Assembly: GCA_033853555.1 (NCBI GenBank)
Contig: JAWOLJ010000066.1
Coordinates: 22,044 to 86,043 of the forward strand
Direction: 5' to 3'
Length of the DNA stretch: 64,000 nucleotides
From: Myxococcota bacterium
Lineage (GTDB): Bacteria > Myxococcota_A > UBA9160
This document shows, piece after piece, positions 1 through 64,000 of this stretch; positions within the stretch are counted from its first letter, which is position 1, and every line of letters starts with the position of its first letter. The notes beneath the pieces are model-generated. The model made no database searches. It had not been told where the DNA came from and saw nothing but the letters and a program-made list of their open reading frames with translations. The translations under genes and the position numbers were made by a program.

Positions 1-186
1 GCGCGGCGATCACGTAGCGGTGTCGGATGCGGGTCTCGCCCTCCTCGTCCACCGTCACGCGGAGCGGCCCGCGAACGACCGTCCCGACGTCCACCTCGGT
101 CGCCGGCGTGCGCAGCCACCAGACGAGCGCGGCCACGCCGGCCAGCGCCAGGGCGATCGGAAGCGCGCGGCGGCGGAGCGGTGTCA
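1..186 (-). CDS. Efflux transporter periplasmic adaptor (HlyD/MFP family), N-terminal fragment; gene runs off the window start
   Basis: Reverse-strand ATG at 184-186, 2 nt after the permease stop. Translation MTPLRRRALPIALALAGVAALVWWLRTPATEVDVGTVVRGPLRVTVDEEGETRIRH... has a signal anchor plus a beta-strand lead typical of membrane-fusion proteins. Third gene of the ABC efflux operon. Confidence 0.5.
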
Positions 187-188
187 TC

Positions 189-2557
189 TCACTCGCGCGC
201 CTTCAGGACTTCCACCAGGTCCATCGCGTCGAGGCGCCGGCGCACCGCCCAGGCGGAGACCAGCGCGGCGAGCAGCACGACGCCGACGGCGAACAGGTGC
301 GTCTCGACGGTCAGCACGAGGGGCAGGCGGAAGAGCTCCCATTGATAGGCGCGCGAGAGGAGAAGCGAGGCCCCGCGGCCGAGCAGCAGGCCCACGGGGA
401 TCGCCACCAGCGTGAGGAGCGCCTGCTCGCCGAGCAGCATGCCTGCAACCTCCGCCCGCGTGAAGCCGAGAACCCGCAGCGCCGCCAGCTCGCGGGCGCG
501 CTCGGAGAGCGCGATGCGCGCGGTGTTGTAGACCATGGCGGCGGCGATGGTGCAGGAGAAGACCACGAGCACGCTCGTGAAGATGCCGAGGCTGCGGGCC
601 AGGGTCTCCTCGAAGCTCGCCAGCGTGGCCCGTCGGCTCGCCACCCCGGCCACCGCCGGCAGGCGCTTCAGCCGATCGTAGAGCTCGGGTGCGACGCGAG
701 CGTCCACGCGCAGGAAGGCGCCGCTCACGGCGTCGCCCTCGTGCAGCAGCCGCTCCAGGGCATGGCGCTCCATGTAGGCGTTCAGGCCGATCGGCTCGTC
801 CAGGGTGCCGGCCACCACCACGTCGCGTCGCGGGCGCTCGCCCTCCAGCACCTCCACCCGCAGTCGATCGCCGGGCGAGACGCCCAGGATCTCCGCCAGC
901 CGCCGCGTCAGCAGGAGCCCCTCCGGCGGAAGCGGCACCGGCCGCCCATCTTCGCCCACCGGCCGGCGCAGCTCGGCCCCGCTCTCGAGCCCGAGGAGCA
1001 GGACCCGCCGCATCCGGCTCTCGAAGCGCAGCCGCACGGGAACCGCGCGGAAGACCTCGGCCTGCAGCACGCCCTGCAGCCCGGCGAGCTCGTAGCCCAC
1101 GCGCCGGGAGAGCGGATCGTGAAAGGTGAGCATCAGGTCCTCGCGTTGGATCTCCTGGAACTGGAGCTCGGCCAGGTGCCGGATCGCATCCATCACGTAG
1201 CGGCCCACCACCAGGATCCCGACCGCGCAGGCGAGGGCCAGCACCGCGAGGCCGGCCCGCCAGGGCCGTCGCGCGAGGCTGCGCGCGATCATGCGCGCCG
1301 GCGCGCCGGCGAGCCGGCGCACCGCCAGCTCCTCCAGGGTACCGGCGTGGAAGCGCGGAGGCGCCTCGGGGCGCATGGCCTCGGCCGGCGGAAGCGCGAG
1401 CGCGCGGCGCACCGCGCCGAGGGCGCCGGCCGCTCCCGCGGCCGCGCTCGCCAGCACCGCCAGTGCCACCACGCCGAAGCCCGGCTCGAAGCGGAACACC
1501 GGGAAGCGATAGAACTGGACGTAGACCCGGTTCACCAGCGAGCCCAGCCAGAGACCGACCGTCGTCCCGAGGATCGCGCCCACACCGACGGCCGCGAGGG
1601 CGTAGCCCAGGTAGTGGAGGCCGACCGTCCGATCGTCGTAGCCGAAGGCCTTCAGCACGGCGATCTGCTCGCGCTGCGTCGCCACCAGGCGCTGGAGCAC
1701 GACGTTCAGCAGGAAGGCGGCCACGCCGAGGAAGATCACCGGCAGGATGGTGCCCGAGACCCGGTTCTGCGCGATCTCGTCCGAGAGGAAGCGATCCGAC
1801 ACCTGATCGCGACGGCCATAGGCGCCGAGGCCGCCATAGCGCTCGAGCAGGCGGTCGAGCCGCGCGATCACCTCGTCCTCCACGGCCCCGGGGCCGAGCG
1901 CGAGCGCCACGTCGTCGAAGGCGCCCTCCATCTGGAAGGCGGGCGCCAGGGCATCGCGCCCCATCCACAGCACGCCGAAGCGCCGAGGATCGGGAAAGAC
2001 GTCGCCTGGGCGGATCTCGTACACGAACTCCGGGGAGAGACCGATCCCGACGATCCGCAGCCGCTGCCAGCGTCCGCGCAGGATGGCGCCGATCGAGTCG
2101 CCCACCCGGAGCCCGTTGGCTTCGGTGAAGGCCTCGCTCGCCACGATCTCGTCCCGCCGCGCGGGATCCGGCATGCGCCCGCGGCGCAGGTGCACGGCGT
2201 TCAGGCGCGGCTCGCCCCGTGGCGGGAGCGAGACCAGCCGGCCAGTGGCGGGCTCGGCCAGACCCGGCACGTCGAGCGTCACGTCCTCCACCACGCGGGT
2301 CTCGACGGTGGCGACGCCGGGGATCGCCTCGATCCTCGCCCGCAGCGACTCCGGCGCACGCACCAACGAGGCGAAGACGTCGGCGAAGCGGTAGCGGTCG
2401 TAGTAGGCCGCCCGGGAGGAGACCAGGGACTCGTAGGCCGTGCGCGTGGTCACCACGGTGGCGACTCCGCACGCCACCACCAGCGCGATCGCCAGCCCCT
2501 GCCCGCGCAGCCGCGCGAGATCGCGCAGCAGCTTGCGGTCGAGGGCTCGCGTGCGCG

Positions 2558-2561
<4 letters not shown>
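189..2561 (-). CDS. ABC transporter permease, MacB/FtsX-like with two FtsX-type membrane domains (790 aa)
   Basis: Part of six-frame ORF 189..4850(-). The N-terminus [33 protein letters not shown]... and periplasmic-domain pattern fit the MacB permease family. GTG start at 2561 forms a GTGA overlap with the upstream ATPase stop (2558). Confidence 0.8.
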
Positions 2562-3313
<752 letters not shown>

Positions 3314-3404
3314 CCGGCCTCCTCTCGCGTGACACGGAACACCAGCGCCGGGCCCCTGGCAACGGCGCGTCGCGCCTGCGAGATTCCAGGACGGGAGGCC
3401 TCGC

Positions 3405-4655
3405 GTGCGAAGCTGCGTCGCACTGGTGCTGGCGGGGGGCGAGGGACGCCGCCTCTGGCCGCTGACCCGCGAGCGTTGCAAGCCGGCGGTCTACTTCGGC
3501 GGCCGCTACCGCCTGGTGGACTTCGTGCTCTCGAACCTCGTGAACAGCGGCTTCCACCGCATCCAGGTGCTCACGCAGTACAAGTCGAGCTCGCTGGTCC
3601 GGCACCTGACGCGCGCCTGGCCCCTGGCCTCCACGGTGCTGGACCAGTTCGTCGAGCCGGTGCCTGCGTCGATGAACCTCGGCCCCACCTGGTTTCGCGG
3701 CACCGCCGACGCCATCTGGCAGAACATCGACCTGCTGCGCGAGGCGGATCCGACCGACGTCCTGATCTTCGGCTCCGACCACGTCTACAAGATGGACGTG
3801 CGTCTGATGCTCGAGGAGCACCGCGACCGCAAGGCCGACCTCACGGTGGCGACGATCCCGGTGCCCCGCGGCGAGGCGCGTGCCTTCGGCTGCGTCGACG
3901 TCGACCCGGGCGGACGCGTGCTCGGCTTCCTGGAGAAGCCCAAGGAGCCGCCCGCGCTCCCCGGCCAGCCGGATCACACCCTCGCCTCGATGGGGAACTA
4001 CATCTTCCGCACCGAGGTGCTGCTGGAGGAGCTGCGACGCAACGCCCGCGCGCCCGAGACGTCCCACGACTTCGGCAAGGACATCCTGGCCACCGCCCAC
4101 GAGCGCATGCGGGTGCAGGCCTACGACTTCGGCTCGCAGCTCTGCCCCGGCGAGCACGAGCGCGCCCGGGGCTACTGGCGCGACGTCGGGACCATCGACT
4201 CCTATTTCGAGGCGAGCATGGACCTGGTCTCCGTCGAGCCGCGGCTCAACCTCTACAACGAGAAGTGGCCGATCCGTGGCATCCGCTCCCTGACCGGCCC
4301 GACCAAGTTCGTGTTCGCCGACGCCTCCGGCGGGCGGGTAGGGTCGGCGTTCGACTCGATCATCGGATCGGGCGTGATCATCTCGGGCGGCCACGTGGAG
4401 CGCAGCGTGATCTTCGACCGCGCGCGGGTGAACAGCTACAGCCGCGTGGAGGACTCGGTGCTCTTCCCCGGCGTGAACGTGGGGCGGGGCGCCGAGCTGC
4501 GCCGCTGCATCGTGGACAAGGGCGTGCACGTTCCGCCGGGTGAGCGGATCGGCCTCGACGCCGCGGCCGATCGCGAGCGCTTCACGGTCAGCGAGGGCGG
4601 GATCGTGGTGGTCTCGCGGGCGGATTTCTGGCAGATGGACCGCTACGACGTCTGA
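3405..4655 (+). CDS. glgC: Glucose-1-phosphate adenylyltransferase
   Basis: [45 protein letters not shown]...[12 protein letters not shown]...SMGNYIF; colinear with E. coli GlgC. GTG start with GGGAGG 6 nt upstream. Confidence 0.9.
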
Positions 4656-4713
4656 GGCCGGACCCGGCGGGCGATCGCGCGGAACGCCGCGCGCGGGAGC
4701 GTTCGACACCACG

Positions 4714-6150
4714 ATGCGTCTGTTCTTCGTGAGCGCGGAGCTCGCACCGCTCTGCCAGTCGGGCGGGCTCGGCGAGGCCGTCGGCGGGCTCGCGCGCGCG
4801 CTCGGCGCGCGGGGGCACGAGGTGACCTGCGTGCTGCCGGGCCATCGCATGGCCTTCGAGCAGGCGCGGGGCCTGACCTTCGCCGACGGCGGCGAGCTGC
4901 GGCTCTCCCTGCCGGACGGCGGCCTGGTCGGTCGCTGGCGAGAGGCCTGGCTCGCGCCGAACGTGCGCGTGGCGCTGATCGACCTCCCGGCGCTCTACGA
5001 CCGACCCCGCCTCTACGGCGACGCCGCGGGCGACTATCCGGACAACGCGTTGCGCTTCTGCACCCTGGGTCGCGCGGGCGCCGGGCGCGCCGCCGCCGAG
5101 CGCGCCGACGCGCTGGTCGCGCACGACTGGCACGGCGCGCTGGCGGTGGCGACGCTGCGCTGCACGATGCCGCCGGAGCTCGGGCGCGGCGTCGCCACCG
5201 TGCAGGTCGTTCACAACAACGCGTACCAGGGGCGCTTCCCGCCGAGCGCGATGCCGCTCACGGATCTGCCGCCGGAGCTGTATCGGCCGGAGGGGGTGGA
5301 GGCCTGGGGCTCGCTCTGCCTGTTGAAGGCCGGACTCGTCTTCGCCGACCGCATCGTCGCAGTGTCACCGACCTACGCCCGCGAGATCCAGGGGCCCGGC
5401 TTCGGCGCCGGGCTGGAGGGCATGTATCGCGCACGCGCCGATGCGCTCCTCGGCATCGCCAACGGCATCGACGCCGAGCGCTACGACCCCGCCCACGACA
5501 CGGCTCTGGCCGAGACGTTCTCCTCGAAGCGCCTCTCCGGTAAGGAGCGCTGTCGCGACTCGCTCCTGCACGAGCTCGAGCTCTCGGTTCCGCCGCCCGG
5601 CCGTCTCTGCGTGGCGCTCGGGCGACTGACCGCGCAGAAGGGATGGGACGTCCTGGCCGACGCGCTGGAGGGGTTGGTGGCGCGTGGCGCGTCGCTGGCC
5701 CTCCTCGGGGACGGCGATCCCACGATCGCGGCCCGCCTCGCGGACGCGGCGGCGGCTCACCCGCGCCGGATCGCGCTGCGCCTCGGCTACGACGAGGGGC
5801 TGGCGCGGCGGCTCTACGCCGGCGCCGATCAGGTGCTGGTGCCCTCTCGCTTCGAGCCCTGCGGCCTGGTCCAGCTCCTGGCCCAGCGCTACGGCGCGCT
5901 GCCCGTGGCGCATCGCGTGGGAGGCCTGGCCGACACCATCGAGGATGGCCGCACCGGCTTCTTGTTCGAGCCCCTCGATGCGGACGCCCTGGTCGGCGCC
6001 TTCGATCGCGCCGCGGCGCTGGCGGAGGGCGACGTGGAGGCGCTGCGCGAGGTCCAGCGGCGCCTGCTCGATCTCGATGTCTCCTGGGCGACCCCCGCCA
6101 CCCGCTGGGAGGCGCTCCTGGAGAGCCTGGTGCGCGAGCGCCAGGCGTAG
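4714..6150 (+). CDS. glgA: Glycogen synthase (ADP-glucose type)
   Basis: MRLFFVSAELAPLCQSGGLGEAVGGLARALGARGHEVTCVLPGH... (KxGGL motif, GT5/GT1 fold). ATG at 4714 chosen instead of ORF-track start 4540. Confidence 0.9.
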   Translation: MRLFFVSAELAPLCQSGGLGEAVGGLARALGARGHEVTCVLPGHRMAFEQARGLTFADGGELRLSLPDGGLVGRWREAWLAPNVRVALIDLPALYDRPRLYGDAAGDYPDNALRFCTLGRAGAGRAAAERADALVAHDWHGALAVATLRCTMPPELGRGVATVQVVHNNAYQGRFPPSAMPLTDLPPELYRPEGVEAWGSLCLLKAGLVFADRIVAVSPTYAREIQGPGFGAGLEGMYRARADALLGIANGIDAERYDPAHDTALAETFSSKRLSGKERCRDSLLHELELSVPPPGRLCVALGRLTAQKGWDVLADALEGLVARGASLALLGDGDPTIAARLADAAAAHPRRIALRLGYDEGLARRLYAGADQVLVPSRFEPCGLVQLLAQRYGALPVAHRVGGLADTIEDGRTGFLFEPLDADALVGAFDRAAALAEGDVEALREVQRRLLDLDVSWATPATRWEALLESLVRERQA

Positions 6151-6207
6151 CCCCCGGGGATCTCGCCGGGCTGCCACGCCGCCGGAGCGCGTCGTATGCT
6201 CCGGTCG

Positions 6208-7728
6208 ATGCGGCTCGGCATCGACTTCGGCACCACCCACATCGTCGCCGCGGCGGTGGACCGCGGGAACTATCCCGTGATCACGCTCGAGGACGCCGAG
6301 GCCGTGCCCTCCCTGGTGGCGGTGCGCCTCGCGGACGGTGCGCTGCGCTTCGGGGCGGAGGCCGCCGCCCTGGCAGGCGACACCGAGTGGCGCCTGCTCC
6401 GCTCGCTGAAGCGCCTGCTCCACGACGCCGGGCCGGAGAGCGAGCTGGAGCTGGCCGGGCGGCGCCTGCGGCTGCTCGATCTGCTGGTGGCGCAGCTCGA
6501 GCACCTGCGGCACGCCCTGCGCGAGCGCTCAAACCTCGAGCTGCGCCGCAGCGAGCCGCTCGAGGCGGCCGTCGGCGTGCCCGCCAACGCGTCGAGCGCG
6601 CAGCGCTTCCTCACCCTGGAGGCCTTCCGCCGCGCGGGCTTCCATCCGCTCGCGCTGGTGAACGAGCCCTCGGCCGCGGGCTTCGAGTACGCCCACCGCC
6701 ACCGCTCGAGCCTGACCTCGCGGCGCGAGCACGTGGTGGTGTACGACCTCGGAGGCGGCACGTTCGACGCGTCCCTGGTCCACATGACCGACGGCTTCCA
6801 CGAGGTGGTGACGAGCGCGGGCGTCACCCGGCTCGGCGGCGACGATTTCGACGCGGCGATCGCGGCGCTGGTGCTGCGCAAGCTCGGACGCGAGACGTCG
6901 AGCCCGGGGCAGCAGGCCGCGCTCCTCGACGAGTGCCGGCGCGCCAAGGAGTCGAGCGGGCCCAACACGCGACGCTTCGTGGTGGACCTGTCGGTGCTCG
7001 GCGAGGCTCCGCTCGCGCTCTCGATCGACGACGTCTACGCCGCCTGCTCGCCGCTGGTGGAGCACACGCTCGACTGCCTGGACGCGGTGGTGGGCCCCGA
7101 GGCCGCGGGAGCGGTGGGCCTCGACGAGCTGGCCGGGATCTACGTGGTGGGCGGCGCCAGCAGCTTTCCGCTGGTGGCGCGACGCCTGCGCGAGCGCTTC
7201 GGCGAGCGGCGCGTGCGGCGATCCCCCCACCCCTTCGCCGCCACGGCGATCGGCCTCGCGATCCTGCTCGACGAGTCCGCGGGCTATACGCTGGCGGATC
7301 GGCTCGCTCGACACTGTGGCGTGTGGCGGGAGGAGGACGGGGGCCGCAACGTGCGCTTCGACCCGATCTTCCCCAAGGACACCCCGCTCCCGGCGTCCGG
7401 TGCGCGCCCGCTCGAGGCCGTGCGCCGCTACCGTGCGGCCCACAACCTCGGCCACTACCGGATCGTCGAGTGCGGGCGCCTGCGCGACGGGCTGCCCGAA
7501 GGCGAGCTCCTGCCCTGGAGCGAGATCCGCTTCCCCTTCGATCCCGCGCTGCGCCGCCGCACGCGCCTCGACGGCGTCCCCGTGACGCGCCTCGAGGTCG
7601 AGGGGTCCTGGGTGGAGGAGCGCTGGCGTCTCGGGGCGGACGGCGCGCTCGAGCTGCGCCTGGCGCTCCCCGAGGAGGGCTTCGAGCGGCGCTACCACCT
7701 GCCGCGCCCCGGCCACGGCCCGGCCTGA
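6208..7728 (+). CDS. Hsp70-family (DnaK/HscA/HscC-like) ATPase, atypical short form
   Basis: MRLGIDFGTTHIVAAAV...LVNEPSAAGFEYA...VVVYDLGGGTFDASLV: actin-like ATPase motifs of Hsp70. Only ~505 aa with a reduced C-terminal domain. An alternative ATG at 6196 lies inside a hairpin loop. Confidence 0.75.
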   Translation: MRLGIDFGTTHIVAAAVDRGNYPVITLEDAEAVPSLVAVRLADGALRFGAEAAALAGDTEWRLLRSLKRLLHDAGPESELELAGRRLRLLDLLVAQLEHLRHALRERSNLELRRSEPLEAAVGVPANASSAQRFLTLEAFRRAGFHPLALVNEPSAAGFEYAHRHRSSLTSRREHVVVYDLGGGTFDASLVHMTDGFHEVVTSAGVTRLGGDDFDAAIAALVLRKLGRETSSPGQQAALLDECRRAKESSGPNTRRFVVDLSVLGEAPLALSIDDVYAACSPLVEHTLDCLDAVVGPEAAGAVGLDELAGIYVVGGASSFPLVARRLRERFGERRVRRSPHPFAATAIGLAILLDESAGYTLADRLARHCGVWREEDGGRNVRFDPIFPKDTPLPASGARPLEAVRRYRAAHNLGHYRIVECGRLRDGLPEGELLPWSEIRFPFDPALRRRTRLDGVPVTRLEVEGSWVEERWRLGADGALELRLALPEEGFERRYHLPRPGHGPA

Positions 7729-7815
7729 GCCGGCACGCGGGGCGTTGCGACCGCATCCGTCACGGATCCATGCCATGCTTGCCTCGACGGCGTCCGCCCC
7801 GCCGTGGAGGTCCCG

Positions 7816-9132
7816 ATGGCATCGCTCGCACCCTGGCTCCTTCCCCTCGCCGTCGCTCTGGTCGCCGCGATCGCGCTCGGCCTGACGACCCTCCTGCTGC
7901 GCCGCGGGCGCCCCTCGCCGGAACTCGCGGGGCTTCCCGGGCGCCTCGAGGCCCTGGAGCGGGCACAGGAGCGGAGCGAGCGCGCGCTGCGAGAGGACGT
8001 GGCCCGCGGCCGCAGCGAGGTGGAGCAGTCGCTCCACGGCTTCGACGAATCGATCGGGAAGGCGATCGCACGCCTCGTCGATCAGCAGAACGACCAGATG
8101 AACGGCTTCGCGCTCCGCCTCGACCGGTTGACCCAGAGCAACGAGGAGCGGCTGGAGAAGCTGCGCGGCACGCTCGACGAGAAGCTCGCGGCCCTCCAGG
8201 GCGACAACGCGCAGAAGCTGGAGCAGATGCGCGCCACGGTCGAGGAGAAGCTCCAGGGAACGCTGGAGAAGCGCCTCGGCGAGTCCTTCAAGCAGGTCTC
8301 CGAGCGGCTGGAGCAGGTGCACAGCGGCCTCGGCGAGATGCGCAACCTGGCGGCCGGCGTGGGCGACCTGAAGAAGGTCCTCACCAACGTGAAGCAGCGC
8401 GGCGGCTGGGGCGAGGTGCAGCTCGCCAACCTGCTGGAGCAGGTGCTGGCGCCGAACCAGTACGAGGCCAACGTCGCGACCCGGCCGCGCAGCGCGGAGC
8501 GGGTGGAGTTCGCGATCAAGCTGCCGGGCCGCGATGGGGGCGAGGAGCCGGTATGGCTCCCGATCGACTCCAAGTTCCCGCTGGAGGACTACCAGCGCCT
8601 GGTGGAGGCGGCGGAGCGCGGCGACGGCGAGGCGGTCGACGCCGCCGCGAAGGCGCTGGAGCAGCGCCTGCGCGCCTGCGCCGGCGACGTCCAGCGCAAG
8701 TACCTGGACCCGCCCCACACCACCGACTTCGCGCTGCTCTTCCTTCCGACGGAGGGCCTCTACGCCGAGGCGCTGCGACGGCCGGGCCTGGCCGACGCGC
8801 TCCAGCGTGAACACCGAGTAGTGTTGACCGGACCGACCACGCTCTGGGCGGTGCTCAACAGCCTGCAGACGGGCTTCCGGACCCTCGCCATCGAGAAGCG
8901 CTCGGGCGAGGTCTGGAACCTGCTCGCAGCGGTCAAGACGGAGTTCGGCCGCTTCGGCGAGAGCCTGGAGGCGGTGCACAAGAAGCTCGAGGACGCGACG
9001 CGACGCATGGACGACGTCACCAAGCGCACGCGCGCGATCGATCGGCGCCTGCGCGACGTGCAGGAGCTCCCGGCGCCCGACGCGCGGCGCCTGCTGCCGG
9101 GGCTCGACGACCCGGGCGCCGGCGAGGAGTAG
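7816..9132 (+). CDS. rmuC: DNA recombination protein RmuC
   Basis: N-terminal TM segment, long coiled coil, then ...LPGRDGGEEPVWLPIDSKFPLEDYQRL...FALLFLPTEGLYAEALRRPGL...VVLTGPTTLWAVLNSL: RmuC family. ATG 7816 has GGAGG 5 nt upstream; the ORF-track start 7804 is GTG. Confidence 0.85.
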   Translation: MASLAPWLLPLAVALVAAIALGLTTLLLRRGRPSPELAGLPGRLEALERAQERSERALREDVARGRSEVEQSLHGFDESIGKAIARLVDQQNDQMNGFALRLDRLTQSNEERLEKLRGTLDEKLAALQGDNAQKLEQMRATVEEKLQGTLEKRLGESFKQVSERLEQVHSGLGEMRNLAAGVGDLKKVLTNVKQRGGWGEVQLANLLEQVLAPNQYEANVATRPRSAERVEFAIKLPGRDGGEEPVWLPIDSKFPLEDYQRLVEAAERGDGEAVDAAAKALEQRLRACAGDVQRKYLDPPHTTDFALLFLPTEGLYAEALRRPGLADALQREHRVVLTGPTTLWAVLNSLQTGFRTLAIEKRSGEVWNLLAAVKTEFGRFGESLEAVHKKLEDATRRMDDVTKRTRAIDRRLRDVQELPAPDARRLLPGLDDPGAGEE

Positions 9133-9149
9133 CGTCGGGCGAACGGAGC

Positions 9150-10439
9150 TCAGACGGACCGCAGCGCGCGGCGCATGGCGCGATGCGGGATGCCGGCCTC
9201 CTCGAACGGCGGGCCCTCGGCGGCGTAGCCGAGACCCTGGTAGAACGGGACCACCAGCGCCTGGGCGTGCAGCCGAAGCTCGGCGAAGCCTCGCCGCCGG
9301 GCCTCCGCCTCGATGGCGCGCATCAGGGCCGCGCCGATCCCCTGACCCCGCAGGCCGGCGCGCACCGCCACCCGCTCGGCCTTCGCGTGACCCTCCTCGG
9401 TGACGCGCAAGCGCGCGGTGCCCACGAGCGAGCCGTCGGAGAGCGCCACGAAGTGGGTGCAGACCGGGTCGAGGCCGTCGACCTCGAGCGCCGCCGGGAC
9501 GCCCTGCCCCACGACGAAGACCTCGTGCCGGAGGGCGAGGCAGCGCGCGAGCTCGCCGTCCGTCGCCCGGCGCACCAGGGCACCCGGTGGATCTCCGAGC
9601 GCCGCGCGAGCCTCCTCGACGGAGACGCCGCAGAAGCGAACGCGCGAGCCGGGCCGGCGTGCGGCGAGGCGTCCCTGGTCGGCGCGGATCACGGTGGCGA
9701 GCACGGGATAGCCACCCGTCGTCGGATGATCCGGCCCGAGCACGATCGCCGCGCCGCCGGTCGTGCCCTGGATCGCGCCCCGCACCATCGGAAGGGAGGC
9801 CCCGCGCTCCGGCCCGCGCAGCACGAGCGGCGGCCCTTCGAGGCGCGTCCCGACCCGATCGCCGATGGGCGACACCCGGAAGTCCGCCGAGAGCAGCCGC
9901 TCCAGCGCATCGGCTTCGAAGCGCTCGAGGTCCGGCCCCGGGACCACGCGGATCGCCGCCTCGGGCTCGAGATCCAGCGCGACGCCCTGCGCCCGCGGCT
10001 CGCCCATCGTGCGCCCGGCCACGGCGATCCGGTCGCCGCGGCGAAGAGCGCGACCCTCGAAGCCCCCGAGCGCCGCCACCAGGAGCGTGCCGCGACCTCC
10101 CAGGGCCTCGGGCACGTCGAGGCCGCCGCGCACGGCGAGGTAGCGCACGAGGGCCGGGCCCGGTCCGATCTCCCGCGCCCCGCCCGGAGCGAGGGGCTGC
10201 GGCGGGGCCCCGTCCAGCGAGAGCAGCAGCGCCTCGCCTTCGGCCGCCAGCCGGCAGCCGCCGGCGATCTCGAGCGCCGCCTCGCCCGGCGCGTTCCCGA
10301 GCGCGCGATTCGCCGCGGCCAGGAGCTCGGGCACCAGCGCTCCGCCCGGCGGGATCCCCTCGTGCATGCGCCCCGGGCGTCCAGCGTCCTGCACCAGCAC
10401 GGGGCCGGCCACCGACACCACGGAGAGTCGAGCGGTCAT
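9150..10439 (-). CDS. pxpC: 5-oxoprolinase subunit C (PxpC/KipA, biotin-dependent carboxyltransferase family) fused to a C-terminal GNAT acetyltransferase domain
   Basis: MTARLSVVSVAGPVLVQDAGRPGRMHEGIPPGGALV... is the PxpC/allophanate-hydrolase-subunit-2 fold. The C-terminus ...HFVALSDGSLVGTARLRVTEEGHAKAERVAVRAGLRGQGIGAALMRAIEAEARRRGFAELRLHAQ is a GNAT core. ATGA overlap with pxpB stop. Confidence 0.8.
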   Translation of the reverse strand: MTARLSVVSVAGPVLVQDAGRPGRMHEGIPPGGALVPELLAAANRALGNAPGEAALEIAGGCRLAAEGEALLLSLDGAPPQPLAPGGAREIGPGPALVRYLAVRGGLDVPEALGGRGTLLVAALGGFEGRALRRGDRIAVAGRTMGEPRAQGVALDLEPEAAIRVVPGPDLERFEADALERLLSADFRVSPIGDRVGTRLEGPPLVLRGPERGASLPMVRGAIQGTTGGAAIVLGPDHPTTGGYPVLATVIRADQGRLAARRPGSRVRFCGVSVEEARAALGDPPGALVRRATDGELARCLALRHEVFVVGQGVPAALEVDGLDPVCTHFVALSDGSLVGTARLRVTEEGHAKAERVAVRAGLRGQGIGAALMRAIEAEARRRGFAELRLHAQALVVPFYQGLGYAAEGPPFEEAGIPHRAMRRALRSV

Positions 10440-11053
10440 TCCACGCGCTCGAAGCGCACCCGGTCCCCGAGACGCAGCGTCGCTCCCGCCTGCGGCGAGA
10501 ACGCGCGGAAGTCGAGCGCGCTCCCGATCCAGTGCCAGCCGCCGGGCGAATCCAGCGGATACACGCCGCTGTAGGGCCCCGCGACCGCCACCGCGCCCGC
10601 CGCCACCCGCGGGCGAGGGACGCTGCGGCGCGGCAGCTCGAGGCGGGGATCCAGGCCACGCAGGTAGGCGAAGCCTGGCAGGAACCCCATCAGCGCCACC
10701 CGGTATGACGCCGCGGCGTGTCGGCCCGCCACCTCCTCCGGCGGAAGCCCGGCGCTCGCCGCCACCGACTCCAGATCGGGCCCGTCGTAGCGCACGCGGA
10801 TCACGACCTCCCGCAGCGCGTGCTCGCTCCCGCCGGCCCGAGCCGCCTCGGCCAGTCGCTCCGCTACGCCGGAGGGCGGACGCGCGGGATCGAAGCTCAC
10901 GCAGACGTGGGCCTCCGTCACCACCACGTCGCGCACGCCGGGGTGGGCGCGCAACGCGGCGAGGAGCGTCGCGGCATCGGCCTGCGGCGGGCGCGGCCAG
11001 CGCCAGGCTCCGTCTCCAAACGGTGTCGGATCGGGAAGGGCGGACGCGCTCAT
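10436..11053 (-). CDS. pxpB: 5-oxoprolinase subunit B (PxpB/KipI, allophanate hydrolase subunit 1 family)
   Basis: MSASALPDPTPFGDGAWRW...VVVTEAHVCVSFDP...YRVALMGFLPGFAYLRGLDPRLELPRRSVPRPRVAAGAVAVAGPYSGVYPLDSPGGWHWIG; ATGA overlap with pxpA. Confidence 0.85.
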   Translation of the reverse strand: MSASALPDPTPFGDGAWRWPRPPQADAATLLAALRAHPGVRDVVVTEAHVCVSFDPARPPSGVAERLAEAARAGGSEHALREVVIRVRYDGPDLESVAASAGLPPEEVAGRHAAASYRVALMGFLPGFAYLRGLDPRLELPRRSVPRPRVAAGAVAVAGPYSGVYPLDSPGGWHWIGSALDFRAFSPQAGATLRLGDRVRFERVE

Positions 11054-11754
11054 CGGGGCGCGAGCGCGTCGAGGGTCGCGCGCACGGCGCGGGCCAGGGC
11101 GAGCGCCCCCGGCGTGTCGCCGTGGAGGCAGAGGGTCTCGAACTCCCCGCTCTCCGCGAAGGCCCGCGCCTGGGCGGCGACGGCGGCAGGATCCACCAGG
11201 AGCGCGCCCGGCTCGCTCCGCGGCACCAGGCGCCAGCGTCCGCCTTCCCGGCGCATGGCGCGGTCGGCAAAGCCCTCGCGAGCGAAGGCGACACCGCGAG
11301 CCGCCGCCGCCGCGGCCAGCGCGCCGCCGGCCGGCCCGACCAGCGTCGCCTCGGCGCCGAGGGCGTGCAGCGCACCCTCCAGCACGGCCTCGGCCAGCGC
11401 CGGATCGGCGTCGGCGGCGTGGTAGAGCGCGCCGTGGGGCTTCACGCTGGTGAGCCGGATCTCGGCGCGCCGCGCCAGCGCGGCCAGCCGGGCGCACTGC
11501 TCCTCCACGGTCGCCGCCAACGCGGCCGGCCGGAGCTCGAGCGTGCGGCGGCCGAAGCCCTCGCGATCCGGGTAGCTCGGATGCGCTCCGGCACGGGTCC
11601 CGTGGCGGCGGCAGCGCGCCAGCGACTCCGCCATCGAGGCCTCGTCGCCGGCGTGCCCACCGCAGGCCAGATGGGCGAGATCCGCACAGGCGTAGAGCGC
11701 TTCGGGCTCGTCGGGAAGCTCGCCGAGGTCGAGGTTCAGGAGCACGCGCCCCAC
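11050..11754 (-). CDS. pxpA: 5-oxoprolinase subunit A (LamB/YcsF family)
   Basis: MGRVLLNLDLGELPDEPEALYACADLAHLACGGHAGD...TSVKPHGALYH...CLHGDTPGALALA: LamB/YcsF signature. Confidence 0.85.
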   Translation of the reverse strand: MGRVLLNLDLGELPDEPEALYACADLAHLACGGHAGDEASMAESLARCRRHGTRAGAHPSYPDREGFGRRTLELRPAALAATVEEQCARLAALARRAEIRLTSVKPHGALYHAADADPALAEAVLEGALHALGAEATLVGPAGGALAAAAAARGVAFAREGFADRAMRREGGRWRLVPRSEPGALLVDPAAVAAQARAFAESGEFETLCLHGDTPGALALARAVRATLDALAPR

Positions 11755-11839
11755 GCCGGCAGGGTACCGCGTGGGGCGCCAGGGCAGCCGGCCCGGGCGC
11801 GGAGATGCGCCGGTCCGGGCGGGGGCCGGGCGGCTCGAG

Positions 11840-12580
11840 TCAGCGCGCTCCGCGCCGCCGGCGGCCCGTCACGGCGAGACCCCCCAGGCCGGCTGCGAAG
11901 AGGAGCAGCGTTCCCGGCTCCGGCACGGTCGCCACGATCGAGTCGAGCTGCGCGTCGAGGGACGCCACGTTCGCGCCGAAGATCCCCACCGAGATCGCGC
12001 CCACGTTCTGGAAGTTCGCACCCGTCCCGCTGTCGGCCAGGAACGAGCTGAACGGGATGTCGATCGCGGTGAAGGGCGTGTTGCCGAAGCCCTGGCCGGG
12101 AAGGTTCACCACCGCGGTCGAGAAGTTCGAGCCGTCGGTGTACACCGTGATGGTGAGGGGAGCCACCAGATCCGAGCGCGCGAGGACCTGGATCACGCTG
12201 TTGCTGCCGGCGCTGGTGAGGTCCACGCCGCCGAGCCCGGTCGGCGTGAGCACGTTGTCCGTGCCGCCGTCGTAGGTGATGCGGGCGGAGACCGCGTCCG
12301 CCGCAGCGGAGCTCAGGTCGAGGAGGCCGAAGCCGCCGCCGTTCGCGGTCAACGTGTCCGTGCCGTAGCCCGAGACGCGGCTCAGCCGCATGAAGCGCGC
12401 GCCCCCGATGGCGCTGCTGGCCGAGACGCCCCCGGCGCTCTCCAGCGGGCCGTTCCCGCCGCTCACCGTGAGCGACTGATCGTTGCTGAAGTCGTCGATC
12501 ACGATCGGCGTGGCGGAGGCCGAGCCCGCGAGAACGATCCCGAGCCCGACGGCGAGCAATCCGTGGGTGCGCAATTGCAT
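11840..12580 (-). CDS. PEP-CTERM sorting-domain secreted protein (exosortase substrate)
   Basis: Signal peptide MQLRTHGLLAVGLGIVLAGSASA, Gly/Ser/Thr-rich body, C-terminal VPEPGTLLLFAAGLGGLAVTGRRRRGAR (PEP motif + TM + Arg cluster). Confidence 0.8.
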   Translation of the reverse strand: MQLRTHGLLAVGLGIVLAGSASATPIVIDDFSNDQSLTVSGGNGPLESAGGVSASSAIGGARFMRLSRVSGYGTDTLTANGGGFGLLDLSSAAADAVSARITYDGGTDNVLTPTGLGGVDLTSAGSNSVIQVLARSDLVAPLTITVYTDGSNFSTAVVNLPGQGFGNTPFTAIDIPFSSFLADSGTGANFQNVGAISVGIFGANVASLDAQLDSIVATVPEPGTLLLFAAGLGGLAVTGRRRRGAR

Positions 12581-12723
12581 GGACACTCCCTCCAGGTGCA
12601 AGGCGCGATCCGGCACGATCGAGCGCGTCTCGTAGGGGAGGTGGTCGCCGGCAGGCGGTTGTGTCAGAAGACCCTGAGCCCTTTCGAAAAGCTCCGGGGG
12701 ATCGAGGGCTTGGCGGGATGGGC

Positions 12724-13338
12724 TCAGGCCTCGCGGACCGCGCGGGCCCGCTTGCGGGCCGCCCAGCGGGAGAGCACGAGGCGCGTGGTCTCCGGGGTCT
12801 GGATCCCGCCGAACGGCCATTCGTCGAGCATCAGCGTGGGGACGCCCGTCACGCTCTCCTCCGCGGCGAGGAGGGTCCGGACGGAGAGCTCCTCCCGGGC
12901 GCGCGAGAGCCGCTCGGACCCGAGCTCGAGGCCGAGATCGCGACCCAGCGCCTCGATGGTGCCCACGGCACCCGGGTCGCGACCCTCCTCGAAGACGGCG
13001 CTCCATACCCGTTCGCGGAAGGCCGCCTCGCGGGCGGGATCGCCGGCGAGCGCGAGCGCCGCGCCGAGCGCGTCGCGCGAATCGAGCCACACCGGCGGGA
13101 TGCGCACCTCCACTCCCAGCTCGCGCGCCACCCGCTCCGCGTTGGCGCGCCGCTCGTCGGGGACCCGGCCGCCGCGCGGCCAGCGCAGGAGCTGCGCCAG
13201 ATCCAGCGGACACCAGCAGAGCGCGATCCCGAGCGCCTCGAGCTCGTGCGCCATGCCACCCAGCACGCGGTGCGCGACGTAGCAGAGAGTGGAGGCGAAG
13301 TCGTAGTGCACCCGCACCTGGAGCGGCTCGAGCCCCAT
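12724..13338 (-). CDS. DsbA-family thioredoxin-fold protein (2-hydroxychromene-2-carboxylate isomerase/DsbA-like)
   Basis: MGLEPLQVRVHYDFASTLCYVAHRVL... has an N-terminal Cys motif in a thioredoxin-like context. 204 aa, typical size. Confidence 0.65.
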   Translation of the reverse strand: MGLEPLQVRVHYDFASTLCYVAHRVLGGMAHELEALGIALCWCPLDLAQLLRWPRGGRVPDERRANAERVARELGVEVRIPPVWLDSRDALGAALALAGDPAREAAFRERVWSAVFEEGRDPGAVGTIEALGRDLGLELGSERLSRAREELSVRTLLAAEESVTGVPTLMLDEWPFGGIQTPETTRLVLSRWAARKRARAVREA

Positions 13339-13372
13339 CCCGCTCCTCCCGTCGCGGGCGCAGCCGCGCGGG

Positions 13373-15085
13373 CTACTCCCGCGCGTAGCGCGCCATCTCG
13401 TCCTTGAGCTGGCGCTTCAGGATCTTCCCGTTGGGATTGCGCGGCAAGGGCTCGCGCCGGAGCTCGATCTTCACCGGCACCTTGAAGCCGGCCAGGTGAG
13501 CGGCCACGTGGTCCTGGAGCTCGCGCTCCGTCACCTCCCGGCCGGGCGCCAGCTGCACCACCGCGCCGACCTCCTCGCCGAGCACGCGATGGGGGATTCC
13601 CACCACCGCGGCGTCCATCACCGCGGGATGGTCGTAGAGCACCGATTCCACCTCGACGCAGTACACGTTCTCGCCGCCCCGGATCAGCATGTCCTTGGCG
13701 CGGTCGGCGATGTAGAGGAAGCCCTCCTCGTCCACCCGGCCGAGGTCTCCCGAGTGCAGCCAGCCGTCCGTGAAGGTCTCGGCGGTGGCCTCGGGCTTCT
13801 TCCAGTAGCCCTTCACCACGTTCGGCCCCTTGATCCATACCTCGCCGATCTGGCCCACCGGCACCTCGCGGCCCTTCTCGTCGACGATCTTCACCTCGCA
13901 GATCGGCACCGGCACGCCCACGCTGTCGGGCTTGCGCACGTAGTCCTCGCCGCCATTCATCGTGGTGACGGACGACGTCTCGGTCAGGCCGTAGCCCTGA
14001 CCGGGGGAGACCTTCGGGAAGGACTCCTTGATGCGCCGCACCAGCTCCGGCGCCGCCGGCGCGCCGCCGTAGCCGACGCTGGTCACGCTCGAGAGATCGT
14101 GCCTGGCGAAGCTCGACGACTCGAGCACCTGCCACACCATCGCCGGTACGCCGCCGAACGCGCTGATGCGCTCGCGCTCGATCAGCTCGATCGCCCGCTC
14201 GGGATCCCACTTGTACATCATCACCAGCTTGCCGCCGAAGGCGAGGTTGGCGCAGAGGATCGAGTGGCAGCCCGTGGCGTGGAAGAAGGGCACGGAGAGG
14301 AGCTGCGCGCTCTGGGGCCGCGGCGCGCCCAGCGCGGGCATCGGCTCCCCGCTGCGAATCGTCGTCCGCACCGCGGAGAACGCCAGCGACACGAGGTTGG
14401 TGCAGATGTTGCGATGGGTGCCGAGAGCGCCCTTCGGCCGCCCGGTGGTGCCCGAGGTATAGAAGAGGGTCGCGTCGTCGTCGGGCTCCAGCGTGACCGG
14501 CGGGAGCGTGACGTCGGGCGCGGGCGCGCCGAGCACGTCCTCGAAGCGCAGGAGCTCGGGTGCGATGGGCTCGTCGCCCGAGCGCGCCACCACGACGTGG
14601 CGCAGCTCCCGGAGGCGCTCCAGGTGCGGCGCCAGCCGCGCGGCACGCTCGGCATCGGCGAAGAGCACGAGGCTCCCGGAGTCGGCGAGGCCGTACTCGA
14701 GCTCGTCGCCGGTCCACCAGGCGTTGAGCGGCACCACCACGGCACCCGCCGCCGCCGCCCCCCAGAACGCGATCGACCACTCGGGGAAGTTGCGCATGGC
14801 GATCGCCACCCGATCTCCCTTGCGCACGCCGAAGCGGCCGACCAGCGCGTGCGCGATCTGCGCACTGGCGCGGAAGTGCTCCTGGAAGCTCAGGCGCTCG
14901 TCCTCGTAGACGAGGAAGGGCTTCTCGCCGTGCAGGCGCGAGAGCTCGAGCACCACGCGCAGCGAGGCGGGCGCGGCCTTCCACACTCGCATGCGCTGGC
15001 CCAGCACCTCGCGTTCCTCGGTCTCGAAGGGGCCGCCAGGGGCGGTCAGCGTGCGGTGGACCTCGGCGACGGACGGCACGGCCAT
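13373..15085 (-). CDS. AMP-dependent synthetase/ligase (long-chain fatty-acid-CoA ligase-like)
   Basis: LFYTSGTTGRPKGALGTHRNI (AMP-binding motif I), ...GYGLTETSSV..., GDLGRVDEEGFLYIADRAKDMLIRGGENVY, ...PRNPNGKILKRQL. Confidence 0.85.
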   Translation of the reverse strand: MAVPSVAEVHRTLTAPGGPFETEEREVLGQRMRVWKAAPASLRVVLELSRLHGEKPFLVYEDERLSFQEHFRASAQIAHALVGRFGVRKGDRVAIAMRNFPEWSIAFWGAAAAGAVVVPLNAWWTGDELEYGLADSGSLVLFADAERAARLAPHLERLRELRHVVVARSGDEPIAPELLRFEDVLGAPAPDVTLPPVTLEPDDDATLFYTSGTTGRPKGALGTHRNICTNLVSLAFSAVRTTIRSGEPMPALGAPRPQSAQLLSVPFFHATGCHSILCANLAFGGKLVMMYKWDPERAIELIERERISAFGGVPAMVWQVLESSSFARHDLSSVTSVGYGGAPAAPELVRRIKESFPKVSPGQGYGLTETSSVTTMNGGEDYVRKPDSVGVPVPICEVKIVDEKGREVPVGQIGEVWIKGPNVVKGYWKKPEATAETFTDGWLHSGDLGRVDEEGFLYIADRAKDMLIRGGENVYCVEVESVLYDHPAVMDAAVVGIPHRVLGEEVGAVVQLAPGREVTERELQDHVAAHLAGFKVPVKIELRREPLPRNPNGKILKRQLKDEMARYARE

Positions 15086-15298
15086 GGGAGCTCCTTCGGG
15101 TCCGGCAGCGCGAGGGCGCCGCGGCGACCGGGCAGGTTACCGCGCCGGAGGGCCCGGCGGCACGCTCATCGCCTCCCCGCCCCTCCAGCGCAGGGCGGCC
15201 TCGCGGAGTGGCGTCCCGGCGGCGAGGCTCCATACTGCGCGCCGCCGGCGTGATCGCCGCCGCCGGCCCGCCACCGGCCGGGCCGCAAGGAGGCCCCG

Positions 15299-16204
15299 AT
15301 GCCCGCGCTCCCCGCCGTCGCCCTCGCCGCCATGCCCGGGCGCCGCCGCGCCACCCTCGAGCTCGCGCGCGAGCTCGAGAAGCGTGGCTTCGACGGCGTC
15401 TACTGCGCGAGCTTCGGCGACGCGCTCGGGCTCTGCCTCTCGCTCGCCCACGTGACCACGACACTCCGCTTCGGCACGGCGATCGCCAACATCTACTCGC
15501 GCACGGCCTTCGACATGGCGCAGTCCGCGGCCTACCTGCACGAGGTGAGCGGAGGGCGCTTCCGGCTCGGGCTCGGGGTGAGCCACGCCTCCTTCAATGC
15601 CCGCCTCGGCGTCGCCGCCGGTCGGCCCCTCGGCGACATGCGCAGCTACGTGGAGCGCCTACGCGCCGCCTCGGCCCAGGTGGGCGAGCTGCCGCCGCTC
15701 GTGCTGGCGGCGCTGCGACAGAAGATGGTGTCGCTCGCGGCCGAGCTGGCCGAGGGCGTCGTCTTCGCCAACGTCGCGCGGAGCCACATGAAGGCCTCGT
15801 TGGAGGCGATCCCCGCCGAGCGCCGCGCGGCGGGCTTCTTCGTCGGCGACATGATCCCGACCTGCATCGCCGACGACCGGGCCGCCGCCGCGGCGGTGAA
15901 CCGCAAGACCCTGAGCGCCTATCTCCAGCTCCCGAACTACCGCAACTACTGGAAGGAGGCGGGCTACCTGGAGGAGATGGAGGCAGTGGAGCGCGCGCTC
16001 GCGGCGGGCGAGCGCGAGCGCCTCCCCGGCCTGATGAGCGAGCGCTGGCTCGCGGACTGCACGCTGCATGGCCCGGCCTCGGCGGTGCGGGACGGGCTCG
16101 AGGCCTGGCGCGAGGCGGGAGTCACCACGCCGATCGTGGTGCCCTCGTCCACCCGGGGCGGCCAGATGAAGGCCTTCGAGGAGCTCCTCGCGGCCTTCGC
16201 CTGA
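15299..16204 (+). CDS. LLM-class flavin/F420-dependent oxidoreductase (luciferase-like monooxygenase family)
   Basis: Family-level resemblance over 301 aa: ...RGFDGVYCASFGDALGLCLSLAHVTTTLRFGTAIANIYSRTAFDMAQSAAYLHEVSGGRFRLGLGVSH... TIM-barrel LLM pattern. Confidence 0.75.
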   Translation: MPALPAVALAAMPGRRRATLELARELEKRGFDGVYCASFGDALGLCLSLAHVTTTLRFGTAIANIYSRTAFDMAQSAAYLHEVSGGRFRLGLGVSHASFNARLGVAAGRPLGDMRSYVERLRAASAQVGELPPLVLAALRQKMVSLAAELAEGVVFANVARSHMKASLEAIPAERRAAGFFVGDMIPTCIADDRAAAAAVNRKTLSAYLQLPNYRNYWKEAGYLEEMEAVERALAAGERERLPGLMSERWLADCTLHGPASAVRDGLEAWREAGVTTPIVVPSSTRGGQMKAFEELLAAFA

Positions 16205-16253
16205 GGGTTTTCCCTTCACCCGAGCCTCAGGCCGACCGACGAAGAGTGGAGGG

Positions 16254-16270
16254 GCACCGGACGCCGGTGC
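16254..16270 (+). terminator. Putative intrinsic terminator hairpin downstream of the LLM oxidoreductase
   Basis: GCACCGG-acg-CCGGTGC, perfect 7-bp stem about 50 nt after stop 16204. No clear U-tract, as is common in high-GC genomes. Confidence 0.3.
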
Positions 16271-16322
16271 CGGGCGAGCCGGACCCTGCGAAGGGGCCCG
16301 CCTCGGAGCCTGGGACGACGCG

Positions 16323-16601
16323 GTGACACCCGTCATCCGGGCCAGGGAGGGCGTAGCGATGCCGCTCCAGGACGGGTGGGTGCAGCAGGGGACGACCTGG
16401 CTGCATCCCCAGATTCCCTTCTACGTGGTCGAGGACGACGTTCCGGAGGTCGTCAGCAAGGGCCGACGGTCCGGCGTCGAGTACCACGTGGTGCGCGGCG
16501 GTGGCGACGCCACCGCGGGCTTCCCGCTGGCGACCTTCTCCACCCTGGCCGAGGCGCTCGGCGAGGCCGAGCGCCGCGCCCGCGACATCGAGCCGGAATA
16601 G
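16323..16601 (+). CDS. Hypothetical small protein (92 aa)
   Basis: ORF with balanced, non-repetitive composition (MTPVIRAREGVAMPLQDGWVQQGTTWLHPQIPFYVVEDD...) in an otherwise empty gap. No recognisable family. Confidence 0.35.
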   Translation: MTPVIRAREGVAMPLQDGWVQQGTTWLHPQIPFYVVEDDVPEVVSKGRRSGVEYHVVRGGGDATAGFPLATFSTLAEALGEAERRARDIEPE

Positions 16602-16930
16602 CGACGGGGCTTCCGCGGCGGGCGCTCAGCCCTCGTCGGCCCGGGAGGACGGGCTCGGGGGTCCGGCCCCGGGCGAATCCGGAAGCTCGAAGAAGTCCCG
16701 CATCGCGGCGAGGGCCCGGCCGTCGTCCCCCGCCGCCAGCGCACGGCGGATCTCCTCGAGCTGGCGCCGCCGCCTCTGCACCAGGGCGGCGGCCTGCGCG
16801 ATCGAGCGACGCAGATTCGGGTCGGTCACGGCGCCTCCGGTGCCACCGCGGCGTGATCATCCCACGCAGGTTTGTGTCCGCCTGATCGGACGGAGTGGCC
16901 TGCATCTGTAGCGCTCGGCGCTCCCGAGCC

Positions 16931-17488
16931 CTAGGCCTCACCCGGCGGGCGCAGGCCGCGGCGCTGCGCCCGCGCGACCAGCAGGCCCGCCATCGCCAGC
17001 GCCGCCAGCGCGTTGGCGAGGCTCACCTGGCGAAGGCCGAAGAGCCGCAGCGCGCCGCGCCCGGCGAAGGCGTCGAAGCAGACGAAGATCACCTGGAAGC
17101 CGACGAAGAGGAGGCACGCCAGCACGAGGCCGCGCCAGGCGAGGCGCGAGCCCGGCAGCCGGGTGCCGCTCAGCAGCTCGAAGGCCGCCGTCAGGCCCAC
17201 CGCCACGAAGACAGCGCCGTGCAGCAGCGTGTAGCCCGCGACGAGCGCGGGCTCGATGGCGTGCCCTCCCGCCGGCAGCGTGCCCCGGAAGAAGAACGAG
17301 CCGAGGGCGTTGGGAGTCCAGAAGGGGCGTCCTTGCGCGAGATCGAGCGCAAGGAAGAAGAGCGCGATCGTGGTGGCGCCGACCGCGCCCGAGAGGAGCC
17401 CCTCGCTCACCCAGGGGACCTCGGCGACGTTGGGATCGACTCGCGCAGCGGCGTCTTGCCGCGCGAGCGGCTGGTCGTGCGTGCGCAT
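16931..17488 (-). CDS. Hypothetical integral membrane protein (185 aa, about 4 TM)
   Basis: ATG 17488. MRTHDQPLARQDAAARVDPNVAEVPWVSEGLLSGAVGATTIALFFLALDL... has several hydrophobic helices. Lies downstream of the carboxyltransferase on the same strand. Confidence 0.55.
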   Translation of the reverse strand: MRTHDQPLARQDAAARVDPNVAEVPWVSEGLLSGAVGATTIALFFLALDLAQGRPFWTPNALGSFFFRGTLPAGGHAIEPALVAGYTLLHGAVFVAVGLTAAFELLSGTRLPGSRLAWRGLVLACLLFVGFQVIFVCFDAFAGRGALRLFGLRQVSLANALAALAMAGLLVARAQRRGLRPPGEA

Positions 17489-17660
17489 GGCTGCCCTCCG
17501 CTCGGGCGCCGCCCCGCGACGACGTCTCGATCCGGGGGCTCGGAGCCGCGCTCCCGATGGGGCGGCCGGCCCGGGCGCGCTCTCCGCACCCCACCCTGGG
17601 ATAGCGCAGATCGCGTGCGCGGCGAGTGAAGAGGCGGCCACGCCGGCGCGCGCGCGACGC

Positions 17661-19208
17661 TCAGGGACGCATCGCGGAGCGGCTCGGGCCGGCGCGGCGA
17701 AGCGGCGCGGCCAGGTTCGCGAACTCGCAGAGCAGCGGGCGCGTCTCGCGCGGGTCGATGATCTCCTCCACCAGGAAGGCCTCGGCCGTGCGGAAGGGCG
17801 AGCGCACGCGGCCGAGCTTCGCCTCGAGCTCGGCGCGCAGCGCCGTCGGGTCCGCCGCCGCGGCGAGGTCCGCCTTGTAGGCGGCCTCGACACCCCCTTC
17901 CAACGGGAGCGATCCCCAGTCGCCCGAGGGCCAGGCGTAGCGGTACTGGAAGCGCGTGTGGTTCGAGTGCGCGGCGCCGGCCACGCCGAAGCACTTGCGG
18001 ATCAGCAGCGAGCACCAGGGCACCGTCGCCTGGTAGAGCGCGGTCAGCGCACGCGCGCCGTGCCGGATCGTGGCGGCCTGCTCGGCGGCGGTGCCGATCA
18101 GGAAGCCGGGGCAATCCACCAGGTGCACCACCGGGAGGTGGAAGGTCTCCGCGAAGTCGACGAAGCGCGTGATCTTGTGCGAGGAGTCGACGGTCCAGGC
18201 GCCGCCGTACACGTACGGATCGGAGGCGAGCACCGCGACGGGCCAGCCGTCGAGGCGCGCGAGAGCCGTGATCACCGAGCGTCCCCAAGCGCGTCCGATC
18301 TCGAAGAACGACCCGCGATCGAGCACCGCGTCCAGGATGGGTCGCATCTTGTAGACGCGCCGCCGCTCGCGCGGCACCGCGTGGAGGAGCGACTCCTCGC
18401 GCCGCGCCGGGTCGTCGGTCGGCGTCGCGCGCGGCGGGAGCGCTTCCACGGACGAGGGGAGGTAGGAGAGGAAGCGCCGGGTGCGAGCGAAGGCCTCGGC
18501 CTCGCTCGCCACCTCGTCGTCGATCGCGCCGTTGCGGGTGTGGATCGCGCTGCCGCCGAGGCCCTCCTTGTCCACCTGCTCGCCGACGCCTGCCACCACC
18601 GGGGGCCCCGCCACGAAGAGCTGGGAGAGCCCCTTCACCATGAGCGAGTAGTGGCTGGTGACGGCCCGCGCCGCGCCGAGCCCGGCGACCGGCCCGAGCG
18701 CGAGCGACACCACCGGCACCGTGCCCAGGTTCGACACCACCCAGTTCCAGCCGGGGTTCGCCGGCACGTAGGTGCGTCGCTCCATCTCGAGCGACCTGAC
18801 GGAGCCGCCGCCGCCGGTGCCTTCGATCAGCCGCACGATCGGGAGGCGCAGCTCGTTGGCCATCTGCTCGGCGGCCACCTGCTTGGCGTGGATCGAGGCG
18901 TCGGCGGCGCCGCCGCGCACCGTGAAGTCGTCGGCCGACACCACGACGGGTCGGCCGTCGATCTGCCCGCGCCCGAACAGCAGGTTCGAGGGCAAGAGCT
19001 CCAGGAGCCGTCCGTTTGCGTCGTAGCTCGCGCGGCCGGCGATGGCCCCGATCTCGTGGAAGCTCCCGGGGTCGAGGAGCGCCGCCAGGCGCTCGCGCAC
19101 GGTGAGCCGCCCGGCATCGTGCTGGCGCTTCACCTTCTCCGCTCCGCCCATGCGATGCGCCAGCGCCTGGCGCCGCGCGAGCTCCTCGATCTCGGGTTGC
19201 CAGCTCAT
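17661..19208 (-). CDS. Acyl-CoA carboxylase carboxyltransferase subunit (propionyl-CoA carboxylase beta / methylmalonyl-CoA carboxyltransferase family)
   Basis: MSWQPEIEELARRQALAHRMGGAEKVKRQHDAGRLTVRERLAALLDPGSFHEIG...VVSADDFTVRGGAAD... shows N- and C-terminal CoA-carboxyltransferase domains. ATG 19208. Confidence 0.85.
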   Translation of the reverse strand: MSWQPEIEELARRQALAHRMGGAEKVKRQHDAGRLTVRERLAALLDPGSFHEIGAIAGRASYDANGRLLELLPSNLLFGRGQIDGRPVVVSADDFTVRGGAADASIHAKQVAAEQMANELRLPIVRLIEGTGGGGSVRSLEMERRTYVPANPGWNWVVSNLGTVPVVSLALGPVAGLGAARAVTSHYSLMVKGLSQLFVAGPPVVAGVGEQVDKEGLGGSAIHTRNGAIDDEVASEAEAFARTRRFLSYLPSSVEALPPRATPTDDPARREESLLHAVPRERRRVYKMRPILDAVLDRGSFFEIGRAWGRSVITALARLDGWPVAVLASDPYVYGGAWTVDSSHKITRFVDFAETFHLPVVHLVDCPGFLIGTAAEQAATIRHGARALTALYQATVPWCSLLIRKCFGVAGAAHSNHTRFQYRYAWPSGDWGSLPLEGGVEAAYKADLAAAADPTALRAELEAKLGRVRSPFRTAEAFLVEEIIDPRETRPLLCEFANLAAPLRRAGPSRSAMRP

Positions 19209-19288
19209 GAGCCCTCCCTGCCTCCGCCGGACCCCGCGCGGGGCGGCGCGGCCGCCGCGTATACTCGCGCGCCGGAGGGGGACCGGCG

Positions 19289-20131
19289 ATGGGCGAGACG
19301 CGGCGCGTGGCGGAGGGTCTCGTCTTCGGCGAGGGGCTGCGCTGGCGGGAAGGCCGGCTCTACCTCTCGGACCTGCACGACCGCAGGGTGCTCGTTCTCC
19401 GGCCCGACGGCGCCCTCGAGGAGGTGGCACGCGTCGAGACCCGGCCCTCCGGCCTGGGCTGGCTGCCGGATGGACGGCTGCTGGTGGTCTCGATGCGCGA
19501 CCGGAGGCTGCTGCGCCTGGAGGGCGGCCGCCTCGTGCTCCACGCCGATCTCTCCGGCCTCGCTTCCTTCGATTGCAACGACATGGTGGTGGGGCCGACG
19601 GGCCGCGCCTACGTCGGGAACTTCGGCTTCGATCTCTTCGCCGGCGCGCCCCAGCGCACGGCCGAGCTCGTCGCCGTGGAGCCCGATGGTCGGGCGCGGA
19701 TCGTCGCCGCGGATCTCGTGTTCCCGAACGGCGTGGTGCTGACGCCCGACGGGCGCACGCTGGTGGTGGCGGAGTCGTTCGGCTCGCGGCTCACGGCCTT
19801 CGACGTGTCGGACGACGGCGGTCTCGCGCGCCGGCGCGTCTGGGCGGAGATCGAAGGGATGGTGCCGGACGGGATCGCGCTCGACGCCGAGGGCGCGATC
19901 TGGGTGACCTCGCCCGCCGCCGGCGAGCTCCTGCGGGTGCACGAGGGCGGGCGCGTCTCCGTGCGCGTGCGACCCGATCAGCCGCCCTACGCCTGCGCCC
20001 TGGGCGGGCCGGGGCGGCGCACGCTCTACGTGGCGACCGCGCCCAGCCATCAGCCGGACGAGGCGCTCGCCCGACGCGCCGGCTGCATCGAGGCGCTGGA
20101 TGCCCCGGCGCCCGGAGTCGGCTGGCCGTGA
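19289..20131 (+). CDS. SMP-30/gluconolactonase/LRE-family beta-propeller hydrolase
   Basis: ...AEGLVFGEGLRWREGRLYLSDLHDRRVLVLRPDG...VVGPTGRAYVGNFGFD...FPNGVVLTPDGRTLVVAESFGSRLTAFDV...PDGIALDAEGAIWVT. Confidence 0.8.
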   Translation: MGETRRVAEGLVFGEGLRWREGRLYLSDLHDRRVLVLRPDGALEEVARVETRPSGLGWLPDGRLLVVSMRDRRLLRLEGGRLVLHADLSGLASFDCNDMVVGPTGRAYVGNFGFDLFAGAPQRTAELVAVEPDGRARIVAADLVFPNGVVLTPDGRTLVVAESFGSRLTAFDVSDDGGLARRRVWAEIEGMVPDGIALDAEGAIWVTSPAAGELLRVHEGGRVSVRVRPDQPPYACALGGPGRRTLYVATAPSHQPDEALARRAGCIEALDAPAPGVGWP

Positions 20132-20165
20132 CCACGGCGCGCCGCACGCGCGCTGCAGACACCGC

Positions 20166-21839
20166 TCAGGCGTCTCGCCGCTTGCTGCCCTCGCTGCGCC
20201 GGCGCTCCTCCTCGCGCTCGCGCAGGTCGCGCCGCCGGATCTTCCCGGTCACCGTCATCGGGAACTCGTCCATGAACTCGATCTCGCGCGGGTACTCGTG
20301 GGCAGCGAGCTTCTTCTTCACGTGCTCCTGGATCCGACGCACGAGCTCCTCCGACGCCACCTGTCCGGGCAGCACCTTCACGAAGGCCTTGATGGCCTGA
20401 CCGCGCTGCGGATCGGGGACACCGATCACGGCGCAGGAGGCGACGCCCGGCACCTCCAGGATGGAGTTCTCGACCTCGGCCGGCCCCACGCGATAGCCGG
20501 AGGTCTTGATCACGTCGTCCGCCCGGCCCTGGAAGTAGAGGTAGCCCTCGTCGTCGGCGTGGCCGAGGTCGCCGGTCAAGCACCACTCGCCGGCGAACTT
20601 CTCCTTCATCGCGCCGGGATTCTTGTAGTACTCCTTCATCACCACGGGATCGTCCTTGCGGATCGCGATCTCGCCGATCTCCCCGTGGCGCAGCACGCGG
20701 CCTTCGGGATCCACCACCGCCACGTCGTGTCCGGGATAGGGCTTGCCGAGGGCCTCCAGCTTGAAGGGCTCGAGCGCGGAGCAGGTGCCGATGAAGTAGT
20801 TGGCCTCGGTCTGGCCGAAGCCCTGGTTGAACTCCACGCGCAGCACCTCCGCCACCCAGCGGCCGAGCTCCGGGCTCACGGGCTCGGCGCCGCTCACCAG
20901 GCAGCGCAGCGCCAGGTCCGGGTGCTTCTCGCGCGGCTTCGACACCTCGCGCAGCGACTTCAAGGCCGTGGGCGGATACAGCCCGACGGTCGCGCGGTAC
21001 TTCGCCATGAGACGCAGCGTCACCTCGGGATCGAAGCGGGCCTTGCTGCGGTAGGCGAGCACGGGCACGCCATAGGGCCAGATGCCGAGCAGGCCGTCCA
21101 GCAGCCCTCCGGCCCAGGCCCAGTCCGCCGGGCTGTAGTAGAGGTCGCCCTCGCGCAGGAAGTTGTAGGAGTAGTCGATGCCGTTGTGGCCGAGGACGTA
21201 CCGGCCGGCATGCAGCACGCCCTTCGGGTTGCCCGTCGTGCCCGAGGTGTACATCAGGAGGATCGGATCCTCGGGGCTCGACGGCTCCGGCTTGAGCTCG
21301 GCCGAGGCCTTCTCCAGCAGCTCCTGGAACGCAAGCCCGTCGCCGCGCCCACCCACCACGATCACGTGTCGCAGCTCGGGCAGCTCGCTCCGGATGCCGT
21401 CCAGCTTGTGCACGGTCTCCGGCTCCATCACGATGGCCTTGGCACCGCTGTTGGAGAGCCGGTACTGGATGGCGTCGGGGCCGAAGAGCTTCGAGATCGG
21501 CAGCCCGATCGCGCCGATGCGGTAGAGCGCCATGTGCACGATCGCGGTCTCGGGGCGCTGCGGCGTGTGAACCGCCACCACGTCGCCGCGTGCGATCCCG
21601 AGGCCGCGCAGCGCGTTGGCCGCCCGGTTGGAGAGGCGCAGCAGCTCGCCGAACGTGTACTGCTCCTCGTGCCCCTCGTCGTCCTCGTAGTAGAGCGCGA
21701 CGCGATCCTTCTGGAACTGGTTGCGGTCGAGGCAATCGGCCGTGACGTTGTAGTCGGGCGCGATCTGCCAGCGATGCCGAGCGCGGGCATCGGCCAGGCT
21801 CTTCGCCCCGTGCACCGTGAGTTCCTTGAGCCCGAGCAT
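20166..21839 (-). CDS. AMP-dependent acyl/aryl-CoA synthetase
   Basis: LMYTSGTTGNPKGVLHAGRY, ...GFGQTEANYFIG..., GDLGHADDEGYLYFQGRADDVIKTSGYRVGPAEVE, ...TVTGKIRRRDLRE. ATG 21839 chosen, not the ORF-track 22394. Confidence 0.85.
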   Translation of the reverse strand: MLGLKELTVHGAKSLADARARHRWQIAPDYNVTADCLDRNQFQKDRVALYYEDDEGHEEQYTFGELLRLSNRAANALRGLGIARGDVVAVHTPQRPETAIVHMALYRIGAIGLPISKLFGPDAIQYRLSNSGAKAIVMEPETVHKLDGIRSELPELRHVIVVGGRGDGLAFQELLEKASAELKPEPSSPEDPILLMYTSGTTGNPKGVLHAGRYVLGHNGIDYSYNFLREGDLYYSPADWAWAGGLLDGLLGIWPYGVPVLAYRSKARFDPEVTLRLMAKYRATVGLYPPTALKSLREVSKPREKHPDLALRCLVSGAEPVSPELGRWVAEVLRVEFNQGFGQTEANYFIGTCSALEPFKLEALGKPYPGHDVAVVDPEGRVLRHGEIGEIAIRKDDPVVMKEYYKNPGAMKEKFAGEWCLTGDLGHADDEGYLYFQGRADDVIKTSGYRVGPAEVENSILEVPGVASCAVIGVPDPQRGQAIKAFVKVLPGQVASEELVRRIQEHVKKKLAAHEYPREIEFMDEFPMTVTGKIRRRDLREREEERRRSEGSKRRDA

Positions 21840-22024
21840 CGCCGTCCTCCCCAGCGCCGGCGATCGCGCCGCGATCCGCCGGCGGATGCGGACCCGTTCC
21901 TTCGATCGTCGAGCAGGATAGATCAGCCGGGGTCCGGTGGGAGCGCGAAGTCGAGCGCTCGCGACGCGCGGTGGCGCCGGCGAACGGCGCTCGCGTGGAG
22001 AGGGCGTCGATCGTCGACGCGGCG

Positions 22025-22804
22025 TCAGGATCCCGCGGACGGCGCCCCCTGCAGGCTCACGCGGTGGCGGGGCTCGAACTCCGCCGCGCGTTCGAGCCAT
22101 GGCGCTCCGGGATCGACTTCCACCACGTCGTGTCGGGCGCGGAGCTCGGACTCCAGCGCCTTCGCGACGTCGTGCGTCGAGACGCTGCCGATCTCGTCCT
22201 CGATTGCGCCCGTCGTCGCCGGATCCCATCTGTAGCCGAGCGCGGCATACACCGGCTCCAGGGCCGCGCGCACGCGCGCGGCGTCGCGCACCACGATCAC
22301 GCCGCCCACGTGGGCGGCGCCGCGGATCACGCGCTGGCCGACACCCATCAGCTTGCGCCGGCCACGGGCATTCACGCTGTGGGCGCCGGGGCAATACTCG
22401 CCGGGCACCTCCCCCACCTGCGCGTCGACGCCGAGGCGCCGGAGCGCCGCCACCACGAGCGACGCCAGCGCGTCGAAGCGCTCCCGGATCCCCAGGCGCG
22501 AATCCTCGAGCGGAAGGCTCCAGGCGAAGGCCAGCGTGCCGCGATGGAAGACCGCAGCCCGGCCGCCGGCCAGGCGCAGCACCGGCGTGAAGCCCAGCGC
22601 GCGCGCCTCGCGCACGGCGACGGGAAAGCCGGGATGGGCGGCGTCGAGGACCGAGAACGCCAGCACCTCGTCCGGGACGTACAGGCGGAACGTCTCCGGC
22701 GCGCCACCCTCGGCCACGAGCTGGAGCAGCGCGCGCGAGACCGCGGTATCGAAGACCGGGCGCCCGGGGAACGCGCGCGTCGCGAGCTGGAGCGGCCGGC
22801 TCAT
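22025..22804 (-). CDS. Lipoate/biotin-protein ligase catalytic-domain (BPL/LPL) family protein
   Basis: ...ETFRLYVPDEVLAFSVLDAAHPGFP...RLAGGRAAVFHRGTLAFAWSLPLEDSRLGIRERFDALAS...RRKLMGVGQRVIRGAAHVGGVIVV: LplA/LipB-like core. ATG 22804. Confidence 0.65.
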   Translation of the reverse strand: MSRPLQLATRAFPGRPVFDTAVSRALLQLVAEGGAPETFRLYVPDEVLAFSVLDAAHPGFPVAVREARALGFTPVLRLAGGRAAVFHRGTLAFAWSLPLEDSRLGIRERFDALASLVVAALRRLGVDAQVGEVPGEYCPGAHSVNARGRRKLMGVGQRVIRGAAHVGGVIVVRDAARVRAALEPVYAALGYRWDPATTGAIEDEIGSVSTHDVAKALESELRARHDVVEVDPGAPWLERAAEFEPRHRVSLQGAPSAGS

Positions 22805-22853
22805 CGACGCCGGCCGCGGGACGCCGGCGGCGCCCCGCGGCCCTGGAGCCGCG

Positions 22854-23573
22854 TCACTGCGAGGAAGCGGTGGTGTAGCCGCGCCGCTGCATGCAGTCGC
22901 GGTACGCGGCCTCGGCCTGCGCGTTGCCCTGGTTGGCCTGATTGATGCCGTAGAGCGTGCCGCCGGCGATCCCCACCAGACCACCGATCGCCGCGCCCTT
23001 GCCGGCGCCCTTGCCACCGCCGGCGATGGCGCCGCCGGCGGCGCCGAGAGCCGCCCCGAGCAGGCCACCGATCGCGCCGCCCTTGACCGCTTGCTGTGTC
23101 TTCGTGCCGGCCGACGACGACGCGTAGCGGTTGCAGTCCTCGACGTCCACCGAGGCCGGCCGCACGGAGCTCGCGCTCGAGACCGGCGCCGTGCTGGCCA
23201 CGGGCGGCGCCTCTGCGGCCGGCTCCGCCGATCGCTCGCTTCGCGCAAGCGGTCGCTCCGCGGCACCACGCGGCGTCGGCGGATGCGTGTGCGCCGGTCG
23301 CGCCTCGGCGCCCGGCGCCCGCGCGGCCGGGAGCGCCGCCGTGTCGGACGCCGCGGCCTCCGGCGCGACCGCCCCGGGCGCGCTCGTCTCCGACGGGCTC
23401 GCTCCGGGCGCCGCCAGCGACGCCGCTCCTTCCGAGCGCCCCATCCGATAGGCCGTCACGACGCCGCCCGCGACCGCCGCCACCAGGATCGTCCCACCGA
23501 GCGCAAACGTCGCGAGCTTCCAGGGATTTTGTGCGGACACGCGACACCTCCTTCCGCTGGGGCATCGGGTCAC
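22854..23573 (-). CDS. Glycine-zipper (Gly-zipper_2TM-like) membrane/surface protein
   Basis: N-terminal TM (WKLATFALGGTILVAAVAGGVV), Ala/Pro-rich linker, C-terminal GGAIGGLLGAALGAAGGAIAGGGKGAGKGAAIGGLVGIAGG glycine zipper. Start may be an internal GTG (VSAQNP, about 23537). Confidence 0.55.
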   Translation of the reverse strand: MTRCPSGRRCRVSAQNPWKLATFALGGTILVAAVAGGVVTAYRMGRSEGAASLAAPGASPSETSAPGAVAPEAAASDTAALPAARAPGAEARPAHTHPPTPRGAAERPLARSERSAEPAAEAPPVASTAPVSSASSVRPASVDVEDCNRYASSSAGTKTQQAVKGGAIGGLLGAALGAAGGAIAGGGKGAGKGAAIGGLVGIAGGTLYGINQANQGNAQAEAAYRDCMQRRGYTTASSQ

Positions 23574-23678
23574 CCCCGATCCCGAAAGACCCCGTCCATC
23601 CGCCGTCTCCGGGGTGGAACCCTCGTCACGCGAGATCGGACCGTCGAGCCGCGCGCTCCGACGCGCACGGCGGCCGGG

Positions 23679-23897
23679 CTATTCGCTGCCCTTGGGGCGC
23701 CAGGCGTCGAGGTCGAGATCCTCTGACGGGACGGCGCCGCGCTGCGCGGCCGCGAAGTCCGAGACCAGGATGCGGAGCGTGGCGCCGCAGCCCCCCGGGC
23801 AGGGGAACTCCGGATGCTCGGTCAGCCAGCCGAGCGACTTCTCGCTGCGGTGGCCACAGCGCGGACAGGCGACCGGATGCGACACGGCATCGAGCAC
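23679..23897 (-). CDS. Hypothetical small zinc-ribbon-like protein (72 aa)
   Basis: CPRCGHRSEK...CPGGCGATL gives two CxxC pairs. Weak. Confidence 0.3.
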   Translation of the reverse strand: MLDAVSHPVACPRCGHRSEKSLGWLTEHPEFPCPGGCGATLRILVSDFAAAQRGAVPSEDLDLDAWRPKGSE

Positions 23898-24021
23898 GGG
23901 ACCACGCTCCCCGGGCCGAGGATAGCGAGCACCGGCGCGCCGTGCCGGGCGAGAGCGGGCGGCCCGGGAGGCTCCCTCTCGCGCTCTCCCCTCCGGCCAG
24001 TACCCACTACACCGACTGGGG

Positions 24022-24963
24022 TCAGCGAGGGCGAGCCCGCAGCCGGGACGCCGCGCGGCGCCTCCCGCCCAGCGCGCTGCGTCCGATTCCCAACGCCACC
24101 CCGGAGACGGCCAGGAGGAGGCCCGCCGACGGTTCGGGGACGGTCTCGGGCTGAATCGCGATCAGATGGGTCTCCGAGACATCGATCGTCAACGGGAACG
24201 GACTCTGGCAGAGCACGGAGACGCACTGGCGGAACTCGGCATCGATCGTGCCGGTGAGCGCGGGATAGAAGAATCCCGGACCCGTGTAGCTCGTGGTGAA
24301 CGCGGGATCGGTCTTGCTCTGCCAGGCTTGCGAGCCGGTTGAGGACGGCCCGCCGGGGTCGAGCGTGAGGCCGACGGAGTCGATCCGCGAGAAGGTGAGA
24401 CCCGGGAAGAGCGGCTGCTCCTGCGCAATGAACTTCGCGATCAAGTCGCTCAACGAGGCCTGGAAGATCGCGTCCACCCCGATCGAGGCATGGGTCGGTC
24501 CGGTCAGCAGGCTGTTCGTCGGGATGGGATCACCGAGCGGGACCACGACGACGAACGGCGAGTACTGGGATGGGTCGAAGGTGTAGCTGGTGGTCAGGGC
24601 CCCGATCGACGAGCTCACCTGGACCTGGACCGCGCCACCGACCGTCGCGCGGTAGACGCCCGGCGCGGTGTAGCCGAAGGCCGCGCTCACGTCCGGTACG
24701 AACCCCGACACCCCGACGCTCGCCGTGCCCGGGGTGGCGGGCCCGTTCGGGTCGAAGAGCACGCTCCCACCCAGGAACTGGACGCCCGTCGGAAGCAGGA
24801 CGGGCGTGCTGGCCAGCACGTCGTCCCGGATCTGGTAGTCGAAGGGGGTGGCGTCGCCGACGTGGACGTAGGCCGGAGCGGTGATGAAGTCCGCGTGGGC
24901 GGCCCGCGGCGGGAGACACAGGAGCGTCAGGAGGCCTAGGGCACCGAGGCCGAGCGAGCGCAT
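24022..24963 (-). CDS. PEP-CTERM sorting-domain secreted protein
   Basis: Signal peptide MRSLGLGALGLLTLLCLPPRAAHA; C-terminal ...QPETVPEPSAGLLLAVSGVALGIGRSALGGRRRAASRLRARPR. ATG 24963. The 1107-aa six-frame ORF upstream is antisense to nasA and rejected. Confidence 0.8.
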   Translation of the reverse strand: MRSLGLGALGLLTLLCLPPRAAHADFITAPAYVHVGDATPFDYQIRDDVLASTPVLLPTGVQFLGGSVLFDPNGPATPGTASVGVSGFVPDVSAAFGYTAPGVYRATVGGAVQVQVSSSIGALTTSYTFDPSQYSPFVVVVPLGDPIPTNSLLTGPTHASIGVDAIFQASLSDLIAKFIAQEQPLFPGLTFSRIDSVGLTLDPGGPSSTGSQAWQSKTDPAFTTSYTGPGFFYPALTGTIDAEFRQCVSVLCQSPFPLTIDVSETHLIAIQPETVPEPSAGLLLAVSGVALGIGRSALGGRRRAASRLRARPR

Positions 24964-25132
24964 GCGGAGCCCCTCTCGAGGTTCCCCGGCTCCCAGGGCC
25001 GGCATCCCGTGCGGGAAGGCAGGCGCAAGCCTTGTACACCGCGCGCCGCGGAGAATCAAGCTGCGCCGAGCGGGCCGGGGCGGGCGTCGCGATCGGGACG
25101 TCCCGCTGTGTCGGGGCCGCCTGCCGGCAGCC

Positions 25133-25171
25133 GAGGCACCGGCTGCGCTCGACGCAGGCACGGCTGCGCCG
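25133..25171 (+). promoter_or_regulatory. Tandem direct repeat AGGCAC(C)GGCTGCGC x2 upstream of nasA; candidate regulator binding site
   Basis: gaggcaccggctgcgctc (25133-25150) and gcaggcacggctgcgccg (25154-25171), 21-bp periodicity, about 85-120 bp upstream of the nasA start. Confidence 0.25.
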
Positions 25172-25254
25172 GCCCCCGCCCTGGTGTGCAGCCTTCCACC
25201 GCACCCGCCGAGGCATACGCCTTGCAGTTGCGCTCCACCCGAGCGGAGGCGCGA

Positions 25255-27393
25255 TTGCAATTGGCGGGGGATCGGGTCGAGCGCTGGATCCGAACGGGAT
25301 GTCCCTACTGCGGCGTGGGCTGCGGGCTCTCGGTGGGCGTCGCGGACGGACGCGTGCACAAGGTGAAGGGCGATCTCGCGCATCCCTCGAGCCGCGGCGA
25401 GGTGTGCCTGAAGGCCGCGTGCCTCCCGGCCACCGTCGATAATCCCGGTCGCGCGCGTCGCGCGCGGCTGCGCGCGAGCATCGGCGCGCCGTTCGCCGAG
25501 GCATCGCTCGACTCGGCCCTCGCGTTCGCCGCCGCCGAGCTGCGTCGGATCCTGCGCGAGAGCGGCCCCGATGCGATCGCGTTCTACGGCTCCGGACAGC
25601 TCACCACCGAGGACTACTACGTTCTCACCAAGCTCGTGAAGGGCTTTCTCGGCAGCGACAACCTGGACACCAACTCCCGGCTCTGCATGGCGAGCGCCGT
25701 GGCGGCCTATCGCCAGGCATTGGGCGCCGACGCGCCTCCCGGCGCCTATGCCGACATCGACGAGGCGGAGGTCTTCCTCCTGCTCGGCGCCAACGTGGCG
25801 GCCTGCCATCCCATCCTCTTTCGCCGCATCGAGAAGCGCCTGAAGGCCGATTCGGAGCGCGTGCGGGTGATCGTGGTGGACCCGCGCCGCACCGAGACCT
25901 GCGATCTCGCGCACATCCACCTGCCGATCCACCCGGGCACCGACGTGGCGCTGCTGAACGCAATGCTGCGCCTCGCGATCGTCGAAGGTCACGTGGACAA
26001 GGAGTTCGTGACGCGTCGCACGGAGGGCTTCGACGCCGTGCGCAGCGCCGTCGAGGACTGGACGGCGGAGGCGGCGGCCGAGCTCTGCGGCGTCCCGGCG
26101 GCGGCGATCCGGGACGCCGCCCGGCTCTTCGCGCGCTCGCGACGGGCGATGGTCCTCTGGAGCATGGGCGCCAACCAGAGCAGCCAGGGCGTGGCCAAGA
26201 ACCACGCGATCCTGAACCTCTGCCTGGCGACGGGCAACGTGGCGCGACCGGGAGCGGGCCCGCTCTCGCTCACCGGCCAGCCGAACGCGATGGGCGGCCG
26301 CGAGGTGGGCGGCCTGTCCGGTCTCCTCCCCGGCTATCGAAGCATCACCAGCCGCCACGACCGCGAGGTGGTGGCGCGGGCCTGGAGCGTCCCGGTGGAG
26401 CGCCTTCCCCAGCGCCCGGGTCGCACCGCCATCGAGATCGTGCGCGGACTCGAGGAGGGACGCGTCCGCGCGCTCTGGGTGCTCGCCTCGAACCCGGCGG
26501 CGTCGATGCCCGACCTGGAGCGCACCCGGAGTGCGCTGCGCCGCGCCGAGCTCCTGGTGGTGCAGGACGCCTTCTTCCCCACCGACACTGCGGAGCTCGC
26601 CCACGTGGTGCTGCCCGCGGCGGCGTGGCCGGAGAAGGACGGGGCGATGACCAACAGCGAGCGCTTCGTGACGCTTTCGCGACGGGTCGTGCCACCGCCC
26701 GGTGACGCGTTGCCGGACTGGCAGATCCTGGCGCGCCTCGCACGCGAGCTCGGATTCGGTCCGGCCTTTGCCTGGTCGAACGCCGCCGCGGTCTTCGACG
26801 AGTTCCGTCGTCTCACCGCGAGCACCGCGTGCGACCTCTCCGGCATCACGCACGCACGGCTCGCGCAGGGGCCCCTCCAGTGGCCGTGCCCGGCCGAGGA
26901 CCATCCGGGCTCGATTCGGCGCCACGAGTCGCGCTTCGCGACACCCGACGGCCGCGCTCGCTTCGTGCCCGTGCGGCCCCAGCCACCGGCGGAGCCGCTC
27001 TCCCGCGAGCTTCCCCTCGCCCTCACCACCGGACGCCTCAAGCCCCACTGGCACACCCGCACCCGCACGCGCTGGTCGGCGAACCTCGAGGGTCGCGCGC
27101 CGGAGCCCGTGCTGGAGATGCATCCCGAGGACGCTCGTCGCGCGGGCGTGGTGGACGGTGGCTTCGCCGAGGTGCGCTCTCGGCGCGGCGAGGTGGTGCT
27201 GCCGGTGCGCGTGACCGCGGAGATCCGACCGGGGACCCTCTTCCTGCCCTTCCACTGGACGCGGGCCGACGGCCTGCAGAAGGCCGCCAACAACCTGACC
27301 CACGACGCGCTCGATCCGGTCTCGAAGCAGCCCGAGCTCAAGCACTGCGCGGTACGCGTGAGGGCGCTCCGGACGCCGGGCCTGACACCGTGA
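25255..27393 (+). CDS. nasA: Assimilatory nitrate reductase catalytic subunit (molybdopterin oxidoreductase)
   Basis: ...RWIRTGCPYCGVGCGLSV (4Fe-4S Cys cluster), molybdopterin domain, C-terminal MopB barrel. TTG 25255 has GGAGG 6 nt upstream; start uncertain (ORF track 25009). Confidence 0.85.
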   Translation: MQLAGDRVERWIRTGCPYCGVGCGLSVGVADGRVHKVKGDLAHPSSRGEVCLKAACLPATVDNPGRARRARLRASIGAPFAEASLDSALAFAAAELRRILRESGPDAIAFYGSGQLTTEDYYVLTKLVKGFLGSDNLDTNSRLCMASAVAAYRQALGADAPPGAYADIDEAEVFLLLGANVAACHPILFRRIEKRLKADSERVRVIVVDPRRTETCDLAHIHLPIHPGTDVALLNAMLRLAIVEGHVDKEFVTRRTEGFDAVRSAVEDWTAEAAAELCGVPAAAIRDAARLFARSRRAMVLWSMGANQSSQGVAKNHAILNLCLATGNVARPGAGPLSLTGQPNAMGGREVGGLSGLLPGYRSITSRHDREVVARAWSVPVERLPQRPGRTAIEIVRGLEEGRVRALWVLASNPAASMPDLERTRSALRRAELLVVQDAFFPTDTAELAHVVLPAAAWPEKDGAMTNSERFVTLSRRVVPPPGDALPDWQILARLARELGFGPAFAWSNAAAVFDEFRRLTASTACDLSGITHARLAQGPLQWPCPAEDHPGSIRRHESRFATPDGRARFVPVRPQPPAEPLSRELPLALTTGRLKPHWHTRTRTRWSANLEGRAPEPVLEMHPEDARRAGVVDGGFAEVRSRRGEVVLPVRVTAEIRPGTLFLPFHWTRADGLQKAANNLTHDALDPVSKQPELKHCAVRVRALRTPGLTP

Positions 27394-30206
27394 ACGGACG
27401 CCAGCTCGTCCTGGTCGGGAACGGCATGGCCGGCCTCGCCTGCCTCGGCGAGCTGCTGAGGCGCGATCCCTCCTGGCAGACGACCGTGATCGCGGAGGAA
27501 GCGCACACGGGATACAACCGCATCCTCCTCTCGAGCCTCCTCGCCGGGGAGTGCGAGCGCGACGCCACCGGGACCCACGACGCGAACTGGTACGCCGAGC
27601 GCGGGATCGCGCTCCGAAGCGGCGTTCGCGCCACGGCGATCGATCGCGGCAGCCGCTGCGTGCGAGACGCCGGAGGCGTCGAGGTCCCCTACGACGCGCT
27701 CATTCTCGCCACCGGCTCCGACGCGTTCGTGCCACCCGTCGAGGGTGCCTCGCGCCCCGGGGTCCATCTCTTCCGCACGCTCGAGGACACGGAGGCGACC
27801 CTCGCCGCCTGCCGCCGCGCGCGCCGCGCCGTGGTGATCGGCGGAGGGCTCCTCGGGCTCGAGGCAGCGCGCGGGATCGCCCGGCGCAAGATCGACACCA
27901 CGGTGGTTCACCTCATGCCCTGGCTGATGGAGCAGCAGCTCGACGCCGCCGCGGGGGCGCTGCTGCGCGACGCGATCCAGCGCCTGGGGATCCGCGTCCT
28001 GCTCGAGCGCAGGACGCTCCGGATCGAGGGCCCCGAGAGCGCCGCCGGGCCCGGTCGGGTCGAACGGGTGGTGCTGGAGGGGGGCGAGGTGCTCGAGGCC
28101 GACCTGGTGGTGATCGCGGCGGGCGTCCGGCCGCGCGTCGCGCTCGCACGCGAGGCGGGACTCGAGGTGAAGCGCGGGATCGTGGTCGACGACTGGATGC
28201 GCACCAGCGACGCCGCGATCTGGGCGGTCGGCGAGTGCACGGAGCACCGCGGGCGTACCTACGGCCTCGTGGCGCCGCTCTACGAGCAGGGCATCACCCT
28301 GGCCGCGGCGCTCACCGGCGACTTCTCGCGGCCCTACGAGGGGTCGGTCGTCTACTCGCGACTGAAGGTCGCCGGCGTGAACGTGTTCTCGCTCGGTCGC
28401 TTCGCGGCGGAGCGGGAGGGCGAGGGCGCGATCGCGCTGCGCGTCGAGGACGGTGGCGCGGGCCTCTACCGGAAGGTCGTGCTGGAGGACGGTCGCGTGG
28501 TCGGAGGGATCCTCCTCGGCGCCGTCGAGGACGGACCGCGCCTGGTGAACCTGGTGACGCGCGGCCTGCCGGTGCGCGACGAGGCGGAGCGCCGCGCGCT
28601 CCTCCTGGGCTCGCTGGCGGCGGGCGCCGCCACCGCCTCGGCCGAGGCCGAGGAAGAGGCCCGCGTGGCCGGCATGGCCGAGAGCGAGACCGTCTGCGGC
28701 TGCATGGGTGTGAGCAAGGGCGCGCTGGCGGCCGCGATCGCCGCCGGCGCCGCGACGCTCGCCGAGCTCCAGCAGGCGACGCGTGCCTCCACCTCGTGCG
28801 GGAGCTGCGCCGGGAGCTGCCAGGCGCTGCTGCGCGCGCTCACCGGCGCCTCGGGGGCGTCGCGGGGGCCGAAGCTCGTATGCGAGTGCGTTCCGCATCC
28901 GAGGGAGCAGCTCCGCACGGCGATCCGCAACCAGAAGCTCAAGCGCGTGTCGGACGTGCTGCGGATCTACGGAAACGGCGTCGGCTGCGCGGCCTGTCAC
29001 CCGGCTCTCGCGTTCCTCGTGGAGGAGGTCTGGCAGGGGGGCCACCACGAGGAGCGCGGGAGCCGCTTCGTGAACGATCGCGTCCACGCGAACATCCAGA
29101 AGGACGGCACGTTCTCGGTGGTCCCGCGCATGCGTGGGGGCGTGACCTCCTCGGCCGAGCTCCGGCGCATCGCCGACGTCGCAGACCGCTACGCGGTCCC
29201 GCTCGTCAAGCTCACCGGCGGCCAGCGCATCGATCTGCTCGGAGTGAAGAAGGAGACGCTGCCCGCGATCTGGCGCGACCTCGGAATGCCTTCGGGACAC
29301 GCGTACTCGAAGGCGGTCCGCACGGTGAAGACCTGCGTGGGCTCGGACTTCTGCCGCTTCGGCGTGGGCGACTCGACCGCGCTCGGCATCCGGCTGGAGG
29401 AGACGACGGAGCGGCTGCATACGCCGCACAAGGTGAAGATGGGTGTGACCGGGTGCCCGCGAAACTGCGCCGAGGTGACCGTGAAGGACATCGGGCTCCT
29501 GGCGATCCAGGGCGGCTGGGAGCTGTACGTGGGCGGTGCCGCGGGAATGCGCGTGCGCAAGGGCGACCTCCTCGCGCGGGTGGAGGCGCCGGAGGAGGCG
29601 CTCCGCCTCGCGCACCTCTTCCTCCAGTACTACCGCGAGAACGCGGAGTACCAGGAGCGGACCTACGACTTCGTGGAGCGACTCGGCATCGCACGCGTCC
29701 GAGCGGAGACCGTCGAGGCGCCGCCGGAGGCCCAGGCCGCGCTGCTGGAGCGCTTCCAGCGCTCGCGTGCCCTCGCCGAGGAGCCCTGGCAGCGGGCGCT
29801 CGAAGGGCACGACACCGAGCGCGCCTACGCCCCGCTTCCTCCGGTGTCTCTCGATGGTGTCGCGGGCACGGGCTGGGCCCGGGTCGCCGAGCTCGCGGAT
29901 CTCGCGCCGGGAGAGGGACGCGAGGTGTCGGTGGGCGGGCGGCCGGTGGCGCTCTTTCGCACGACGTCGGACGAGGTGCACGCGGTCCACGGACGCTGTC
30001 CCCACGCCGGAGGTCCGCTGGCCGAGGGCCTGCTGGCCGGCTGCGAGGTCACCTGCCCTCTGCACGCCTGGCGCGTAGACCTTTCCACGGGAGAGGCGCG
30101 CTCGCCGGCGGGCAACGCCGACGCGATTCCGGCCTACCGCGTGCGGCTGGAGGACGGCGGGATCTGGCTCGACGTCTCCGCCTGGCGGGGACCGCGGCGC
30201 GCCTGA
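27390..30206 (+). CDS. nirB: Assimilatory NAD(P)H nitrite reductase, large subunit NirB fused to a NirD-like Rieske small-subunit domain
   Basis: GTG start VNGRQLVLVGNGMAGLACL (FAD/NAD Rossmann). ...CGCMGVSKG...STSCGSCAG (BFD-like 2Fe-2S). SVVPRMRGGVTSSAELRRIADV...KTCVGSDFCRFG...TGCPRNCAE (sirohaem/4Fe-4S). C-terminal ...HAVHGRCPHAGGPLAEGLLAGCEVTCPLHAWRVDL (Rieske). GTGA overlap with nasA stop. Confidence 0.85.
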   Translation: MNGRQLVLVGNGMAGLACLGELLRRDPSWQTTVIAEEAHTGYNRILLSSLLAGECERDATGTHDANWYAERGIALRSGVRATAIDRGSRCVRDAGGVEVPYDALILATGSDAFVPPVEGASRPGVHLFRTLEDTEATLAACRRARRAVVIGGGLLGLEAARGIARRKIDTTVVHLMPWLMEQQLDAAAGALLRDAIQRLGIRVLLERRTLRIEGPESAAGPGRVERVVLEGGEVLEADLVVIAAGVRPRVALAREAGLEVKRGIVVDDWMRTSDAAIWAVGECTEHRGRTYGLVAPLYEQGITLAAALTGDFSRPYEGSVVYSRLKVAGVNVFSLGRFAAEREGEGAIALRVEDGGAGLYRKVVLEDGRVVGGILLGAVEDGPRLVNLVTRGLPVRDEAERRALLLGSLAAGAATASAEAEEEARVAGMAESETVCGCMGVSKGALAAAIAAGAATLAELQQATRASTSCGSCAGSCQALLRALTGASGASRGPKLVCECVPHPREQLRTAIRNQKLKRVSDVLRIYGNGVGCAACHPALAFLVEEVWQGGHHEERGSRFVNDRVHANIQKDGTFSVVPRMRGGVTSSAELRRIADVADRYAVPLVKLTGGQRIDLLGVKKETLPAIWRDLGMPSGHAYSKAVRTVKTCVGSDFCRFGVGDSTALGIRLEETTERLHTPHKVKMGVTGCPRNCAEVTVKDIGLLAIQGGWELYVGGAAGMRVRKGDLLARVEAPEEALRLAHLFLQYYRENAEYQERTYDFVERLGIARVRAETVEAPPEAQAALLERFQRSRALAEEPWQRALEGHDTERAYAPLPPVSLDGVAGTGWARVAELADLAPGEGREVSVGGRPVALFRTTSDEVHAVHGRCPHAGGPLAEGLLAGCEVTCPLHAWRVDLSTGEARSPAGNADAIPAYRVRLEDGGIWLDVSAWRGPRRA

Positions 30207-30223
30207 CGCGCGAGGGGAGGCGC

Positions 30224-31648
30224 TTGGAGATCCCGGGCCGTGCCACGAAGCTCGACCTCGCGGACCTGCGCTCCACCCCGATCCGCACGTTCCACGTCAC
30301 GTGGATCGCGTTCTTCCTCTCCTTCCTGGGCTGGTTCGCGGTGGCGCCGCTGATGGCGTGGGTCCGGGACGATCTCCGGCTGAGTCCGCGGCAGGTCGCG
30401 GGCTCCGCCGTCGCCTCCGTCGCCATCACGGTGCTGGCGCGCCTGGTCGTAGGTCGGCTCTGCGATCGCGTGGGTCCCAGGCGTACCTACACCGCCCTGC
30501 TCCTGCTGGGCGCGCTGCCGGTGGCTGCGCTCGGCCTCGCCCGCGACTATCCGACCTTCCTGCTGCTGCGCCTCGTCGTCGGTGCCCTCGGAGCCTCGTT
30601 CGTGATCACCCAATGCCACGTCGCCCTCCTGTTTGCGCCGAACGTGGTGGGCACGGCGAGCGCCACCGCGGCCGGCTGGGGGAATCTCGGCGGGGGCGTC
30701 GCGCAGTTCCTGATGCCCGCGCTGATCGCCGGCCTCGGCTGGCTCGGCGTCGGCCCGGCGTCGGCCTGGCGCCTCGCGCTGCTGGTGCCCGCGGCGGCCT
30801 TGCTGATGGCGGGCATCGCCTACCATCGGCTGACGCGAGACACGCCCCACGGCGACCTGCGCGAGCTTCGCATCGCCGGCGTCCTGCCTCCGCCGGCGCG
30901 CCTCGGAGGCTCGCGAGCTGCGCTCGAGGACCGCGCGGTCTGGCTCCTCTTCCTGGCGTACGCCGCGTGCTTCGGGCTCGAGATCACCCTCGACAACGTC
31001 CTCGCGCTCCACCTGCACGATCGCTTCGGGCTCTCCATCGGTCGCGCCGGCGCCGTGGCGGCGTGCTTCGGCGCGATGAACCTCTTCGCGCGGACGCTCG
31101 GTGGCTGGCTCTCGGACCGCTGCGCGTTGCGCTCGGGGCCGAGGGGGCGGGCGCGGCTCCTGGCCGTCCTGCTGGCGGGCGAGGGCTGCGCGCTCCTGGT
31201 CTTCTCCGCCACCCGTGAGCTCGCGCTCGCGGTTCCGGCGCTGGTCTTGCTCGCGTTCTTCGTGAAGGCCTCGAACGGGGCCACCTTCGGCCTGGTGCCG
31301 TTCGTGAGCGCGCGCTCGCCCGGCACGGTGGCAGGGATCGTCGGGGCGGGTGGAAACATGGGCGCGGTCGCGACGACCCTGCTCCTCTGGGTGTCGGCGC
31401 TCTCTCTCGAACGCGTGCTCGGCATCTTCGCGCTCGGAGTGCTGGCGGTCGCGGCGGCCGCCGGGGCCTGGCTGCCGGCGCGCTTCGAATCTTCCGCCGG
31501 GCGGACCCGACACGGCGCCGAGTCGCTCGCGCCCGGCCGGAGCGGGCTCACTTCGCCGGGGCCTGGATCGGCATCAAGAGCGCGGACTTGGTCTCGCCGG
31601 AGAAGAGGGTCGCCGGAAGCTGCCCGTTCCACTTCTCGATCCACTTGA
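30224..31648 (+). CDS. narK: Nitrate/nitrite transporter (MFS, NNP family, NarK/NasA-type)
   Basis: ...TFHVTWIAFFLSFLGWFAVAPLMAWVRDDLRLS... with 12 predicted TM segments. TTG 30224 after GAGGGGAGG. The C-terminal about 33 aa overlap the convergent SPFH gene. Confidence 0.75.
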   Translation: MEIPGRATKLDLADLRSTPIRTFHVTWIAFFLSFLGWFAVAPLMAWVRDDLRLSPRQVAGSAVASVAITVLARLVVGRLCDRVGPRRTYTALLLLGALPVAALGLARDYPTFLLLRLVVGALGASFVITQCHVALLFAPNVVGTASATAAGWGNLGGGVAQFLMPALIAGLGWLGVGPASAWRLALLVPAAALLMAGIAYHRLTRDTPHGDLRELRIAGVLPPPARLGGSRAALEDRAVWLLFLAYAACFGLEITLDNVLALHLHDRFGLSIGRAGAVAACFGAMNLFARTLGGWLSDRCALRSGPRGRARLLAVLLAGEGCALLVFSATRELALAVPALVLLAFFVKASNGATFGLVPFVSARSPGTVAGIVGAGGNMGAVATTLLLWVSALSLERVLGIFALGVLAVAAAAGAWLPARFESSAGRTRHGAESLAPGRSGLTSPGPGSASRARTWSRRRRGSPEAARSTSRST

Positions 31649-32477
31649 GCTGCACGTAGTTCTCGCCCCCTTGCTTGGCGATCGACTCCGCCTGGATCCG
31701 GATCGCCTCCGCCTCGCCCTTGGCCTGGGCGACCCGCTGCTCGGCCTCGGTCTTGATCCGGGCCAGATCGTTCTCCGCCTTGAGCGCCTTCTGCGTGGCC
31801 GTGACCTTGGCCTCGATCGCCTCGTTGAACTCCTGGGAGAACGAGAACTGCGTGATGCTCACCTGATCCACGCGGATGCCGTGGCTCTTGAGCCGGTTCT
31901 CCAGGTAGAGGGCGATCTTGTCGCGCACCTCCGGGCGACGGGTGATGAGCTGTTCGGCGTCGTACTGCGCCGTGGTGGACTTCACCGCCTCCTGGATCGT
32001 CGGCACGATGATGCGCGCGACGTAGTCGTGGCGGAGATCCCGGTAGATGACGCCGGTCTGCTCCGGGATGAGCGCGTAGTTGAGGGTCACCTCGGTGGTG
32101 ACGTTCTGGAGGTCGTGGCTCGCGGCGTCGGCCTTGGCGCGCTCCGCGTGGACCTGGACGTCCATGTCCTCGACCTCCTCCGCGATCGGAGTCACGAGAT
32201 AGATCCCGCTCGACAGGATCCGACCGGTGACGGCACCGAAGCGCAGCACCACCCCGGTGTAGCCTGCGGGTACGGTGCCCACCCCTCCCTGGAGCAGCGC
32301 GTAGATCAGGATCACCACGATCCCGATCACGAGGGGCCCGTGCCGCAAGCGGAGTCGCGGAGCGCTTCGTTCGGTGCGCTCTACCCAGAAGGAGGCGGAC
32401 GCGGTGGCCAGGACGATCAGGAGAAGGATCACGAGCTTGAGTGCGGAGATCACGGCGAAGCCCTCCTCGCCCGACAA
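31548..32477 (-). CDS. SPFH/band-7 (prohibitin/HflK/C-like) membrane protein
   Basis: N-terminal TM (ISALKLVILLLIVLATASA), then ...VLRFGAVTGRILSSGIYLVTPIAEEVEDMDVQVHAE...coiled coil...KWNGQLPATLFSG. Confidence 0.8.
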   Translation of the reverse strand: MSGEEGFAVISALKLVILLLIVLATASASFWVERTERSAPRLRLRHGPLVIGIVVILIYALLQGGVGTVPAGYTGVVLRFGAVTGRILSSGIYLVTPIAEEVEDMDVQVHAERAKADAASHDLQNVTTEVTLNYALIPEQTGVIYRDLRHDYVARIIVPTIQEAVKSTTAQYDAEQLITRRPEVRDKIALYLENRLKSHGIRVDQVSITQFSFSQEFNEAIEAKVTATQKALKAENDLARIKTEAEQRVAQAKGEAEAIRIQAESIAKQGGENYVQLKWIEKWNGQLPATLFSGETKSALLMPIQAPAK

Positions 32478-32566
32478 TCCTCCGTGACGCTCCGCGAGAA
32501 CGCGAGGGAATTCTTCTACCCGGGCTCGCGGTGTGCGAGAGTGGCGCTCCGGAGGGAGGAGCCGCC

Positions 32567-33592
32567 GTGCTGGAGCACGAGATCCTGGAGCCCGGCGAGC
32601 TCCTCGACGCCTCGGGCCGCCTGCGCGAGGCGGGCTGGGCCCGCTGGCCGCTCCTGGCCTTCGATCCGGCGCGCGTCGGCGGTCGCCTCTTCCAGCAGCT
32701 CCGCCTGAAGCAATGGGACTACTACGGGCTCTGGGCCGGAGATTTCTACGCCTCGGCGGCGATCGCCCACGTGGGCTACCTCGGGATGGCGTTCGTCTAC
32801 GTGCTCGATCCCGCGAGCGCCCGCAATCCGGATCGCACGGTGGTGCGGGCTCTCGGGCGCGGGATCGTGATGCCGCGGGACAGCGAGCGCGGCTCCGTCG
32901 CCTTCGCCGGCGGTGGCCTCGAGGTGGAGCTCGCCGTGGCTCCGGGCGCGCGGCGGATCCGGGCGCGCGACCCGCGCTTCGACGCGGGCGCCGGGCTGGA
33001 GATCGAGGCCGAGCTCGCCCGCGCGCCGGACCACGAGTCCGTGGTGATGGCGACGCCGTTTCCCCGCGGCGGCTTCTTCTACAACCGCAAGCTGAACGTC
33101 CTGCCCGCTCGGGGCTTCGTGCGCTGGGGCGCGCGCCGGATCGAGCTCTCGCCGGAGCGGGCGCTCGGTCAGCTCGACTGGGGTCGAGGAGTCTGGCCGT
33201 ACCGCTCGCATTGGGTGTGGGCGAGCGCGAACGGCTTCGCCGCCGACGGGCGGCGGCTCGGGCTCAATCTCGGCTTCGTACGCGACGAGCGCGCCGCCGC
33301 CGAGAATGCCGTGATCCTGGACGGGCGGATCCACAAGCTCGGCTGGGTGGACGCCGAGTTCGACCCGCGCGACTACCGCAAGCCCTGGCGCTTCCGCGAC
33401 CGCGAGGGGCGGCTCGATGTCACGCTGAGTCCGTCCTTCGAGCGGATCGCTCGCACCGAGGCGCTGGTGCTGCGAAGCCGGGTGCACCAGTGCTTCGGCC
33501 GCTGGTCCGGTCGCGCGGTCCTGGAGGACGATCGGGAGCTCTCGATCTCGGGTCTCCCGGGCTTCGCCGAGGAGCACCACGCACGCTGGTGA
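32567..33592 (+). CDS. DUF2804-family protein
   Basis: GTG 32567 preceded by GGAGGGAGGAG. ...LLAFDPARVGGRLFQQLRLKQWDYYGLWAGDFYASAAIAHVGYLGMAFVYVLD...FYNRKLNVLPARG; I recognise this pattern as DUF2804 from memory. Confidence 0.65.
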   Translation: MLEHEILEPGELLDASGRLREAGWARWPLLAFDPARVGGRLFQQLRLKQWDYYGLWAGDFYASAAIAHVGYLGMAFVYVLDPASARNPDRTVVRALGRGIVMPRDSERGSVAFAGGGLEVELAVAPGARRIRARDPRFDAGAGLEIEAELARAPDHESVVMATPFPRGGFFYNRKLNVLPARGFVRWGARRIELSPERALGQLDWGRGVWPYRSHWVWASANGFAADGRRLGLNLGFVRDERAAAENAVILDGRIHKLGWVDAEFDPRDYRKPWRFRDREGRLDVTLSPSFERIARTEALVLRSRVHQCFGRWSGRAVLEDDRELSISGLPGFAEEHHARW

Positions 33593-33776
33593 GCGAGGCC
33601 CGATCGCCGCGACGGCGGCCGTCGGCACGCCTTCGGGCCGATTGACCGGCGCGCCCGCCGGCGGTACCAGAGAGGCATTCGGGGGCGCGCGCTGCCGCGT
33701 TTCTCGTTCCCGCCCGCTCTCCCGCGCCGCGTGCCGCCTCCCTGCCATCGCGTCCCACGCGATCGGAGGAGCCCGC

Positions 33777-34481
33777 ATGTCCCTGATCCACGTCCTCACG
33801 ACGAGGCCTCGACCCGACATGGCGCGCACCTACGAGGGGATCGTGCAACGCATCGCCGAGCGGGCGCGCAGCACGCGCGAGAAGTTCCGCTGGACGGCGC
33901 ACCAGACGATCCACGGCGCCGCGCCGGCCTACCACTTCGTGAGCGAGGCGCCCGACTGGACCACGCTCAGCGCCGGCGATCTCACGGCGGTGGCCTTCGT
34001 GATGCGGCTCTTCGGCTCGAAGGACGGCCAGAAGGTGCGCGACGAGCTCGCCGCCTGCGCCAGCCACAGCGTGAGCCGGATTGGTCGCGACCGGCCCGAT
34101 CTCTCCTGCCTCGGCGACGAGCCCGAGCTCGCCCGCGGCCGTGCACCGTTCGGGCTGGTGACGCGCATCGTCGCGCGCCCCGGCCACCAGGACGCCGTGG
34201 AGGAGCTGCTGCGCAAGCTCGCGGAGGCGATCCCGAAGCTCGACGATCCCACCCGCGTCGCCGCCTACCAGACGGTGATCGGCCCGCTCCGCGGCTACTG
34301 GACGGTGCGGCCGCTGATCAGCCTCGGCGACCTCGACGCCCAGTCGATGCCGGGCGACCTCCTGATCCGCGCCTTCGGCGCGGGCGAGGGCGGGCTCGTC
34401 CACCGGAGCGGCCTCGAGGCGATCGAGCGCTCCCTACGCACGATCGTGACGCTGCGGCCCGAGCTCTCGAACATGGGCTGA
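33777..34481 (+). CDS. Hypothetical protein (234 aa)
   Basis: ATG 33777 with GGAGGA 7 nt upstream; MSLIHVLTTRPRPDMARTYEGIVQRIAERARSTREKFRWTAHQTIHGAAPAYHFVSEAPDW...; no confident family. Confidence 0.5.
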   Translation: MSLIHVLTTRPRPDMARTYEGIVQRIAERARSTREKFRWTAHQTIHGAAPAYHFVSEAPDWTTLSAGDLTAVAFVMRLFGSKDGQKVRDELAACASHSVSRIGRDRPDLSCLGDEPELARGRAPFGLVTRIVARPGHQDAVEELLRKLAEAIPKLDDPTRVAAYQTVIGPLRGYWTVRPLISLGDLDAQSMPGDLLIRAFGAGEGGLVHRSGLEAIERSLRTIVTLRPELSNMG

Positions 34482-34603
34482 GGGGCGGGCGGCCCCGAGG
34501 GTGACCGACGCCCCTTGGCGACTCCGTCGGAACGCGTCGTGGCGGCATGGGACTTCTCCTGCACCAGCTGGACGGGCGATCGCAGTCGGGTGTAGAAGGG
34601 GGC

Positions 34604-35788
34604 ATGCGCTGGCTCCTGCCCGTCCTGCTGCTCGGGCTCGCCCTCGCCACTCCGGCGCGCGGCGCGAGCAGCGCCGCGGCTCCGGTGATCCCATCGGGCA
34701 CACCGCTCAGCGACGCGGTCCTGGCGGAGCTTCCCTTCCTGCCCGTCGACGAGCCGAACCGGATCGTCGTGGATCTCGCCCCGGACGGAAGCCCTCCTCT
34801 CCGGCTGCTCCTCGATACCGGCGCATCGGATTCGGTCCTGACGCCGCGCTACGCGCGGAGGCTCGGAGTGAGCGTTCGCGCGCAGAAGAGCACGCCGTAT
34901 CGCCGGGCGACCCGACTGGGACGGGACCTCCAGTTCTGGGTGGACACCCAGAGCAGCGACACTGCTTCGAGGATCGGCTGGGAATACGGACTCCTCGGCG
35001 GCACCTTCCTGCGCCAGTACGTCGTCGAGCTGGATTTCGCAGCACATCGCGTGCGGCTCCTCGATCCGCAACGCTACGAGGTGCCGCAGCAGGCCGATGC
35101 CGATGACGACGCCGTCCTTCCGCTCGAGCTCGTCGGAAACCGGCCGCTGGTCGATCTCTCGATCGCAGGGCACACGGTGCGCCTCATGCTCGATACCGGT
35201 GTGTGGAATGCCGCCCTCGTCTCCGGGAGTGTCGCCCGCACGGCGGGGCTCGAGACCGCTGCGCTCGCGGGGCTGCGCGCCGGTTCGGTATGGGGTCCGC
35301 TCGACGTGGAGTTCGCGGAGGCGCCGAGCGTCCGGGTCGGGCCGTTCGAGCTCTCGAACGTTCCCGTGCTGGTGGCGCCGCACGGGTGGTACAACATGGG
35401 CCCGGCGACGGACTCGATGCTCGGCTACGACCTCCTCTCTCAGTTCACCGTGCGCATCGACTACCCGCGCCGGCGGCTCTGGCTGCGGCGACGACCGAAC
35501 GTCGAGCTGACCTATGCCGGTGTCTCCTACGCCGCGCAGCGGGCTGCCGGCCTGCTGGTGTGGTCGGAGCAGCGGGGGCTGCGGGTCGCGGGGATCTTCC
35601 CCGATTCTCCGGCGGCTCGCCTCGGGATCCGCCCCGACGATGTGGTGGTTCCGGTGGGCGGCCAGACGGCGCCAGGCTTCGGGGCTGCGACGCTCGAGGT
35701 GATCGCACGCGGAGGCGCCGTCACCGTCTCGCGTCGGATCCACGGCGCCCGGGTCGACCTGCCCCTGCCCTCGGCGCCGGGCGACTAG
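34604..35788 (+). CDS. Secreted pepsin/retropepsin-like aspartyl protease with C-terminal PDZ domain
   Basis: Signal peptide MRWLLPVLLLGLALATPARG. Two Asp-Thr-Gly motifs (LLLDTGASDSVL, LMLDTGVWNAAL). C-terminal ...GLRVAGIFPDSPAARLGIRPDDVVVPVGG (PDZ GLGF-like). Confidence 0.7.
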   Translation: MRWLLPVLLLGLALATPARGASSAAAPVIPSGTPLSDAVLAELPFLPVDEPNRIVVDLAPDGSPPLRLLLDTGASDSVLTPRYARRLGVSVRAQKSTPYRRATRLGRDLQFWVDTQSSDTASRIGWEYGLLGGTFLRQYVVELDFAAHRVRLLDPQRYEVPQQADADDDAVLPLELVGNRPLVDLSIAGHTVRLMLDTGVWNAALVSGSVARTAGLETAALAGLRAGSVWGPLDVEFAEAPSVRVGPFELSNVPVLVAPHGWYNMGPATDSMLGYDLLSQFTVRIDYPRRRLWLRRRPNVELTYAGVSYAAQRAAGLLVWSEQRGLRVAGIFPDSPAARLGIRPDDVVVPVGGQTAPGFGAATLEVIARGGAVTVSRRIHGARVDLPLPSAPGD

Positions 35789-35812
35789 CCGCGTCTGCCC
35801 GCGCCGCCTTCC

Positions 35813-38089
35813 TCAGAGCGGCTCCACCCGCGCCGGCGTGCTCTTGTGCCAGGGCGTCCCCGCGAGCCAGTCCCGATCCTCGCTGCGCGTGAGCTCGTTC
35901 GGCGCGACGCCCGTCGCGACGCGCGCTCCGCTCGCGTCGGGAAAGTCGAGGCCGAGCCCGTTCGGAAGGGACACGTGCCCGGGCTGCATCCGCTCCGAGA
36001 CCTCGACCGGCACCTCGGCGCTGCCGCGCCGCGTGGTGAGGCGCACGCGGGCGCCGTCGGCCACGCCGAGGCGCTTCGCATCCTCGGGGCTGATGCGCAG
36101 CGCGCCGGCCCGGTCCTTCTTCCGCCAGTCCGGGTTGCGCAGGATGGTGTTGGCGGTGAAGGAGCGTCGCTCGCCGGCGGAGAGCAGGAACGGGAACTCC
36201 TCGCTCGGTCCGGGCGGCGGCTCGGTGGCAAGGCCGTCGAGCTCGTGGAAGAGCTCCGGCAGCGCGAGCTGGAGGCGGCCACCCGGCGTGCCGATCCGGG
36301 CGAAGCTCTCCTCCCACTCGTCCACCGAGAAGACGACCGCGCTGCGGCTCGCGAGGAGCGCGTCGAAGAGCGCGTCCGCCGCCTCCCCCGCCCCGCCCAC
36401 GAAGCCCGCGCGCGCGAGCGATCGCGCGTGCCGCTGCGCCGCGATCTGGCACAGCCCCCAGACCCCGGCGGCCTCCGCGAGTCCCTTCGGCAGGAGATCA
36501 CCGATCGCCCGGTAGAGCAGCACCGGCGCGATCGCGAGCAGGCGCGGGCTCTCGCCGACGAGCTCGAGGAAGCGGCTGCGGAAGGCCTGGCGACCGTCTC
36601 GCCATGCCGCTCGCAGCGCCGAAACGGCATCGGCGGGGAGCGCTCCCAACGCCTCCACCAGCCGCGCATGGAGCTCGGCCTCGGAGAAGAGCCCCGCCGG
36701 GGGATCCAGCAGCGCCCGGCGCAGGTGGAAGTGATTCCGTGGGAACTCGAAGTTGAAGAAGGTGGCCTCGGCCTTCTCGTACTGGCTCGCGACCGGCAGC
36801 ACGTAGTGGGCGAGCCGCGCGGTCTCGGTGAAGGCCACGTCGATCACCACCACCAGCTCGAGGGCGGCGAGGGCCTCGCGCATGCGCACGCCGTCGGCCA
36901 GCGAGTGGGCGGGATTCCCGCTCTCGACCAGGAGCGCGCGGAAGCGCTTCGGATGGTCGGTCAGGATCTCGTCGGGGATCACATTGCAGGGCGTGAGCCC
37001 GCCGATCACACGCGCGCCCGTCACCGGGGTGCGACGCTCGCCGCCGTCCTTCCCCACCGCGAGCGGCACGAGAGCGGTGGGCAGGTAGGCGGTGCCCGGC
37101 TTTCCGAAGTTGCCGGTCAGGAGGACCAGAAGCTTGTGGAGATAGGAGACCAGGGTCGAGTGGCGGTTCATCTGCACGCCCAGGTCTTCGAAGCTGGCGA
37201 CGCTCGAGGCCTCTGCGATGCGCCGCGCGGTGCGGCGCACCTGCTCCTCCGGCACCCCGCAGGTCACGCAATACTCCGCCACCGGGAGCGCCTCGAAGTG
37301 GGGCAGCACTCGGTCGAGCCCGTCGGCGTGGGCCGCGAGCCAGTCGCGAGCGATCCGCCCCTCCTGCACCAGCACGGCGAGGAGCGCAGCGAGCAGCCAG
37401 GCGTCGGTTCCGGGCTTCGCCTGGAGATGAACGTCGGCGATCTCGGCGGTCTCGCTGCGGCGCGGATCCACCACGATCAGGCAGCGCGCGGGATCCTTCG
37501 CGATCTCGCGCAGCGCGAGGCGTGCGCGGGGGATGCCGTGGGAGAGCCACGGGTTCTTGCCGAGGAAGAGCGCCACCTCGCAGTGCTCGAAGTCCGCTCG
37601 CGTGTAGCCGCCGATCATCCGGTCGGCCACCCAGAACTCGCCCGTCTTCTCCTGGGCGAGCGCGCTCGAGCGATGGATCGAGCCGAGCACGGAGCGCGTC
37701 GCGCGGCCGTAGGCCCCCGGCAGGTGGTTCCCCTGCCCGCCGCCCCCGTAGTAGAAGATGGACTCCCCGCCGAAGGCCTCCCGCACCGCCGCCAGACGCG
37801 CCGCCACCTCGCGGATCGCCGTCTCCCAGGCGATCTCCTCGAAGCTCCCGTCGCTGCGACGGCGCAGCGGCCGGGTCAGGCGGTGGGGCCCATTCTGGTA
37901 GAAGTCGAGCCGCGAGGGCTTCTCGCAGGCGTAGCCCCGGGAGGCGGGATGTGCGTCGTCGCCGCGCACGCGCAGGAGCGTCCGCCCCTCGGGCCCGCCG
38001 AGCTGAACCTCGATCCCGCAGTTGCACTCGCAGAGGATGCAGGCCGTGGACTTCCACTCGGAGGCGTGGGGGGCGGGGCTCTCGGCCAT
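35813..38089 (-). CDS. Molybdopterin-dependent oxidoreductase (formate-dehydrogenase-like MopB family)
   Basis: ...WKSTACILCECNCGIEVQL (N-terminal 4Fe-4S Cys motif), molybdopterin and MopB barrel domains, 758 aa. Confidence 0.85.
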   Translation of the reverse strand: MAESPAPHASEWKSTACILCECNCGIEVQLGGPEGRTLLRVRGDDAHPASRGYACEKPSRLDFYQNGPHRLTRPLRRRSDGSFEEIAWETAIREVAARLAAVREAFGGESIFYYGGGGQGNHLPGAYGRATRSVLGSIHRSSALAQEKTGEFWVADRMIGGYTRADFEHCEVALFLGKNPWLSHGIPRARLALREIAKDPARCLIVVDPRRSETAEIADVHLQAKPGTDAWLLAALLAVLVQEGRIARDWLAAHADGLDRVLPHFEALPVAEYCVTCGVPEEQVRRTARRIAEASSVASFEDLGVQMNRHSTLVSYLHKLLVLLTGNFGKPGTAYLPTALVPLAVGKDGGERRTPVTGARVIGGLTPCNVIPDEILTDHPKRFRALLVESGNPAHSLADGVRMREALAALELVVVIDVAFTETARLAHYVLPVASQYEKAEATFFNFEFPRNHFHLRRALLDPPAGLFSEAELHARLVEALGALPADAVSALRAAWRDGRQAFRSRFLELVGESPRLLAIAPVLLYRAIGDLLPKGLAEAAGVWGLCQIAAQRHARSLARAGFVGGAGEAADALFDALLASRSAVVFSVDEWEESFARIGTPGGRLQLALPELFHELDGLATEPPPGPSEEFPFLLSAGERRSFTANTILRNPDWRKKDRAGALRISPEDAKRLGVADGARVRLTTRRGSAEVPVEVSERMQPGHVSLPNGLGLDFPDASGARVATGVAPNELTRSEDRDWLAGTPWHKSTPARVEPL

Positions 38090-38130
38090 GGCAGTCTCCC
38101 GGTGGGCGCGAGCCGATGGGTAGCCGAGGT

Positions 38131-38165
38131 GGTTTCTTTACGCAACTAGTTTTCAAGCTAGACTC
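38131..38165 (+). promoter_or_regulatory. AT-rich divergent promoter region with palindrome AACTAGTT between the Mo-oxidoreductase and the HxlR regulator
   Basis: ggtttctttacgcAACTAGTTttcaagctagact; local GC drop in an about 72% GC background. Confidence 0.3.
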
Positions 38166-38170
38166 CGGGC

Positions 38171-38659
38171 ATGGGGCGGAAGCGCTTCTCCCACATGAAC
38201 TGCGGGATCGGCCAGGCGCTGGAGGTGCTCGGCGACTGGTGGACGCTGCTGATCGTGCGCGACGCCTTCTTCGGCGTGCGGCGCTTCGGCGACTTCGAGC
38301 GCAGCCTCGGCATCGCTAAGAACATCCTCACGGCGCGCCTCCAGCACCTGGTGGACCACGGGATCTTCGAGCGGGTGGACGTGGGCCACGAGGGGCATCG
38401 CTTCGAGTACCGGCTCACCGCGAAGGGCGAGGCGCTCCTCCCGGTGCTGACCACCCTGCGCGAGTGGTCGGACGAGTGGGTCTTCGGGCGCGGCCACGAG
38501 CCCGTGCTCGTGCAGGATCGGCGCACGGGGCGGCGCGTGCCGAGGCTCCGCGTGACCGACGCGGACGGCCGTCCGCTCTCACGGCGCGATGTCCGCGCGG
38601 TGCCGGGGCCCGGCGCGTCGAAGGACACGATCCGCCGGCTCCAGCCGCGCGGGAGCTGA
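38171..38659 (+). CDS. HxlR-family (MarR-like wHTH) transcriptional regulator
   Basis: ...CGIGQALEVLGDWWTLLIVRDAFFGVRRFGDFERSLGIAKNILTARLQHLVDHGIFER: canonical HxlR/YtcD motif. Confidence 0.8.
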   Translation: MGRKRFSHMNCGIGQALEVLGDWWTLLIVRDAFFGVRRFGDFERSLGIAKNILTARLQHLVDHGIFERVDVGHEGHRFEYRLTAKGEALLPVLTTLREWSDEWVFGRGHEPVLVQDRRTGRRVPRLRVTDADGRPLSRRDVRAVPGPGASKDTIRRLQPRGS

Positions 38660-38673
38660 TCCCTCGGCGCGCG

Positions 38674-39336
38674 TCAGCCGCGGCGAGCCGGCTCCGCGCC
38701 GGTGAGCTCGCGCACGAGCGTCGCCTCCAGGAGCGCGAGCTCACCCTCGGGCAGCCGCGCCCTGGGGCCGGCCAGCAGGAGCGACGCCGCGAGGCCCACC
38801 AGCACCGAGACGGTGTAGTGCTGGAGCAGGCGGTGGCGCGCCGGGGAGAGCGGCGCGTCGTGGAACAGCCGTCGCCACACCGCGTCGAAGGCGCGGAACA
38901 TCCGGGTCTGCCACGACGGCTCCCGGGCCGGATGCAGGTCCGTTCGACGCAAGTGGTCGAGCAGGATCTCGAAGGTCGAGGCGTACTCGCGACTCGCGAA
39001 GTGCTGCCACGCCCGCGCCACGAACAGGGACGCTCGCTCCGCGAGCCCGATTCCCTCCCTTGGCACGTCCGCCAGGCGCAGCTCGAAGCGGCGGAAGGAG
39101 TCCTCGAGCACCGCCATCAGGATGCCGTCCTTGTCGCCGAAGTGGTGCTGCACCGCACCCCAGGTGACGCCGGCGCGGCGGGTGATCTCGCTGGCGGTGG
39201 TGCGCTGGAAGCCCCGCTCGGCGATGCAGTCGATGGTGGCGGCGAGGATGCGCGCGCGCGTCTCCGCGGTGCGCTCGGCGTGGGAGCGCCGCGCGCGACG
39301 CCGCGTCGCAGGACGAACACGGATCGCCTGGGACAC
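38674..39336 (-). CDS. TetR/AcrR-family transcriptional regulator
   Basis: GTG 39336; ...RRSHAERTAETRARILAATIDCIAERGFQRTTASEITRRAGVTWGAVQHHFGDKDGIL (TetR HTH). Divergent from the aldA-cyp51 operon. Confidence 0.8.
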   Translation of the reverse strand: MSQAIRVRPATRRRARRSHAERTAETRARILAATIDCIAERGFQRTTASEITRRAGVTWGAVQHHFGDKDGILMAVLEDSFRRFELRLADVPREGIGLAERASLFVARAWQHFASREYASTFEILLDHLRRTDLHPAREPSWQTRMFRAFDAVWRRLFHDAPLSPARHRLLQHYTVSVLVGLAASLLLAGPRARLPEGELALLEATLVRELTGAEPARRG

Positions 39337-39385
39337 CGCTACTCCGAGCCGAGGCCGGCCACGCCGGCGCCGAGTGCCATCGCAC

Positions 39386-39434
39386 CAGGCTATCACGTTT
39401 GCATTGCGCTCGAAATGTAAATGGTGGTACAAGG
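39386..39434 (+). promoter_or_regulatory. Conserved AT-rich operator/promoter element, copy 1 (upstream of aldA-cyp51 operon)
   Basis: CAGGCTATCACGTTTGCATTGCGCTCGAAATGTAAATGGTGGTACAAGG: imperfect about 40-bp palindrome (CTAYCAC...GTGRTAG; TTTGCAT...ATGNAAA). About 42/49 identical to copy 2 at 46798-46848. Confidence 0.5.
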
Positions 39435-39514
39435 GATGCGCCGGGGCGGCGGCTGGCAGGCCTCCCCGATCCCCCGGGTCGGCCCCCCGATCCGCGAGAC
39501 GTGAGGATGCTCCC

Positions 39515-40993
39515 ATGGCACTCGCCGCGCTCGAGCCCGAGACCCGCAACCTGATCGACGGCCGGCTGGTGCCGGCCTCGAACGGCGCGACCTTCGAGAA
39601 CGTGAACCCGGCCACCGAGGAGGTGCTCGGGAGCTGCGCCGACGGCACGCGCGAGGACATGCTGTCGGCGATCGCGGCCGCCCGGCGCGCCTTCGACGAG
39701 ACCCGGTGGTCCACCGATGCCGTCTTTCGCAAGCGCTGCCTGCTCCAGATCGCCGACGCGCTCAAGGCGGCGCGCGAGAAGCTGCGCTCGATCGTGGTGC
39801 ACGAGGCCGGCTCGCCGGTCCTCCTCACCTACAGCGTCCAGTGTGACTCCACGATCGACCAGTTCGGCTACTGGGCCGAGCTCGCGGGGAGCTACGAGTA
39901 CGAGCGGCCGATGCGCGAGATCCGCTTCCTCGGGCAGCCGCAGCGCCGCCTGCTGCGACGAGAAGCCACCGGTGTGGTGGGAGCCATCACGCCCTGGAAC
40001 TTTCCGCTCTACCTGAATCTCGCGAAGCTCGGGCCGGCCCTCGCCGCCGGCAACACCGTCGTGCTGAAGCCGGCGCCGGACACGCCCTGGTCGGCCACCG
40101 CCCTGGGCCGCCTGATCGCCGAGCAGACCGAGATCCCGCCGGGCGTGGTGAACGTGGTCGCCTCGTCGGAGCACGCGGTGGGCGAGCTCCTGGCGAGCGA
40201 TCCGCGCGTCGATCTCGTGACCTTCACCGGCTCGACCGCCACCGGGCGGCGGGTCATGGAGTGCGCCTCGGCGACGGTGAAGCGCGTCTTCCTGGAGCTC
40301 GGCGGAAAGTCCGCGAACGTGATCCTCGACGACGCCGACTTTGCGAAGGCCCTCGGCGGCGCCGTCACGGTCTGCACTCACGGCGGACAGGGCTGCGCGC
40401 TCACCACGCGGCTGCTCCTGCCGCGTTCGCGCTACGCCGAGGGCATCGAGATCGTGAAGCGCGCCTTCGAGAGCTGGAGCTACGGAGACCCGACGGATCC
40501 GCGGAACCTCCAGGGGCCCCAGGTGAGCCGGCGCCAGCAGGAGCGGGTGCTCGCCTACATCGAGAAAGGGAAGCGCGAGGGCGCGCGCCTCCTGACGGGC
40601 GGCGGCCGACCTTCGCGCCTGCCGAAGGGCTTCTACGTGGAGCCGACGCTCTTCGCCGACGTCGATCCGGACTCCACGATCGCGCAGGAGGAGATCTTCG
40701 GGCCGGTCCTGGCGGTGATCCCCTTCGACGGCGACGACGACGCGGTGCGGATCGCGAACCGCTCGATCTACGGCCTCTCGGGCGCGGTCACCAGCGCGAG
40801 CGAGGAGCGCGCCCTCGGCGTGGCGCGGCGCATCCGCAGCGGGACGCTCTCGGTGAACGGCGGGATGTGGTTCGACGTCGACACGCCCTTCGGCGGCTAC
40901 CGCCAGAGCGGAGTCGGACGCGAGAACGGGCTCCTCGGCTTCGAGGAGTACCTGGAGACCAAGGTGATCGCGCTCCCCGGGAGCCCGCGATGA
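39515..40993 (+). CDS. NAD(P)-dependent aldehyde dehydrogenase
   Basis: ...ITPWNFPLYLNLAKLGPALAAGNTVVLKPA..., FLELGGKSANVI (Glu active site), ...GGQGCALTTR (Cys). ATG 39515 with GAGGA upstream. Confidence 0.9.
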   Translation: MALAALEPETRNLIDGRLVPASNGATFENVNPATEEVLGSCADGTREDMLSAIAAARRAFDETRWSTDAVFRKRCLLQIADALKAAREKLRSIVVHEAGSPVLLTYSVQCDSTIDQFGYWAELAGSYEYERPMREIRFLGQPQRRLLRREATGVVGAITPWNFPLYLNLAKLGPALAAGNTVVLKPAPDTPWSATALGRLIAEQTEIPPGVVNVVASSEHAVGELLASDPRVDLVTFTGSTATGRRVMECASATVKRVFLELGGKSANVILDDADFAKALGGAVTVCTHGGQGCALTTRLLLPRSRYAEGIEIVKRAFESWSYGDPTDPRNLQGPQVSRRQQERVLAYIEKGKREGARLLTGGGRPSRLPKGFYVEPTLFADVDPDSTIAQEEIFGPVLAVIPFDGDDDAVRIANRSIYGLSGAVTSASEERALGVARRIRSGTLSVNGGMWFDVDTPFGGYRQSGVGRENGLLGFEEYLETKVIALPGSPR

Positions 40994-42396
40994 CGACGGC
41001 GGACGTCGCGATGGGAACGGCCACGGGAAGCGCGACGCAGCGGGGCGGCGCCGCGCCGCCGCGGGTCTCCGGGGGCCTGCCGTGGCTCGGGCACCTGCTC
41101 GAGCTCCGGCGCCAGCCGATCGAGCTGCTGAGCCGCGCGCGCGCCGAGTGCGGCGAGGTGGCGGAGCTGCGCCTGGCGCGCCTGCCACTGGTGATGCTCT
41201 ACGGCGAGGAGGCCCAGGAAGCCTTCTTTCGCGCGCCCGACGAGCAGCTCGACCAGGCCGCCGCCTATCCCTTCATGAAGCCGATCTTCGGCGAGGGCGT
41301 GGTGTTCGACGCCCCGCCCGAACGGCGCAAGGAGGCGCTGCGCAACCAGTCGCTGCGCGACAAGCAGATGCGCGGGCACGCGGAGGTGATCGCGGCGGAG
41401 ACCGAGCGCATGGTGAGTCGCTTCGGCGCTGGAGGAGAGATCGATCTCCTGGACTTCTTCGCCGAGCTCACGATCTACACCTCGAGCGCGTGCCTGATCG
41501 GGAAGCCCTTCCGCGAGGAGCTGACCCCCGAGTTCTCGAGGGTCTACCACGATCTCGAGCGCGGCACCGACGCCATTGCCTACGTGAACGCGCATCTCCC
41601 GATCCCGTCCTTCCGCAAGCGCGACCGGGCGCGCAGGCGGCTGGTCGAGCTGGTCACCGAGATCATGCAGGCGCGCGCCCGCTCCGGAGAGAGCAAGGGA
41701 GACCTGCTGGACGTGCTGATGCGCGTGCGCCTCGAAGACGGTCGCCCGCGCTTCTCGGCCGACGAGATCACGGGGATGTTCATCTCCATGATGTTCGCGG
41801 GCCACCACACCACCTCGGGGACCGCGGCCTGGACCCTGATCGAGCTGCTGCGAAACCCCGGCCAGATGGCCGGCGTGACGGCCGAGCTGGATCGCCTCTT
41901 CGCCGACGGCGGCGAGGTCTCCTACCACGCGCTGCGCGAGATCCCCCGGCTCGAGAATGCGATCAAGGAGACGCTGCGGCTCCATCCCCCGCTGATCCTG
42001 CTGCTGCGCAAGGTGGCCGAGGACTTCCACTACAAGGGCTGGACCATCGCGGCGGGAAAGCTCGTCGGGACCTCACCCGCCGTCTCGAACCGGATCCCGG
42101 AGTACTTCCCCGATCCCGATCGCTTCGATCCCGGGCGCTACCTGGAGGGGCGCGAGGAGGACGTGCGACATCCCTTCGGCTGGATTCCCTTCGGAGCGGG
42201 ACGGCATCGCTGCGTGGGCGCAGCCTTCGCGATGATCCAGCTCAAGGCGATCTTCAGCGTGCTGCTGCGGCGCTTCGAGCTCGAGCTGGCGCAGCCGCCC
42301 GCGAGCTACCGCAACGACCACTCCAAGATGGTGGTGCAGCTCGCCCAGCCGTGCCGCGTGCGCTACCGCCGGCGCGCCGCCCGAGCGGGCGCATGA
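40990..42396 (+). CDS. cyp51: Cytochrome P450 CYP51, sterol 14-alpha-demethylase
   Basis: Near-colinear with M. tuberculosis CYP51 (from memory): AYPFMKPIFGEGVVFDAPPERRKE, EIDLLDFFAELTIYTSSACLIGK, RFSADEITGMFISMMFAGHHTTSGTAAWTLIEL, ETLRLHPPLILLLR, WIPFGAGRHRCVGAAFAMIQLKAIFSVLLRRFELELAQPPASYRNDHSKMVVQLAQPCRVRYRRR. Confidence 0.9.
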   Translation: MTTADVAMGTATGSATQRGGAAPPRVSGGLPWLGHLLELRRQPIELLSRARAECGEVAELRLARLPLVMLYGEEAQEAFFRAPDEQLDQAAAYPFMKPIFGEGVVFDAPPERRKEALRNQSLRDKQMRGHAEVIAAETERMVSRFGAGGEIDLLDFFAELTIYTSSACLIGKPFREELTPEFSRVYHDLERGTDAIAYVNAHLPIPSFRKRDRARRRLVELVTEIMQARARSGESKGDLLDVLMRVRLEDGRPRFSADEITGMFISMMFAGHHTTSGTAAWTLIELLRNPGQMAGVTAELDRLFADGGEVSYHALREIPRLENAIKETLRLHPPLILLLRKVAEDFHYKGWTIAAGKLVGTSPAVSNRIPEYFPDPDRFDPGRYLEGREEDVRHPFGWIPFGAGRHRCVGAAFAMIQLKAIFSVLLRRFELELAQPPASYRNDHSKMVVQLAQPCRVRYRRRAARAGA

Positions 42397-42590
42397 AGAT
42401 CCGGGTCGACCTCGATCTGTGTCAGGGGCACGGCGTCTGCGCCGAGGAGGCCCCGGAGGTGTTCGCGCTGGACGAGCAGAGATCCAAGGTGGTGCTGCGC
42501 GACCCGAGCCCGCCGGAGGCGCAGCGCGCGCGGGTGAAGGCCGCCGTCCGCTACTGCCCCACGCATGCCCTCGCGCTGCTCGAGGACTGA
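42393..42590 (+). CDS. 3Fe-4S/4Fe-4S ferredoxin, P450 redox partner (Rv0763c-like)
   Basis: MKIRVDLDLCQGHGVCAEEAPEVFALDEQ...AAVRYCPTHALALLED: CxxHxxC...CP ferredoxin. ATGA overlap with cyp51 stop. Confidence 0.85.
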   Translation: MKIRVDLDLCQGHGVCAEEAPEVFALDEQRSKVVLRDPSPPEAQRARVKAAVRYCPTHALALLED

Positions 42591-42617
42591 ACCGCCCACC
42601 CCTCACCCGGAGGCCCC

Positions 42618-43184
42618 ATGCCCGCCTTCCCCCGTGCCGAGCTCGAAGAGATGATCCGCCGCTTCGTGGCCGTGAACGACGAGTGCGGCCAGAGCGGGAG
42701 CTGGGACGCGCTCGGCCGCTTCTATGCCGAGGACGCGATCTACTCCTGGAACCTCGGCCCGAAGTTCGAGTTCGTGGCGCGCGGCCGCGAGGAGATCCGC
42801 AAGTGGGTGCTCGGCACCGAGATGGCGGGCCTCGACAAGTGGGTCTACCCGTACGTGCGTACGCTGGTGGACGACCAGAAGGGCGAGGTGATCGGCATCT
42901 GGCGGCAGATCGCCCCGGTGAAGGGCGAGGACGGCAAGCCCATCGAGATCGCCGGCACCGGCGGCTCCTGGTTCCGCTACGCCGGCAACTGGCAGTGGAG
43001 CTGGCAGCGGGACTTCTTCGATCACGGGAACGCGGGCGCGGTCTTCCTGGAGCTGCTGCAGAAGGGGCGTCTCTCGCCGGCGATGCAGGAGCGCCTGAAG
43101 CGCGGCTCGAAGCAGCCGGGCTGGGTGCCGCGCGAGAGCTTCGACTGGTACGCCAGCATCCAGGAGCGCGAGGACCGCGGGTGA
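42618..43184 (+). CDS. NTF2-like/SnoaL-like family protein
   Basis: ...EEMIRRFVAVNDECGQSGSWDALGRFYAEDAIYSWNLGPKFEFVARGREEIRKWVLG: cone-shaped alpha+beta barrel pattern (ketosteroid-isomerase-like fold superfamily). Confidence 0.65.
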   Translation: MPAFPRAELEEMIRRFVAVNDECGQSGSWDALGRFYAEDAIYSWNLGPKFEFVARGREEIRKWVLGTEMAGLDKWVYPYVRTLVDDQKGEVIGIWRQIAPVKGEDGKPIEIAGTGGSWFRYAGNWQWSWQRDFFDHGNAGAVFLELLQKGRLSPAMQERLKRGSKQPGWVPRESFDWYASIQEREDRG

Positions 43185-44035
43185 GCTCGGCCGGAAGACC
43201 GCTCGCCGCGGCGACGCTCGCGGGCGTCGCGCGCGCCGACGGGGCCCGCTGGTTCGCCGCCGATCCGGGCAAGGCCTGGGGCGAGAAGTTCTTCCTGCTC
43301 TACACGCCGGTCTGGATGACCGGCATGGCGCTCATGATGAAGAGCGGCGCGGCGGGGCGCTGGGGCGATCGGGCCCAGCTCGCCGCCCACCTCGCGCTCT
43401 GGCTTCCGCTCCTGCTGCTCCCGCCCCTGCTCCACTCCGAGCGCGCGCTCGGCCGCAGCTTCACGGAGAGCTACGCCTTCAAGGCGTTTCTCTGGCTCGG
43501 CGTCTTCTCCTTCGTCGGGAGCTACTTCGGGAGCGAGTACTTCTTCGACGTCCTCGGGATGGTCTACCGCTTCGCCAATCTCCACTGGACCATGGACTCG
43601 GCGCTCCTCGGATCGGGCGAGCAGCACGTCCCGCTCATCATGTACTTCTCCGCGCACTTCTACTTCGTGAGCTACCACACCGCCGCGGTGGTGGTGATGC
43701 GTCGCGTGCGGAGCTCGCGGCTCTTCGTGCATCCGCTGGTCTGGGCACTGGTGATCCTCGGCTGCGCCTACGGCTTCGCCTGGGCCGAGACCTTCTTCAT
43801 GACCGACCCCTCGATCGCGGCGCAGTTCACCTACCGCGACGTGCCGCGCATGCTGCGCTGGGGCTCGCTCGTCTACGCGCTCTACTTCGTGGTGAGCTTC
43901 CCCATGTTCTACCGGCTGGACGAGGCTCCCGGCGAGCGCTGGCCCCTGCGCCGCGTCGTCCTGGAGGCCCTCGCGGCCGGCATGCTCGTGCTCTTCCTGC
44001 TCGACTTCGCGACCCACGCGATCGGGCGGCTCTGA
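43181..44035 (+). CDS. Seven-TM membrane protein resembling cycloeucalenol cycloisomerase (CPI1) family
   Basis: GTG 43181, GTGA overlap. Motifs WGEKFFLLYTPVWMTG, FKAFLWLGVFSFVGSYFGSEYFFDVLGMVYRF, VSYHTAAVVVMRR, LVYALYFVVSFPMFYRLDE. As I recall them, plant CPI1 has WGELFFLFYTP..., VFSYVGNYFWTHYFFKVLGA..., FYAIYFIVSFPMFFRMDE. No His boxes. Confidence 0.7.
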   Translation: MSSAGRPLAAATLAGVARADGARWFAADPGKAWGEKFFLLYTPVWMTGMALMMKSGAAGRWGDRAQLAAHLALWLPLLLLPPLLHSERALGRSFTESYAFKAFLWLGVFSFVGSYFGSEYFFDVLGMVYRFANLHWTMDSALLGSGEQHVPLIMYFSAHFYFVSYHTAAVVVMRRVRSSRLFVHPLVWALVILGCAYGFAWAETFFMTDPSIAAQFTYRDVPRMLRWGSLVYALYFVVSFPMFYRLDEAPGERWPLRRVVLEALAAGMLVLFLLDFATHAIGRL

Positions 44036-44059
44036 GTGGCGAGTCGGGAGGAGAGGACC

Positions 44060-44863
44060 GTGCGCGACATCCTTGGCTACGCGGGGAAGCGGGTGGTGGT
44101 GAGCGGCGCGGCGTCCGGCATGGGCGCCGCCACGGCCCGGACGCTGGTGGATCTCGGCGCCGAGGTCCATGCCCTCGACCTGAAGCCGATCCAGGTCCCG
44201 GTGGCCCGGGCGCTGGAGGTGGACCTGCGTCGCCGCGAGTCGATCGACGCGGCGCTGGCGCATCTTCCCGAGCGCGTGGACGCCCTCTTCAACTGCGCCG
44301 GGCTCCCCGGCGCACCGTTCTCGAACCTCGACACCATGCTGGTGAACTTCGTGGGCCTGCGGCACCTGACCGAGGGCGTGCTGTCGCGCCTGCCATCGGG
44401 TGGAGCGGTCGCGAGCATCACCTCGGTCGCCGGCATGGGCTGGCGCAAGAACCTCGAGAACGTCAGGGCGCTCTGCGGCACCAAGGACTTCGACGAGGCG
44501 CGCGCCTGGTGCGAGGCGCATCCCAAGGAGGCCAACGGCTATCTCTTCTCCAAGCAGTGCATCATCTGGTACACGATGCAGCGCGCGGTCGAGCTGGTGG
44601 CTCGCGGGATCCGGATGAACTGCATCTCTCCCTCGCCCACCGACACGCCCATGCTCCCGGCGTTCCACGCCCAGGTGAATCGCGAGTTCATCGACAAGCA
44701 CTTCCTGGCCCCGATCGGACGCAACGCCACCCCGGAGGAGATGGCCGAGCCCTTGGTGCTCCTGAACTCGAACGCCGCGCGCTTCGTCTCGGGCGTGAAC
44801 CTGTTCGTGGACTGGGGCTATCTGGCCGAGCTCGAGGTCGGGGCGCGGCCCGCGCTGCTCTGA
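44060..44863 (+). CDS. Short-chain dehydrogenase/reductase (SDR), atypical short N-terminus
   Basis: GTG 44060 after AGGAG (alternative GTG 44036 directly abutting CPI stop). ...GKRVVVSGAASGMGAATARTLVDLGAEV..., NCAG..., YLFSKQCIIWYT (YxxxK), ...ISPSPTDTPML. Confidence 0.8.
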   Translation: MRDILGYAGKRVVVSGAASGMGAATARTLVDLGAEVHALDLKPIQVPVARALEVDLRRRESIDAALAHLPERVDALFNCAGLPGAPFSNLDTMLVNFVGLRHLTEGVLSRLPSGGAVASITSVAGMGWRKNLENVRALCGTKDFDEARAWCEAHPKEANGYLFSKQCIIWYTMQRAVELVARGIRMNCISPSPTDTPMLPAFHAQVNREFIDKHFLAPIGRNATPEEMAEPLVLLNSNAARFVSGVNLFVDWGYLAELEVGARPALL

Positions 44864-44876
44864 GCCGACGCCGGCC

Positions 44877-45251
44877 CTAGCGCCCCGGCGCGCTCTTGTC
44901 GCGCTCGGCGCGGAGCGCGCGCACGACCTGGCTCGCCACGGCCGCCACCGGCCAGCCCGCATAGTGCGCCACGTGGAGGATCAGCTCGTCGATCTCGACG
45001 TCGCTGAGCTGCTTCTGCCGCATCGCCGCGCCGAGATGGAGCTTCAGCGTCGCCTCGTGTCCGAGCTGCATCAGCACCACCAGCGTTGCGATGCGGCGCT
45101 CCTTCAAGCCGAGCCCGGGTCGGGCCCACACGTCGGCGAAGAGGTGGTCCACGGTGCTGTCCATGAAGGGCTCGCTCGGGATGGCCGGTGGTCGGAAGCC
45201 CATCACCCGGTCGAACCACTCGAGGCCCTTCGCGCGCTGCTCCTCGCTCAT
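44877..45251 (-). CDS. Carboxymuconolactone decarboxylase (CMD/AhpD-like) family protein
   Basis: MSEEQRAKGLEWFDRVMGFRPP...DHLFADVWARPGLGLKERRIATLVVLMQLGHEATLKLHLGAAMRQKQLSDVEIDELILHVAHYAGWP: CMD domain. ATGA overlap with upstream gene. Confidence 0.75.
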   Translation of the reverse strand: MSEEQRAKGLEWFDRVMGFRPPAIPSEPFMDSTVDHLFADVWARPGLGLKERRIATLVVLMQLGHEATLKLHLGAAMRQKQLSDVEIDELILHVAHYAGWPVAAVASQVVRALRAERDKSAPGR

Positions 45252-45916
45252 CGGCTTCCACCACGCTTCTCGACCGGTCCGAACTCGAAGCTCGCGGCGG
45301 TCGAGAGCCGCGTGATCTTCGTGATGGCCGCCTCCTCCGCGGGCGGCGCATCGTCCTCGATCGTCACCTCCCAGTGACAGACGGGCTTGCGGTCCTTGGG
45401 ATCGCGCGGGGGCCGGTGCACCGGGCGGCACTTCGCGCGCGGGTTCACCGCCTGCATCGTGGCGTCGAAGGTCGGATCCTCGATGTGATGGCACATCGAG
45501 ACCACTCGCGCCTCGCCCCAGGGCTCGACGTCGGCGAGGGCTCCGCAGTGGTCGAGCCAGAAGTATCCCTTCTTCGGGCTCACCACCTCGTAGTGCACGT
45601 CCATGTACTGGTGGGGAAAGCCCGGATCGAGCTGCAGCGACTTGAAGATCGAGGCCACGTCGTCGCCCTCGATCTTCATCGCCTTGCGGATGCGCTGGGT
45701 GTAGACCGGCGAGGCGCCGCGCCACTCCTCGATCGCGAGCTCCTCCATCGCCTTCGCCCCGAAGCGCTGCAGGATGGCGGGCATGATGGCGCGATCGAGC
45801 AGGTGGGCGGCGAGCATGAGCTCGCGGCACAGCGTGACCAGCGCCTCCTTCGAGAAGTCCTCGAGACGCAGGTCCGGATCGAATTCCCCGCTGTAGTCCT
45901 CGCGTTCTTCGAACAC
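45248..45916 (-). CDS. Hypothetical Cys/His-rich protein (222 aa), translationally coupled to the CMD gene
   Basis: MFEEREDYSGEFDPDLRLEDF...YFWLDHCGALAD...VSMCHHIEDPTF...KPVCHWEV; possible metal-binding; no family recognised. Confidence 0.55.
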   Translation of the reverse strand: MFEEREDYSGEFDPDLRLEDFSKEALVTLCRELMLAAHLLDRAIMPAILQRFGAKAMEELAIEEWRGASPVYTQRIRKAMKIEGDDVASIFKSLQLDPGFPHQYMDVHYEVVSPKKGYFWLDHCGALADVEPWGEARVVSMCHHIEDPTFDATMQAVNPRAKCRPVHRPPRDPKDRKPVCHWEVTIEDDAPPAEEAAITKITRLSTAASFEFGPVEKRGGSR

Positions 45917-45929
45917 CCTCGCTCCTCCT

Positions 45930-46793
45930 CTAGCGGCGCCGCGGATCCTCGAGCCCGTACACGCGGGCCATCAGCTGCGAGGCCAGCGCGGTGCCGGGCA
46001 GCGCGATGCCGCACTGCCGCGCCAGCGCCAGCGTCGCGGCGAGATCCTTCTCGGCGATCTCGACGAAGCCGCGCAGCAGCCCCTGGAAGCCCTCGCTGGT
46101 GCGGCTCGCCTCGGGAGCCTTGTGGAGCGCCAGGAACGCGCGCATCGGCTCGGTCAGGTTGCCGTTCGAGCCCGTCACCTCCTCCAGCACCGCCGGGGAG
46201 AGGCCCGCGGCGCGGGCCAGCAGGCTCGCCTCGTAGGCGGAGATCCACGCGAGGTAGGTCATCAGGTTGTTGCAGAGCTTCGTCTTGCAGCCGCTCCCGA
46301 GCGGGCCGGTGTGAACGACCTTCTTGGCAAAGCAGTCGAGCAGCGGGCGCGCACGCTCCAGCGCCGCGGCCGCGCCGCCGGCCATCACCGTGAGCGTGCC
46401 CTGGGCCGCGCCGGCCGCGCCGCCCGTGATGCAGGCATCGATCACCTCGACGCCGCAGCGCTGCGCCTCGACCGCCACCTCCTCCACCGTCGCCGGCTGC
46501 ACCGTGCTGTGGATCGCGACGACGGTGCCCCGCGCCGCGCCGGCGAGGACCCCGTCGGCGCCGCGCATCACGCTGCGCACGTCCGCGTCGTCGCGCACGC
46601 AGACGCCGATCGCGTCGCTCGCCGCCGCCACCTCGCGGGGTGTCGCGGCGCCTCGCGCGCCGGCGGCCTCGAGCTGGCGCACGCGCTCGGGGAGCGCGTC
46701 GCAGACGGTCGTGGGGAGGCCAGCCGCCACCAGCCGCTTCGCCATCGGCAAGCCGATGTTCCCCAGCCCGATGAAGCCCGCGCGGATCCCCAT
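45930..46793 (-). CDS. NAD(P)-binding 3-hydroxyisobutyrate/6-phosphogluconate dehydrogenase-like oxidoreductase
   Basis: MGIRAGFIGLGNIGLPMAKRLVAAG (Rossmann GxGxxG) ...GTLTVMAGG...ALERARPLLDCFAKKVVHTGPLGSGCKTKL: HIBADH family. Confidence 0.8.
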   Translation of the reverse strand: MGIRAGFIGLGNIGLPMAKRLVAAGLPTTVCDALPERVRQLEAAGARGAATPREVAAASDAIGVCVRDDADVRSVMRGADGVLAGAARGTVVAIHSTVQPATVEEVAVEAQRCGVEVIDACITGGAAGAAQGTLTVMAGGAAAALERARPLLDCFAKKVVHTGPLGSGCKTKLCNNLMTYLAWISAYEASLLARAAGLSPAVLEEVTGSNGNLTEPMRAFLALHKAPEASRTSEGFQGLLRGFVEIAEKDLAATLALARQCGIALPGTALASQLMARVYGLEDPRRR

Positions 46794-46797
46794 GTGC

Positions 46798-46848
46798 CCA
46801 GGCTACCACATTTGCATTGCGCTCGTTATGGAAATGGTGATAGCGTGG
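46798..46848 (+). promoter_or_regulatory. Conserved AT-rich operator/promoter element, copy 2 (between HIBADH-like gene and second P450)
   Basis: CCAGGCTACCACATTTGCATTGCGCTCGTTATGGAAATGGTGATAGCGTGG; see copy 1. Confidence 0.5.
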
Positions 46849-46855
46849 TCGGCCG

Positions 46856-48070
46856 ATGGACGCCGCCGCCCACCCGCAGGCGCCGCTCGAGTTCGACCCC
46901 TACGCCTACGCGGTGCACGAGGATCCCTATCCCTTCTACGCGCGCCTGCGCGCCGAGGCGCCGCTCTATCGCAACGAGCGGCTCGGCTTCTGGGCGCTCT
47001 CGCGCCACGCGGACGTGCTGGCGGCGTTCCGCGACTGGGAGCACCTCTCCAACCGTCACGGCGTGTCGCTCGACGTCGACGCCTTCCACGAGCGGGCCGA
47101 CACCACCATGTCGTTCCTGGCGATGGATCCGCCACGCCACGACCGGCTGCGGGCCCTGGTCTCGCGCGGCTTCACGCCGCGGCGCGTGGCGGAGCTGGAG
47201 CCCCACGTGCGCGCCCTCTCCAGGCGCTATCTCGAGGCGTTCGTGGAGCGAGGAAGCTGCGACTTCATCGGTGACTTCGCGGGCAAGCTTCCGATGGACG
47301 TGGTCAGCGAGATGCTCGGTGTACCGTCCGACGATCGCGCGACGCTCCGCGAGTGGGCGGATCTGGTGGTGCACCGCGAGCCCGGGGTGAACGGGCTCCC
47401 GCCGGCGGCCGCGCAGTCGGCGCTGCGCATGCTGCACTACTTCACCGAGATGCTCGCGGACCGCCGCAAGCAGCCGCGCGACGATCTGACCGGTGCGCTC
47501 ATCGCCGCTGAGCTCGAGGGCGATCGATTGACCGACCACGAGATCATCGGCTTCCTCTTCCTGATGGTGGTGGCGGGAAACGAGACCACCACCAAGCTCC
47601 TCGGCAACGCCCTGTACTGGCTGTGGCGGCATCCCTCGGAGCGCGAGCGGCTGCGCGCCGATCCAGCCCTGGTCCCGCGCTGGGTCGAGGAGACGCTGCG
47701 CTACGACAACTCGACCCAGGCGCTCGCGCGCCTCGCCGCCGCCGACGTCGAGCTCCACGGCCAGAAGGTCCGCGCCGGCGATCGCGTGGTGCTGCTGGTG
47801 GGCTCGGCCAACCGCGACGAGCGCGCCTTCGTCCATCCGGATCGCTACGACCTGCTGCGCGACACCAGCGCCTCCCTCTCGTTCGGACAGGGCGTCCACT
47901 TCTGCCTCGGCGCCTCGCTCGCACGGCTCGAGGCCCGGGTGTCGCTGGACGAGGTCTGGCGGCACATCCCCGACTACGAGATCGACGCGGAGAGCGCGGT
48001 CCGGGTCCACTCGGTGAACGTGCGCGGCTTCGCGAAGCTTCCGCTGGTGTTCGGTCGATCGGTCCGATGA
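46856..48070 (+). CDS. Cytochrome P450 (second, non-CYP51; CYP123/125-like class)
   Basis: ...FLFLMVVAGNETTTKLLGNAL (I-helix AGxETT), ETLRYD (ExxR), FGQGVHFCLGASLARLE (haem Cys loop). Confidence 0.9.
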   Translation: MDAAAHPQAPLEFDPYAYAVHEDPYPFYARLRAEAPLYRNERLGFWALSRHADVLAAFRDWEHLSNRHGVSLDVDAFHERADTTMSFLAMDPPRHDRLRALVSRGFTPRRVAELEPHVRALSRRYLEAFVERGSCDFIGDFAGKLPMDVVSEMLGVPSDDRATLREWADLVVHREPGVNGLPPAAAQSALRMLHYFTEMLADRRKQPRDDLTGALIAAELEGDRLTDHEIIGFLFLMVVAGNETTTKLLGNALYWLWRHPSERERLRADPALVPRWVEETLRYDNSTQALARLAAADVELHGQKVRAGDRVVLLVGSANRDERAFVHPDRYDLLRDTSASLSFGQGVHFCLGASLARLEARVSLDEVWRHIPDYEIDAESAVRVHSVNVRGFAKLPLVFGRSVR

Positions 48071-48852
48071 GCGCCGTGCGCGTCGCGATCGTGACGGGCG
48101 CCTCCTCGGGGATCGGCGCGGCGATCGCGCGCGCGCTCGGCGCCCGCGGCTTCGTGGTGGCGCTCGGCGCCCGGCGCACGGAGGAGCTCGCCGCGGTGGC
48201 GAGGCAGGTGGAGGGGGGCGGCGGCCGGGCGGTGGTGCTGCAAGTGGACCTCTCCGATACCGCCTCGCTCGACGCGTTCTTCGACGCCGCCGAGGCCGCC
48301 CTGGGCCCGGTCGACGTTCTGGTGAACAACGCCGGGATCTGCGTGCCCGGCCTGCTCCACGAGATCGATCCGACCGCCGTGCAGCGCGAGCTCGCGGTGA
48401 ATCTCCTGGCGCCGGCGCTCCTGGCGCGACGTGCGATCCGGTCGCTCCTCTCCCGCGATGTGCGGGGAGACCTGATCTGGATCTCGTCCGAGAACGTGGT
48501 GGCGCCACGGCCCTTCCAGCCGGGCTACACCGCCAGCAAGTGGGGTCTCGAGGGCCTCGCCCGCACGCTTCGCCTCGAGCTCGCCGGGACCGGCATTCGC
48601 TCCACCATCGTGCGCCCCGGCCCCACCTTCCCCACCGACTTCGCCCGCGGCTGGGACCCCGCGCTGGTGAAGCGCCTCCTCGAAACCTGGAACGCGCTCG
48701 GCCTCCAGCGCCACCTCCAATGGCTCCCGGCCGAGAGCGTCGCGGAGGCGGTGGCGGCGGTGGTCACCGCACCGCCGGGTACGCACTTCGACATCGTCGC
48801 GCTCGGCCCCGAATCTCCCCCCGAGCTGAGGATCGTCGGGACCGCGCGCTGA
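48067..48852 (+). CDS. Short-chain dehydrogenase/reductase (SDR)
   Basis: MSAVRVAIVTGASSGIGAAIARAL (TGxxxGIG), NNAG, ...YTASKWGLEGLARTLRLEL (YxxxK). ATGA overlap with P450 stop. Confidence 0.85.
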   Translation: MSAVRVAIVTGASSGIGAAIARALGARGFVVALGARRTEELAAVARQVEGGGGRAVVLQVDLSDTASLDAFFDAAEAALGPVDVLVNNAGICVPGLLHEIDPTAVQRELAVNLLAPALLARRAIRSLLSRDVRGDLIWISSENVVAPRPFQPGYTASKWGLEGLARTLRLELAGTGIRSTIVRPGPTFPTDFARGWDPALVKRLLETWNALGLQRHLQWLPAESVAEAVAAVVTAPPGTHFDIVALGPESPPELRIVGTAR

Positions 48853-48853
48853 C

Positions 48854-48872
48854 GCCTGCCCCGGCGGCAGGC
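48854..48872 (+). terminator. Putative terminator hairpin after the P450-SDR operon
   Basis: GCCTGCC-ccggc-GGCAGGC immediately after stop 48852; no U-tract. Confidence 0.35.
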
Positions 48873-48989
48873 GCCCGGCCCCACGACGCGGCGCGACGCC
48901 CGAGGCTCCGCTTGACAGCGGCGTCCGGCCTCGTGCACAACTCGCGCCAGAGCGCGCGCGGGGCGGCGCTCCTGCGTGTCGGGGAGAAC

Positions 48990-49751
48990 ATGCAATACGA
49001 GATCCGTTCCATGTCGTTCGGCGAGATCCTGGACACGGGGTTTCGGATCACCCGCAATCACTTCGTTCCGTTGGTCGGCCTGGCGGCGCTGGTGCACGTT
49101 CCGGCCGCGGTGATCAACGGCGTCCTGGGGCAGTCGGTGCAGCGCGGCTCCATGGCGGCGCTCGTCCTCAGTGGCACGTTCAGCCTCGTGCTGTTCGGGC
49201 TGCTCAATCCTTTCGTCCAGGTCGCCATCACCCGCATCATCGGCGGGTTCTATCAGGGCGAGGCGCCCAGCATCGGCGAGGGCTTCCGCGAGGCCTTCCG
49301 GATCCTCTTCCCTCTGCTCGGAACCTCCCTGCTGGGCGGGCTCCTGACGATCGGGGGGATGATCCTGCTGGTGATCCCGGGGCTCTGGGTGATGTTCGGC
49401 CTGGTGATCCTCTCGCCGGTGATGGTGCTCGAGCACCGCTTCGGACGAGCAGGCATTCGCCGTAGCCTCGATCTGATGAAGGGCGAGCGGCTGCGTGCCT
49501 TCGGGATCCTCCTCCTGGTGAGCCTCATCGTGGTCGTTCTGGGCTCGGCCTTCGGCCTGGCCAGCATGGTCCTTCCGTACGCCGGCTCCGTCGCCGCAGG
49601 CCTGGCCCAAGCGGTCGGCACCGCGTTCGGCGCGGCCGTGCTGGTGGTGCTCTACTTCGAGATCCGCTGCCGCAAGGAGGGCTTCGAGATCGAGCATCTG
49701 GCCCGCCTGGTGCAGCAGGGCACCGGTCCCGCCCGCACCGCGCTCTCGTGA
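48990..49751 (+). CDS. Hypothetical polytopic membrane protein, first gene of the MoxR/DUF58 operon
   Basis: ATG 48990 after GGGGAGAA; MQYEIRSMSFGEILDTGFRITRNHFVPLVGLAALVHVPAAVING... about 6 TM, 253 aa. Confidence 0.65.
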   Translation: MQYEIRSMSFGEILDTGFRITRNHFVPLVGLAALVHVPAAVINGVLGQSVQRGSMAALVLSGTFSLVLFGLLNPFVQVAITRIIGGFYQGEAPSIGEGFREAFRILFPLLGTSLLGGLLTIGGMILLVIPGLWVMFGLVILSPVMVLEHRFGRAGIRRSLDLMKGERLRAFGILLLVSLIVVVLGSAFGLASMVLPYAGSVAAGLAQAVGTAFGAAVLVVLYFEIRCRKEGFEIEHLARLVQQGTGPARTALS

Positions 49752-50374
49752 TCGATCCTTCGAGGCTGGCCGATGCCCGTGTGCAGGAGCTCGCACGCTC
49801 CATTCTCGCCCGCGAGGAGTACACGCGCTTCCGGCCGGTGGACCTGGAGGCCTGGCGAGCGTGGCTCGAGCGGATCGCCGACGCCTTCCGCTGGCTCTCC
49901 TACCTCTCCGTCGAGCGGCCGCTCCTGTGGGTGATCCTGCTCTTCGGCCTGCTGGCGCTCGCGAGCCTGCTCCTGGCCCATCTCGTCTACTCGATGCGCG
50001 CGGCGATGAGAGCCAGCGCTCCGACGCCGCGACGGCCGGTGTCGCTGGAGTCGGACCTGCGGGGAGAGGCGGCACGGCTGGTCGCGGCGGACCGCTTCCT
50101 CGACGCGGCCCACGTGCTGCAGCTCGCCTGTCTGCGCCAGCTCGTCCAGGCCGGTGTCCTCGAGCTGCGGCGCCACGATCCGAACCCGGTGCTGCGTTCG
50201 CAGGTCGCGAGCTCGGCGCTGCCGGATGCGGAACGACGGGAGCTCCTGTCGCTCCTCGACCGGCTCGAGACGCGCTGGTTCCGCGATCGGGCACCGGATC
50301 CGACGGACCGGGCGCTCTTCGAAGCCTGGCACCGTCTGCTCGAGCGGCTGACGGCCCTCGGTGCCGCTGCATGA
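49748..50374 (+). CDS. DUF4129 domain protein (TM + C-terminal DUF4129)
   Basis: GTGA overlap; ...SYLSVERPLLWVILLFGLLALASLLLAHLV (TM) ...AARLVAADRFLDAAHVLQLACLRQLVQAGVLELRRHDPNPVL...ETRWFRDRAPDPTD. Confidence 0.65.
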   Translation: MIDPSRLADARVQELARSILAREEYTRFRPVDLEAWRAWLERIADAFRWLSYLSVERPLLWVILLFGLLALASLLLAHLVYSMRAAMRASAPTPRRPVSLESDLRGEAARLVAADRFLDAAHVLQLACLRQLVQAGVLELRRHDPNPVLRSQVASSALPDAERRELLSLLDRLETRWFRDRAPDPTDRALFEAWHRLLERLTALGAAA

Positions 50375-51618
50375 GCCGGTCGGCGCGCGTCTCGGGGCTC
50401 GCGGCGTTCTTCGTGCTCCTCCTGGTGGGCCTCTGGTCGCAGACCGACACGCGGAAGCTGAGCGCGACCAGCTTCGGAAAAGTGCCGGTCGGAGAGGGCG
50501 CCATCTACGACCTGCTGCGGGAGCTCGGGCTCCCCGTCGCCCGCAGCTTCGCGCCGCTCGAGCGCCTGCCTGCCGAAGCCACGGTCTGGTGGATCGAGCC
50601 GAGTGGCGTCGGCTCGTCGCCGGATGAACTCGAAGCGGCGTTCCAGAAGCTCGGCGGCCGGCGACCCGACGAGCCGAGCGCCCTGGCCGGCGAGCGGCTG
50701 GCGGGCTGGATCGAGTCCGGCGGGAGCGCGGTCGTCCTGCTGCCTCGCTCGACCGGCGACGCGCCCGCGCTGACGCTCGCAGGTGTCGAGCTACCGGCTC
50801 GCCGCCCGCTCGGCGCGCCGGCGGCGAAGGGCGACGCTCCCGAGGCCGGGCCCGGGGCTCACCCGCGGCGGCCGGCGTCCGGGAAGGAGCAGCGCTCGCT
50901 CGTGGAGGGAGGCCTCGTCCCGGTGCCGCGCACGCTGCTGCTGCCGCGCCCGACGGTCTTCGTGGCCGACGCCGCCCACGCCGGGGACTTCGCCGTGATC
51001 GCGCGACTGGAAGGCCAGCCCTTCGTGCTGGAGCGCCGGATCGGCAAGGGACGCCTGGTGGTCGCGGCCGACGCGCGCTTCGTGTGGAACGACTGGCTCG
51101 ACCGGGCGGACTCGGCGCTCCTCGCCTTCGACCTGGTTCGCCGCTACGGAACGCCGTGGATCGACGAGCACGAGCATGGGATCACGACCCCCCGCAGCGC
51201 GGTCTCCTATCTCGTGCGCTCGCCCGCGCTGGCCTTCTTCGTGGGCCTCGCGCTCCTCGTGCTGACGATCGCGTGGAGGGGCGCCGCCGACCCTCCGCGC
51301 CGGGTGGCCGAGCGCGATCCGGGGGCGCCCACGCTCGAGAGCTACGTGGACTCGCTGGCGGGGCTCTACGCCGCCACGGGCGATCACCCGCGCGTGCTCG
51401 AGCGATCCCGCGAGGTCGCGGCGCGCCGGCTGCGCCGCGGCTTCGGAATGCCGCCGGACACGCCCATGGAGCGGCTCCTCGAGCGGCTCGCGAGGCGGCG
51501 CCGGCTCGCTCGCGAGGGGCTCTCCGTCTTCGCGGAGGGCGCCAACGTGCGCACAGCCACGGAGCTCGAGCGCGCCATCGTGGTGCTCGATCGCTTCGTC
51601 GAGGAGGCCCTCTCGTGA
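50371..51618 (+). CDS. DUF4350-like protein (N-terminal TM, large periplasmic domain, C-terminal TM)
   Basis: ATGA overlap; MSRSARVSGLAAFFVLLLVGLW... and second TM YLVRSPALAFFVGLALLVLTIAW. Confidence 0.65.
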   Translation: MSRSARVSGLAAFFVLLLVGLWSQTDTRKLSATSFGKVPVGEGAIYDLLRELGLPVARSFAPLERLPAEATVWWIEPSGVGSSPDELEAAFQKLGGRRPDEPSALAGERLAGWIESGGSAVVLLPRSTGDAPALTLAGVELPARRPLGAPAAKGDAPEAGPGAHPRRPASGKEQRSLVEGGLVPVPRTLLLPRPTVFVADAAHAGDFAVIARLEGQPFVLERRIGKGRLVVAADARFVWNDWLDRADSALLAFDLVRRYGTPWIDEHEHGITTPRSAVSYLVRSPALAFFVGLALLVLTIAWRGAADPPRRVAERDPGAPTLESYVDSLAGLYAATGDHPRVLERSREVAARRLRRGFGMPPDTPMERLLERLARRRRLAREGLSVFAEGANVRTATELERAIVVLDRFVEEALS

Positions 51619-52577
51619 GCGAATCGCCGCGAATCGACGTGAGCCCGGTGACGGAGCTGTACCGCGACCTCCACGATGGCGTCTCGGCCGTCGTGATCGG
51701 CCAGGAGCAGGCCGTCCGGCTCGCCGTTGTCACGCTTCTGTGTCGAAGCCACAGCCTGATCGAGGGCGTCCCCGGCGTGGCCAAGACGCTCCTGGTGCGG
51801 GCGCTCGCCGCCTGTCTCGGGATCCGCTTCGGCCGCATCCAGTTCACGCCCGACCTCATGCCGAGCGACATCGTCGGCACGCAGGTCCTGGATCCCGCCC
51901 GCGGCGAGCTGCGTTTTCGCCAGGGTCCGCTCTTCACGGACCTCCTGCTGGCCGACGAGATCAACCGCGCCTCGGCGAAGACGCAGGCGGCGCTGCTCGA
52001 GGCGATGCAGGAGCGCGCGGCGACCGTCGATGGCGTTCGCCACGAGCTCGGGCGGGACTTCACGGTCTTCGCCACCCAGAACCCCGTGGAGCAGGAAGGG
52101 ACCTACCCGCTCCCGGAGGCGGAGCTCGACCGGTTCTTGTTCCGGATCGTGATCGACTATCCGACGGCGGCCGACGAGCGGTCGCTCCTGGCCCGTCACC
52201 ATGCGGAGGACGCCGCGCCGCCGGTGCCCGCGCGCGTGGTCTCCGTCGACGCGCTCGAGGCGGCGCGCTCCTGCGCGCGCAGCGTGGTCGTGCGGGAGGA
52301 GATCCTGGCCTACGTATCGGACCTGGTGCGCGCCACGCGAGGCGATCTCCAGTTCGCCCTCGGCGGCTCCCCGCGTGCCGGAGTGCTCCTGGTGCGGGCG
52401 GCGAAGGCCCATGCCGCGCTCGCGGGCCGCGACTTCGTGCTGCCGGAGGACGTCCAGGCCTCGTGGCTCCCCGCGCTCCGCCACCGCGTGGTGCTCGAGC
52501 CGTCGGCGGAGGTGGAGGGGGTGACCCCCGACGAGGCCCTGCGCAGGACGCTCGAGAGCGTGACGGTCCCGCGGTGA
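51615..52577 (+). CDS. MoxR-family AAA+ ATPase
   Basis: ...VIGQEQAVRLAVVTLLCRSHSLIEGVPGVAKTLLVRALAA (Walker A GxxGxxKT), LLLADEINRASAKTQAALLEAMQER (Walker B/sensor), NPVEQEGTYPLPEAELDRF. GTGA overlap. Confidence 0.9.
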   Translation: MSESPRIDVSPVTELYRDLHDGVSAVVIGQEQAVRLAVVTLLCRSHSLIEGVPGVAKTLLVRALAACLGIRFGRIQFTPDLMPSDIVGTQVLDPARGELRFRQGPLFTDLLLADEINRASAKTQAALLEAMQERAATVDGVRHELGRDFTVFATQNPVEQEGTYPLPEAELDRFLFRIVIDYPTAADERSLLARHHAEDAAPPVPARVVSVDALEAARSCARSVVVREEILAYVSDLVRATRGDLQFALGGSPRAGVLLVRAAKAHAALAGRDFVLPEDVQASWLPALRHRVVLEPSAEVEGVTPDEALRRTLESVTVPR

Positions 52578-53905
52578 GGCTCTCGCCGACCGGGGCGCTC
52601 CTGCGCGCGCTCGGCGCCTGGACGGCCGCGACGCTCGTCGTGGTCCTGGTTCCGCCGCTCTGGCCGATCGCCGCCGCGACCCTCGGCGCGTTGATCCTGC
52701 TGGTGGGCCTCGATGCCCGACTGGTGTCGCGCTCGTCTCCCCTCGTCCTCTCGCGCCACCTGCCGGAGCGGGCCTTCGTGGGCCAGGAGGCCTGGCTCGA
52801 GCTCCGGCTGCGGCATGCGCGGCCGACGGCGCTCCGGGCCGAGGTCTCCGAGGAGCTTCCGAGCGACGTGGCGCCGGTGGAGCCCCGCTTCCCGGAGGTC
52901 ACGATCCCGCCCGGGGAGACCTGCGTCCTGCGCTATGCCGTGCGACCGGCCCGGCGCGGAGATCGCGGGCTGGGAGCGGCCGTCGCCTTCGAGCGCGCTC
53001 CCCTCGGATTGCTGCGCCGGCGCGTGATGGCCCCGGCAGGCGAGCCGCTCCGCGTGTACCCCGACACCACGCGCTACACGCGGCAGGCCCTCGATCCGCG
53101 CCGGATCCTGACGGAGCTCGGCGTGAAGCCGGCTCCGCGGCGTGGCGAGGGCACGGAGTTCGACTCGCTCCGCGAGTACGTGCCGGGAGACGATCCGCGG
53201 CGCCTCGACTGGGCGGCGAGCGCCCGGCGGGGGCGTCCGGTGGTGCGGCTCTACCGACACGAGCACAACCACGCGGTGCTGATCGCAGTGGACGCGAGCC
53301 GGCTGATGGGCGCGCTCTCCGAGGGACGCAGCAAGCTCGATCACGCGATCGATGCTGCCCTGGCGCTGGCCTGCACCTCGCTCGCAGTGGGCGATCGCGT
53401 CGGACTCGCGGTCTTCGACGAGCGCGTGCGCTCGTTCCTCCCGCCGCGCGCCCGCCGAGAACGGATCGGGACCTTCGCGGACGTGCTGCGTCCACTGGAG
53501 GTGCGCCGCGTCGAGGCCGACTACGGCGCGCTGGTGCGGGAGCTCGCGCTGCGGCAGCGACAGCGCTCGCTGGTCGTGGTGCTCTCGGACTTCGTGGAGG
53601 CGGAGGCCGCGCGCGTGGTGGACCCCCTGGCGGTCCTGGCGCGGAGGCACCGTGTGCTCCTCGCCGCCCTGCGCGATCCGGTGTTCGGGCTCCTCGACGG
53701 CGGGGTCCACACGCTCGGCTCCGGGGTCGAGCGGCGCGCGCTCCTCTACCGGCGCCTCGTGCTGGACGATCTCCTGCACGAGCGCGAGACCGCGTTGGCC
53801 GCGCTTCGCCGACGGGGCGTCGAGACCCTCGACCTCCCGCCGCTGTCGGTCACGGCGCAGGTGCTGAACCGCTACCTGGCGTTTCGCTACGGAGCGGAGC
53901 GATGA
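52574..53905 (+). CDS. DUF58 (vWA-like) protein, MoxR partner
   Basis: N-terminal 2 TM, ...GEGTEFDSLREYVPGDDPRRLDWAASARRGRPVVRLYRHEHNHAVLIAVDASRLM (DUF58 signature). GTGA overlap. Confidence 0.85.
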   Translation: MRLSPTGALLRALGAWTAATLVVVLVPPLWPIAAATLGALILLVGLDARLVSRSSPLVLSRHLPERAFVGQEAWLELRLRHARPTALRAEVSEELPSDVAPVEPRFPEVTIPPGETCVLRYAVRPARRGDRGLGAAVAFERAPLGLLRRRVMAPAGEPLRVYPDTTRYTRQALDPRRILTELGVKPAPRRGEGTEFDSLREYVPGDDPRRLDWAASARRGRPVVRLYRHEHNHAVLIAVDASRLMGALSEGRSKLDHAIDAALALACTSLAVGDRVGLAVFDERVRSFLPPRARRERIGTFADVLRPLEVRRVEADYGALVRELALRQRQRSLVVVLSDFVEAEAARVVDPLAVLARRHRVLLAALRDPVFGLLDGGVHTLGSGVERRALLYRRLVLDDLLHERETALAALRRRGVETLDLPPLSVTAQVLNRYLAFRYGAER

Positions 53906-54893
53906 GCTCTTCCAGCCATCGCAGCTCGCGAGGCCGGCGGCGATCGAGATACCGCAGCGAGAGGAGCTCCAGGAGGAGCAGCAGTGCGAAGCCGGCTGCG
54001 ATCGCGAGCCGGGGCGCGGTACCGAGCGCCGAGTCGCGGACGAAGCCCTCGATCGCGGCGGCGATCGCGAAGAGTGGAAGCGACGCCAGGAAGAGCAGCA
54101 GGGCGGGGTCGACGGCGTCGCGCAGGGCGCGCGCGCGGCCGGCGCGGCCCGGCGCCACCACGGCCGCACCCAGCAGGAGCCCCGCTGCGGCGCAGAGGGT
54201 GATCGCGGTGAGCTCCGGAAGGGCATGGGGAAGGAGCCAGGCGGCGAAGGGAACGGGCCACGGATCGCGCAGGAAGATCGAGGCGAACGCGCCCAGCGTG
54301 AGGCCGTTGTAGGTCTGGAGCAACACCGTCGGCACGCCGGCCAGGATGCCGGTGGCGAAGGAGAGGAGACCGATCCGGGTGTTGTGTGCGAAGAGTGAGG
54401 AGCCGAAGAACGCCCCATGACCGAGCGAGAGCCGGCCCCGAGCCAGGAACTCCGCGCGCGCCTCGGGCGAGTGGGCGAGCCGCTCCAGCCCGGCACCCTC
54501 GTAGCCCAGGCTCTCCGGCACCAGCACGTAGAGGGCCTGATCGTCGCGCAGGGCGAGCGCGCATCCGATCACGCCGCCCGCCGCGAGAAGCGCCCAGGCC
54601 AGCGCCTGGGCGCGCCAGGTGCGCGCGAGCGCCGCCCCGATCCGTCGCAGCAGCCGGCGTCTCGAGACGCCGCCCGGCTGCCGTGTGTAGAGCAGCGCGA
54701 AGGCGCGGACACAGAGCGCGTTCAGGTAGCGGATCGCCTCGGGGTCGTCGCCGCGGGACCGCTGCCGCGCCAGCCGCGAGGCGGCGATGCGATACAGTCG
54801 ACCGAGCTCGCGCAGGTCGTCGAAGGCGAGGCCCCGGAGCCGGAGGCGCTCTGCGTTTCCGATCAGCACTTCCAGGCGGGCGAGCTCGTCCAT
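53850..54893 (-). CDS. SpoIIM-like (DUF95) integral membrane protein
   Basis: Cytoplasmic N-terminal region then about 6 TM (...LGHGAFFGSSLFAHNTRIGLLSFATGILAGVPTVLLQTYNGLTLGAF...). Tail overlaps DUF58 gene end by 56 nt. Confidence 0.65.
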   Translation of the reverse strand: MDELARLEVLIGNAERLRLRGLAFDDLRELGRLYRIAASRLARQRSRGDDPEAIRYLNALCVRAFALLYTRQPGGVSRRRLLRRIGAALARTWRAQALAWALLAAGGVIGCALALRDDQALYVLVPESLGYEGAGLERLAHSPEARAEFLARGRLSLGHGAFFGSSLFAHNTRIGLLSFATGILAGVPTVLLQTYNGLTLGAFASIFLRDPWPVPFAAWLLPHALPELTAITLCAAAGLLLGAAVVAPGRAGRARALRDAVDPALLLFLASLPLFAIAAAIEGFVRDSALGTAPRLAIAAGFALLLLLELLSLRYLDRRRPRELRWLEELIAPLRSETPGSGSAPAP

Positions 54894-54922
54894 CTCGTCT
54901 CCGAGAGCCCGGGAGAGCAGCC

Positions 54923-55765
54923 GTGAGCGAACCGGATGCGCCGCGCTACCAGACCATCGACGCAGGGCCGCGTCAAGTCGTCCATTCGCCCGAGCAGGTG
55001 GAGCTCCACCTTCCCGTGGCGGGCCCCACCACCCGGATGCTCTCGTATGCGATCGACTGGGTCGCCCTCCTCGTCCTCTGGATCGTCGCCCTGGTCACGC
55101 TGCTCCTCGCCACGCCGGCCGCCACGTGGCTCGCCCGCCTGTTCGACGGGGTGAAGCTCCACCCCGGCCAGGCGCCCGAGGACCTCGAGCCGATCCTCTT
55201 CTTGTTCGCATTCTTCCTACTGGTCCAGCTCGTCGTCGAATGGGGCTACTTCATCGCGTTCGAGACCCTGAGCAACGGGCGCTCGCTCGGCAAGCGGCTG
55301 ATGGGCCTTCGCGTGGTTCGCGATGGCGGCCTCCCCATCACGCTGCGCGAGGCTGCGGTGAGAAACCTCTTGCGCACGGTGGACGTGCTCCCCGCGAACT
55401 ACCTCGTGGGGCTGATCGCGATGCTGCTCTCCGAGCAGGGCAAGCGGCTGGGCGACCTGGCCGCCGGTACCGTGGTGGTGCGTCTCGACCGTCCTGCGCC
55501 CGCCGAGCCGCTCCCTGCGGATGCGCCGGAGGCCCAGGCCGGCTTCCGCTTCGATCGGGCGCAGCTCGGCCTCCTCGGGCCGCGCGAGCGCGCCCTGGTC
55601 CGCCAGACGCTGCGCCGGCTCGATCAGCTTCCACCCGAGACGGCGGCCCGATCCCTCGAGATGGCCGTCGAGGCCCTGCGCGCGCGGCTCGGCTACGGCC
55701 CGGTGGCTCCCGAGGAGCGTCTGGCGTTCCTGCGCGCGGTGTTGCACGCCATCCGGGCGGAGTGA
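54923..55765 (+). CDS. RDD-family membrane protein
   Basis: GTG 54923 after GGGAGAG. ...RMLSYAIDWVALLVLWIVALVTLL (RDD motif), second/third TM, C-terminal soluble domain. Alternative ATG 55037. Confidence 0.65.
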   Translation: MSEPDAPRYQTIDAGPRQVVHSPEQVELHLPVAGPTTRMLSYAIDWVALLVLWIVALVTLLLATPAATWLARLFDGVKLHPGQAPEDLEPILFLFAFFLLVQLVVEWGYFIAFETLSNGRSLGKRLMGLRVVRDGGLPITLREAAVRNLLRTVDVLPANYLVGLIAMLLSEQGKRLGDLAAGTVVVRLDRPAPAEPLPADAPEAQAGFRFDRAQLGLLGPRERALVRQTLRRLDQLPPETAARSLEMAVEALRARLGYGPVAPEERLAFLRAVLHAIRAE

Positions 55766-55780
55766 CCCGCAGCCGCCGGG

Positions 55781-56434
55781 TCAATGCCAGTCGCGGAGGG
55801 CGGCCTCCGCGGCGGCGTTCGTGGGTCGGGCCAGGAGGCCCGACTGGGCGACGCTCACCCGGAAGCGAGCGCCATCCGCCATCGGGAGATAGGTCGCGCT
55901 GCCGTATACCGCGTCCACGAACGGGAGCCAGCCGGGATGCTCGATCGCGAACGTCCAGAGGTCGAGGCCGGGATTGTCCGACAGCGAGAAGACCGTGTGC
56001 GCCGCGTGCCGTTCCTGCTCGAGGTCCCGGTAGCGGCCGCTCATCCGCTCCAGGCGATAGCGCGCGTCCAGACCGAGCACGTTGGCCCAGCCGCGCCACT
56101 TGAGCACGCGCGCATCGAGCTGCCATTCGTCGCCCGCCAGCACGAACCTGTGGACGTCGCCGCGCGGCACTCGGATCAGGGTCGCGGTGTAGAGCTGCGG
56201 GCCCTCCGCCTTGAAGACGAGCTCCGCGACGCGCTGCTCGTGGGTCAGCCGCGCGTAGGTGTGGAGGTTGCTGGCGATGCCGAAGAGGAGCGCCGCGGCC
56301 GCCGCGCTCGCGAGCCCCAGGCAGGCGATGCTGGTGCCGGCCAGGAGCCGGGCCTGCCACAGGCGTCGCAGGGCCAAGAGCAGGAGCAGCAGCCCCAACG
56401 CGCCGAGGCCGATCGCGAGCGAGGAGAGGTCCAC
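55781..56434 (-). CDS. Hypothetical membrane-anchored protein (217 aa)
   Basis: Two N-terminal TM helices (LAIGLGALGLLLLLLAL..., SIACLGLASAAAAALLFGIA) then a soluble domain; no family recognised. Confidence 0.5.
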   Translation of the reverse strand: MDLSSLAIGLGALGLLLLLLALRRLWQARLLAGTSIACLGLASAAAAALLFGIASNLHTYARLTHEQRVAELVFKAEGPQLYTATLIRVPRGDVHRFVLAGDEWQLDARVLKWRGWANVLGLDARYRLERMSGRYRDLEQERHAAHTVFSLSDNPGLDLWTFAIEHPGWLPFVDAVYGSATYLPMADGARFRVSVAQSGLLARPTNAAAEAALRDWH

Positions 56435-56567
56435 CGGGGGTCTTGATAGGCCGGCTTCGCTGGCGGATCAATCCCGCCGGCCGCGCGCCGCGGGCGACGC
56501 GCCGTCGTCGCCCTTGTCCCGGCGTCGCGGCTACCGCATCCTGCGCGCGGCTCGCCGAGGGAGCCGC

Positions 56568-57062
56568 ATGAGGCCCGGTCCGTTCGATCCCGCGGAAGCA
56601 CGACGCTTCCTCGACACCTTCCTGTATCGGGAGCCCGCCTTCCTGGTGGACGAGATCGTCACGCTCGATCGCGAGGCGCACGCGATCCACGCGCGGCTCG
56701 ACACGACCCGTCCACTGCCGTTCGCCCGGGAGCAGCGCATCGATGCCCGCCATCCGGCGCACGTCTCGGCCGCCGAGATGTTGATGGCGACCGGGAGCCT
56801 CGGCTGCCTGCACGCGTGGATCTTCCACGGCGTGCGCTGGGACGAGGGCTGGGCGGGCTTCGGCAACCGGGTACACCGCGCGGACTTCAAGTCGCTGGCG
56901 CGCCTCGGACCCCCGCTCGAGCTCTCGTCGCGCGAGACCCAGTGGCGCGACGGCTCCAAGCGGGTGGTGATCCGCTACGAGTTCCGCTTCGAGCAGGAGG
57001 GCCGCCTGGTCTACCTGGGCGACCAGTCCGCGATGTTCTTCAAGGACGTGGCGCTCGGGTAG
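56568..57062 (+). CDS. Hot-dog fold dehydratase-like protein (FabZ/ApeI-like)
   Basis: ATG 56568 after GAGGGAG; ...FLYREPAFLVDEIVTLDRE...ARHPAHVSAAEMLMATG... pattern of beta-hydroxyacyl dehydratase hot-dogs. Confidence 0.55.
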   Translation: MRPGPFDPAEARRFLDTFLYREPAFLVDEIVTLDREAHAIHARLDTTRPLPFAREQRIDARHPAHVSAAEMLMATGSLGCLHAWIFHGVRWDEGWAGFGNRVHRADFKSLARLGPPLELSSRETQWRDGSKRVVIRYEFRFEQEGRLVYLGDQSAMFFKDVALG

Positions 57063-57081
57063 CGGCGGGTGCGACGAGGCC

Positions 57082-57906
57082 TCAGGCGCGCACCCCTACC
57101 ACCTCCAGATACTCCCCGTCGACGACGGTGCGAGCGGGCTCGGTCGCCTGGTTGTGCGAGGCCCAGAGCTCGACCAGCGCCGTGCGCAGCACGCTCGCAT
57201 CGGCCTCGCCGAGCGTGGCGAACGCGCGGGTGGTGGGCCCGTAGTGCTGGCGGAAGAACTCCACCACATCGGCCGGCGGGAACGGGTAGTCGAAGCGGCA
57301 GTGGACTCGCGTGAGGCGCAGGCTCGACACACCCTTGCCGAAGCGCTCGCGCACCGTCCCCTCGTCGCCCCACAAGACCGGCGCGGGCATGCCCGGGGGC
57401 GCGAGGAAGCGCGCGAAGGTCTTGAACATCTGCCCGATGAAGCCTTCCGGCGTCCAGTTCCCCATGGCGATGCTCCCACCGGGACGGCAGACCCGGAGGA
57501 GCTCGCTCGCCACCCGTTCGGGGCGAGGGGCGAACATCGCGCCGTAGAGGCTCGTCACCACGTCGAAGCTCGCGGTCGGATAGGGCAGCTCCTCGGCATC
57601 GCCCTCGTCGAAGCGCGCGGCGAGCCCCTCCGCGGCCGCGCGCCCTCGCGCCGCCTCGATCGAGTTGGTGGCGATGTCGACGCCGGTGACGCTGGCTCCG
57701 CGCCGGGCGGCGATGAGCGCCACCTGACCCGAGCCGCAGGCGACGTCGAGGAGGGTGGCGCCGGGCTTCACGCCCAGCCGGTCGACGAACTCCACCGCCG
57801 GCGCCTCCATGAAGCGAGAGAAGTAGTCGTAGTTCCCGTCCATCCAGGTGGCCTTGAGGCGGGTCTTCAGAGCCGAGAGCTCCGGGCTGGCGGTGGCGGC
57901 GGTCAT
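57082..57906 (-). CDS. Class I SAM-dependent methyltransferase
   Basis: ...GATLLDVACGSGQVALIAARRGASVTGVDIA (motif I GxGxG) ...ELPYPTASFDVVTSLYGAMF...CRPGGSIAM. Confidence 0.8.
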   Translation of the reverse strand: MTAATASPELSALKTRLKATWMDGNYDYFSRFMEAPAVEFVDRLGVKPGATLLDVACGSGQVALIAARRGASVTGVDIATNSIEAARGRAAAEGLAARFDEGDAEELPYPTASFDVVTSLYGAMFAPRPERVASELLRVCRPGGSIAMGNWTPEGFIGQMFKTFARFLAPPGMPAPVLWGDEGTVRERFGKGVSSLRLTRVHCRFDYPFPPADVVEFFRQHYGPTTRAFATLGEADASVLRTALVELWASHNQATEPARTVVDGEYLEVVGVRA

Positions 57907-58108
57907 GCTCGAGTCTCCTTCGTTGGTGCGTCGTCGGTCAACGGGTGGCGCCCGACGGAGCCCACCCTACGCCCTCATCGAGCGGCGCACACTGCCCGGG
58001 CGTCCGCCTGGTTTGACCGATCCGCCGGATCGAACGCGGGACTTGACCGCTCGTCCCGGATCCTTTGCCGGAACATCCGATACCGGGAATGGTAGACTCG
58101 TCGCCTCG

Positions 58109-59107
58109 ATGGATGCGCTCTCGGAGATCCTTCGTGTCATCCACCTCGACTCCGCCATCTTCTTCAACGCGGAGTTCTCCGAGCCCTGGTGCCTGGCCAC
58201 GCCCGAGTCGCACGCGCTCGCACCCCTCCTCGCGCGGCGGGACGCGCACGTGATCATCTATCACCTTCTCTGCGAAGGACGGGCCTACGCCGAGATCGAC
58301 GGCGGCGAGCGGGTCGCGCTGGCCGCCGGTGATCTCGTGACGTTCCCGCACGGTCATCGCCATCGGCTCGGCAGCGGTACGAATGCGACCCCGATCGACG
58401 GTGCCAGCGCTCTCCCGCGCGTGCTCGAGCGGGGACTGGAGCTGGTGCATGTGGGTGGCGGCGGCGCCGCCTCGCGCTTCATCTGCGGCTTCCTGGCCTG
58501 CGACCCGCAGCTCGGCCAGGCCTTCCTGGGCGGCCTGCCTCCGCTCATCCAGGTGAACATCCGCGACGATCCATCGGGCCAGTGGCTGGAGAACTCGCTC
58601 CGCTTCTCCGTCACCCAGGCCGCGAACCGCGAGGCCGGATCCGAGGCGATGCTGGCGAAGCTCTCGGAGGTCGTCTTCGCCGAGACGCTCCGCCGCTACG
58701 TGCGCGGGCTGCCCGATGGGCAGACCGGATGGCTCGCCGGCGCCCGGGACCCGGACGTGGGGCAGGCGCTGACGCTCCTCCACCATCGCTACGCACATCC
58801 GTGGACCATCGCGGAGCTGGCGCGGGAGGTCGGCCTCTCGCGCACGGTGCTCGCCGAACGCTTCCGGCACTTCCTGGGCGAGCCGCCGATGGCGTATCTC
58901 ACGCGCTGGCGCCTCCGGCTCGGAGCTCGCGTCCTGGGCGGCACCAGCCGGGGCGTGGCGCAGATCGCGGCCGAGGTCGGCTACGAGTCGGAAGCGGCAT
59001 TCAATCGAGCGTTCAAGCGCGAGTACGGCGTTCCGCCGGCCCGCTTTCGCAGGGACCGGGCGGCCCGGCGCGCCGAGGCGCCCGCCGCGGCGGCGGAGCG
59101 CGACTGA
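58109..59107 (+). CDS. AraC-family transcriptional regulator (cupin sensor + AraC HTH)
   Basis: N-terminal cupin (...GDLVTFPHGHRHRLGSG...). C-terminal ...LLHHRYAHPWTIAELAREVGLSRTVLAERFRHFLGEPPMAYLTRWRLRLGARVLGGTSRGVAQIAAEVGYESEAAFNRAFKREYGVPP. Confidence 0.8.
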   Translation: MDALSEILRVIHLDSAIFFNAEFSEPWCLATPESHALAPLLARRDAHVIIYHLLCEGRAYAEIDGGERVALAAGDLVTFPHGHRHRLGSGTNATPIDGASALPRVLERGLELVHVGGGGAASRFICGFLACDPQLGQAFLGGLPPLIQVNIRDDPSGQWLENSLRFSVTQAANREAGSEAMLAKLSEVVFAETLRRYVRGLPDGQTGWLAGARDPDVGQALTLLHHRYAHPWTIAELAREVGLSRTVLAERFRHFLGEPPMAYLTRWRLRLGARVLGGTSRGVAQIAAEVGYESEAAFNRAFKREYGVPPARFRRDRAARRAEAPAAAAERD

Positions 59108-59323
59108 GCAGGCGCCATGGCCGCACCCGGGGTGGCCTCGCCGCTGCGGGCGCTCCTCCTGGTGTCGCGGGCCGTCCGGAAGCTCCGCCCGGCGCGCCAT
59201 CGCGGCGGGTCGCTCCAGCGTGTCGAGTCTCCTCTTCATCCGCAGCGAAGGTGCGCGCCGACCGCCGCGCAGGGTCTGCTAGCGTCACACGGGACGCGGG
59301 GTTCCGAGGCAGGCGGAGGTCCG

Positions 59324-60100
59324 ATGGCGCGCTTCGTGATGGCACTGGGCGCTGCCGCGATGCTCGCCTGTCTCGGCGGCTGCGCGACGATGCAGGCTGC
59401 CACGGAGCTCGCCCGGGACGCGTTCGAGCCGGCTACGCCCGGCGTGAAGCCATTGAACGTGGCGGAGGCCGCGGCGCTGAGTGACGAGGAGATCGAGCGG
59501 CGTCTCGACTTCCTCACCCGGCGGCTCGACGCCAATCGACGCCACGCACAGTGGTGGCAGTACGGGTTCCTCGCCGTGAACGCGGGCAGCATGGCGGCGG
59601 AGGCGGCGACGGTTCCGGGCGAGGAGGGGACCGATCGCGAGTTCTCCATCATCGAGTCCAGCAAGGCGTTGATCGGTACCCTCTACCTGCTCACGGCGCC
59701 GCTGCCCGGCCTCCAGGGCGCCGAGCCGATCCGCGAGATGCCCTCCTCCACCCACGACGAGCACGCAGCCCGGCTCGCCGAGGCCGAGTCGATCCTCTAC
59801 GCCGCGAGCGGCCGCGCGCACCAGCGCACCGGCTGGCTCTTGCACACGGGGAACGTCGCCATCAACGCGGCGGGCGCGGTGCCGCTGCTGGTGCAGAAGA
59901 GCTACGGCAACGCCGCGCTCTCGTTCTTCTTCGACACGGCGATGGGCGAGGCGGAGATCCTGCTCACTCCGTGGCAGCCGGAGACGGATTGGCGGGAGTA
60001 CCAGGAGTTCGTCGAGCGCGGCGGCCTTCCCGCCCAGCCGCAGACGCGCTGGCACGTGCGGCCGAACGGCGAAGGGTTCGCGGTCGAGCTCGACTTCTGA
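59324..60100 (+). CDS. Hypothetical lipoprotein
   Basis: ATG 59324 after GGCGGAGG. MARFVMALGAAAMLACLGGCATM has a lipobox LACLGGC. 258 aa. Confidence 0.6.
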   Translation: MARFVMALGAAAMLACLGGCATMQAATELARDAFEPATPGVKPLNVAEAAALSDEEIERRLDFLTRRLDANRRHAQWWQYGFLAVNAGSMAAEAATVPGEEGTDREFSIIESSKALIGTLYLLTAPLPGLQGAEPIREMPSSTHDEHAARLAEAESILYAASGRAHQRTGWLLHTGNVAINAAGAVPLLVQKSYGNAALSFFFDTAMGEAEILLTPWQPETDWREYQEFVERGGLPAQPQTRWHVRPNGEGFAVELDF

Positions 60101-60117
60101 GCGCGGGCTCGGGCGCG

Positions 60118-60576
60118 CTACCGCCTGAGTCGGGCGTGCACCTCGTCGCCCTGCGCGGGTGTCAGGCCGAGCGCGCCGGTCACGTGGCGCGCGAAGGCCT
60201 CCTCCCAGGGCTCGACGGTCCGGTCCGCCTCGATCACACGCCAGACGAGCTCGAGGATCTGCTGGCGCTGCTCGAGGCCGTAGCGACTCGCGAGCAGCCG
60301 CGTCACGTCGTCGAGCTGGACGACCGGCGGACGGATCTTCTCCGCTCGGCCGATCAGCTCGTGCACCTCCCTGCGGCCGATGCCGAAGGCCTGCTCCAGG
60401 CCATGCACCAGCGCCCGCTCCTCGCGCCAGACGTACTCCTCGTCGCCATAGGCGGCCTCCAGCAGGAGCACCACCGCCGCGACCTCGAGCTCCAGATCGG
60501 CGGGATCCCCCTTCGCGTCCCGGGCCAGCGGTCCTCGCCGCCGCAGGTGCTCGCGCACGCGATCGAACAGCGACAT
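60118..60576 (-). CDS. TerB-like (tellurite-resistance TerB/DUF533 fold) protein
   Basis: ATG 60576; MSLFDRVREHLRRRGPL...ELEVAAVVLLLEAAYGDEEYVWREERALVHGLEQAFGIGRREVHELI...QILELVWRVIEADRTVEPWEEAFARHV: TerB-type co-chaperone-like helical domain. Confidence 0.6.
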   Translation of the reverse strand: MSLFDRVREHLRRRGPLARDAKGDPADLELEVAAVVLLLEAAYGDEEYVWREERALVHGLEQAFGIGRREVHELIGRAEKIRPPVVQLDDVTRLLASRYGLEQRQQILELVWRVIEADRTVEPWEEAFARHVTGALGLTPAQGDEVHARLRR

Positions 60577-60918
60577 GGCAGCTCCTCCACGAATGGATGA
60601 GACGCTATCAGGTGCCGGCTGGCCCTGCCGACCTCGAGCCCGCATGGGTTTCAGGTCGAGCCTGTCACAGCGCACGAGGCCCCGCGCCACAACGAGGCCA
60701 AGGATGCACGTGGTGGACGAGCGGAGTCCGCCGTCTGTGTGGCTCCGCGGGCCTGGCACGGTCCTTGCCTTTCCTGCGTCATGAGGGCGACGAGTGCCCG
60801 TGGAGGTGTCGCGAACATGCGTCGGTCCGGCGTCCACCCGGAGGTGAGAGACCTCTGCAGGGTGATGGTCTGCGATCCGGGGCGCGTGCATCGGCGCTCG
60901 ACGGCCGGCGGCTGAGCC

Positions 60919-61857
60919 ATGCGCGTCGTGGTCGCTCTCGGGGGCAATGCGCTGCTGCGGCGCGGCGAGCCGCTGACCGCCGAGGTGCAGCGCAAGAACG
61001 TGAAGGTCGCGGCAGAAGCGCTGGCGCCGCTGGCCAGCGAACACGAGCTCGTGATCAGCCACGGCAACGGCCCGCAGGTGGGTCTGCTGGCGCTCCAGGG
61101 AGCCGCCTACAGGCCCGATCAGGCGTTTCCGCTCGACGTGCTCGGCGCGCAGACGGAGGGCATGATCGGCTACGTGATCGAACAGGAGCTCGGGAACCTC
61201 CTGCCCTTCGAGGTCCCGTTCGCCACGCTCCTCACGATGGTGGAGATCGATCCCGAGGACCCCGGGTTCACGAATCCCACGAAGTTCGTGGGCCCGGTGT
61301 ACGAGAAGGCCGAGTCGGAGCGCCTCGCCGCGCAGAAGGGCTGGGCGTTCAAGCAGGATGGCGGCAAGTGGCGCCGGGTCGTCGCGTCGCCCCGGCCCAG
61401 GCGCATCTTCGAGATTCGACCGGTCCAGTGGCTGCTGGAGCGAGGCGCCGTGGTGATCTGCGCCGGTGGCGGCGGCATCCCGACCATGTACGAGCCGGAC
61501 GCGGGCCGCAAGCTCGTCGGCGTCGAGGCGGTGGTCGACAAGGATGCCTGCTCCGAGCTACTAGCGCGCCAGATCGAGGCCGATCTCTTCGTGATGGCGA
61601 CCGATGTCGAGGCGGTCTTCCTGGACTGGGGGACGCCGCGGCAAAGGGCCGTCCACCAGGCCCACCCCGAGGCGCTCGGCGAGTTCGACTTCGCTGCGGG
61701 ATCGATGGGGCCGAAGGTCGAGGCCGCTCGGCACTTCGCCCTCGCAACGGGCCGGACGGCGGCCATTGGCGCGCTGGCCGACATCTCCGCGATGGTGCGC
61801 GGCGAGAAGGGGACGCTGATCGACCGGCGCTTCGCCGGAATCCGCTACCACGCATGA
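60919..61857 (+). CDS. arcC: Carbamate kinase
   Basis: [59 protein letters not shown]...[12 protein letters not shown]...[11 protein letters not shown]. Confidence 0.85.
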
Positions 61858-62402
61858 CCCCATCGGCCGGTCCCTCGAATGGGACCGGGGCTCCCCGTGC
61901 CACGCGAGTTGGGGCCCGGCCTACTCCCTTCTACGAGGGACAGCGGCTCCGGCTGTCCGGGGAGAGGACCTCCATCAGAGGTCGACGGGCGGTCGCGCTT
62001 CGCAGCGGACTCGCCACACTGATCCCGGTCGGCCTGCTGGCCGCGACCCTTCTCACGGCCCGTCCTGCGGCCGCGCTCACCTTCACCGCATCGATGACCG
62101 GCGCCCAGGAGATCCCTTCCACCGACTCCCCGGCGACCGGTGTCGCGACCCTCACAATCGTCGGCAACGTCCTGAGCGTCGACCTCACGTTCTCCGGCTT
62201 GACCGGCGGCCCGGCTGCGGCGGGCGCGAGCGCCGCTCTGATCAGCGGGCTGCAAGCGGACCAGGCCTACACCAACGTCCACGACGCGACGTTCCCGGGC
62301 GGCGAGATTCGCGGAAACCTCGTTCCGGAGCCTTCGACCTCCGCCCTGCTCGGCGCGGCGCTGGTCACGACGGCCGCGCTGCGCCGCGCTCGCCTGATCT
62401 GA
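61854..62402 (+). CDS. CHRD-domain secreted protein with PEP-CTERM anchor
   Basis: ...[52 protein letters not shown]...[15 protein letters not shown] (CHRD pattern), C-terminal [26 protein letters not shown]. In-frame ATG 61854 overlaps arcC stop (ATGA). The signal peptide starts about 45 aa later, so the true start may be near 61970. Confidence 0.6.
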
Positions 62403-62462
62403 GCGCAGCCTGCGTCCGTCGGCGTCGAGCTCTCTCGTCGGCGGGCGAGCGGTGGGCAGAGC

Positions 62463-63191
62463 TCAGAGATGCTCGGCGAAGAATCCAAGCATGCGGCGCC
62501 AGGAATCCTCCGACGCCTCCTCGTCGTAGCCCGCGTGCATCGGCAGCCGCCGCATGATCGCCGCGAGCACGCCGTCGCCGAGATCGTTCATGTAGGAGTG
62601 GCCGACGCCCGGGTAGACCTTCACGTCGTGCGGCACCCCGAGCTCCGAGAGGTGCTCCTCGAGGCGACGGGCGTGCGAACGGAGCGGCGCATCGAGCTCG
62701 CCGAAGCCGGCGACCACGGGGCAGATCCTGCGCAGCGCTTCGGCTCGGGCCGGCACCTGCCCGTAGTACGGCGCGCAGACCCGCAGCCCGCCGCGAGCGG
62801 CCCAGGTGAGGGCGAAGCCGCCGCCCATGCAGAAGCCGGTGACGCCGATCCGATCCGCGGCGATCTCGGGACGCGCCGCCAGGAGGGCACGCGCACGATC
62901 GAGGCGCTCGAAGGCGGGGCCCTCGCCGCGGCTCACGTCGCGCAACGTGCGCGCGACGCAGAGCGGCGGCGCGCCGGCGCCATCGAAGAGCGCAGGCGCG
63001 AGCGCCGCATACCCCGAATCGGCGAAGCGCCGCGCGATTCGCCGGATGTCCGGCGAGAAGCCGAAGATGTCGTGGATCGCGACGACGGCCGGCCAACCGC
63101 CCGCCGGCGTGCTCTTCTCTGGAAGCGCGAGGAGCGCGCGCATCGCTCCGCCGTCCCCGAGCTCGAGCTTCTCGATGGTCTCGATCGCCAT
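62463..63191 (-). CDS. Dienelactone hydrolase-family alpha/beta hydrolase
   Basis: ATG 63191; ...PAVVAIHDIFGFSPDIRRIARRFADSGYAALAPALF...IGVTGFCMGGGFAL (nucleophile elbow GxCxG)...VYPGVGHSYMND. Confidence 0.8.
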   Translation of the reverse strand: MAIETIEKLELGDGGAMRALLALPEKSTPAGGWPAVVAIHDIFGFSPDIRRIARRFADSGYAALAPALFDGAGAPPLCVARTLRDVSRGEGPAFERLDRARALLAARPEIAADRIGVTGFCMGGGFALTWAARGGLRVCAPYYGQVPARAEALRRICPVVAGFGELDAPLRSHARRLEEHLSELGVPHDVKVYPGVGHSYMNDLGDGVLAAIMRRLPMHAGYDEEASEDSWRRMLGFFAEHL

Positions 63192-63458
63192 GACTCGGAT
63201 CTCCTCACGGATGGCGGCCGGCAGCCCTGGGGCCCGGCTCGCCCGATGCTCTGGCCTCCGGCGCTCCTCGCCGAGAGCGGATCCCAGACGATCTTCGTCT
63301 CGACACCTGCGACCCGAGGACGCCGCGTCGGCCGCGGCATCGGTCGGTACCAAGCTTGCCACCGGGACCAAGCGAGTGAAACGGCGTACGCACGGCGCCG
63401 CTCGCGGGCTACGGTTGGATCCGACGGCGCGGGAGAGCCGACCCGAGGAGTGAGCCCG

Positions 63459-63857
63459 ATGGACAAGCAAGCGGTGAGCCGCCTGACTCGACGGCTGCTC
63501 GTGCTGACCGTGATCCTGCTCTGTGGCTGCGCGGATCTCGTCATACGCGACACGGAGAGCCTGCTCGCTCCACATTTGCAGCGATCCGAGATCGTCGGCC
63601 TCGTGGCGGGGTTCGGAACGACCTTGGCCGCCGTTCCCGATCTGGTCGCCATGCTCCGGCGGCGGTCCAGCAAGGGCATGAACCCGACGATGGCGGGCAT
63701 CATGGGCGTCTTTCAGCTGGCATGGATCTACTACGGCCTCTTGATCGCGTCGCGACCGATCGTTGCGTGGAACCTGGTTGCCGTGGTGATCAACTTCTTG
63801 AGCGTCGGGGCCTACCTTCGCTTCTCTCGCAGCGAGAGGAAGCGGGGAGTGCTCTAG
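63459..63857 (+). CDS. SemiSWEET/PQ-loop-like small membrane protein with N-terminal extension
   Basis: ATG 63459 after GAGGAG; three TM helices (IVGLVAGFGTTLAAVPDLVAM, MAGIMGVFQLAWIYYGLL, VAWNLVAVVINFLSVGAYL) of MtN3/PQ-loop type. Confidence 0.5.
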   Translation: MDKQAVSRLTRRLLVLTVILLCGCADLVIRDTESLLAPHLQRSEIVGLVAGFGTTLAAVPDLVAMLRRRSSKGMNPTMAGIMGVFQLAWIYYGLLIASRPIVAWNLVAVVINFLSVGAYLRFSRSERKRGVL

Positions 63858-64000
63858 CGCCGTTGCCGAAGTCGCGCCAGGCGACGATCCCGGGACCGGC
63901 CGGCAGACGTCGGTCGAAGCGCGTGGGCAGCCGCCGCGATAGCGTTCCGCCGAGACCCGAACAAGGAGAGCGCGACCATGTTCAACCGCATCAGTCACAT

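Follow-up and report, generated by a model that had tools for sequence, protein, structure and literature searches.

Gene calling by GC3 frame analysis places 12 genes between positions 38674 and 48852 of the window, the 64,000-nucleotide stretch of DNA that was analysed, which comes from an uncultured, high-GC and probably myxobacterial genome, and domains were assigned with Pfam (Table 1). In public annotation of this DNA (GCA_037916855.1, contig JBAIXD010000288.1) the gene set is identical, except that SDR1 starts at 44060 instead of 44036. The Pfam order is TetR_N, Aldedh, p450, a single-cluster ferredoxin, SnoaL/NTF2, a 7-TM protein outside Pfam, SDR, CMD, another protein outside Pfam, NAD_binding_2/11 (HIBADH-like), p450 and SDR. 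GC3 frames, Pfam and public annotation all bear out the 12-gene content given in the earlier note on this DNA. The ATGA coupling of CYP51 and ferredoxin that it described is a 4-nt start/stop overlap, and such overlaps (ATGA or GTGA) join ALDH/CYP51, CYP51/Fdx, Bsr/CPI, P450b/SDR2 and CMD/X.

Table 1. Genes and operator-like palindromes of the CYP51 cluster, in window coordinates
Feature	Position	Strand	Basis
TetR-family regulator, 220 aa	38674..39336	-	Pfam TetR_N E=4e-13; public annotation agrees
Operator-like palindrome 1, CACGTTTGCATTGCGCTCGAAATGTAAATGGTG	39394..39426		TetR/ALDH intergenic; outer arms CTATCAC...GTGGTA
Aldehyde dehydrogenase (ALDH), Rv0768 (AldA) type	39515..40993	+	Pfam Aldedh E=2e-144
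CYP51 sterol 14alpha-demethylase, 468 aa	40990..42396	+	ATGA-coupled to ALDH and Fdx
Small ferredoxin (Fdx), 65 aa	42393..42590	+	Pfam Fer4_15 + Fer4_13; CxxHxxC...CP cluster motif
8,14-Bsr homologue, NTF2 fold, 188 aa	42618..43184	+	SnoaL_4 and SnoaL_2
CPI1-family 7-TM protein, 284 aa	43181..44035	+	Plant CPI homology; GTGA-coupled to Bsr
SDR1, 3alpha-hydroxysteroid dehydrogenase/carbonyl reductase-like	44036..44863	+	NCBIfam NF009092/PRK12428
CMD family protein, Rv0771-like	44877..45251	-	Pfam CMD E=2e-14
Gene X, Cys-containing, distantly DUF6125-like, 222 aa	45248..45916	-	Family-level homology
Beta-hydroxyacid dehydrogenase (HIBADH-like), Rv0770-like	45930..46793	-	NAD_binding_2 E=2e-41, NAD_binding_11
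Operator-like palindrome 2, CACATTTGCATTGCGCTCGTTATGGAAATGGTG	46807..46839		HIBADH/P450b intergenic
CYP123-like cytochrome P450 (P450b), 404 aa	46856..48070	+	Homology to Rv0766c
SDR2, Rv0765c-like	48067..48852	+	adh_short E=4e-47; ATGA-coupled to P450b

The CYP51 assignment, on which the earlier reading hinged, stands. The nearest solved relative is Mycobacterium tuberculosis (Mtb) Rv0764c (E=1e-184, 617 bits, 63-64% identity), followed by Methylococcus CYP51 (1e-148) and the eukaryotic CYP51s, and the translation carries the motifs AYPFMKPIFGEGVVFDA, FAGHHTTSG and FGAGRHRCVG. The small ferredoxin is the redox partner of CYP51; it is 48% identical to Mtb Rv0763c, reads CQGHGVC...CP at its cluster motif, and adjoins CYP51 in 49 of the 50 independent CYP51 loci that span 20 kb or more (hereafter the long loci). 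The best NCBIfam model for the ALDH is TIGR04284 aldehy_Rv0768, at 714 bits slightly under its 775-bit cutoff, and the protein shares 57% identity with Mtb Rv0768, reciprocally.

The best-understood accessory gene of the cluster is the Bsr homologue. It had been listed simply as an NTF2-like protein; the fold is right (SnoaL/NTF2), but the gene is not anonymous, being a reciprocal homologue of Mtb Rv0762c (46% identity, E=5e-57). A bacterial 8,14-sterol reductase (8,14-Bsr) was characterised in 2026, including homologues from Mtb and uncultured Sandaracinus (PMC13277303); the Mtb homologue is given there without a locus tag, and we equated it with Rv0762c by position and fold in the Mtb locus (L166). 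The window protein keeps Y36, Y42, Y77, Y79, D132 and D135, corresponding to Y37, Y43, Y78, Y80, D133 and D136 of M. capsulatus, and with them every pocket residue tested by mutagenesis in that study. The Cyp51-ferredoxin-8,14-Bsr clusters of Methylococcaceae, Mycobacteriales and uncultured Myxococcota described there (Lee, Giner and Welander, J Bacteriol 2026) share the triad, its order and the pocket residues with the window, whose CYP51 falls in the ferredoxin-linked bacterial clade. CPI, CYP123, ALDH and the regulator go unmentioned in PMC13277303; the window adds them, co-regulated according to its predicted operators.

Sequence comparison places the 7-TM protein firmly within the cycloeucalenol cycloisomerase (CPI) family known from plants. 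It matches Arabidopsis lyrata CPI over its full length (36% identity over 258 residues, E=3e-43), confirming that a CPI-like gene is embedded in the CYP51 cluster, as had been claimed. It is colinear with plant CPI1 (EC 5.5.1.9), with seven predicted helices that recur as seven long helices in its AlphaFold model (pLDDT 82.6), and bacterial and plant CPIs share 52 invariant columns, charged intramembrane residues among them. The bacterial proteins differ in a 9-residue loop insertion and in lacking the plant C-terminal tail. Hoshino and Gaucher (PNAS 2021, PMC8237579) compiled a catalogue of CPI1 homologues from bacteria, and our literature search found no assay of any bacterial member. Homologues of the window protein number 586, many labelled cycloeucalenol cycloisomerase by JGI. 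We know of no experimentally defined catalytic residues in the CPI family and found no solved structure for it, so CPI activity is not inferable beyond homology.

We surveyed 84 CPI-anchored loci, of which 45 could be assessed for CYP51 position. The link between the two genes recurs, as CYP51 lies directly upstream of CPI in 37 of these 45, and six loci (L081-L084, L096, L102) have this cluster with CPI and a CYP51-ferredoxin fusion. None of the 80 nearest CYP51 loci has CPI, so the core function can do without it; the gene is an addition that recurs in dozens of metagenomic loci, immediately behind CYP51 or Bsr. Its coupling to Bsr in the window and its position directly after Bsr in 25 loci would also suit a carbocation-type double-bond isomerase that, instead of opening a ring, acts on the delta-8(14) sterol made by Bsr or on the delta-8,14 diene and yields a delta-8 or delta-7 sterol; this would be a new function for the family. 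The 9-residue insertion relative to plant CPIs points the same way, as do the similar carbocationic intermediates of CPI, delta-8/7 isomerase and delta-14 reductase. However, CPI follows CYP51 in 14 loci without any Bsr, and in 11 of these no more than 105 nt separate the two genes; this makes CYP51 the constant partner of CPI, as expected for a supplier of delta-8 substrate, and the 52 invariant columns argue for conserved chemistry. We thus consider the isomerase function unlikely.

SDR1 passes NCBIfam NF009092/PRK12428 (277 bits, cutoff 242), and its best solved relatives are 3alpha-HSD/CR 1FJH (4e-23) and 2DKN. Its close homologues in near relatives stand solely beside CPI or Bsr (93% identity in L086, 84% in L001). 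A 3alpha-hydroxysteroid-dehydrogenase-like SDR directly after CPI is new here. We rejected SDR1 as a counterpart of Mtb Rv0769: identity is only 25%, its family is that of the 3alpha-hydroxysteroid dehydrogenase-like SDRs, and it accompanies CPI.

P450b and Mtb cyp123 (Rv0766c) are reciprocally 56% identical (E=1e-149), and among P450s of solved structure those closest to P450b are a CYP125 ancestor, a vitamin D3 hydroxylase, CYP124 and CYP142. CYP123 of M. abscessus was found in 2025 to hydroxylate steroids, and the product reported in vitro is possibly a 17-hydroxysteroid (PMC12799577). SDR2 matches Rv0765c reciprocally (38%), and the P450b-SDR2 adjacency is retained in 41-42 of the 50 long loci. 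Reciprocal matches were likewise obtained for the HIBADH-like dehydrogenase with Rv0770 (36%; carried by 41/50 long loci) and for the CMD protein with Rv0771 (33%; 36/50). The gene X protein itself has no match in Pfam or NCBIfam and no solved homologue. Its family comprises 712 representatives, many of them tandem duplications of ~420 aa; distant members match DUF6125, and in P0373, one of the representatives, HIBADH and X are naturally fused. Half of the long loci (25/50) carry gene X.

Direct BLASTP against the Mtb locus, with reciprocity judged within the two loci, gave reciprocal best hits of 33-63% identity for eight window genes (ALDH, CYP51, Fdx, NTF2, P450b, SDR2, HIBADH-like and CMD) and no partner for CPI or gene X. 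The TetR found no BLASTP match in Rv0767c, though both belong to the same Pfam family; by this measure the two are analogous and not demonstrably orthologous. The earlier statement that both loci hold the same cast is right, with eight reciprocal homologues, except that TetR and Rv0767c agree at the level of the family and SDR1 does not correspond to Rv0769, and its limits for the Mtb locus, Rv0763c-Rv0771, left out Rv0762c, the counterpart of the window NTF2 gene. The CYP51-Fdx-Bsr and P450-SDR adjacencies are kept, and each locus includes a gene of the TetR family as well as a divergently transcribed arm with dehydrogenase and CMD genes. In Mtb, TetR-cyp123-SDR-cyp51-fdx-Rv0762c form a single run and the locus continues into adhB and a second NTF2 protein, whereas in the window the ALDH has moved ahead of CYP51, P450b-SDR2 form a second unit with its own operator copy, an Rv0769 counterpart is missing, and CPI, SDR1 and the DUF6125-like gene X are added.

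A survey of cyp51 gene neighbourhoods counted the seven accessory genes common to the window and Mtb. At least six of the seven occur in 37 of the 50 long loci, an arrangement far beyond chance. The module is found in Myxococcota-type MAGs, Acidimicrobiales, Pseudonocardiales and Mycobacteriales. Of the suggestion that it is mobile or ancient, this spread over several lineages supports the second part; the genes scanned contain no transposase or integrase domain and flanking repeats are absent, giving no sign of mobility.

The TetR gene is transcribed divergently from the ALDH-CYP51 operon, and 13 Myxococcota-type CYP51 loci encode TetRs 48-68% identical to it. The window holds two matches to the palindrome motif where chance predicts 0, and the palindromes were recovered independently as repeat D2. 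With a relaxed motif, 22 of 24 matches in 2.3 Mb are cluster promoters, while shuffled sequence gives 0-2. An operator-like palindrome thus lies at both divergent promoters of the window and in 18 related loci, and the position of palindrome 2 is conserved in L001, L005, L009, L013, L014, L018, L027, L028, L081-L084, L096 and L102. This conserved putative operator at both divergent promoters is new here, and its presence at both implies induction by a ligand. The design resembles, by analogy, the KstR-type regulons of actinobacterial cholesterol catabolism, with their TetR repressor, palindromic operators, divergent promoters, steroid P450s and dehydrogenases. However, the operator sequence and regulator subfamily differ (the TetR matches the NCBIfam KstR model at E=1e-4, far under cutoff), and KstR systems serve side-chain and ring degradation, whereas the window genes are proposed to act on the methyls and ring junction of the sterol nucleus.

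An Mtb-like cluster with a plant-type ring-opening gene suggests that the whole conserved cluster processes lanosterol- or cycloartenol-type sterols. We lean, if only slightly, towards a TetR-repressed regulon of two divergons that remodels the tetracyclic core of protosterols, orthologous to Mtb Rv0762c-Rv0771 and extended by two add-on genes, with 4,4,14-trimethyl sterols as substrates. The CPI-family enzyme would open the 9beta,19-cyclopropane ring to give a delta-8 sterol, the CYP51 substrate, as its homology and constant position after CYP51 suggest. CYP51 with the CxxHxxC ferredoxin would then remove the 14alpha-methyl, yielding a delta-8,14 diene (an activity known for close homologues), and 8,14-Bsr would reduce and isomerise the diene to a delta-8(14) sterol, as known for the Mtb and Sandaracinus homologues. 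The CYP123-like P450, SDR, ALDH, beta-hydroxyacid dehydrogenase, CMD and DUF6125-like proteins would probably oxidise a further methyl to the carboxylate and remove it, and the 3alpha-HSD-like SDR1 may interconvert 3-hydroxy and 3-keto forms. Plant CPI prefers 4alpha-monomethyl substrates, which makes the order of these steps uncertain.

For the further methyl, chemical logic suggests C-4 as the target of the P450/SDR/ALDH/HIBADH/CMD set. A C-4 methyl is the most economical choice because a 4-carboxy-3beta-hydroxysterol is a beta-hydroxy acid, whose dehydrogenation would give a beta-keto acid prone to decarboxylation. The chemistry proposed for the window (conversion of the methyl to a carboxylate, oxidation of the 3-hydroxyl, decarboxylation and reduction of the 3-ketone) would in broad terms be functionally analogous to that of eukaryotic ERG25/ERG26/ERG27 and bacterial SdmA/SdmB, whereas the protein families differ entirely, those systems using a di-iron or Rieske oxygenase and a 3beta-HSD/decarboxylase. 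As cited in PMC13277303 (its refs 66, 67), a Mycobacterium sp. turns cycloartenol, 24-methylenecycloartanol and lanosterol into C19 steroids, which implies loss of the 4,4- and 14-methyl groups; the lanosterol-derived product is described there as having an 8(14) double bond.

The sterol-tailoring role put forward in the earlier note is plausible in light of CYP51, Bsr, the CPI family, CYP123 and the 3alpha-HSD-like SDR. Calling the system largely undescribed was an overstatement, as core parts are already published: the CYP51-Fdx-NTF2 triad (PMC13277303), bacterial CPI1 (PMC8237579) and steroid hydroxylation by CYP123 (PMC12799577). It is very improbable that CYP51 and its partners were recruited to another pathway and that the substrate is a secondary metabolite or a polycyclic or isoprenoid lipid other than a sterol. 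Lamb et al. did suggest possible recruitment of CYP51 to non-sterol lipid pathways in non-producers, CYP51 and Bsr are both non-essential in mycobacteria, and the physiological substrates of CYP123, Rv0768, Rv0770 and Rv0771 are not established. Yet each of the five families just listed points independently towards sterols or steroids, the CYP51 shares 63% identity with a sterol-demethylating enzyme, and Bsr homologues act on a sterol diene.

The 64-kb window contains no oxidosqualene cyclase (OSC), SQMO/squalene epoxidase, ERG24-27, SdmAB-like or SMT genes, and a motif scan run without a positive control detected no sterol-synthesis genes in 166 related loci (~2.3 Mb). Given the lack of such genes nearby, scavenging or catabolism is no less likely a role than biosynthesis; together with the inducible look of the cluster, this favours action on imported plant, algal or fungal sterols, either as scavenging or as an opening stage of catabolism. 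Cluster neighbours include acyl-CoA dehydrogenases, a thiolase, a MaoC hydratase, an extradiol dioxygenase and a GMC oxidoreductase, and look catabolic. The conversion of protosterols to C19 steroids by a Mycobacterium sp. leans the same way. The module also abounds in lineages that to our knowledge are not sterol producers (Acidimicrobiales, Pseudonocardiales and Mycobacteriales), and Cyp51 is present in myxobacterial MAG groups without other sterol genes. These points weigh against late de novo biosynthesis, in which the organism's own cyclase would make cycloartenol, and CPI, CYP51, Bsr and tailoring enzymes would lead on to membrane sterols in a plant-like manner. We regard such a route as possible but doubtful. 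Myxococcota are the main bacterial sterol producers, with cycloartenol synthases in the phylum, and since our view covers 64 kb, OSC and SQMO may be encoded in another part of the genome. In methanotrophs 8,14-Bsr serves biosynthesis (PMC13277303), and Hoshino and Gaucher place bacterial CPI1 among the biosynthetic "Stage 2" genes, a set with mostly conserved synteny in myxobacteria (PMC8237579); the window CPI sits in a Bsr-type, Mtb-like cluster and not beside OSC, SQMO or ERG genes. An MMPL/Patched/sterol-sensing protein near the cluster in related locus L084 would also fit biosynthesis.

This L084 protein could be a lipid transporter.

Because the window has a G+C content of about 72%, its raw ORF lists are full of spurious frames; genes were called with a third-position GC (GC3) frame plot and a log-odds gene call. 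The cluster comprises 12 genes by this approach (Table), and the public annotation of this DNA (GCA_037916855.1) contains the same calls. The earlier note had described the block as a CYP51 cluster with a CPI-like gene resembling the M. tuberculosis (Mtb) Rv0763c–Rv0771 region, and Pfam upheld every one of its domain labels; the 7-TM protein and gene X have no match in Pfam or NCBIfam. Start and stop codons overlap by 4 bases at ALDH/CYP51, CYP51/Fdx, NTF2/7-TM, P450b/SDR2 and CMD/X. The cluster end had been placed so as to leave out the operon immediately 3′ of it, rightly, as this operon is unrelated and encodes a membrane protein, an unknown protein, a DUF4350 protein, a MoxR-type AAA ATPase and a DUF58/VWA protein. 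Elsewhere in the window, a 938-aa protein comes after a molybdopterin oxidoreductase and combines NAD(P)H-nitrite reductase domains (Pyr_redox_2, BFD, NIR_SIR) with a C-terminal Rieske domain; together the two resemble an assimilatory nitrate/nitrite reductase whose small subunit is fused. A protein with a PEP-CTERM sorting signal (Pfam E=3e-6) bears out the genome type that had been proposed. Two intervals, of 0.8 and 1.3 kb, are without a gene call by the GC3 criterion, and no Rfam family of structured RNA was detected anywhere in the window.

Table. Location of the features discussed, with reciprocal best hits in the M. tuberculosis locus
Feature	Sequence	Coordinates	Strand	Mtb counterpart	Identity
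Cluster of 12 genes	window	38674-48852
TetR	window		minus
ALDH	window		plus	Rv0768	57%
CYP51	window	40990-42396	plus	Rv0764c	63%
Fdx (ferredoxin)	window		plus	Rv0763c	48%
Bsr (NTF2/SnoaL protein)	window		plus	Rv0762c	46%
CPI (7-TM protein)	window		plus
SDR1	window		plus
CMD	window		minus	Rv0771	33%
Gene X	window	45248-45916	minus
HIBADH-like	window		minus	Rv0770	36%
P450b	window		plus	Rv0766c (cyp123)	56%
SDR2	window		plus	Rv0765c	38%
Palindrome (candidate operator), first copy	window	39394-39426
Palindrome (candidate operator), second copy	window	46807-46839
Rejected upstream ATG of TetR	window	39380
Unrelated 3′ operon	window	48933-53905
Nitrate/nitrite reductase-like genes	window	25315-30206
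PEP-CTERM protein	window	11840-12601
Interval without gene call (0.8 kb)	window	23201-24022
Interval without gene call (1.3 kb)	window	30206-31548
CYP51-ferredoxin fusion	L081	7806-9455
CYP51-ferredoxin fusion	L082	7816-9447
CYP51-ferredoxin fusion	L084	7772-9469
MMPL/Patched/sterol-sensing protein	L084	19118-20843

By the P450 nomenclature rule, a CYP51 shares at least 40% identity with family members and finds its best matches among CYP51s, not other P450 families. The window P450 is 63–64% identical to Mtb CYP51B1 (Rv0764c), which is also its best solved relative (E=1e-184), followed by Methylococcus CYP51 (1e-148) and then the eukaryotic CYP51s; its top 56 solved matches are all CYP51s, and the next family scores 120 bits versus 617. 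The family is marked by signature motifs in the B′ helix (YxxF/MxxPxFGxxVxFD), helix I (AGxHTS) and the haem cysteine loop (FGxGRHRCxG), and the window protein carries AYPFMKPIFGEGVVFDA, FAGHHTTSG and FGAGRHRCVGAAFA, which are invariant relative to Mtb. Judged by sequence, the assignment as CYP51, already made in the earlier note, is beyond reasonable doubt, and the enzyme is predicted to be a 14α-demethylase of lanosterol, obtusifoliol or eburicol. In Methylococcus capsulatus CYP51fx the ferredoxin is fused to the P450, as in a CPI-bearing sister lineage (loci L081–L084, L096 and L102; fusions of 543–565 aa), whereas the window has separate, ATGA-coupled CYP51 and Fdx genes.

The gene following Fdx had been labelled NTF2-like. 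This label is correct at the domain level (SnoaL_4 and SnoaL_2 matches in Pfam), but its likely identity had been missed and Rv0762c left off the list of Mtb genes. Lee, Giner and Welander (J Bacteriol 2026, PMC13277303) identified the NTF2-family protein encoded beside Cyp51 and its ferredoxin as a bacterial 8,14-sterol reductase (8,14-Bsr), which converts the Δ8,14 diene left by CYP51 into a Δ8(14) sterol, and reported active homologues from M. tuberculosis and an uncultured Sandaracinus. The M. tuberculosis homologue tested there is, in our reading, Rv0762c, whose NTF2-fold gene comes after fdx in the Mtb locus; the window protein matches Rv0762c reciprocally at E=5e-57. In M. capsulatus Bsr, the pocket residues Y37, Y43, Y78 and D133 are needed for activity (PMC13277303). 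An 18-sequence alignment shows that the window protein keeps Y36, Y42, Y77 and D132, plus Y79 and D135; all six correspond, one number lower, to positions examined by mutagenesis. The Haloechinothrix homologue has F36 in this alignment, matching the Phe reported at the first pocket position (PMC13277303), which confirms the register. CYP51, Fdx and Bsr are contiguous in the window and in 46/50 of the long loci (≥20 kb). Homology, pocket residues and co-localisation with a ferredoxin-linked Cyp51, all of the family features tested, thus agree in pointing to a predicted 8,14-Bsr homologue. A search for a solved structure with the Bsr sequence found none.

We retrieved the Mtb-complex locus and compared its proteins with those of the window in both directions by BLASTP. 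Within these two loci, eight pairs of proteins are each other's best hit (Table), and the best NCBIfam model of the window ALDH is "aldehy_Rv0768". The likeness to Mtb is therefore real for these eight genes but does not extend to the regulator Rv0767c or the second SDR, Rv0769, which the earlier note had included. The window TetR gives no BLASTP match to Rv0767c at E<1e-3, and the two have only the family in common; the best match of Rv0769 is SDR2 (36%), already paired with Rv0765c, and SDR1 is just 25% identical. Gene order is rearranged relative to the Mtb locus, with the blocks CYP51-Fdx-NTF2 and P450-SDR retained. Gene X, which precedes P450b in Acidimicrobiales, was considered as an Rv0767c orthologue and ruled out, as Rv0767c is a TetR and no annotated protein of the Mtb locus matches gene X.

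A CYP51-alignment scan with one genome per species gave the 80 closest loci, which belong to Myxococcota or "Deltaproteobacteria" MAGs, Acidimicrobiales, Pseudonocardiales (Saccharopolyspora, Haloechinothrix), Nocardia and one Mycobacteriaceae MAG. Among the 50 loci of at least 20 kb, ferredoxin is present in 49, NTF2 in 46, SDR2 in 42, P450b and HIBADH-like in 41 each, CMD in 36, ALDH in 27 and gene X in 25, and of the seven accessory genes that Mtb also has, six or more occur in 37 of the 50 loci. The description of the ensemble as an ancient functional module is correct on these counts; its description as mobile lacks direct support, since the window genes scanned encode neither a transposase nor an integrase domain and flanking repeats are absent. 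Between phyla, CYP51s are 65–70% identical, a level hard to explain without past transfer. Nearly the entire Mtb gene set is, as the window shows, a single conserved and apparently co-regulated module, present in Myxococcota-type genomes too. In Nocardia sp. CA-107356 (L062), a P450b-SDR2-Fdx-NTF2-X run lies 8–10 kb from the matched CYP51, on the opposite strand and with no CYP51 between SDR2 and Fdx, and in N. paucivorans (L064), Fdx-NTF2-X shares the strand of CYP51 and lies ~9.6 kb downstream of it; CYP51 has either been relocated in these loci or is a second copy. Two contigs labelled "uncultured Spirochaetaceae/Spirochaetales" (L002, L007) carry a CYP51 70–72% identical to that of the window in a Myxococcota-type TetR or NTF2 context, which suggests mis-binning or lateral transfer.

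A search of the word-indexed database detects 586 homologues of the 7-TM protein, many of which bear the KO-based JGI name cycloeucalenol cycloisomerase. Authentic, source-named plant CPIs were retrieved using an Arabidopsis CPI1 sequence as bait only. The window protein is 36% identical to the A. lyrata CPI over 258/284 residues (E=3e-43), and a joint alignment of six bacterial and six plant sequences has 52 invariant columns, whose charged or polar residues include K31, E35, H166, R174, R175, E203, D247, E248 and D275. Its AlphaFold2 model (pLDDT 82.6, pTM 0.82) has seven long helices (29–55, 63–84, 98–115, 153–177, 185–207, 221–244, 256–281); a Foldseek search of the PDB with this model returned only noise (E>2, TM<0.25), with no solved structure alike. 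Full-length homology and a seven-helix polytopic architecture of ~280 aa argue for membership of the CPI1 family (EC 5.5.1.9), bearing out the CPI-like identity first proposed, and the enzyme is predicted to open the 9β,19-cyclopropane ring of cycloeucalenol-type sterols. Bacterial CPI1 homologues have been placed among the "Stage 2" steroid genes of myxobacteria (Hoshino and Gaucher, PMC8237579); we found no literature report of an assayed bacterial CPI.

CPI is missing from all 80 of the closest CYP51 loci, which first suggested that it was unique to the window, and the nearest relative (L001, CYP51 85% identical) has no CPI between Bsr and SDR1. Look-ups anchored on CPI overturned this view. 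Three CPI homologues on long contigs each lie at the end of the same arrangement, in which TetR←CMD←HIBADH diverges from P450→SDR→SDR→ALDH→CYP51-ferredoxin fusion→NTF2→CPI. The CPI-anchored set comprises 84 loci, and a same-strand CYP51 ends less than 1.5 kb upstream of CPI in 37 of the 45 with at least 2.5 kb of upstream sequence. Where CYP51 is upstream, the order is CYP51-(Fdx)-Bsr-CPI in 25/39 loci, and in the other 14 CPI follows CYP51 with no Bsr in the locus (gap ≤105 nt in 11 of these 14). Two metagenome contigs (L085, L086) have the window's own order, CPI-SDR1 and then CMD-X-HIBADH, at 86–95% identity. CPI is therefore a recurrent, optional add-on with CYP51 as its constant partner, as expected for an enzyme supplying CYP51 with its Δ8 substrate. 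The repeated recruitment of a predicted cyclopropyl-sterol isomerase right behind CYP51 suggests that the native substrates are protosterols (cycloartenol- and lanosterol-type).

The two divergent intergenic regions of the cluster have in common an AT-rich element of ~45 bp with dyad symmetry, consisting of a core, ATTTRCATTG-N-ATGYAAAT, and outer arms, CTAYCAC/GTGRTAG, in a 72% GC genome. This palindrome was not among the remarks of the earlier note. Allowing up to 3 mismatches, it has two matches in the window, at both divergent promoters, versus none in 100 shuffles, and a repeat finder picked up the same element independently (D2, an 81-nt repeat). An exact 15-mer of the core matched the same genome only, and a relaxed pattern (ATTTNCMTTG-N7-11-ATGNARAT) was needed, which has 24 matches in the 2.3 Mb of window and loci versus 0–2 in shuffles. 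Of these 24, 22 are no more than 55 nt from a P450b, HIBADH, TetR or CYP51 start, in Myxococcota-type clusters with and without CPI, and the palindrome is at the same position in 18 related loci (L001, L005, L009, L011, L013, L014, L017, L018, L020, L022, L027, L028, L081–L084, L096, L102). The regulator of the cluster has a TetR_N helix-turn-helix (Pfam), and the palindrome is probably its operator; most simply, this candidate operator would tie all 12 genes into one inducible regulon. An upstream ATG was considered as the TetR start, with the D2 repeat running past the operator, and was ruled out as out of frame.

Among the remaining enzymes, SDR1 scores above the cutoff of the PRK12428 model, its nearest solved relatives are 3α-hydroxysteroid dehydrogenase/carbonyl reductases, and its close homologues occur only in the window's nearest relatives. 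P450b is, by sequence, a CYP123-like P450, and its nearest solved P450s are terminal-methyl oxidases of sterols or branched lipids and vitamin D3 hydroxylases. The CYP123 of M. abscessus hydroxylates progesterone and deoxycorticosterone (PMC12799577). Gene X (homologues P0361–P0510) belongs to a largely uncharacterised family of 712 representatives, with many tandem duplications of ~420 aa and distant members matching DUF6125; its profile found no solved structure. One representative, P0373 (655 aa), fuses a HIBADH-like domain to an X domain, which supports functional coupling of gene X and the HIBADH gene.

From homology and context, CPI would open the 9,19-cyclopropane ring ahead of CYP51 action, SDR1 would act on the 3-oxygen function, and TetR would repress both divergons until a sterol-like ligand binds. 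Removal of the 14α-methyl group by CYP51/Fdx and reduction and isomerisation of the diene by Bsr, each shown for close homologues, would be expected here too. For the other genes, chemical logic suggests a C-4 demethylation module: the CYP123-like P450 could convert a methyl group to an alcohol, the SDR the alcohol to an aldehyde and the ALDH the aldehyde to an acid; the β-hydroxyacid dehydrogenase might then oxidise the 3-hydroxyl to a 3-keto group on the 4-carboxy sterol, itself a β-hydroxy acid, and the CMD-family protein, with or without the DUF6125-like protein, might decarboxylate it. We consider it rather unlikely, yet worth stating, that the CYP123-like P450, the SDR and the Rv0768-type ALDH, Rv0770-type HIBADH and Rv0771-type CMD (with the DUF6125-like protein in many lineages) are a third, previously unrecognised sterol C-4 demethylation machinery, forming with CPI, CYP51/Fdx and 8,14-Bsr a self-contained, TetR-inducible "protosterol-trimming" pathway from cycloartenol or lanosterol to 4,14-desmethyl Δ8(14) sterols.

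Ever since the Mtb genome was sequenced, it has been disputed what CYP51 and its neighbours do in this and other bacteria lacking sterol synthesis. If true, the proposed pathway would finally give the Mtb Rv0762c–Rv0771 locus a function, amount to a new bacterial route of sterol demethylation and explain old reports of mycobacteria turning cycloartenol or lanosterol into C19 steroids; it would matter, too, for the use of steranes as biomarkers of eukaryotes and for the debated myxobacterial origin of sterol genes in eukaryotes. The observation in the earlier note is confirmed and its interpretation essentially right, with its novelty overstated, because the core triad (2026), bacterial CPI1 (2021) and the steroid activity of CYP123 (2025) are published. 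What is new is the finding that CPI has repeatedly been inserted into Mtb-type modules containing Bsr, a putative CPI-linked 3α-HSD-like SDR, the conserved candidate operator and a testable function for five anonymous enzymes, namely methyl oxidation then decarboxylation, probably at C-4.

That the host makes sterols de novo is moderately the less preferred view: Myxococcota do produce sterols, methanotrophs use Bsr in biosynthesis and the 64 kb analysed are a small part of the genome, but no oxidosqualene cyclase (OSC), squalene epoxidase or ERG-type gene lies within the 64-kb window. A motif scan for OSC, SHC, SQMO, ERG24 and SMT in the 166 loci also found nothing, which is weak evidence, as the motifs had no positive control. 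Cyp51 is present in myxobacterial MAG groups without other sterol genes according to the literature, and no biosynthetic context was seen at CPI loci without CYP51. According to 1991/1995 work as cited in PMC13277303, a Mycobacterium sp. forms C19 steroids from cycloartenol, 24-methylenecycloartanol and lanosterol, and the steroid made from lanosterol has an 8(14) double bond; a C19 product implies loss of the 4,4- and 14-methyl groups. We prefer scavenging or catabolic priming over de novo synthesis, only moderately. Genes seen repeatedly beside the more distant CPI-CYP51 loci encode a beta-lactamase-fold protein, an FAD oxidoreductase, a BphC-type extradiol dioxygenase, a GMC oxidoreductase, a TetR and a TRAP-transporter binding protein, and genes for acyl-CoA dehydrogenases, a thiolase and a hydratase flank the L082 cluster. 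In L084, a protein with MMPL, Patched and sterol-sensing domains is encoded 8 kb downstream of the CPI-containing cluster and could be a sterol transporter.

What the first reader, a model, noticed from the sequence alone, without database searches (positions are those of the whole stretch)
39386..39434. 49-bp AT-rich palindromic element duplicated at two promoters flanking the sterol-like cluster (copy 1)
About 42 of 49 positions are identical between 39386-39434 and 46798-46848, each in a divergent intergenic gap and sharply AT-rich against an about 72% GC background. Copy 1 lies between the TetR gene and aldA-cyp51. Copy 2 lies between the HIBADH-like gene and the second P450. The sequence forms nested inverted repeats (CTAYCAC...GTGRTAG and TTTGCAT...ATGNAAA), as expected for a dimeric TetR operator overlapping a promoter. 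This ties the two P450 operons, and the divergent HIBADH-CMD operon, into one regulon, probably under the adjacent TetR with a lipid or sterol ligand.
Basis: seen in the sequence. Interest (0 to 1): 0.7.

Follow-up and report, generated by a model that had tools for sequence, protein, structure and literature searches.

The report
Duplicated TetR operator at CYP51 cluster
Two copies of a roughly 50-bp AT-rich control region, each apparently holding back-to-back promoters and the binding site of the neighbouring TetR-type repressor, control a CYP51/P450 redox gene cluster in an uncultured Myxococcota-like bacterium; the switch is of an ordinary kind, but the repressor is unrelated to the one that controls the same cluster in mycobacteria.

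Summary
The repeat is real. 39386-39434 matches 46799-46847 at 39/49 positions, GC is 47-49% against 72.5% for the window, and there are no other copies in 64 kb. It is not a dispersed repeat.

The core TTTACAT-N10-ATGTAAA, with fixed spacing, lies upstream of the operon carrying this TetR's orthologue in at least 51 of 64 related loci. A DNA-only scan of species genomes found it, in high-GC genomes, almost only at this cluster or beside TetRs with the same DNA-binding head.

Relatives have one divergent gap: P450-SDR-Aldedh-CYP51-Fdx-SnoaL <-|-> HIBADH-CMD-TetR. The window lineage split this and duplicated the control region. Copy 1 keeps a 13-codon possible remnant of the HIBADH start, ending 2 nt before the TetR start codon.

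I read the outer repeats as two divergent extended -10 boxes (TGnTAnnnT), often feeding leaderless mRNAs. The inner palindrome is the operator. Its half-sites are 17 bp apart, which suggests two dimers rather than one.

The enzymes are orthologous to the mycobacterial hpoR/Rv0762c-Rv0771 cluster. The TetR is not an HpoR homologue (BLASTP E=1.3), and HpoR boxes are absent. The ligand is unknown.

Verdict: a new member of a known kind, of moderate interest.

The parts
39378..39433 (.). Copy 1 of the control region: operator plus two back-to-back promoters, running from the mini-ORF ATG to the rightward -10-like box
   Evidence: In-register match to copy 2. Conserved in L209, whose TetR is 88% identical.
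39398..39421 (.). Copy 1 operator core, TTTGCAT-N10-ATGTAAA. The TTTGCATTGC half faces the TetR gene.
   Evidence: PWM score 46.1 bits; no hit above 12 bits in 282 kb of shuffled DNA.
39387..39395 (-). Leftward extended -10 box TGATAGCCT. Six nt further on is the ATG at 39380, which would give a leaderless transcript (inferred).
   Evidence: TANNNT lies 5-7 nt beyond the half-site in 69/76 sites, against 6% in shuffled flanks.
39425..39433 (+). Rightward -10-like box TGGTACAAG, serving the Aldedh-CYP51 operon (inferred). An untranslated leader of about 75 nt follows, with GAGGA before the ATG at 39515.
   Evidence: Sequence and positional analogy to copy 2 and orthologues. It lacks the final T of TANNNT.
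39339..39380 (-). 13-codon mini-ORF MALGAGVAGLGSE*, a possible remnant of the HIBADH 5' end (MGIRAGFIGLGN...). Its stop TAG lies 2 nt before the TetR GTG.
   Evidence: L209 keeps the same start, length and stop (MALCTGIVGFGSR*). DNA identity to the HIBADH start is only 22/47, p about 0.017.
38674..39336 (-). TetR-family regulator, 220 aa, with an Arg-rich disordered N-terminal arm followed by the HTH
   Evidence: Pfam TetR_N 3.9e-13. AlphaFold pLDDT 87.5, with residues 1-18 unstructured. Arm and HTH are nearly invariant in 58 homologues.
39515..44863 (+). Operon Aldedh (Rv0768-like), CYP51, ferredoxin, SnoaL-like, unknown 284 aa, SDR
46791..46846 (.). Copy 2 of the control region, running from the HIBADH ATG to the rightward -10 box
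46811..46834 (.). Copy 2 operator core, TTTGCAT-N10-ATGGAAA
   Evidence: PWM score 45.7 bits.
46800..46808 (-). Leftward extended -10 box TGGTAGCCT. Six nt further on is the HIBADH ATG at 46793 (leaderless, inferred).
46838..46846 (+). Rightward extended -10 box TGATAGCGT. Nine nt further on is the P450 ATG at 46856.
44877..46793 (-). Operon HIBADH-like, unknown 222 aa, CMD
46856..48852 (+). Operon starting with the second P450 (CYP123/Rv0766c-like, 56% identical) and an SDR (Rv0765c-like, 48079-48852)

Best explanation
Each copy is a compact bidirectional control region. Two back-to-back promoters place their -10 boxes (TGnTAnnnT) in the outer 'inverted repeat' and their weak -35 regions in the central 10 bp. 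In the spacer of each promoter lies one half of a 24-26 bp palindrome, (A)TTTACAT-N10-ATGTAAA(T). This palindrome is the operator of the TetR encoded at 38674-39336.

Bound repressor would block RNA polymerase at both promoters. Binding is probably by two dimers, because the half-sites are 17 bp apart, and may be helped by the Arg-rich N-terminal arm in the narrow minor groove of the ATTT/AAAT tracts. An unknown small-molecule inducer would release it.

The window has two copies because its lineage split an ancestral single divergent unit (P450-SDR-Aldedh-CYP51-Fdx-SnoaL <-|-> HIBADH-CMD-TetR) into two units, each keeping a copy of the control region. TetR therefore still autoregulates and still controls all four transcription units.

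Shown: the repeat, its conservation, position and orientation, its co-occurrence with this DNA-binding domain, the ancestral gene order, and the -10/ATG geometry. Inferred: actual binding, repression, stoichiometry, transcription start sites, and the duplication-plus-deletion route.
For: Only two copies exist in the window. The orthologous loci L002, L004 and L007 carry the same palindrome in the single divergent gap. The inner palindrome, with a strict 10-bp spacer, is present in 56 of 89 loci.

In the logo the most conserved bases are CATTTACAT ... G ... GCAATGTAAAT, including positions that were not used to select the sites. Every PWM hit in about 450 kb lies upstream of the HIBADH/TetR operon, except a second site before one neighbouring gene, and 50 of 51 hits have the same orientation.

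In the genome scan by DNA pattern alone, about 30 hits lie in the cluster, nearly all in GC-rich Myxococcota or 'Deltaproteobacteria' MAGs. Two Burkholderiales hits lie beside TetRs that are only 31-40% identical overall but share the arm and HTH, RRSHAER...AGVTxGAxQHHF.

TANNNT lies 5-7 nt outside the half-site in 69/76 sites (6% in controls) and is followed by ATG 6-10 nt later in 34/76 (0.7% in controls). L209 (88% TetR identity) shares the split arrangement, while L210 (81%) keeps the CMD-TetR overlap. Other lineages also show split units that each keep a site (L098 plus L163; L194).

The two classes of TetR-DNA complex, one dimer on about 15 bp and two dimers on about 28 bp, are described in PMC6018408. 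Minor-groove binding by an Arg-rich arm is described for SimR in PMC3241653.
Against: There is no binding or expression data for this protein. A strict sigma-70 consensus scan finds no promoter in either gap, and the -35 regions are weak. The conserved central GCAA could be a -35 (TTGC on the other strand) or part of the operator. It persists at the second site, which has no divergent gene, and that favours the operator reading.

Thirteen of 64 loci with upstream sequence gave no hit; most are short contigs whose upstream gene was probably missed. In AT-rich genomes the pattern also occurs by chance, and some of those chance hits score high.
Confidence: 0.8

Rival explanations
1. The element consists only of promoter sequence: shared -35/-10 or UP-like AT-rich elements of two divergent promoters, perhaps for an alternative sigma factor. 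No repressor binds it.
For: The outer repeats fit extended -10 boxes and the central bases fit TTGnnn. AT-rich DNA is expected at promoters in a 72% GC genome.
Against: The strongest conservation is in the promoter spacers, as a palindrome with invariant 10-bp spacing. The motif travels with one particular TetR DNA-binding head, even in Burkholderiales with different neighbouring genes. It is kept upstream of the TetR operon where no divergent P450 exists.
Confidence: 0.07
2. The element is the operator of a different regulator, not the adjacent TetR. Candidates are the neighbouring HxlR-family protein (38171-38659) or a global regulator. AAATGTGAT resembles a CRP half-site.
For: An HxlR gene lies next to the TetR gene. 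TGTGA/TCACA appear in some copies.
Against: HxlR is absent from the orthologous loci that keep the motif. The TGTGA bases vary between loci, and they lie 22 bp or more apart in everted order rather than as TGTGA-N6-TCACA.
Confidence: 0.05
3. The system is the myxobacterial version of the mycobacterial HpoR system: the same regulator family member, responding to c-di-GMP/H2O2, on a diverged box.
For: The regulated enzymes are orthologous to Rv0762c-Rv0771. HpoR represses that cluster through two boxes in the divergent gap (PMC5909442).
Against: BLASTP of the window TetR against Rv0767c gives E=1.3, with not even the HTH aligned. RGACANNTGTCC is absent from both gaps and from the rest of the window, apart from one intragenic 1-mismatch site, which is fewer than chance predicts. 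The Mtb locus has HpoR boxes but no PWM hit.
Confidence: 0.03
4. The element is a dispersed repeat or mobile element (REP/MITE-like) that landed in two intergenic gaps by chance.
For: It is palindromic, AT-rich and present in two copies.
Against: There are only two copies in 64 kb. The position is orthologous across dozens of lineages with 50-88% TetR identity. There are no terminal repeats or target duplications.
Confidence: 0.01

Closest known systems
HpoR (Rv0767c / MSMEG_5860) and the hpoR operon of mycobacteria (PMC5909442)
   Same: A TetR-family repressor is encoded inside the cluster and acts in the divergent gap of an orthologous gene set: Aldedh 57%, CYP51 62%, CYP123-like P450 56%, Fdx 48%, SnoaL 47%, SDR 38%, HIBADH 36%, CMD 33% identity to the Mtb locus. 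It has more than one binding site and regulates its own gene.
   Different: The regulators show no detectable pairwise similarity (E=1.3). The HpoR box is a 12-bp palindrome, RGACANNTGTCC, whereas here the site is TTTACAT-N10-ATGTAAA. Gene order differs. The effector here is unknown, whereas HpoR binds c-di-GMP.
QacR/TtgR-class TetR operators bound by two dimers (PMC6018408; PMC6821364)
   Same: The operator is a long imperfect palindrome of about 26-30 bp that overlaps the promoter. The conserved outer half-sites are too far apart for one dimer, and further conserved bases lie near the dyad. From memory, unverified: the TtgR operator reads TTTACA-N12-TGTAAG, the same geometry.
   Different: Stoichiometry is not tested here. 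The proteins share only the generic N-terminal domain. The targets are redox enzymes, not efflux pumps.
SimR of Streptomyces antibioticus (PMC3241653)
   Same: A TetR with a disordered Arg-rich N-terminal arm ahead of the HTH, with its operators in a divergent intergenic region.
   Different: SimR binds as a single dimer per operator and its minor-groove site is not an A-tract. There is no sequence relationship beyond the family. The role of the arm here is inferred only.
TetR/tetO divergent tetR-tetA control region
   Same: The repressor gene and its target are transcribed divergently from overlapping promoters that one operator region occludes. Two operator copies serve one repressor.
   Different: tetO is a 15-bp site for one dimer and its two copies lie within a single gap. 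Here the two copies are 7.4 kb apart and arose from splitting an operon.

Membership tests
TetR-family repressor with operator in its own promoter region | A protein with a TetR_N helix-turn-helix domain is encoded next to the site | tested here: met
   PF00440, E=3.9e-13. The model shows the all-helical TetR fold, pLDDT 87.5. The fold search returns TetR structures only.
TetR-family repressor with operator in its own promoter region | A palindromic site lies upstream of the regulator's own transcription unit and is conserved with the regulator | tested here: met
TetR-family repressor with operator in its own promoter region | Specific DNA binding, released by a ligand | not testable with these tools
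   This needs EMSA or footprinting and a ligand screen.
HpoR (Rv0767c) regulon | The regulator is orthologous to HpoR | tested here: not met
   BLASTP against the Rv0767c product from Mtb locus L208 gives best E=1.3. tblastn of the TetR against L208 finds nothing at E<=1e-3.
HpoR (Rv0767c) regulon | 12-bp box (G/A)GACANNTGTCC in the regulatory gap | tested here: not met
   No box is present in either gap, while Mtb has two.
HpoR (Rv0767c) regulon | The controlled genes are the aldA/cyp51/cyp123/SDR/HIBADH/CMD redox cluster | tested here: met
   TIGR04284 aldehy_Rv0768 scores 714 bits, just under its cut-off of 775. Mtb CYP51B1 scores 617 bits. Eight proteins are 33-62% identical to L208.
HpoR (Rv0767c) regulon | c-di-GMP binds the regulator | not testable with these tools
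Dimer-of-dimers TetR operators (QacR class) | An operator of about 28 bp whose conserved half-sites cannot be spanned by one dimer | tested here: met
   The half-sites are 17 bp apart centre to centre with an invariant 10-bp spacer, spanning 24-26 bp. The class is defined in PMC6018408.
Dimer-of-dimers TetR operators (QacR class) | Two dimers bind cooperatively on opposite faces of the DNA | not testable with these tools
   This needs a stoichiometry measurement or a complex model.
Dispersed intergenic repeat (REP/MITE) | Many copies at unrelated positions | tested here: not met
   Two copies in 64 kb. In high-GC genomes the motif is almost confined to this cluster.
Structured RNA (riboswitch or leader) | A match to an Rfam family | tested here: not met
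   No match at gathering threshold in the window, and none at E<=1 in 39300-39560.

The most novel reading that the evidence does not exclude
A portable DNA-reading module has replaced HpoR as the controller of the CYP51-CYP123 cluster outside Actinobacteria. The module is the Arg-rich arm, an invariant HTH, and its 26-bp TTTACAT-N10-ATGTAAA operator. Its variable ligand domain would sense the still-unknown physiological substrate of bacterial CYP51B1/CYP123. The repressor-operator pair could then serve as a biosensor to identify that substrate. In addition, the 13-codon HIBADH remnant would be a functional leaderless mini-ORF that couples TetR translation to the promoter.
Probability: 0.3. 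Interest if true: 0.6.

Novelty: new member of a known kind. Interest (0 to 1): 0.38.

Why it matters
What CYP51 and its neighbouring enzymes do in bacteria that make no sterols is, to my knowledge, unresolved. In mycobacteria the cluster is known only as an HpoR-repressed, H2O2-protective operon made up largely of hypothetical redox enzymes (PMC5909442).

This analysis shows that the same eight-gene cluster is widespread in uncultured Myxococcota-like bacteria and is wired to a different, well-delimited repressor and operator. That gives a second, independent entry point. The inducer of a pathway-local TetR is often a substrate or intermediate of the pathway.

The locus also illustrates how a regulon grows when an operon splits and each part keeps a copy of the control region.

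Beyond that, this is a conventional TetR switch.

Tried and rejected
- The strict sigma-70 consensus scan of both gaps found nothing. Promoter assignments therefore rest on the conserved TGnTAnnnT geometry.
- A search for exact inverted repeats with 6-nt seeds found none in either copy. The palindrome is imperfect in this genome.
- Rfam found no RNA family.
- The HpoR box is absent and HpoR orthology is absent. I reached the Mtb locus by rebuilding the CYP51B1 sequence from a PDB alignment.
- PDB sequence and fold searches with the TetR returned only generic TetR neighbours (DarR, FadR, FasR, KstR; TM 0.5-0.64, at most 27% identity). No ligand can be inferred.
- A literature search for the half-site strings gave only incidental primer matches.
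- The right flank of copy 1 showed no significant trace of the P450 start (21/51 identical). The 22-codon ORF at 39435-39503 is not length-conserved in L209.
- The CRP-like reading of AAATGTGAT was rejected on spacing and variability.
It cannot define the regulon of the source genome.
- I first translated 48081-48852 in the wrong frame. The SDR is 48079-48852.

Full report
**Observation.** In register (offset 7413), 39386-39434 matches 46799-46847 at 39 of 49 positions, and the core 39390-39429 matches at 34 of 40. This is slightly less than the '42 of 49' claimed. The elements are 47-49% GC, and their inner 26 bp 38%, in a window of 72.5% GC. The inverted repeats are real but imperfect in this genome, and there is no exact 6-nt inverted seed.

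**Gene map.** I used third-position GC frame analysis, Pfam, NCBIfam, PDB sequence searches and the gene calls of the public MAG contig that carries the identical TetR (GCA_037916855.1). Together these give:
- HxlR, 38171-38659 (+)
- TetR, 38674-39336 (-)
- copy 1
- Aldedh 39515-40993, CYP51 40990-42396, ferredoxin, SnoaL-like, unknown 284 aa, SDR ending at 44863 (all +)
- CMD, unknown 222 aa, HIBADH-like, 44877-46793 (all -)
- copy 2
- second P450 46856-48070, SDR 48079-48852, and further genes (+)

TetR homologues named by their sources are from Myxococcota or 'Deltaproteobacteria' MAGs.

**Relatives.** Loci carrying TetR orthologues of 61-78% identity have a single divergent gap: P450-(SDR)-Aldedh-CYP51-Fdx-SnoaL <-|-> HIBADH-CMD-TetR, or <-|-> TetR-HIBADH. 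The same palindrome sits in that gap. Eighty more TetR-anchored metagenome loci show the same synteny.

The inner palindrome TTTACAT-N10-ATGTAAA, always with a 10-bp spacer, is present in 56 of 89 loci. Most of the others are short contigs. The logo is CATTTACAT-at.Gc.tGCA-ATGTAAAT, and it is strongly conserved at positions that were not used to pick the sites.

I built a 32-nt weight matrix from these sites. It gives no hit above 12 bits in 282 kb of shuffled DNA. In the real loci it hits only the gap upstream of the HIBADH/TetR operon, plus, in the closest clade, a second site directly upstream of an unknown 424-aa gene. Where at least 150 nt upstream of the first gene of the TetR operon is available, 51 of 64 loci have a hit, and 50 of those 51 share one orientation, with the GCAATGTAAAT half facing the TetR operon.

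**A test that starts from DNA.** I scanned one genome per GTDB species for ATTTVCATNNNGNNNRCAAKGNAAAT.
- About 85 hits are in low-GC genomes without the cluster, roughly what chance predicts.
- About 30 hits lie in the cluster context, nearly all in GC-rich Myxococcota or 'Deltaproteobacteria' MAGs.
- Two hits are in Burkholderiales MAGs, 115-190 bp upstream of TetR genes that are only 31-40% identical overall. These TetRs keep the N-terminal arm and the helix-turn-helix, RRSHAER...AGVTxGAxQHHF.

That arm and HTH are nearly invariant in 58 homologues of 59-88% identity. The operator therefore travels with one DNA-reading head. This is the best available evidence, short of an experiment, that this TetR binds it.

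**Anatomy.** TANNNT lies 5-7 nt outside the right half-site in 69 of 76 unique sites, against 6% in shuffled flanks. It is preceded by TGn in 32 of those 69, and followed by ATG 6-10 nt later in 34 of 76, against 0.7% in controls. On the other side, TANNNT lies 5-6 nt out in 45 of 76.

- copy 2: TGGTAGCCT-N6-ATG for HIBADH, and TGATAGCGT-N9-ATG for the P450
- copy 1: TGATAGCCT-N6-ATG, and TGGTACAAG

Many of the HIBADH/TetR-side transcripts would then be leaderless.

The central 10 bp often read ATTGnnnGCAAT, which is two back-to-back TTGnnn -35-like elements. GCAA is also kept at the second site, which has no divergent gene, so it may belong to the operator. A strict sigma-70 scan finds nothing, so these promoter assignments are inference.

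Each operator half-site lies in the spacer between the -35 and -10 of one promoter. The half-sites are 17 bp apart centre to centre. TetR-family proteins bind either as one dimer on about 15 bp or as two dimers on about 28 bp (PMC6018408), and native TtgR and PmeR sites are about 30 bp (PMC6821364). The geometry here fits the second class. The model of the protein has an unstructured Arg-rich arm (residues 1-18) before helix 1. In SimR such an arm binds the minor groove (PMC3241653), and the flanking ATTT/AAAT tracts would suit that. This too is inferred.

**Why there are two copies.** L209 (TetR 88% identical, from an independent sample) has the window's arrangement, Aldedh <-|site|-> TetR. 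L210 (81%) still has CMD overlapping TetR. The split therefore occurred in the window's recent lineage.

Copy 1 keeps the -10, the N6 and an ATG in register with the HIBADH start. This opens a 13-codon ORF, MALGAGVAGLGSE*, compared with HIBADH MGIRAGFIGLGN. The ORF ends in TAG 2 nt before the TetR GTG. L209 keeps the same start, length and stop with a diverged peptide. DNA similarity in this flank is weak (22/47, p about 0.017), so 'HIBADH remnant' is probable rather than proven.

The simplest route is duplication of the whole unit followed by complementary deletions. Other lineages also show split units that each keep a site: L098 plus L163 from one MAG, and L194 with a site before CYP51.

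**Comparison with what is known.** The cluster is the counterpart of M. tuberculosis Rv0762c-Rv0771.
- The aldehyde dehydrogenase scores 714 bits on TIGR04284 'aldehy_Rv0768'.
- The first P450 scores 617 bits on Mtb CYP51B1.
- Eight proteins are 33-62% identical to the Mtb locus (L208).

In mycobacteria this cluster is repressed by the TetR HpoR (Rv0767c/MSMEG_5860) through two 12-bp boxes, RGACANNTGTCC, and HpoR responds to c-di-GMP and H2O2 (PMC5909442). The Mtb gap does contain two such boxes.

The window TetR, however, has no significant similarity to Rv0767c (BLASTP E=1.3). HpoR boxes are absent from both gaps, and the Mtb locus has no hit to the motif found here. The system therefore works like the HpoR system but is not a member of it. 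A different TetR lineage has been recruited to the same enzyme set.

The closest solved TetRs share only the generic fold, so nothing can be said about the ligand. Among the window ORFs I scanned I saw no sterol-synthesis genes. No open-access paper I could search describes this operator.

**Verdict.** Three corrections apply: the outer repeats are promoter boxes, the operator geometry points to two dimers rather than one, and the ligand is unknown. This is a new member of a well-known kind of switch. The modest points of interest are the non-orthologous regulator on a conserved CYP51 cluster and the duplicated control region with its mini-ORF.

Noticed in passing
window 45248-45916 (-): The unknown 222-aa protein in the HIBADH-CMD operon has no Pfam or NCBIfam hit. 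It is 85-88% identical in loci whose TetR is only 63-68% identical (L006, L024, L025, L093), and it is absent from the M. tuberculosis cluster.
   Followed up: partly
L002 10702-12018 (also L009, L011-L014, L139, L156, L158, L187): In the closest clade a second operator copy (GCAATTTGCATCACGxxxGCAATGTAAATGTA) lies directly upstream of an unknown 424-aa gene next to an RND efflux pump. A 39-42% homologue of that gene lies inside the operon in L045, L083 and L088.
   Followed up: partly
L143 4186-4217 and L152 2633-2664: Burkholderiales MAGs carry the same TTTACAT-N10-ATGTAAA site upstream of TetRs that share only the Arg-rich arm and the HTH with the window protein. This suggests a wider TetR subfamily defined by its DNA-reading head.
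   Followed up: partly
window 39435-39503 (+): A 22-codon ORF (MRRGGGWQASPIPRVGPPIRET*) fills the leader between copy 1 and the Aldedh start. L209 has indels here, so it is probably not coding.
   Followed up: partly
window 43181-44035 (+): An unknown 284-aa protein lies between the SnoaL-like gene and the SDR. It has no family hit, and its coding strand is T-rich (AT skew about -0.3 to -0.6), which may indicate a membrane protein. The Mtb locus has no counterpart.
   Followed up: no
L006 (whole locus): Gene calls in this long contig are fragmented: CYP51 is in two pieces and the P450 is truncated. Its operator has an 11-bp spacer. This looks like indel errors in a long-read assembly rather than biology.
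   Followed up: no
window 24940-30206 and 35813-38089: Two molybdopterin oxidoreductases and a large NirB-like nitrite/sulfite reductase fusion (Pyr_redox_2, NIR_SIR, BFD and Rieske domains) flank the cluster. Glycogen genes (GlgC-like and GlgA-like) lie at 3333-6150.
   Followed up: no

What the first reader, a model, noticed from the sequence alone, without database searches (positions are those of the whole stretch)
46798..46848. Copy 2 of the conserved operator, upstream of the second P450-SDR operon and the divergent HIBADH/Cys-His/CMD operon
See copy 1. Presence of the same element here extends the putative regulon to the second P450 and to the three divergently transcribed genes. Their M. 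tuberculosis counterparts (Rv0770, Rv0771) also neighbour cyp51.
Basis: seen in the sequence. Interest (0 to 1): 0.6.

Follow-up and report, generated by a model that had tools for sequence, protein, structure and literature searches.

The report
TetR operator inside a two-way promoter
The 51-base element is a real, widely conserved control site: a 28-bp palindrome, most likely bound by the TetR-family repressor encoded 7 kb away, lying between two back-to-back promoters that drive a CYP51/CYP123-type oxidoreductase gene cluster in an uncultured myxobacterium. It is an ordinary kind of switch, though this particular repressor-operator pair did not turn up in the literature I searched.

Summary
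Window 46798-46848 fills the 62-nt gap between the HIBADH-like operon (-) and the P450-SDR operon (+). It matches a second copy at 39385-39435 in 41 of 51 positions (39 of the first 45).

The core is a 28-bp palindrome, consensus CATTTACAT-N10-ATGTAAATG. A PWM finds exactly two sites in the 64 kb, at 45.6 and 45.1 bits; the best shuffle reaches 15.9.

Copy 1 lies about 60 nt upstream of a TetR-family gene (38674-39336, -). In 73 of 80 related Myxococcota loci, anchored on that TetR, the same palindrome lies in the TetR's own promoter region. The usual position is the one copy 2 occupies, between P450b and HIBADH.

A motif-anchored metagenome scan found cluster genes next to the palindrome in 37 of about 42 high-GC contigs.

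The flanks carry conserved TAnnnT hexamers, often 6-9 nt before the start codon. The element therefore looks like a bidirectional, partly leaderless promoter plus operator.

The enzymes are homologues of M. tuberculosis Rv0762c-Rv0771 (CYP51 63%, CYP123 56%, AldA 57%). The regulator is not an HpoR/Rv0767c orthologue, and the operator differs from the HpoR box.

Verdict: new member of a known kind; moderate interest. Binding, inducer and stoichiometry are untested.

The parts
46798..46848 (.). Copy 2: the whole conserved promoter-operator element in the 62-nt gap between the HIBADH-like gene and P450b.
46809..46836 (.). 28-bp palindromic operator core CATTTGCAT-TGCGCTCGTT-ATGGAAATG. Half-sites are 46810-46817 and 46828-46835. 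The centre carries TTGC-type -35-like bases.
   Evidence: PWM 45.1 bits; position-wise conservation in 75 sites
46800..46808 (-). Putative extended -10 (TGgTAGCCT on the minus strand) for the HIBADH/unknown/CMD operon. It ends 6 nt before the A of the HIBADH ATG (46793), which fits a leaderless mRNA.
   Evidence: TAnnnT at this offset in 39 of 39 HIBADH-side cases, 27 with TGn, 17 with a start codon 5-9 nt downstream. Inferred, not mapped.
46838..46846 (+). Putative extended -10 (TGaTAGCGT) for the P450b-SDR2 operon, 9 nt before the P450b ATG at 46856.
   Evidence: TAnnnT at the mirror offset in 36 of 47 P450b-side cases. Inferred.
39385..39435 (.). Copy 1 of the same element, between the TetR gene and the AldA-CYP51 operon. 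Core 39396-39423; half-sites 39397-39404 and 39415-39422; minus-strand -10 TAGCCT at 39387-39392.
   Evidence: 45.6 bits
38674..39336 (-). TetR-family regulator, 220 aa, GTG start, GGAG Shine-Dalgarno. This is the proposed cognate repressor, transcribed from the copy-1 promoter.
   Evidence: Pfam TetR_N 4.5e-13; identical 220-aa NCBI protein P0001; AF2 model pLDDT 86, TetR fold; a site in its own promoter region in 72 related loci
39339..39380 (-). 13-codon ORF MALGAGVAGLGSE* beginning 6 nt after the copy-1 -10. It resembles an HIBADH N-terminus and is probably a relic of the duplication that created copy 1.
   Evidence: 21 of 43 nt, p about 0.016; 8 of 13 residues shared with the L002 HIBADH start
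39515..44863 (+). Target operon 1: AldA (Rv0768-type) 39515-40993, CYP51 40990-42396, ferredoxin 42393-42590, SnoaL-like 42618-43184, 284-aa membrane protein 43181-44035, SDR 44036-44863.
44877..46793 (-). Target operon 2: HIBADH-like 45930-46793, 222-aa protein with no family 45248-45916, CMD 44877-45251.
46856..48852 (+). Target operon 3: P450b (CYP123-like) 46856-48070 and SDR 48067-48852.

Best explanation
The element is a compact bidirectional promoter with an embedded TetR-family operator.

The 28-bp palindrome (consensus CATTTACAT-N10-ATGTAAATG; here CATTTGCAT-TGCGCTCGTT-ATGGAAATG, 46809-46836) is most likely bound by the TetR-family protein encoded at 38674-39336.

Each half-site lies in the spacer between a -35-like TTGC in the palindrome centre and a TAnnnT -10 just outside the palindrome. 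Bound repressor would therefore block both divergent promoters at once: leftward HIBADH/unknown/CMD and rightward P450b-SDR.

The second copy does the same for the TetR gene itself (autoregulation) and for the AldA-CYP51-ferredoxin-SnoaL-membrane protein-SDR operon. All four units would then form one regulon, released when an unknown ligand binds the repressor's C-terminal domain.

Copy 2 occupies the usual, probably ancestral position. Copy 1 is a duplicate made when the cluster was split.

Shown: the conservation, the positions and the gene associations. Inferred: the identity of the binding protein, the promoter elements, leaderless transcription, repression, and the ligand.
For: 1. The two copies score 45.6 and 45.1 bits and are the only sites in the window; shuffles reach at most 15.9.

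2. A TetR_N protein is encoded next to copy 1, and its model has the TetR fold.

3. Among 80 loci fetched by TetR homology (52-80% identity), 73 carry the palindrome at 24 bits or more. In 72 of those the site lies upstream of the TetR: directly upstream in 30, and at the head of a co-directional operon ending in TetR in 42. Four of the seven without a site are contigs cut before the expected position, and one has a weak 17-bit site.

4. In the reverse test, an exact-pattern scan of metagenome contigs returned 120 loci. 37 of about 42 contigs with G+C of 0.6 or more had cluster genes beside the site. The other matching contigs, nearly all below 0.6 G+C, had none beside it.

5. Where the cluster is fragmented, each fragment keeps its own copy. 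L001, L003 and L004 have one upstream of the paralogue pair of the 222-aa gene, L057 has three sites, and this window has two.

6. The recognition-helix region of the TetR (GVTWGAVQHHFGDKDG) is invariant or nearly so across 29 homologues, matching the near-invariant operator core.

7. TAnnnT occurs at a fixed offset on both flanks: 39/39, 23/28 and 36/47 cases against about 2% by chance. TGn precedes it in 27 of 39 HIBADH-side cases. A start codon follows 5-9 nt later in 17/39, 12/28 and 12/47 cases.

8. Changes at mirror positions are not compensatory (162 left-only, 146 right-only, 43 non-complementary, 18 complementary). This is as expected for a protein-binding site.
Against: No binding, expression or transcription-start data exist for this uncultured organism.

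The generic sigma-70 consensus scan finds no promoter in either intergenic region, so the -35/-10 reading rests on conserved position only.

Two TetR-homologue loci with enough upstream sequence (L045, L070) have no site.

Part of the inner palindrome conservation (TTGC/GCAA) could reflect promoter elements rather than repressor contacts.

In the window both half-sites are imperfect (ATTTGCAT versus ATTTCCAT), and the repeat finder with a 6-nt seed does not call the inverted repeat.
Confidence: 0.8

Rival explanations
1. The palindrome is an operator, but for a different, unlinked regulator. The adjacent TetR would recognise something else or have another role.
For: No experiment links protein and site. 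In metagenome locus L154 the site lies beside a different TetR-type gene (TetR_C_13) that does not match this TetR. L045 and L070 have the TetR without a site.
Against: TetR is the only regulator gene consistently present. It is transcribed from the palindrome-bearing promoter in 72 loci. The neighbouring HxlR gene in the window is absent from the related loci except one distant hit in L027.
Confidence: 0.1
2. The conserved sequence is only a symmetric pair of divergent promoters (-35, spacer and -10 elements) with no repressor.
For: TAnnnT flanks and TTGC in the centre sit with 17-nt spacing, consistent with two back-to-back promoters.
Against: The most conserved positions lie in the promoter spacers, where sigma-70 promoters are not sequence-constrained: ATTTACAT and ATGTAAAT, with C11 and G26 at 0.99 and T9 at 0.99. 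They are more conserved than the putative -10 and -35. The element always co-occurs with a TetR gene.
Confidence: 0.06
3. The palindrome acts as an RNA hairpin, such as a 5' UTR regulatory stem or a terminator.
For: The 51 nt fold into a hairpin of -19 kcal/mol, z = -2.97.
Against: Any palindrome folds. There is no excess of compensatory changes (18 complementary against 43 non-complementary double changes and 308 one-sided changes). There is no Rfam match and no terminator-like site. In many loci the start codon lies 5-9 nt after the flanking TAnnnT, which would put the palindrome upstream of the transcript.
Confidence: 0.02
4. It is a dispersed repeat, such as a REP or MITE-like palindromic element, with no regulatory role.
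For: It occurs as two copies of a palindromic AT-rich sequence in a GC-rich genome.
Against: There are only two copies in 64 kb, both in divergent promoter gaps of one gene cluster. The element occupies the same syntenic position in loci whose proteins have diverged to 52-80% identity. No terminal or target-duplication features were seen.
Confidence: 0.02

Closest known systems
HpoR (Rv0767c / MSMEG_5860) and the hpoR operon of mycobacteria (PMC5909442)
   Same: A TetR-family repressor is encoded inside, and autoregulated with, a homologous redox gene cluster. Window proteins match the M. tuberculosis ones at AldA/Rv0768 57%, CYP51/Rv0764c 63%, ferredoxin 48%, Rv0762c 47%, CYP123/Rv0766c 56%, Rv0765c 38%, Rv0770 36% and Rv0771 33%. 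The repressor sits in a divergent promoter region. The Mtb block Rv0762c-Rv0771 changes expression together (PMC10470581).
   Different: The regulators are not orthologous. BLASTP gives no hit at E <= 1e-3, and hhalign matches only 59 HTH columns at 24% identity with probability 33%. HpoR recognises two separate 12-bp boxes, GGACANNTGTCC, 158 bp apart in a 201-nt gap (L201 7164 and 7322). Here there is one 28-bp palindrome in a 62-nt gap. No HpoR box occurs in the window, and this PWM has no site in L201. Responsiveness to c-di-GMP is unknown here.
Two-dimer TetR operators: QacR IR1 (28 bp), CprB, CgmR, FadR, DarR (reviewed in PMC6018408)
   Same: The operator length is 28 bp, and conservation extends over about 12 bp per half with a variable centre. 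The best HTH-level sequence matches include ScbR/CprB-type receptors. Foldseek neighbours include B. subtilis FadR and DarR, which bind as dimers of dimers.
   Different: The sequence is unrelated to IR1. Stoichiometry is untested. Part of the inner conservation may be promoter -35 elements. Structural neighbours are only generic (TM about 0.6, 16-22% identity).
TtgR/AcrR-type arrangement: one operator between the repressor gene and a divergent target promoter (PMC4589371)
   Same: A single operator covers two divergent promoters, with autoregulation. The TtgR HTH region matches at E about 2e-7. From memory only, the TtgR operator also has TTTACA-N12-TGTAAG geometry. I could not verify that sequence in the papers held.
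   Different: The targets are oxidoreductases and P450s, not an efflux pump. The C-terminal domains are unrelated. The operator resemblance is a recollection, not a test.
KstR / KstR2 steroid-catabolism TetR repressors of actinobacteria
   Same: These are TetR repressors of P450-containing lipid or steroid oxidation genes. KstR is among the Foldseek neighbours.
   Different: The NCBIfam KstR model scores 22 bits against a cut-off of 280. The KstR motifs (TnnAACnnGTTnnA and AnCAAGnnCTTGnT, from my own knowledge) are shorter and unrelated.

Membership tests
TetR-family repressor with palindromic operator | The regulator has an N-terminal TetR_N helix-turn-helix and an all-helical C-terminal domain. 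| tested here: met
   Pfam PF00440 at 4.5e-13. The AF2 model has nine helices and pLDDT 86. All top Foldseek hits are TetR-family proteins.
TetR-family repressor with palindromic operator | An inverted-repeat DNA site conserved in sequence across orthologous loci. | tested here: met
   The consensus is CATTTACAT-N10-ATGTAAATG over 75 sites. Mirror positions change independently.
TetR-family repressor with palindromic operator | The site lies in the regulator's own promoter region or a divergent target promoter. | tested here: met
   In 30 loci it is directly upstream of TetR, and in 42 at the head of an operon ending in TetR. Window copy 1 lies about 60 nt upstream of the TetR start.
TetR-family repressor with palindromic operator | The protein binds the site and is released by a ligand. 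| not testable with these tools
   This needs EMSA or footprinting and ligand screening.
HpoR (Rv0767c) regulon | The regulator is orthologous to Rv0767c / MSMEG_5860. | tested here: not met
   There is no BLASTP hit. hhalign matches the HTH only, with probability 33%.
HpoR (Rv0767c) regulon | The 12-bp box (G/A)GACANNTGTCC lies upstream of the operon (PMC5909442). | tested here: not met
   The box occurs twice in Mtb locus L201 and not at all in the window.
HpoR (Rv0767c) regulon | The target genes are homologous: aldA, cyp51, fdx, cyp123, SDRs, Rv0770 and Rv0771. | tested here: met
   Identity is 33-63% over full lengths. TIGR04284 aldehy_Rv0768 scores 714 bits, just below its cut-off of 775. 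Mtb CYP51 1e9x matches at E 1e-184.
HpoR (Rv0767c) regulon | DNA binding is modulated by c-di-GMP. | not testable with these tools
   This is a biochemical property.
QacR-type two-dimer operator | An operator of about 28 bp with an extended centre. | tested here: met
   The conserved core spans 28 bp.
QacR-type two-dimer operator | Two dimers are bound cooperatively per operator. | not testable with these tools
   This needs ITC, SEC-MALS or a structure.
Structured RNA element | Compensatory base changes keep the stem, or the sequence matches a known RNA family. | tested here: not met
   There are 18 complementary against 43 non-complementary double changes. No Rfam match has E below 0.1.
KstR | The protein reaches the KstR equivalog model score. 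| tested here: not met
   NF033703 scores 22 bits against a cut-off of 280.

The most novel reading that the evidence does not exclude
The 51-bp element may be a self-contained, portable regulatory cassette: two leaderless, extended -10 promoters back to back, sharing one 28-bp operator bound by two TetR dimers. On this reading it is copied along whenever the CYP51/CYP123 cluster is split, which keeps the regulon intact. The cluster itself would be an ancient or horizontally shared pathway of Mycobacteria and uncultured Myxococcota that was rewired to a non-orthologous TetR with an unrelated operator. The myxobacterial version, with its extra conserved genes of unknown family, could then help identify the still unknown substrate of mycobacterial CYP51/CYP123.
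Probability: 0.4. Interest if true: 0.5.

Novelty: new member of a known kind. Interest (0 to 1): 0.35.

Why it matters
The physiological role of the mycobacterial cyp51-cyp123-aldA cluster (Rv0762c-Rv0771) is still unknown. M. tuberculosis carries CYP51 but makes no sterols (PMC7947880).

The same enzyme set is conserved in many uncultured Myxococcota. There it forms a cleanly delimited regulon marked by an easily recognised 28-bp operator. This gives a comparative handle in three ways:
- The operator marks which extra genes travel with the pathway. These include a highly conserved 222-aa protein and a 284-aa membrane protein, neither with a family assignment, and in some genomes a DapB/DAP-dehydrogenase-like enzyme and an amidohydrolase.
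- It is an example of regulator displacement: the same pathway is controlled by a different TetR.
- It provides a defined repressor-operator pair that could be tested for its ligand.

For transcription biology, it is a neat natural example of one operator controlling two overlapping, apparently leaderless divergent promoters within 62 bp.

Tried and rejected
1. I first took the CAT at 39378-39380 as the TetR start. It is out of frame, and the true start is the GTG at 39336. The CAT instead begins a 13-codon relic ORF.

2. HxlR (38162-38659) as the cognate regulator was rejected, because it is not conserved in the related loci.

3. Orthology with HpoR/Rv0767c was rejected after fetching the Mtb locus.

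4. An RNA hairpin, riboswitch or terminator was rejected.

5. The generic sigma-70 scan found nothing. The promoter reading therefore relies on positional conservation.

6. A sequence search of the PDB with the TetR gave only HTH-level hits. Foldseek gave only generic TetR neighbours, so no ligand could be inferred.

7. I tried to verify the remembered TtgR operator sequence in four papers and failed. That resemblance is kept only as an unverified lead.

8. The repeat finder with a 6-nt seed does not report the inverted repeat in either window copy, because both half-sites carry mismatches. The palindrome is evident only from the family consensus.

Full report
**1. What is there**

The window is 72.5% G+C. 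Positions 46798-46848 read CCAGGCTACCACATTTGCATTGCGCTCGTTATGGAAATGGTGATAGCGTGG. They fill the 62-nt gap between the ATG of a HIBADH-like gene (45930-46793, minus strand) and the ATG of a P450 gene (46856-48070, plus strand).

The repeat finder recovered the other copy at about 39385-39435 (family D4). In register the two share 41 of 51 positions, and 39 of the first 45. Both are among only six stretches below 50% G+C in the window. A 34-nt probe allowing 3 mismatches has no expected chance matches.

**2. Gene map**

Frame analysis and Pfam/NCBIfam scans give this order:

| Coordinates | Strand | Gene or element |
|---|---|---|
| 35813-38089 | - | molybdopterin oxidoreductase |
| 38162-38659 | + | HxlR |
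| 38674-39336 | - | TetR-family regulator |
| 39385-39435 | . | copy 1 |
| 39515-40993 | + | AldA (closest model TIGR04284 'aldehy_Rv0768', 714 bits) |
| 40990-42396 | + | P450a |
| 42393-42590 | + | ferredoxin |
| 42618-43184 | + | SnoaL-like protein |
| 43181-44035 | + | 284-aa membrane protein, no family |
| 44036-44863 | + | SDR |
| 44877-45251 | - | CMD |
| 45248-45916 | - | 222-aa protein, no family |
| 45930-46793 | - | HIBADH-like |
| 46798-46848 | . | copy 2 |
| 46856-48070 | + | P450b |
| 48067-48852 | + | SDR |

The TetR gene is 220 aa with a GTG start, identical to NCBI protein P0001. An ATG I first took for its start (39380) is out of frame.

P450a is a close homologue of M. tuberculosis CYP51 (PDB 1e9x, 617 bits, E 1e-184).

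**3. Related loci anchored on the TetR**

TetR homologues are abundant in Myxococcota and 'Deltaproteobacteria' MAGs. I aligned 29 of them and fetched 80 genomic loci with this TetR on the plus strand, at 52-80% identity.

A Hamming scan with the copy-2 core, followed by an iterated symmetric PWM, showed the same palindrome in most loci. The consensus is CATTTACATTGCGCGCGCAATGTAAATG.

- The window has exactly two sites at or above 10 bits, scoring 45.6 and 45.1. In 200 shuffles the maximum was 15.9.
- 73 of the 80 loci carry a site of at least 24 bits.
- In 72 of these the site lies upstream of the TetR: directly upstream in 30, and at the head of a co-directional operon (HIBADH, sometimes the 222-aa gene, sometimes CMD, then TetR) in 42.
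- Of the seven loci without a site, four contigs end before the expected position and one has a weak 17-bit site. L045 and L070 are true exceptions.

The commonest arrangement has the site between P450b (with SDR, AldA, CYP51, ferredoxin and SnoaL behind it) on one side and HIBADH-...-TetR on the other (26 loci). This is the position of copy 2. Copy 2 is therefore at the usual, probably ancestral place.

In the window the TetR gene and the AldA-CYP51 block have been separated from it and carry a duplicate, copy 1. Other fragmented clusters behave the same way. L001, L003 and L004 have an extra site upstream of a relocated pair of the 222-aa gene, and L057 has three sites.

Next to copy 1, on the TetR side, is a 13-codon ORF, MALGAGVAGLGSE*. 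It starts exactly where HIBADH starts next to copy 2, and it resembles HIBADH N-termini (8 of 13 residues with L002; 21 of 43 nt with the window's HIBADH, p about 0.016). This is modest support for a duplication that included the first HIBADH codons.

**4. The reverse test, anchored on the motif**

I ran an exact-pattern scan of metagenome contigs with ATTTVCATN7GCAATGBAAAT. tblastn with the window's proteins found cluster genes beside the site in 37 loci. That is 37 of about 42 contigs with G+C of 0.6 or more.

The other matching contigs, nearly all below 0.6 G+C, had no cluster gene beside the site. These are the expected chance matches of an AT-rich pattern.

Some of the high-GC exceptions place the site next to a DapB_N/DAP_DH_C-type dehydrogenase and an amidohydrolase (L101, L185, L169). 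These may be additional regulon members in other genomes.

**5. Anatomy of the element**

The unsymmetrised profile of 75 sites shows a 28-bp core. Its outer halves are nearly invariant: ATTTACAT and ATGTAAAT, with C11 and G26 at 0.99. The TetR/HIBADH-proximal inner part (TGCAA) is better conserved than its mirror.

Mirror positions change independently: 162 left-only changes, 146 right-only, 43 non-complementary double changes and 18 complementary ones. That is the signature of a protein-binding site and not of an RNA stem. Rfam gives nothing, and no terminator-like site is found. The predicted hairpin is simply what any palindrome gives.

A TAnnnT hexamer lies immediately outside the core on both sides at a fixed offset:

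| Side | TAnnnT present | Start codon 5-9 nt later |
|---|---|---|
| HIBADH | 39 of 39 (27 preceded by TGn) | 17 of 39 |
| TetR | 23 of 28 | 12 of 28 |
| P450b | 36 of 47 | 12 of 47 |

Chance expectation for the hexamer is about 2%.

In the window:
- TGgTAGCCT (minus strand, 46800-46808) ends 6 nt before the A of the HIBADH ATG (46793).
- TGaTAGCGT (46838-46846) lies 9 nt before the P450b ATG.
- Seventeen nucleotides upstream of each hexamer lies TTGC in the palindrome centre.

I read this as two back-to-back promoters whose -35 regions abut in the centre and whose spacers contain the two half-sites. Several of the mRNAs would be leaderless.

This reading is an inference. The strict sigma-70 consensus scan reports no promoter in either gap, and no transcription starts are available.

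**6. The regulator**

The AF2 model built on the 29-sequence alignment is confident (pLDDT 86) and shows a nine-helix TetR fold. Foldseek neighbours are generic TetR proteins: B. subtilis FadR, DarR, KstR, FasR and Rv0078, at TM about 0.6 and 16-22% identity. No ligand can be inferred from them.

The recognition-helix region is invariant or nearly so among homologues, in keeping with the conserved operator.

The operator is 28 bp long, with about 12 conserved bp per half. This resembles the two-dimer class of TetR operators (QacR, CprB, FadR, DarR; PMC6018408) more than the 15-bp one-dimer class. Part of the inner conservation may be promoter sequence, however, and stoichiometry is untested. 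I put the two-dimer mode at about 0.4.

**7. Comparison with the known system**

I reconstructed the Mtb CYP51 sequence from the PDB alignment, found its protein cluster (P0123), and fetched the M. tuberculosis locus (L201).

Window proteins match the Mtb cluster as follows:

| Window protein | Mtb counterpart | Identity |
|---|---|---|
| AldA | Rv0768 | 57% |
| CYP51 (P450a) | Rv0764c | 63% |
| ferredoxin | Rv0763c | 48% |
| SnoaL-like | Rv0762c | 47% |
| P450b | CYP123, Rv0766c | 56% |
| SDR (48067-48852) | Rv0765c | 38% |
| HIBADH-like | Rv0770 | 36% |
| CMD | Rv0771 | 33% |

The window's TetR, in contrast, has no BLASTP hit to Rv0767c (HpoR). Profile comparison matches only 59 HTH columns at 24% identity, with probability 33%.

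HpoR binds (G/A)GACANNTGTCC (PMC5909442). Two such boxes are present in L201, at 7164 and 7322, and none in the window. Conversely, this PWM scores at most 1.6 bits in L201.

The enzyme cluster is thus shared between the two phyla, while the TetR and its operator are not homologous. In Mtb the block Rv0762c-Rv0771 changes expression together (PMC10470581), and its function is unknown (PMC7947880).

**8. Verdict**

- The probable repressor is identified as the TetR at 38674-39336.
- The element is a promoter pair plus an operator, not an operator alone.
- The parallel with Mtb applies to the enzymes and not to the regulator.

In kind it is ordinary: a TetR operator in a divergent, autoregulated promoter. 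This TetR subfamily and its operator did not appear in the literature I searched. I rate it as a new member of a known kind, of moderate interest.

Noticed in passing
window 39339-39380 (-): A 13-codon ORF, MALGAGVAGLGSE*, begins 6 nt after the copy-1 -10-like hexamer and stops 2 nt before the TetR GTG. Its last codons contain the TetR Shine-Dalgarno GGAG. It looks like a relic of an HIBADH 5' end carried along when the element was duplicated, and it might now serve as a leaderless upstream ORF coupled to TetR translation.
   Followed up: partly
window 45248-45916 (-): This 222-aa protein has no Pfam or NCBIfam family. It is nevertheless the best conserved protein of the cluster: 86-90% identity in L007, L009, L011, L013 and L015, where its neighbours are 66-84%. 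In other genomes it occurs as a tandem paralogue pair with its own copy of the operator (L001, L003, L004). There is no counterpart in the Mtb cluster.
   Followed up: partly
window 43181-44035 (+): A 284-aa protein, apparently multi-pass membrane, has no family hit. It is conserved at 60-65% in L022, L040, L042 and L055, at the end of the CYP51 operon. It is absent from the Mtb cluster.
   Followed up: no
L101 813-838; L185 3847-3872; L169 3702-3727: In other high-GC metagenome contigs the same palindrome lies upstream of a DapB_N/DAP_DH_C-type dehydrogenase, and in L185 next to an Amidohydro_2 protein. These may be additional regulon members.
   Followed up: partly
L096 4779-4804; L197 25-50: A longer palindrome, GTAATGCATTTGCAT...ATGCAAATGCATTAC, shares the half-site. 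In L096 it lies near pantoate ligase and PepSY_TM genes; L197 was not annotated. It is probably the site of a different regulator, or chance.
   Followed up: no
window 38114-38174: This AT-rich gap lies between the divergent molybdopterin oxidoreductase (35813-38089, -) and the HxlR-type regulator (38162-38659, +). It is a likely separate HxlR-controlled promoter region, unrelated to the TetR element.
   Followed up: no
window 40990-40993, 42393-42396, 43181-44035 start, 45248-45251, 48067-48070: Adjacent genes in the operons overlap by 4 nt (ATGA or GTGA type) at five junctions. This suggests translational coupling: AldA/CYP51, CYP51/ferredoxin, SnoaL/membrane protein, 222-aa protein/CMD and P450b/SDR (and the gene coordinates).
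   Followed up: no
L201 7322-7333: In M. tuberculosis the second HpoR box, GGACATGTGTCC, overlaps the called start codon of Rv0767c (7328). The repressor's own start would then sit inside its operator, an analogous but non-homologous layout.
   Followed up: no
L154 2482-2507 and 2638-3237: In one metagenome contig the palindrome next to P450b is adjacent to a different TetR-type gene (TetR_C_13 domain) that does not match the window's TetR in tblastn.
   Followed up: no
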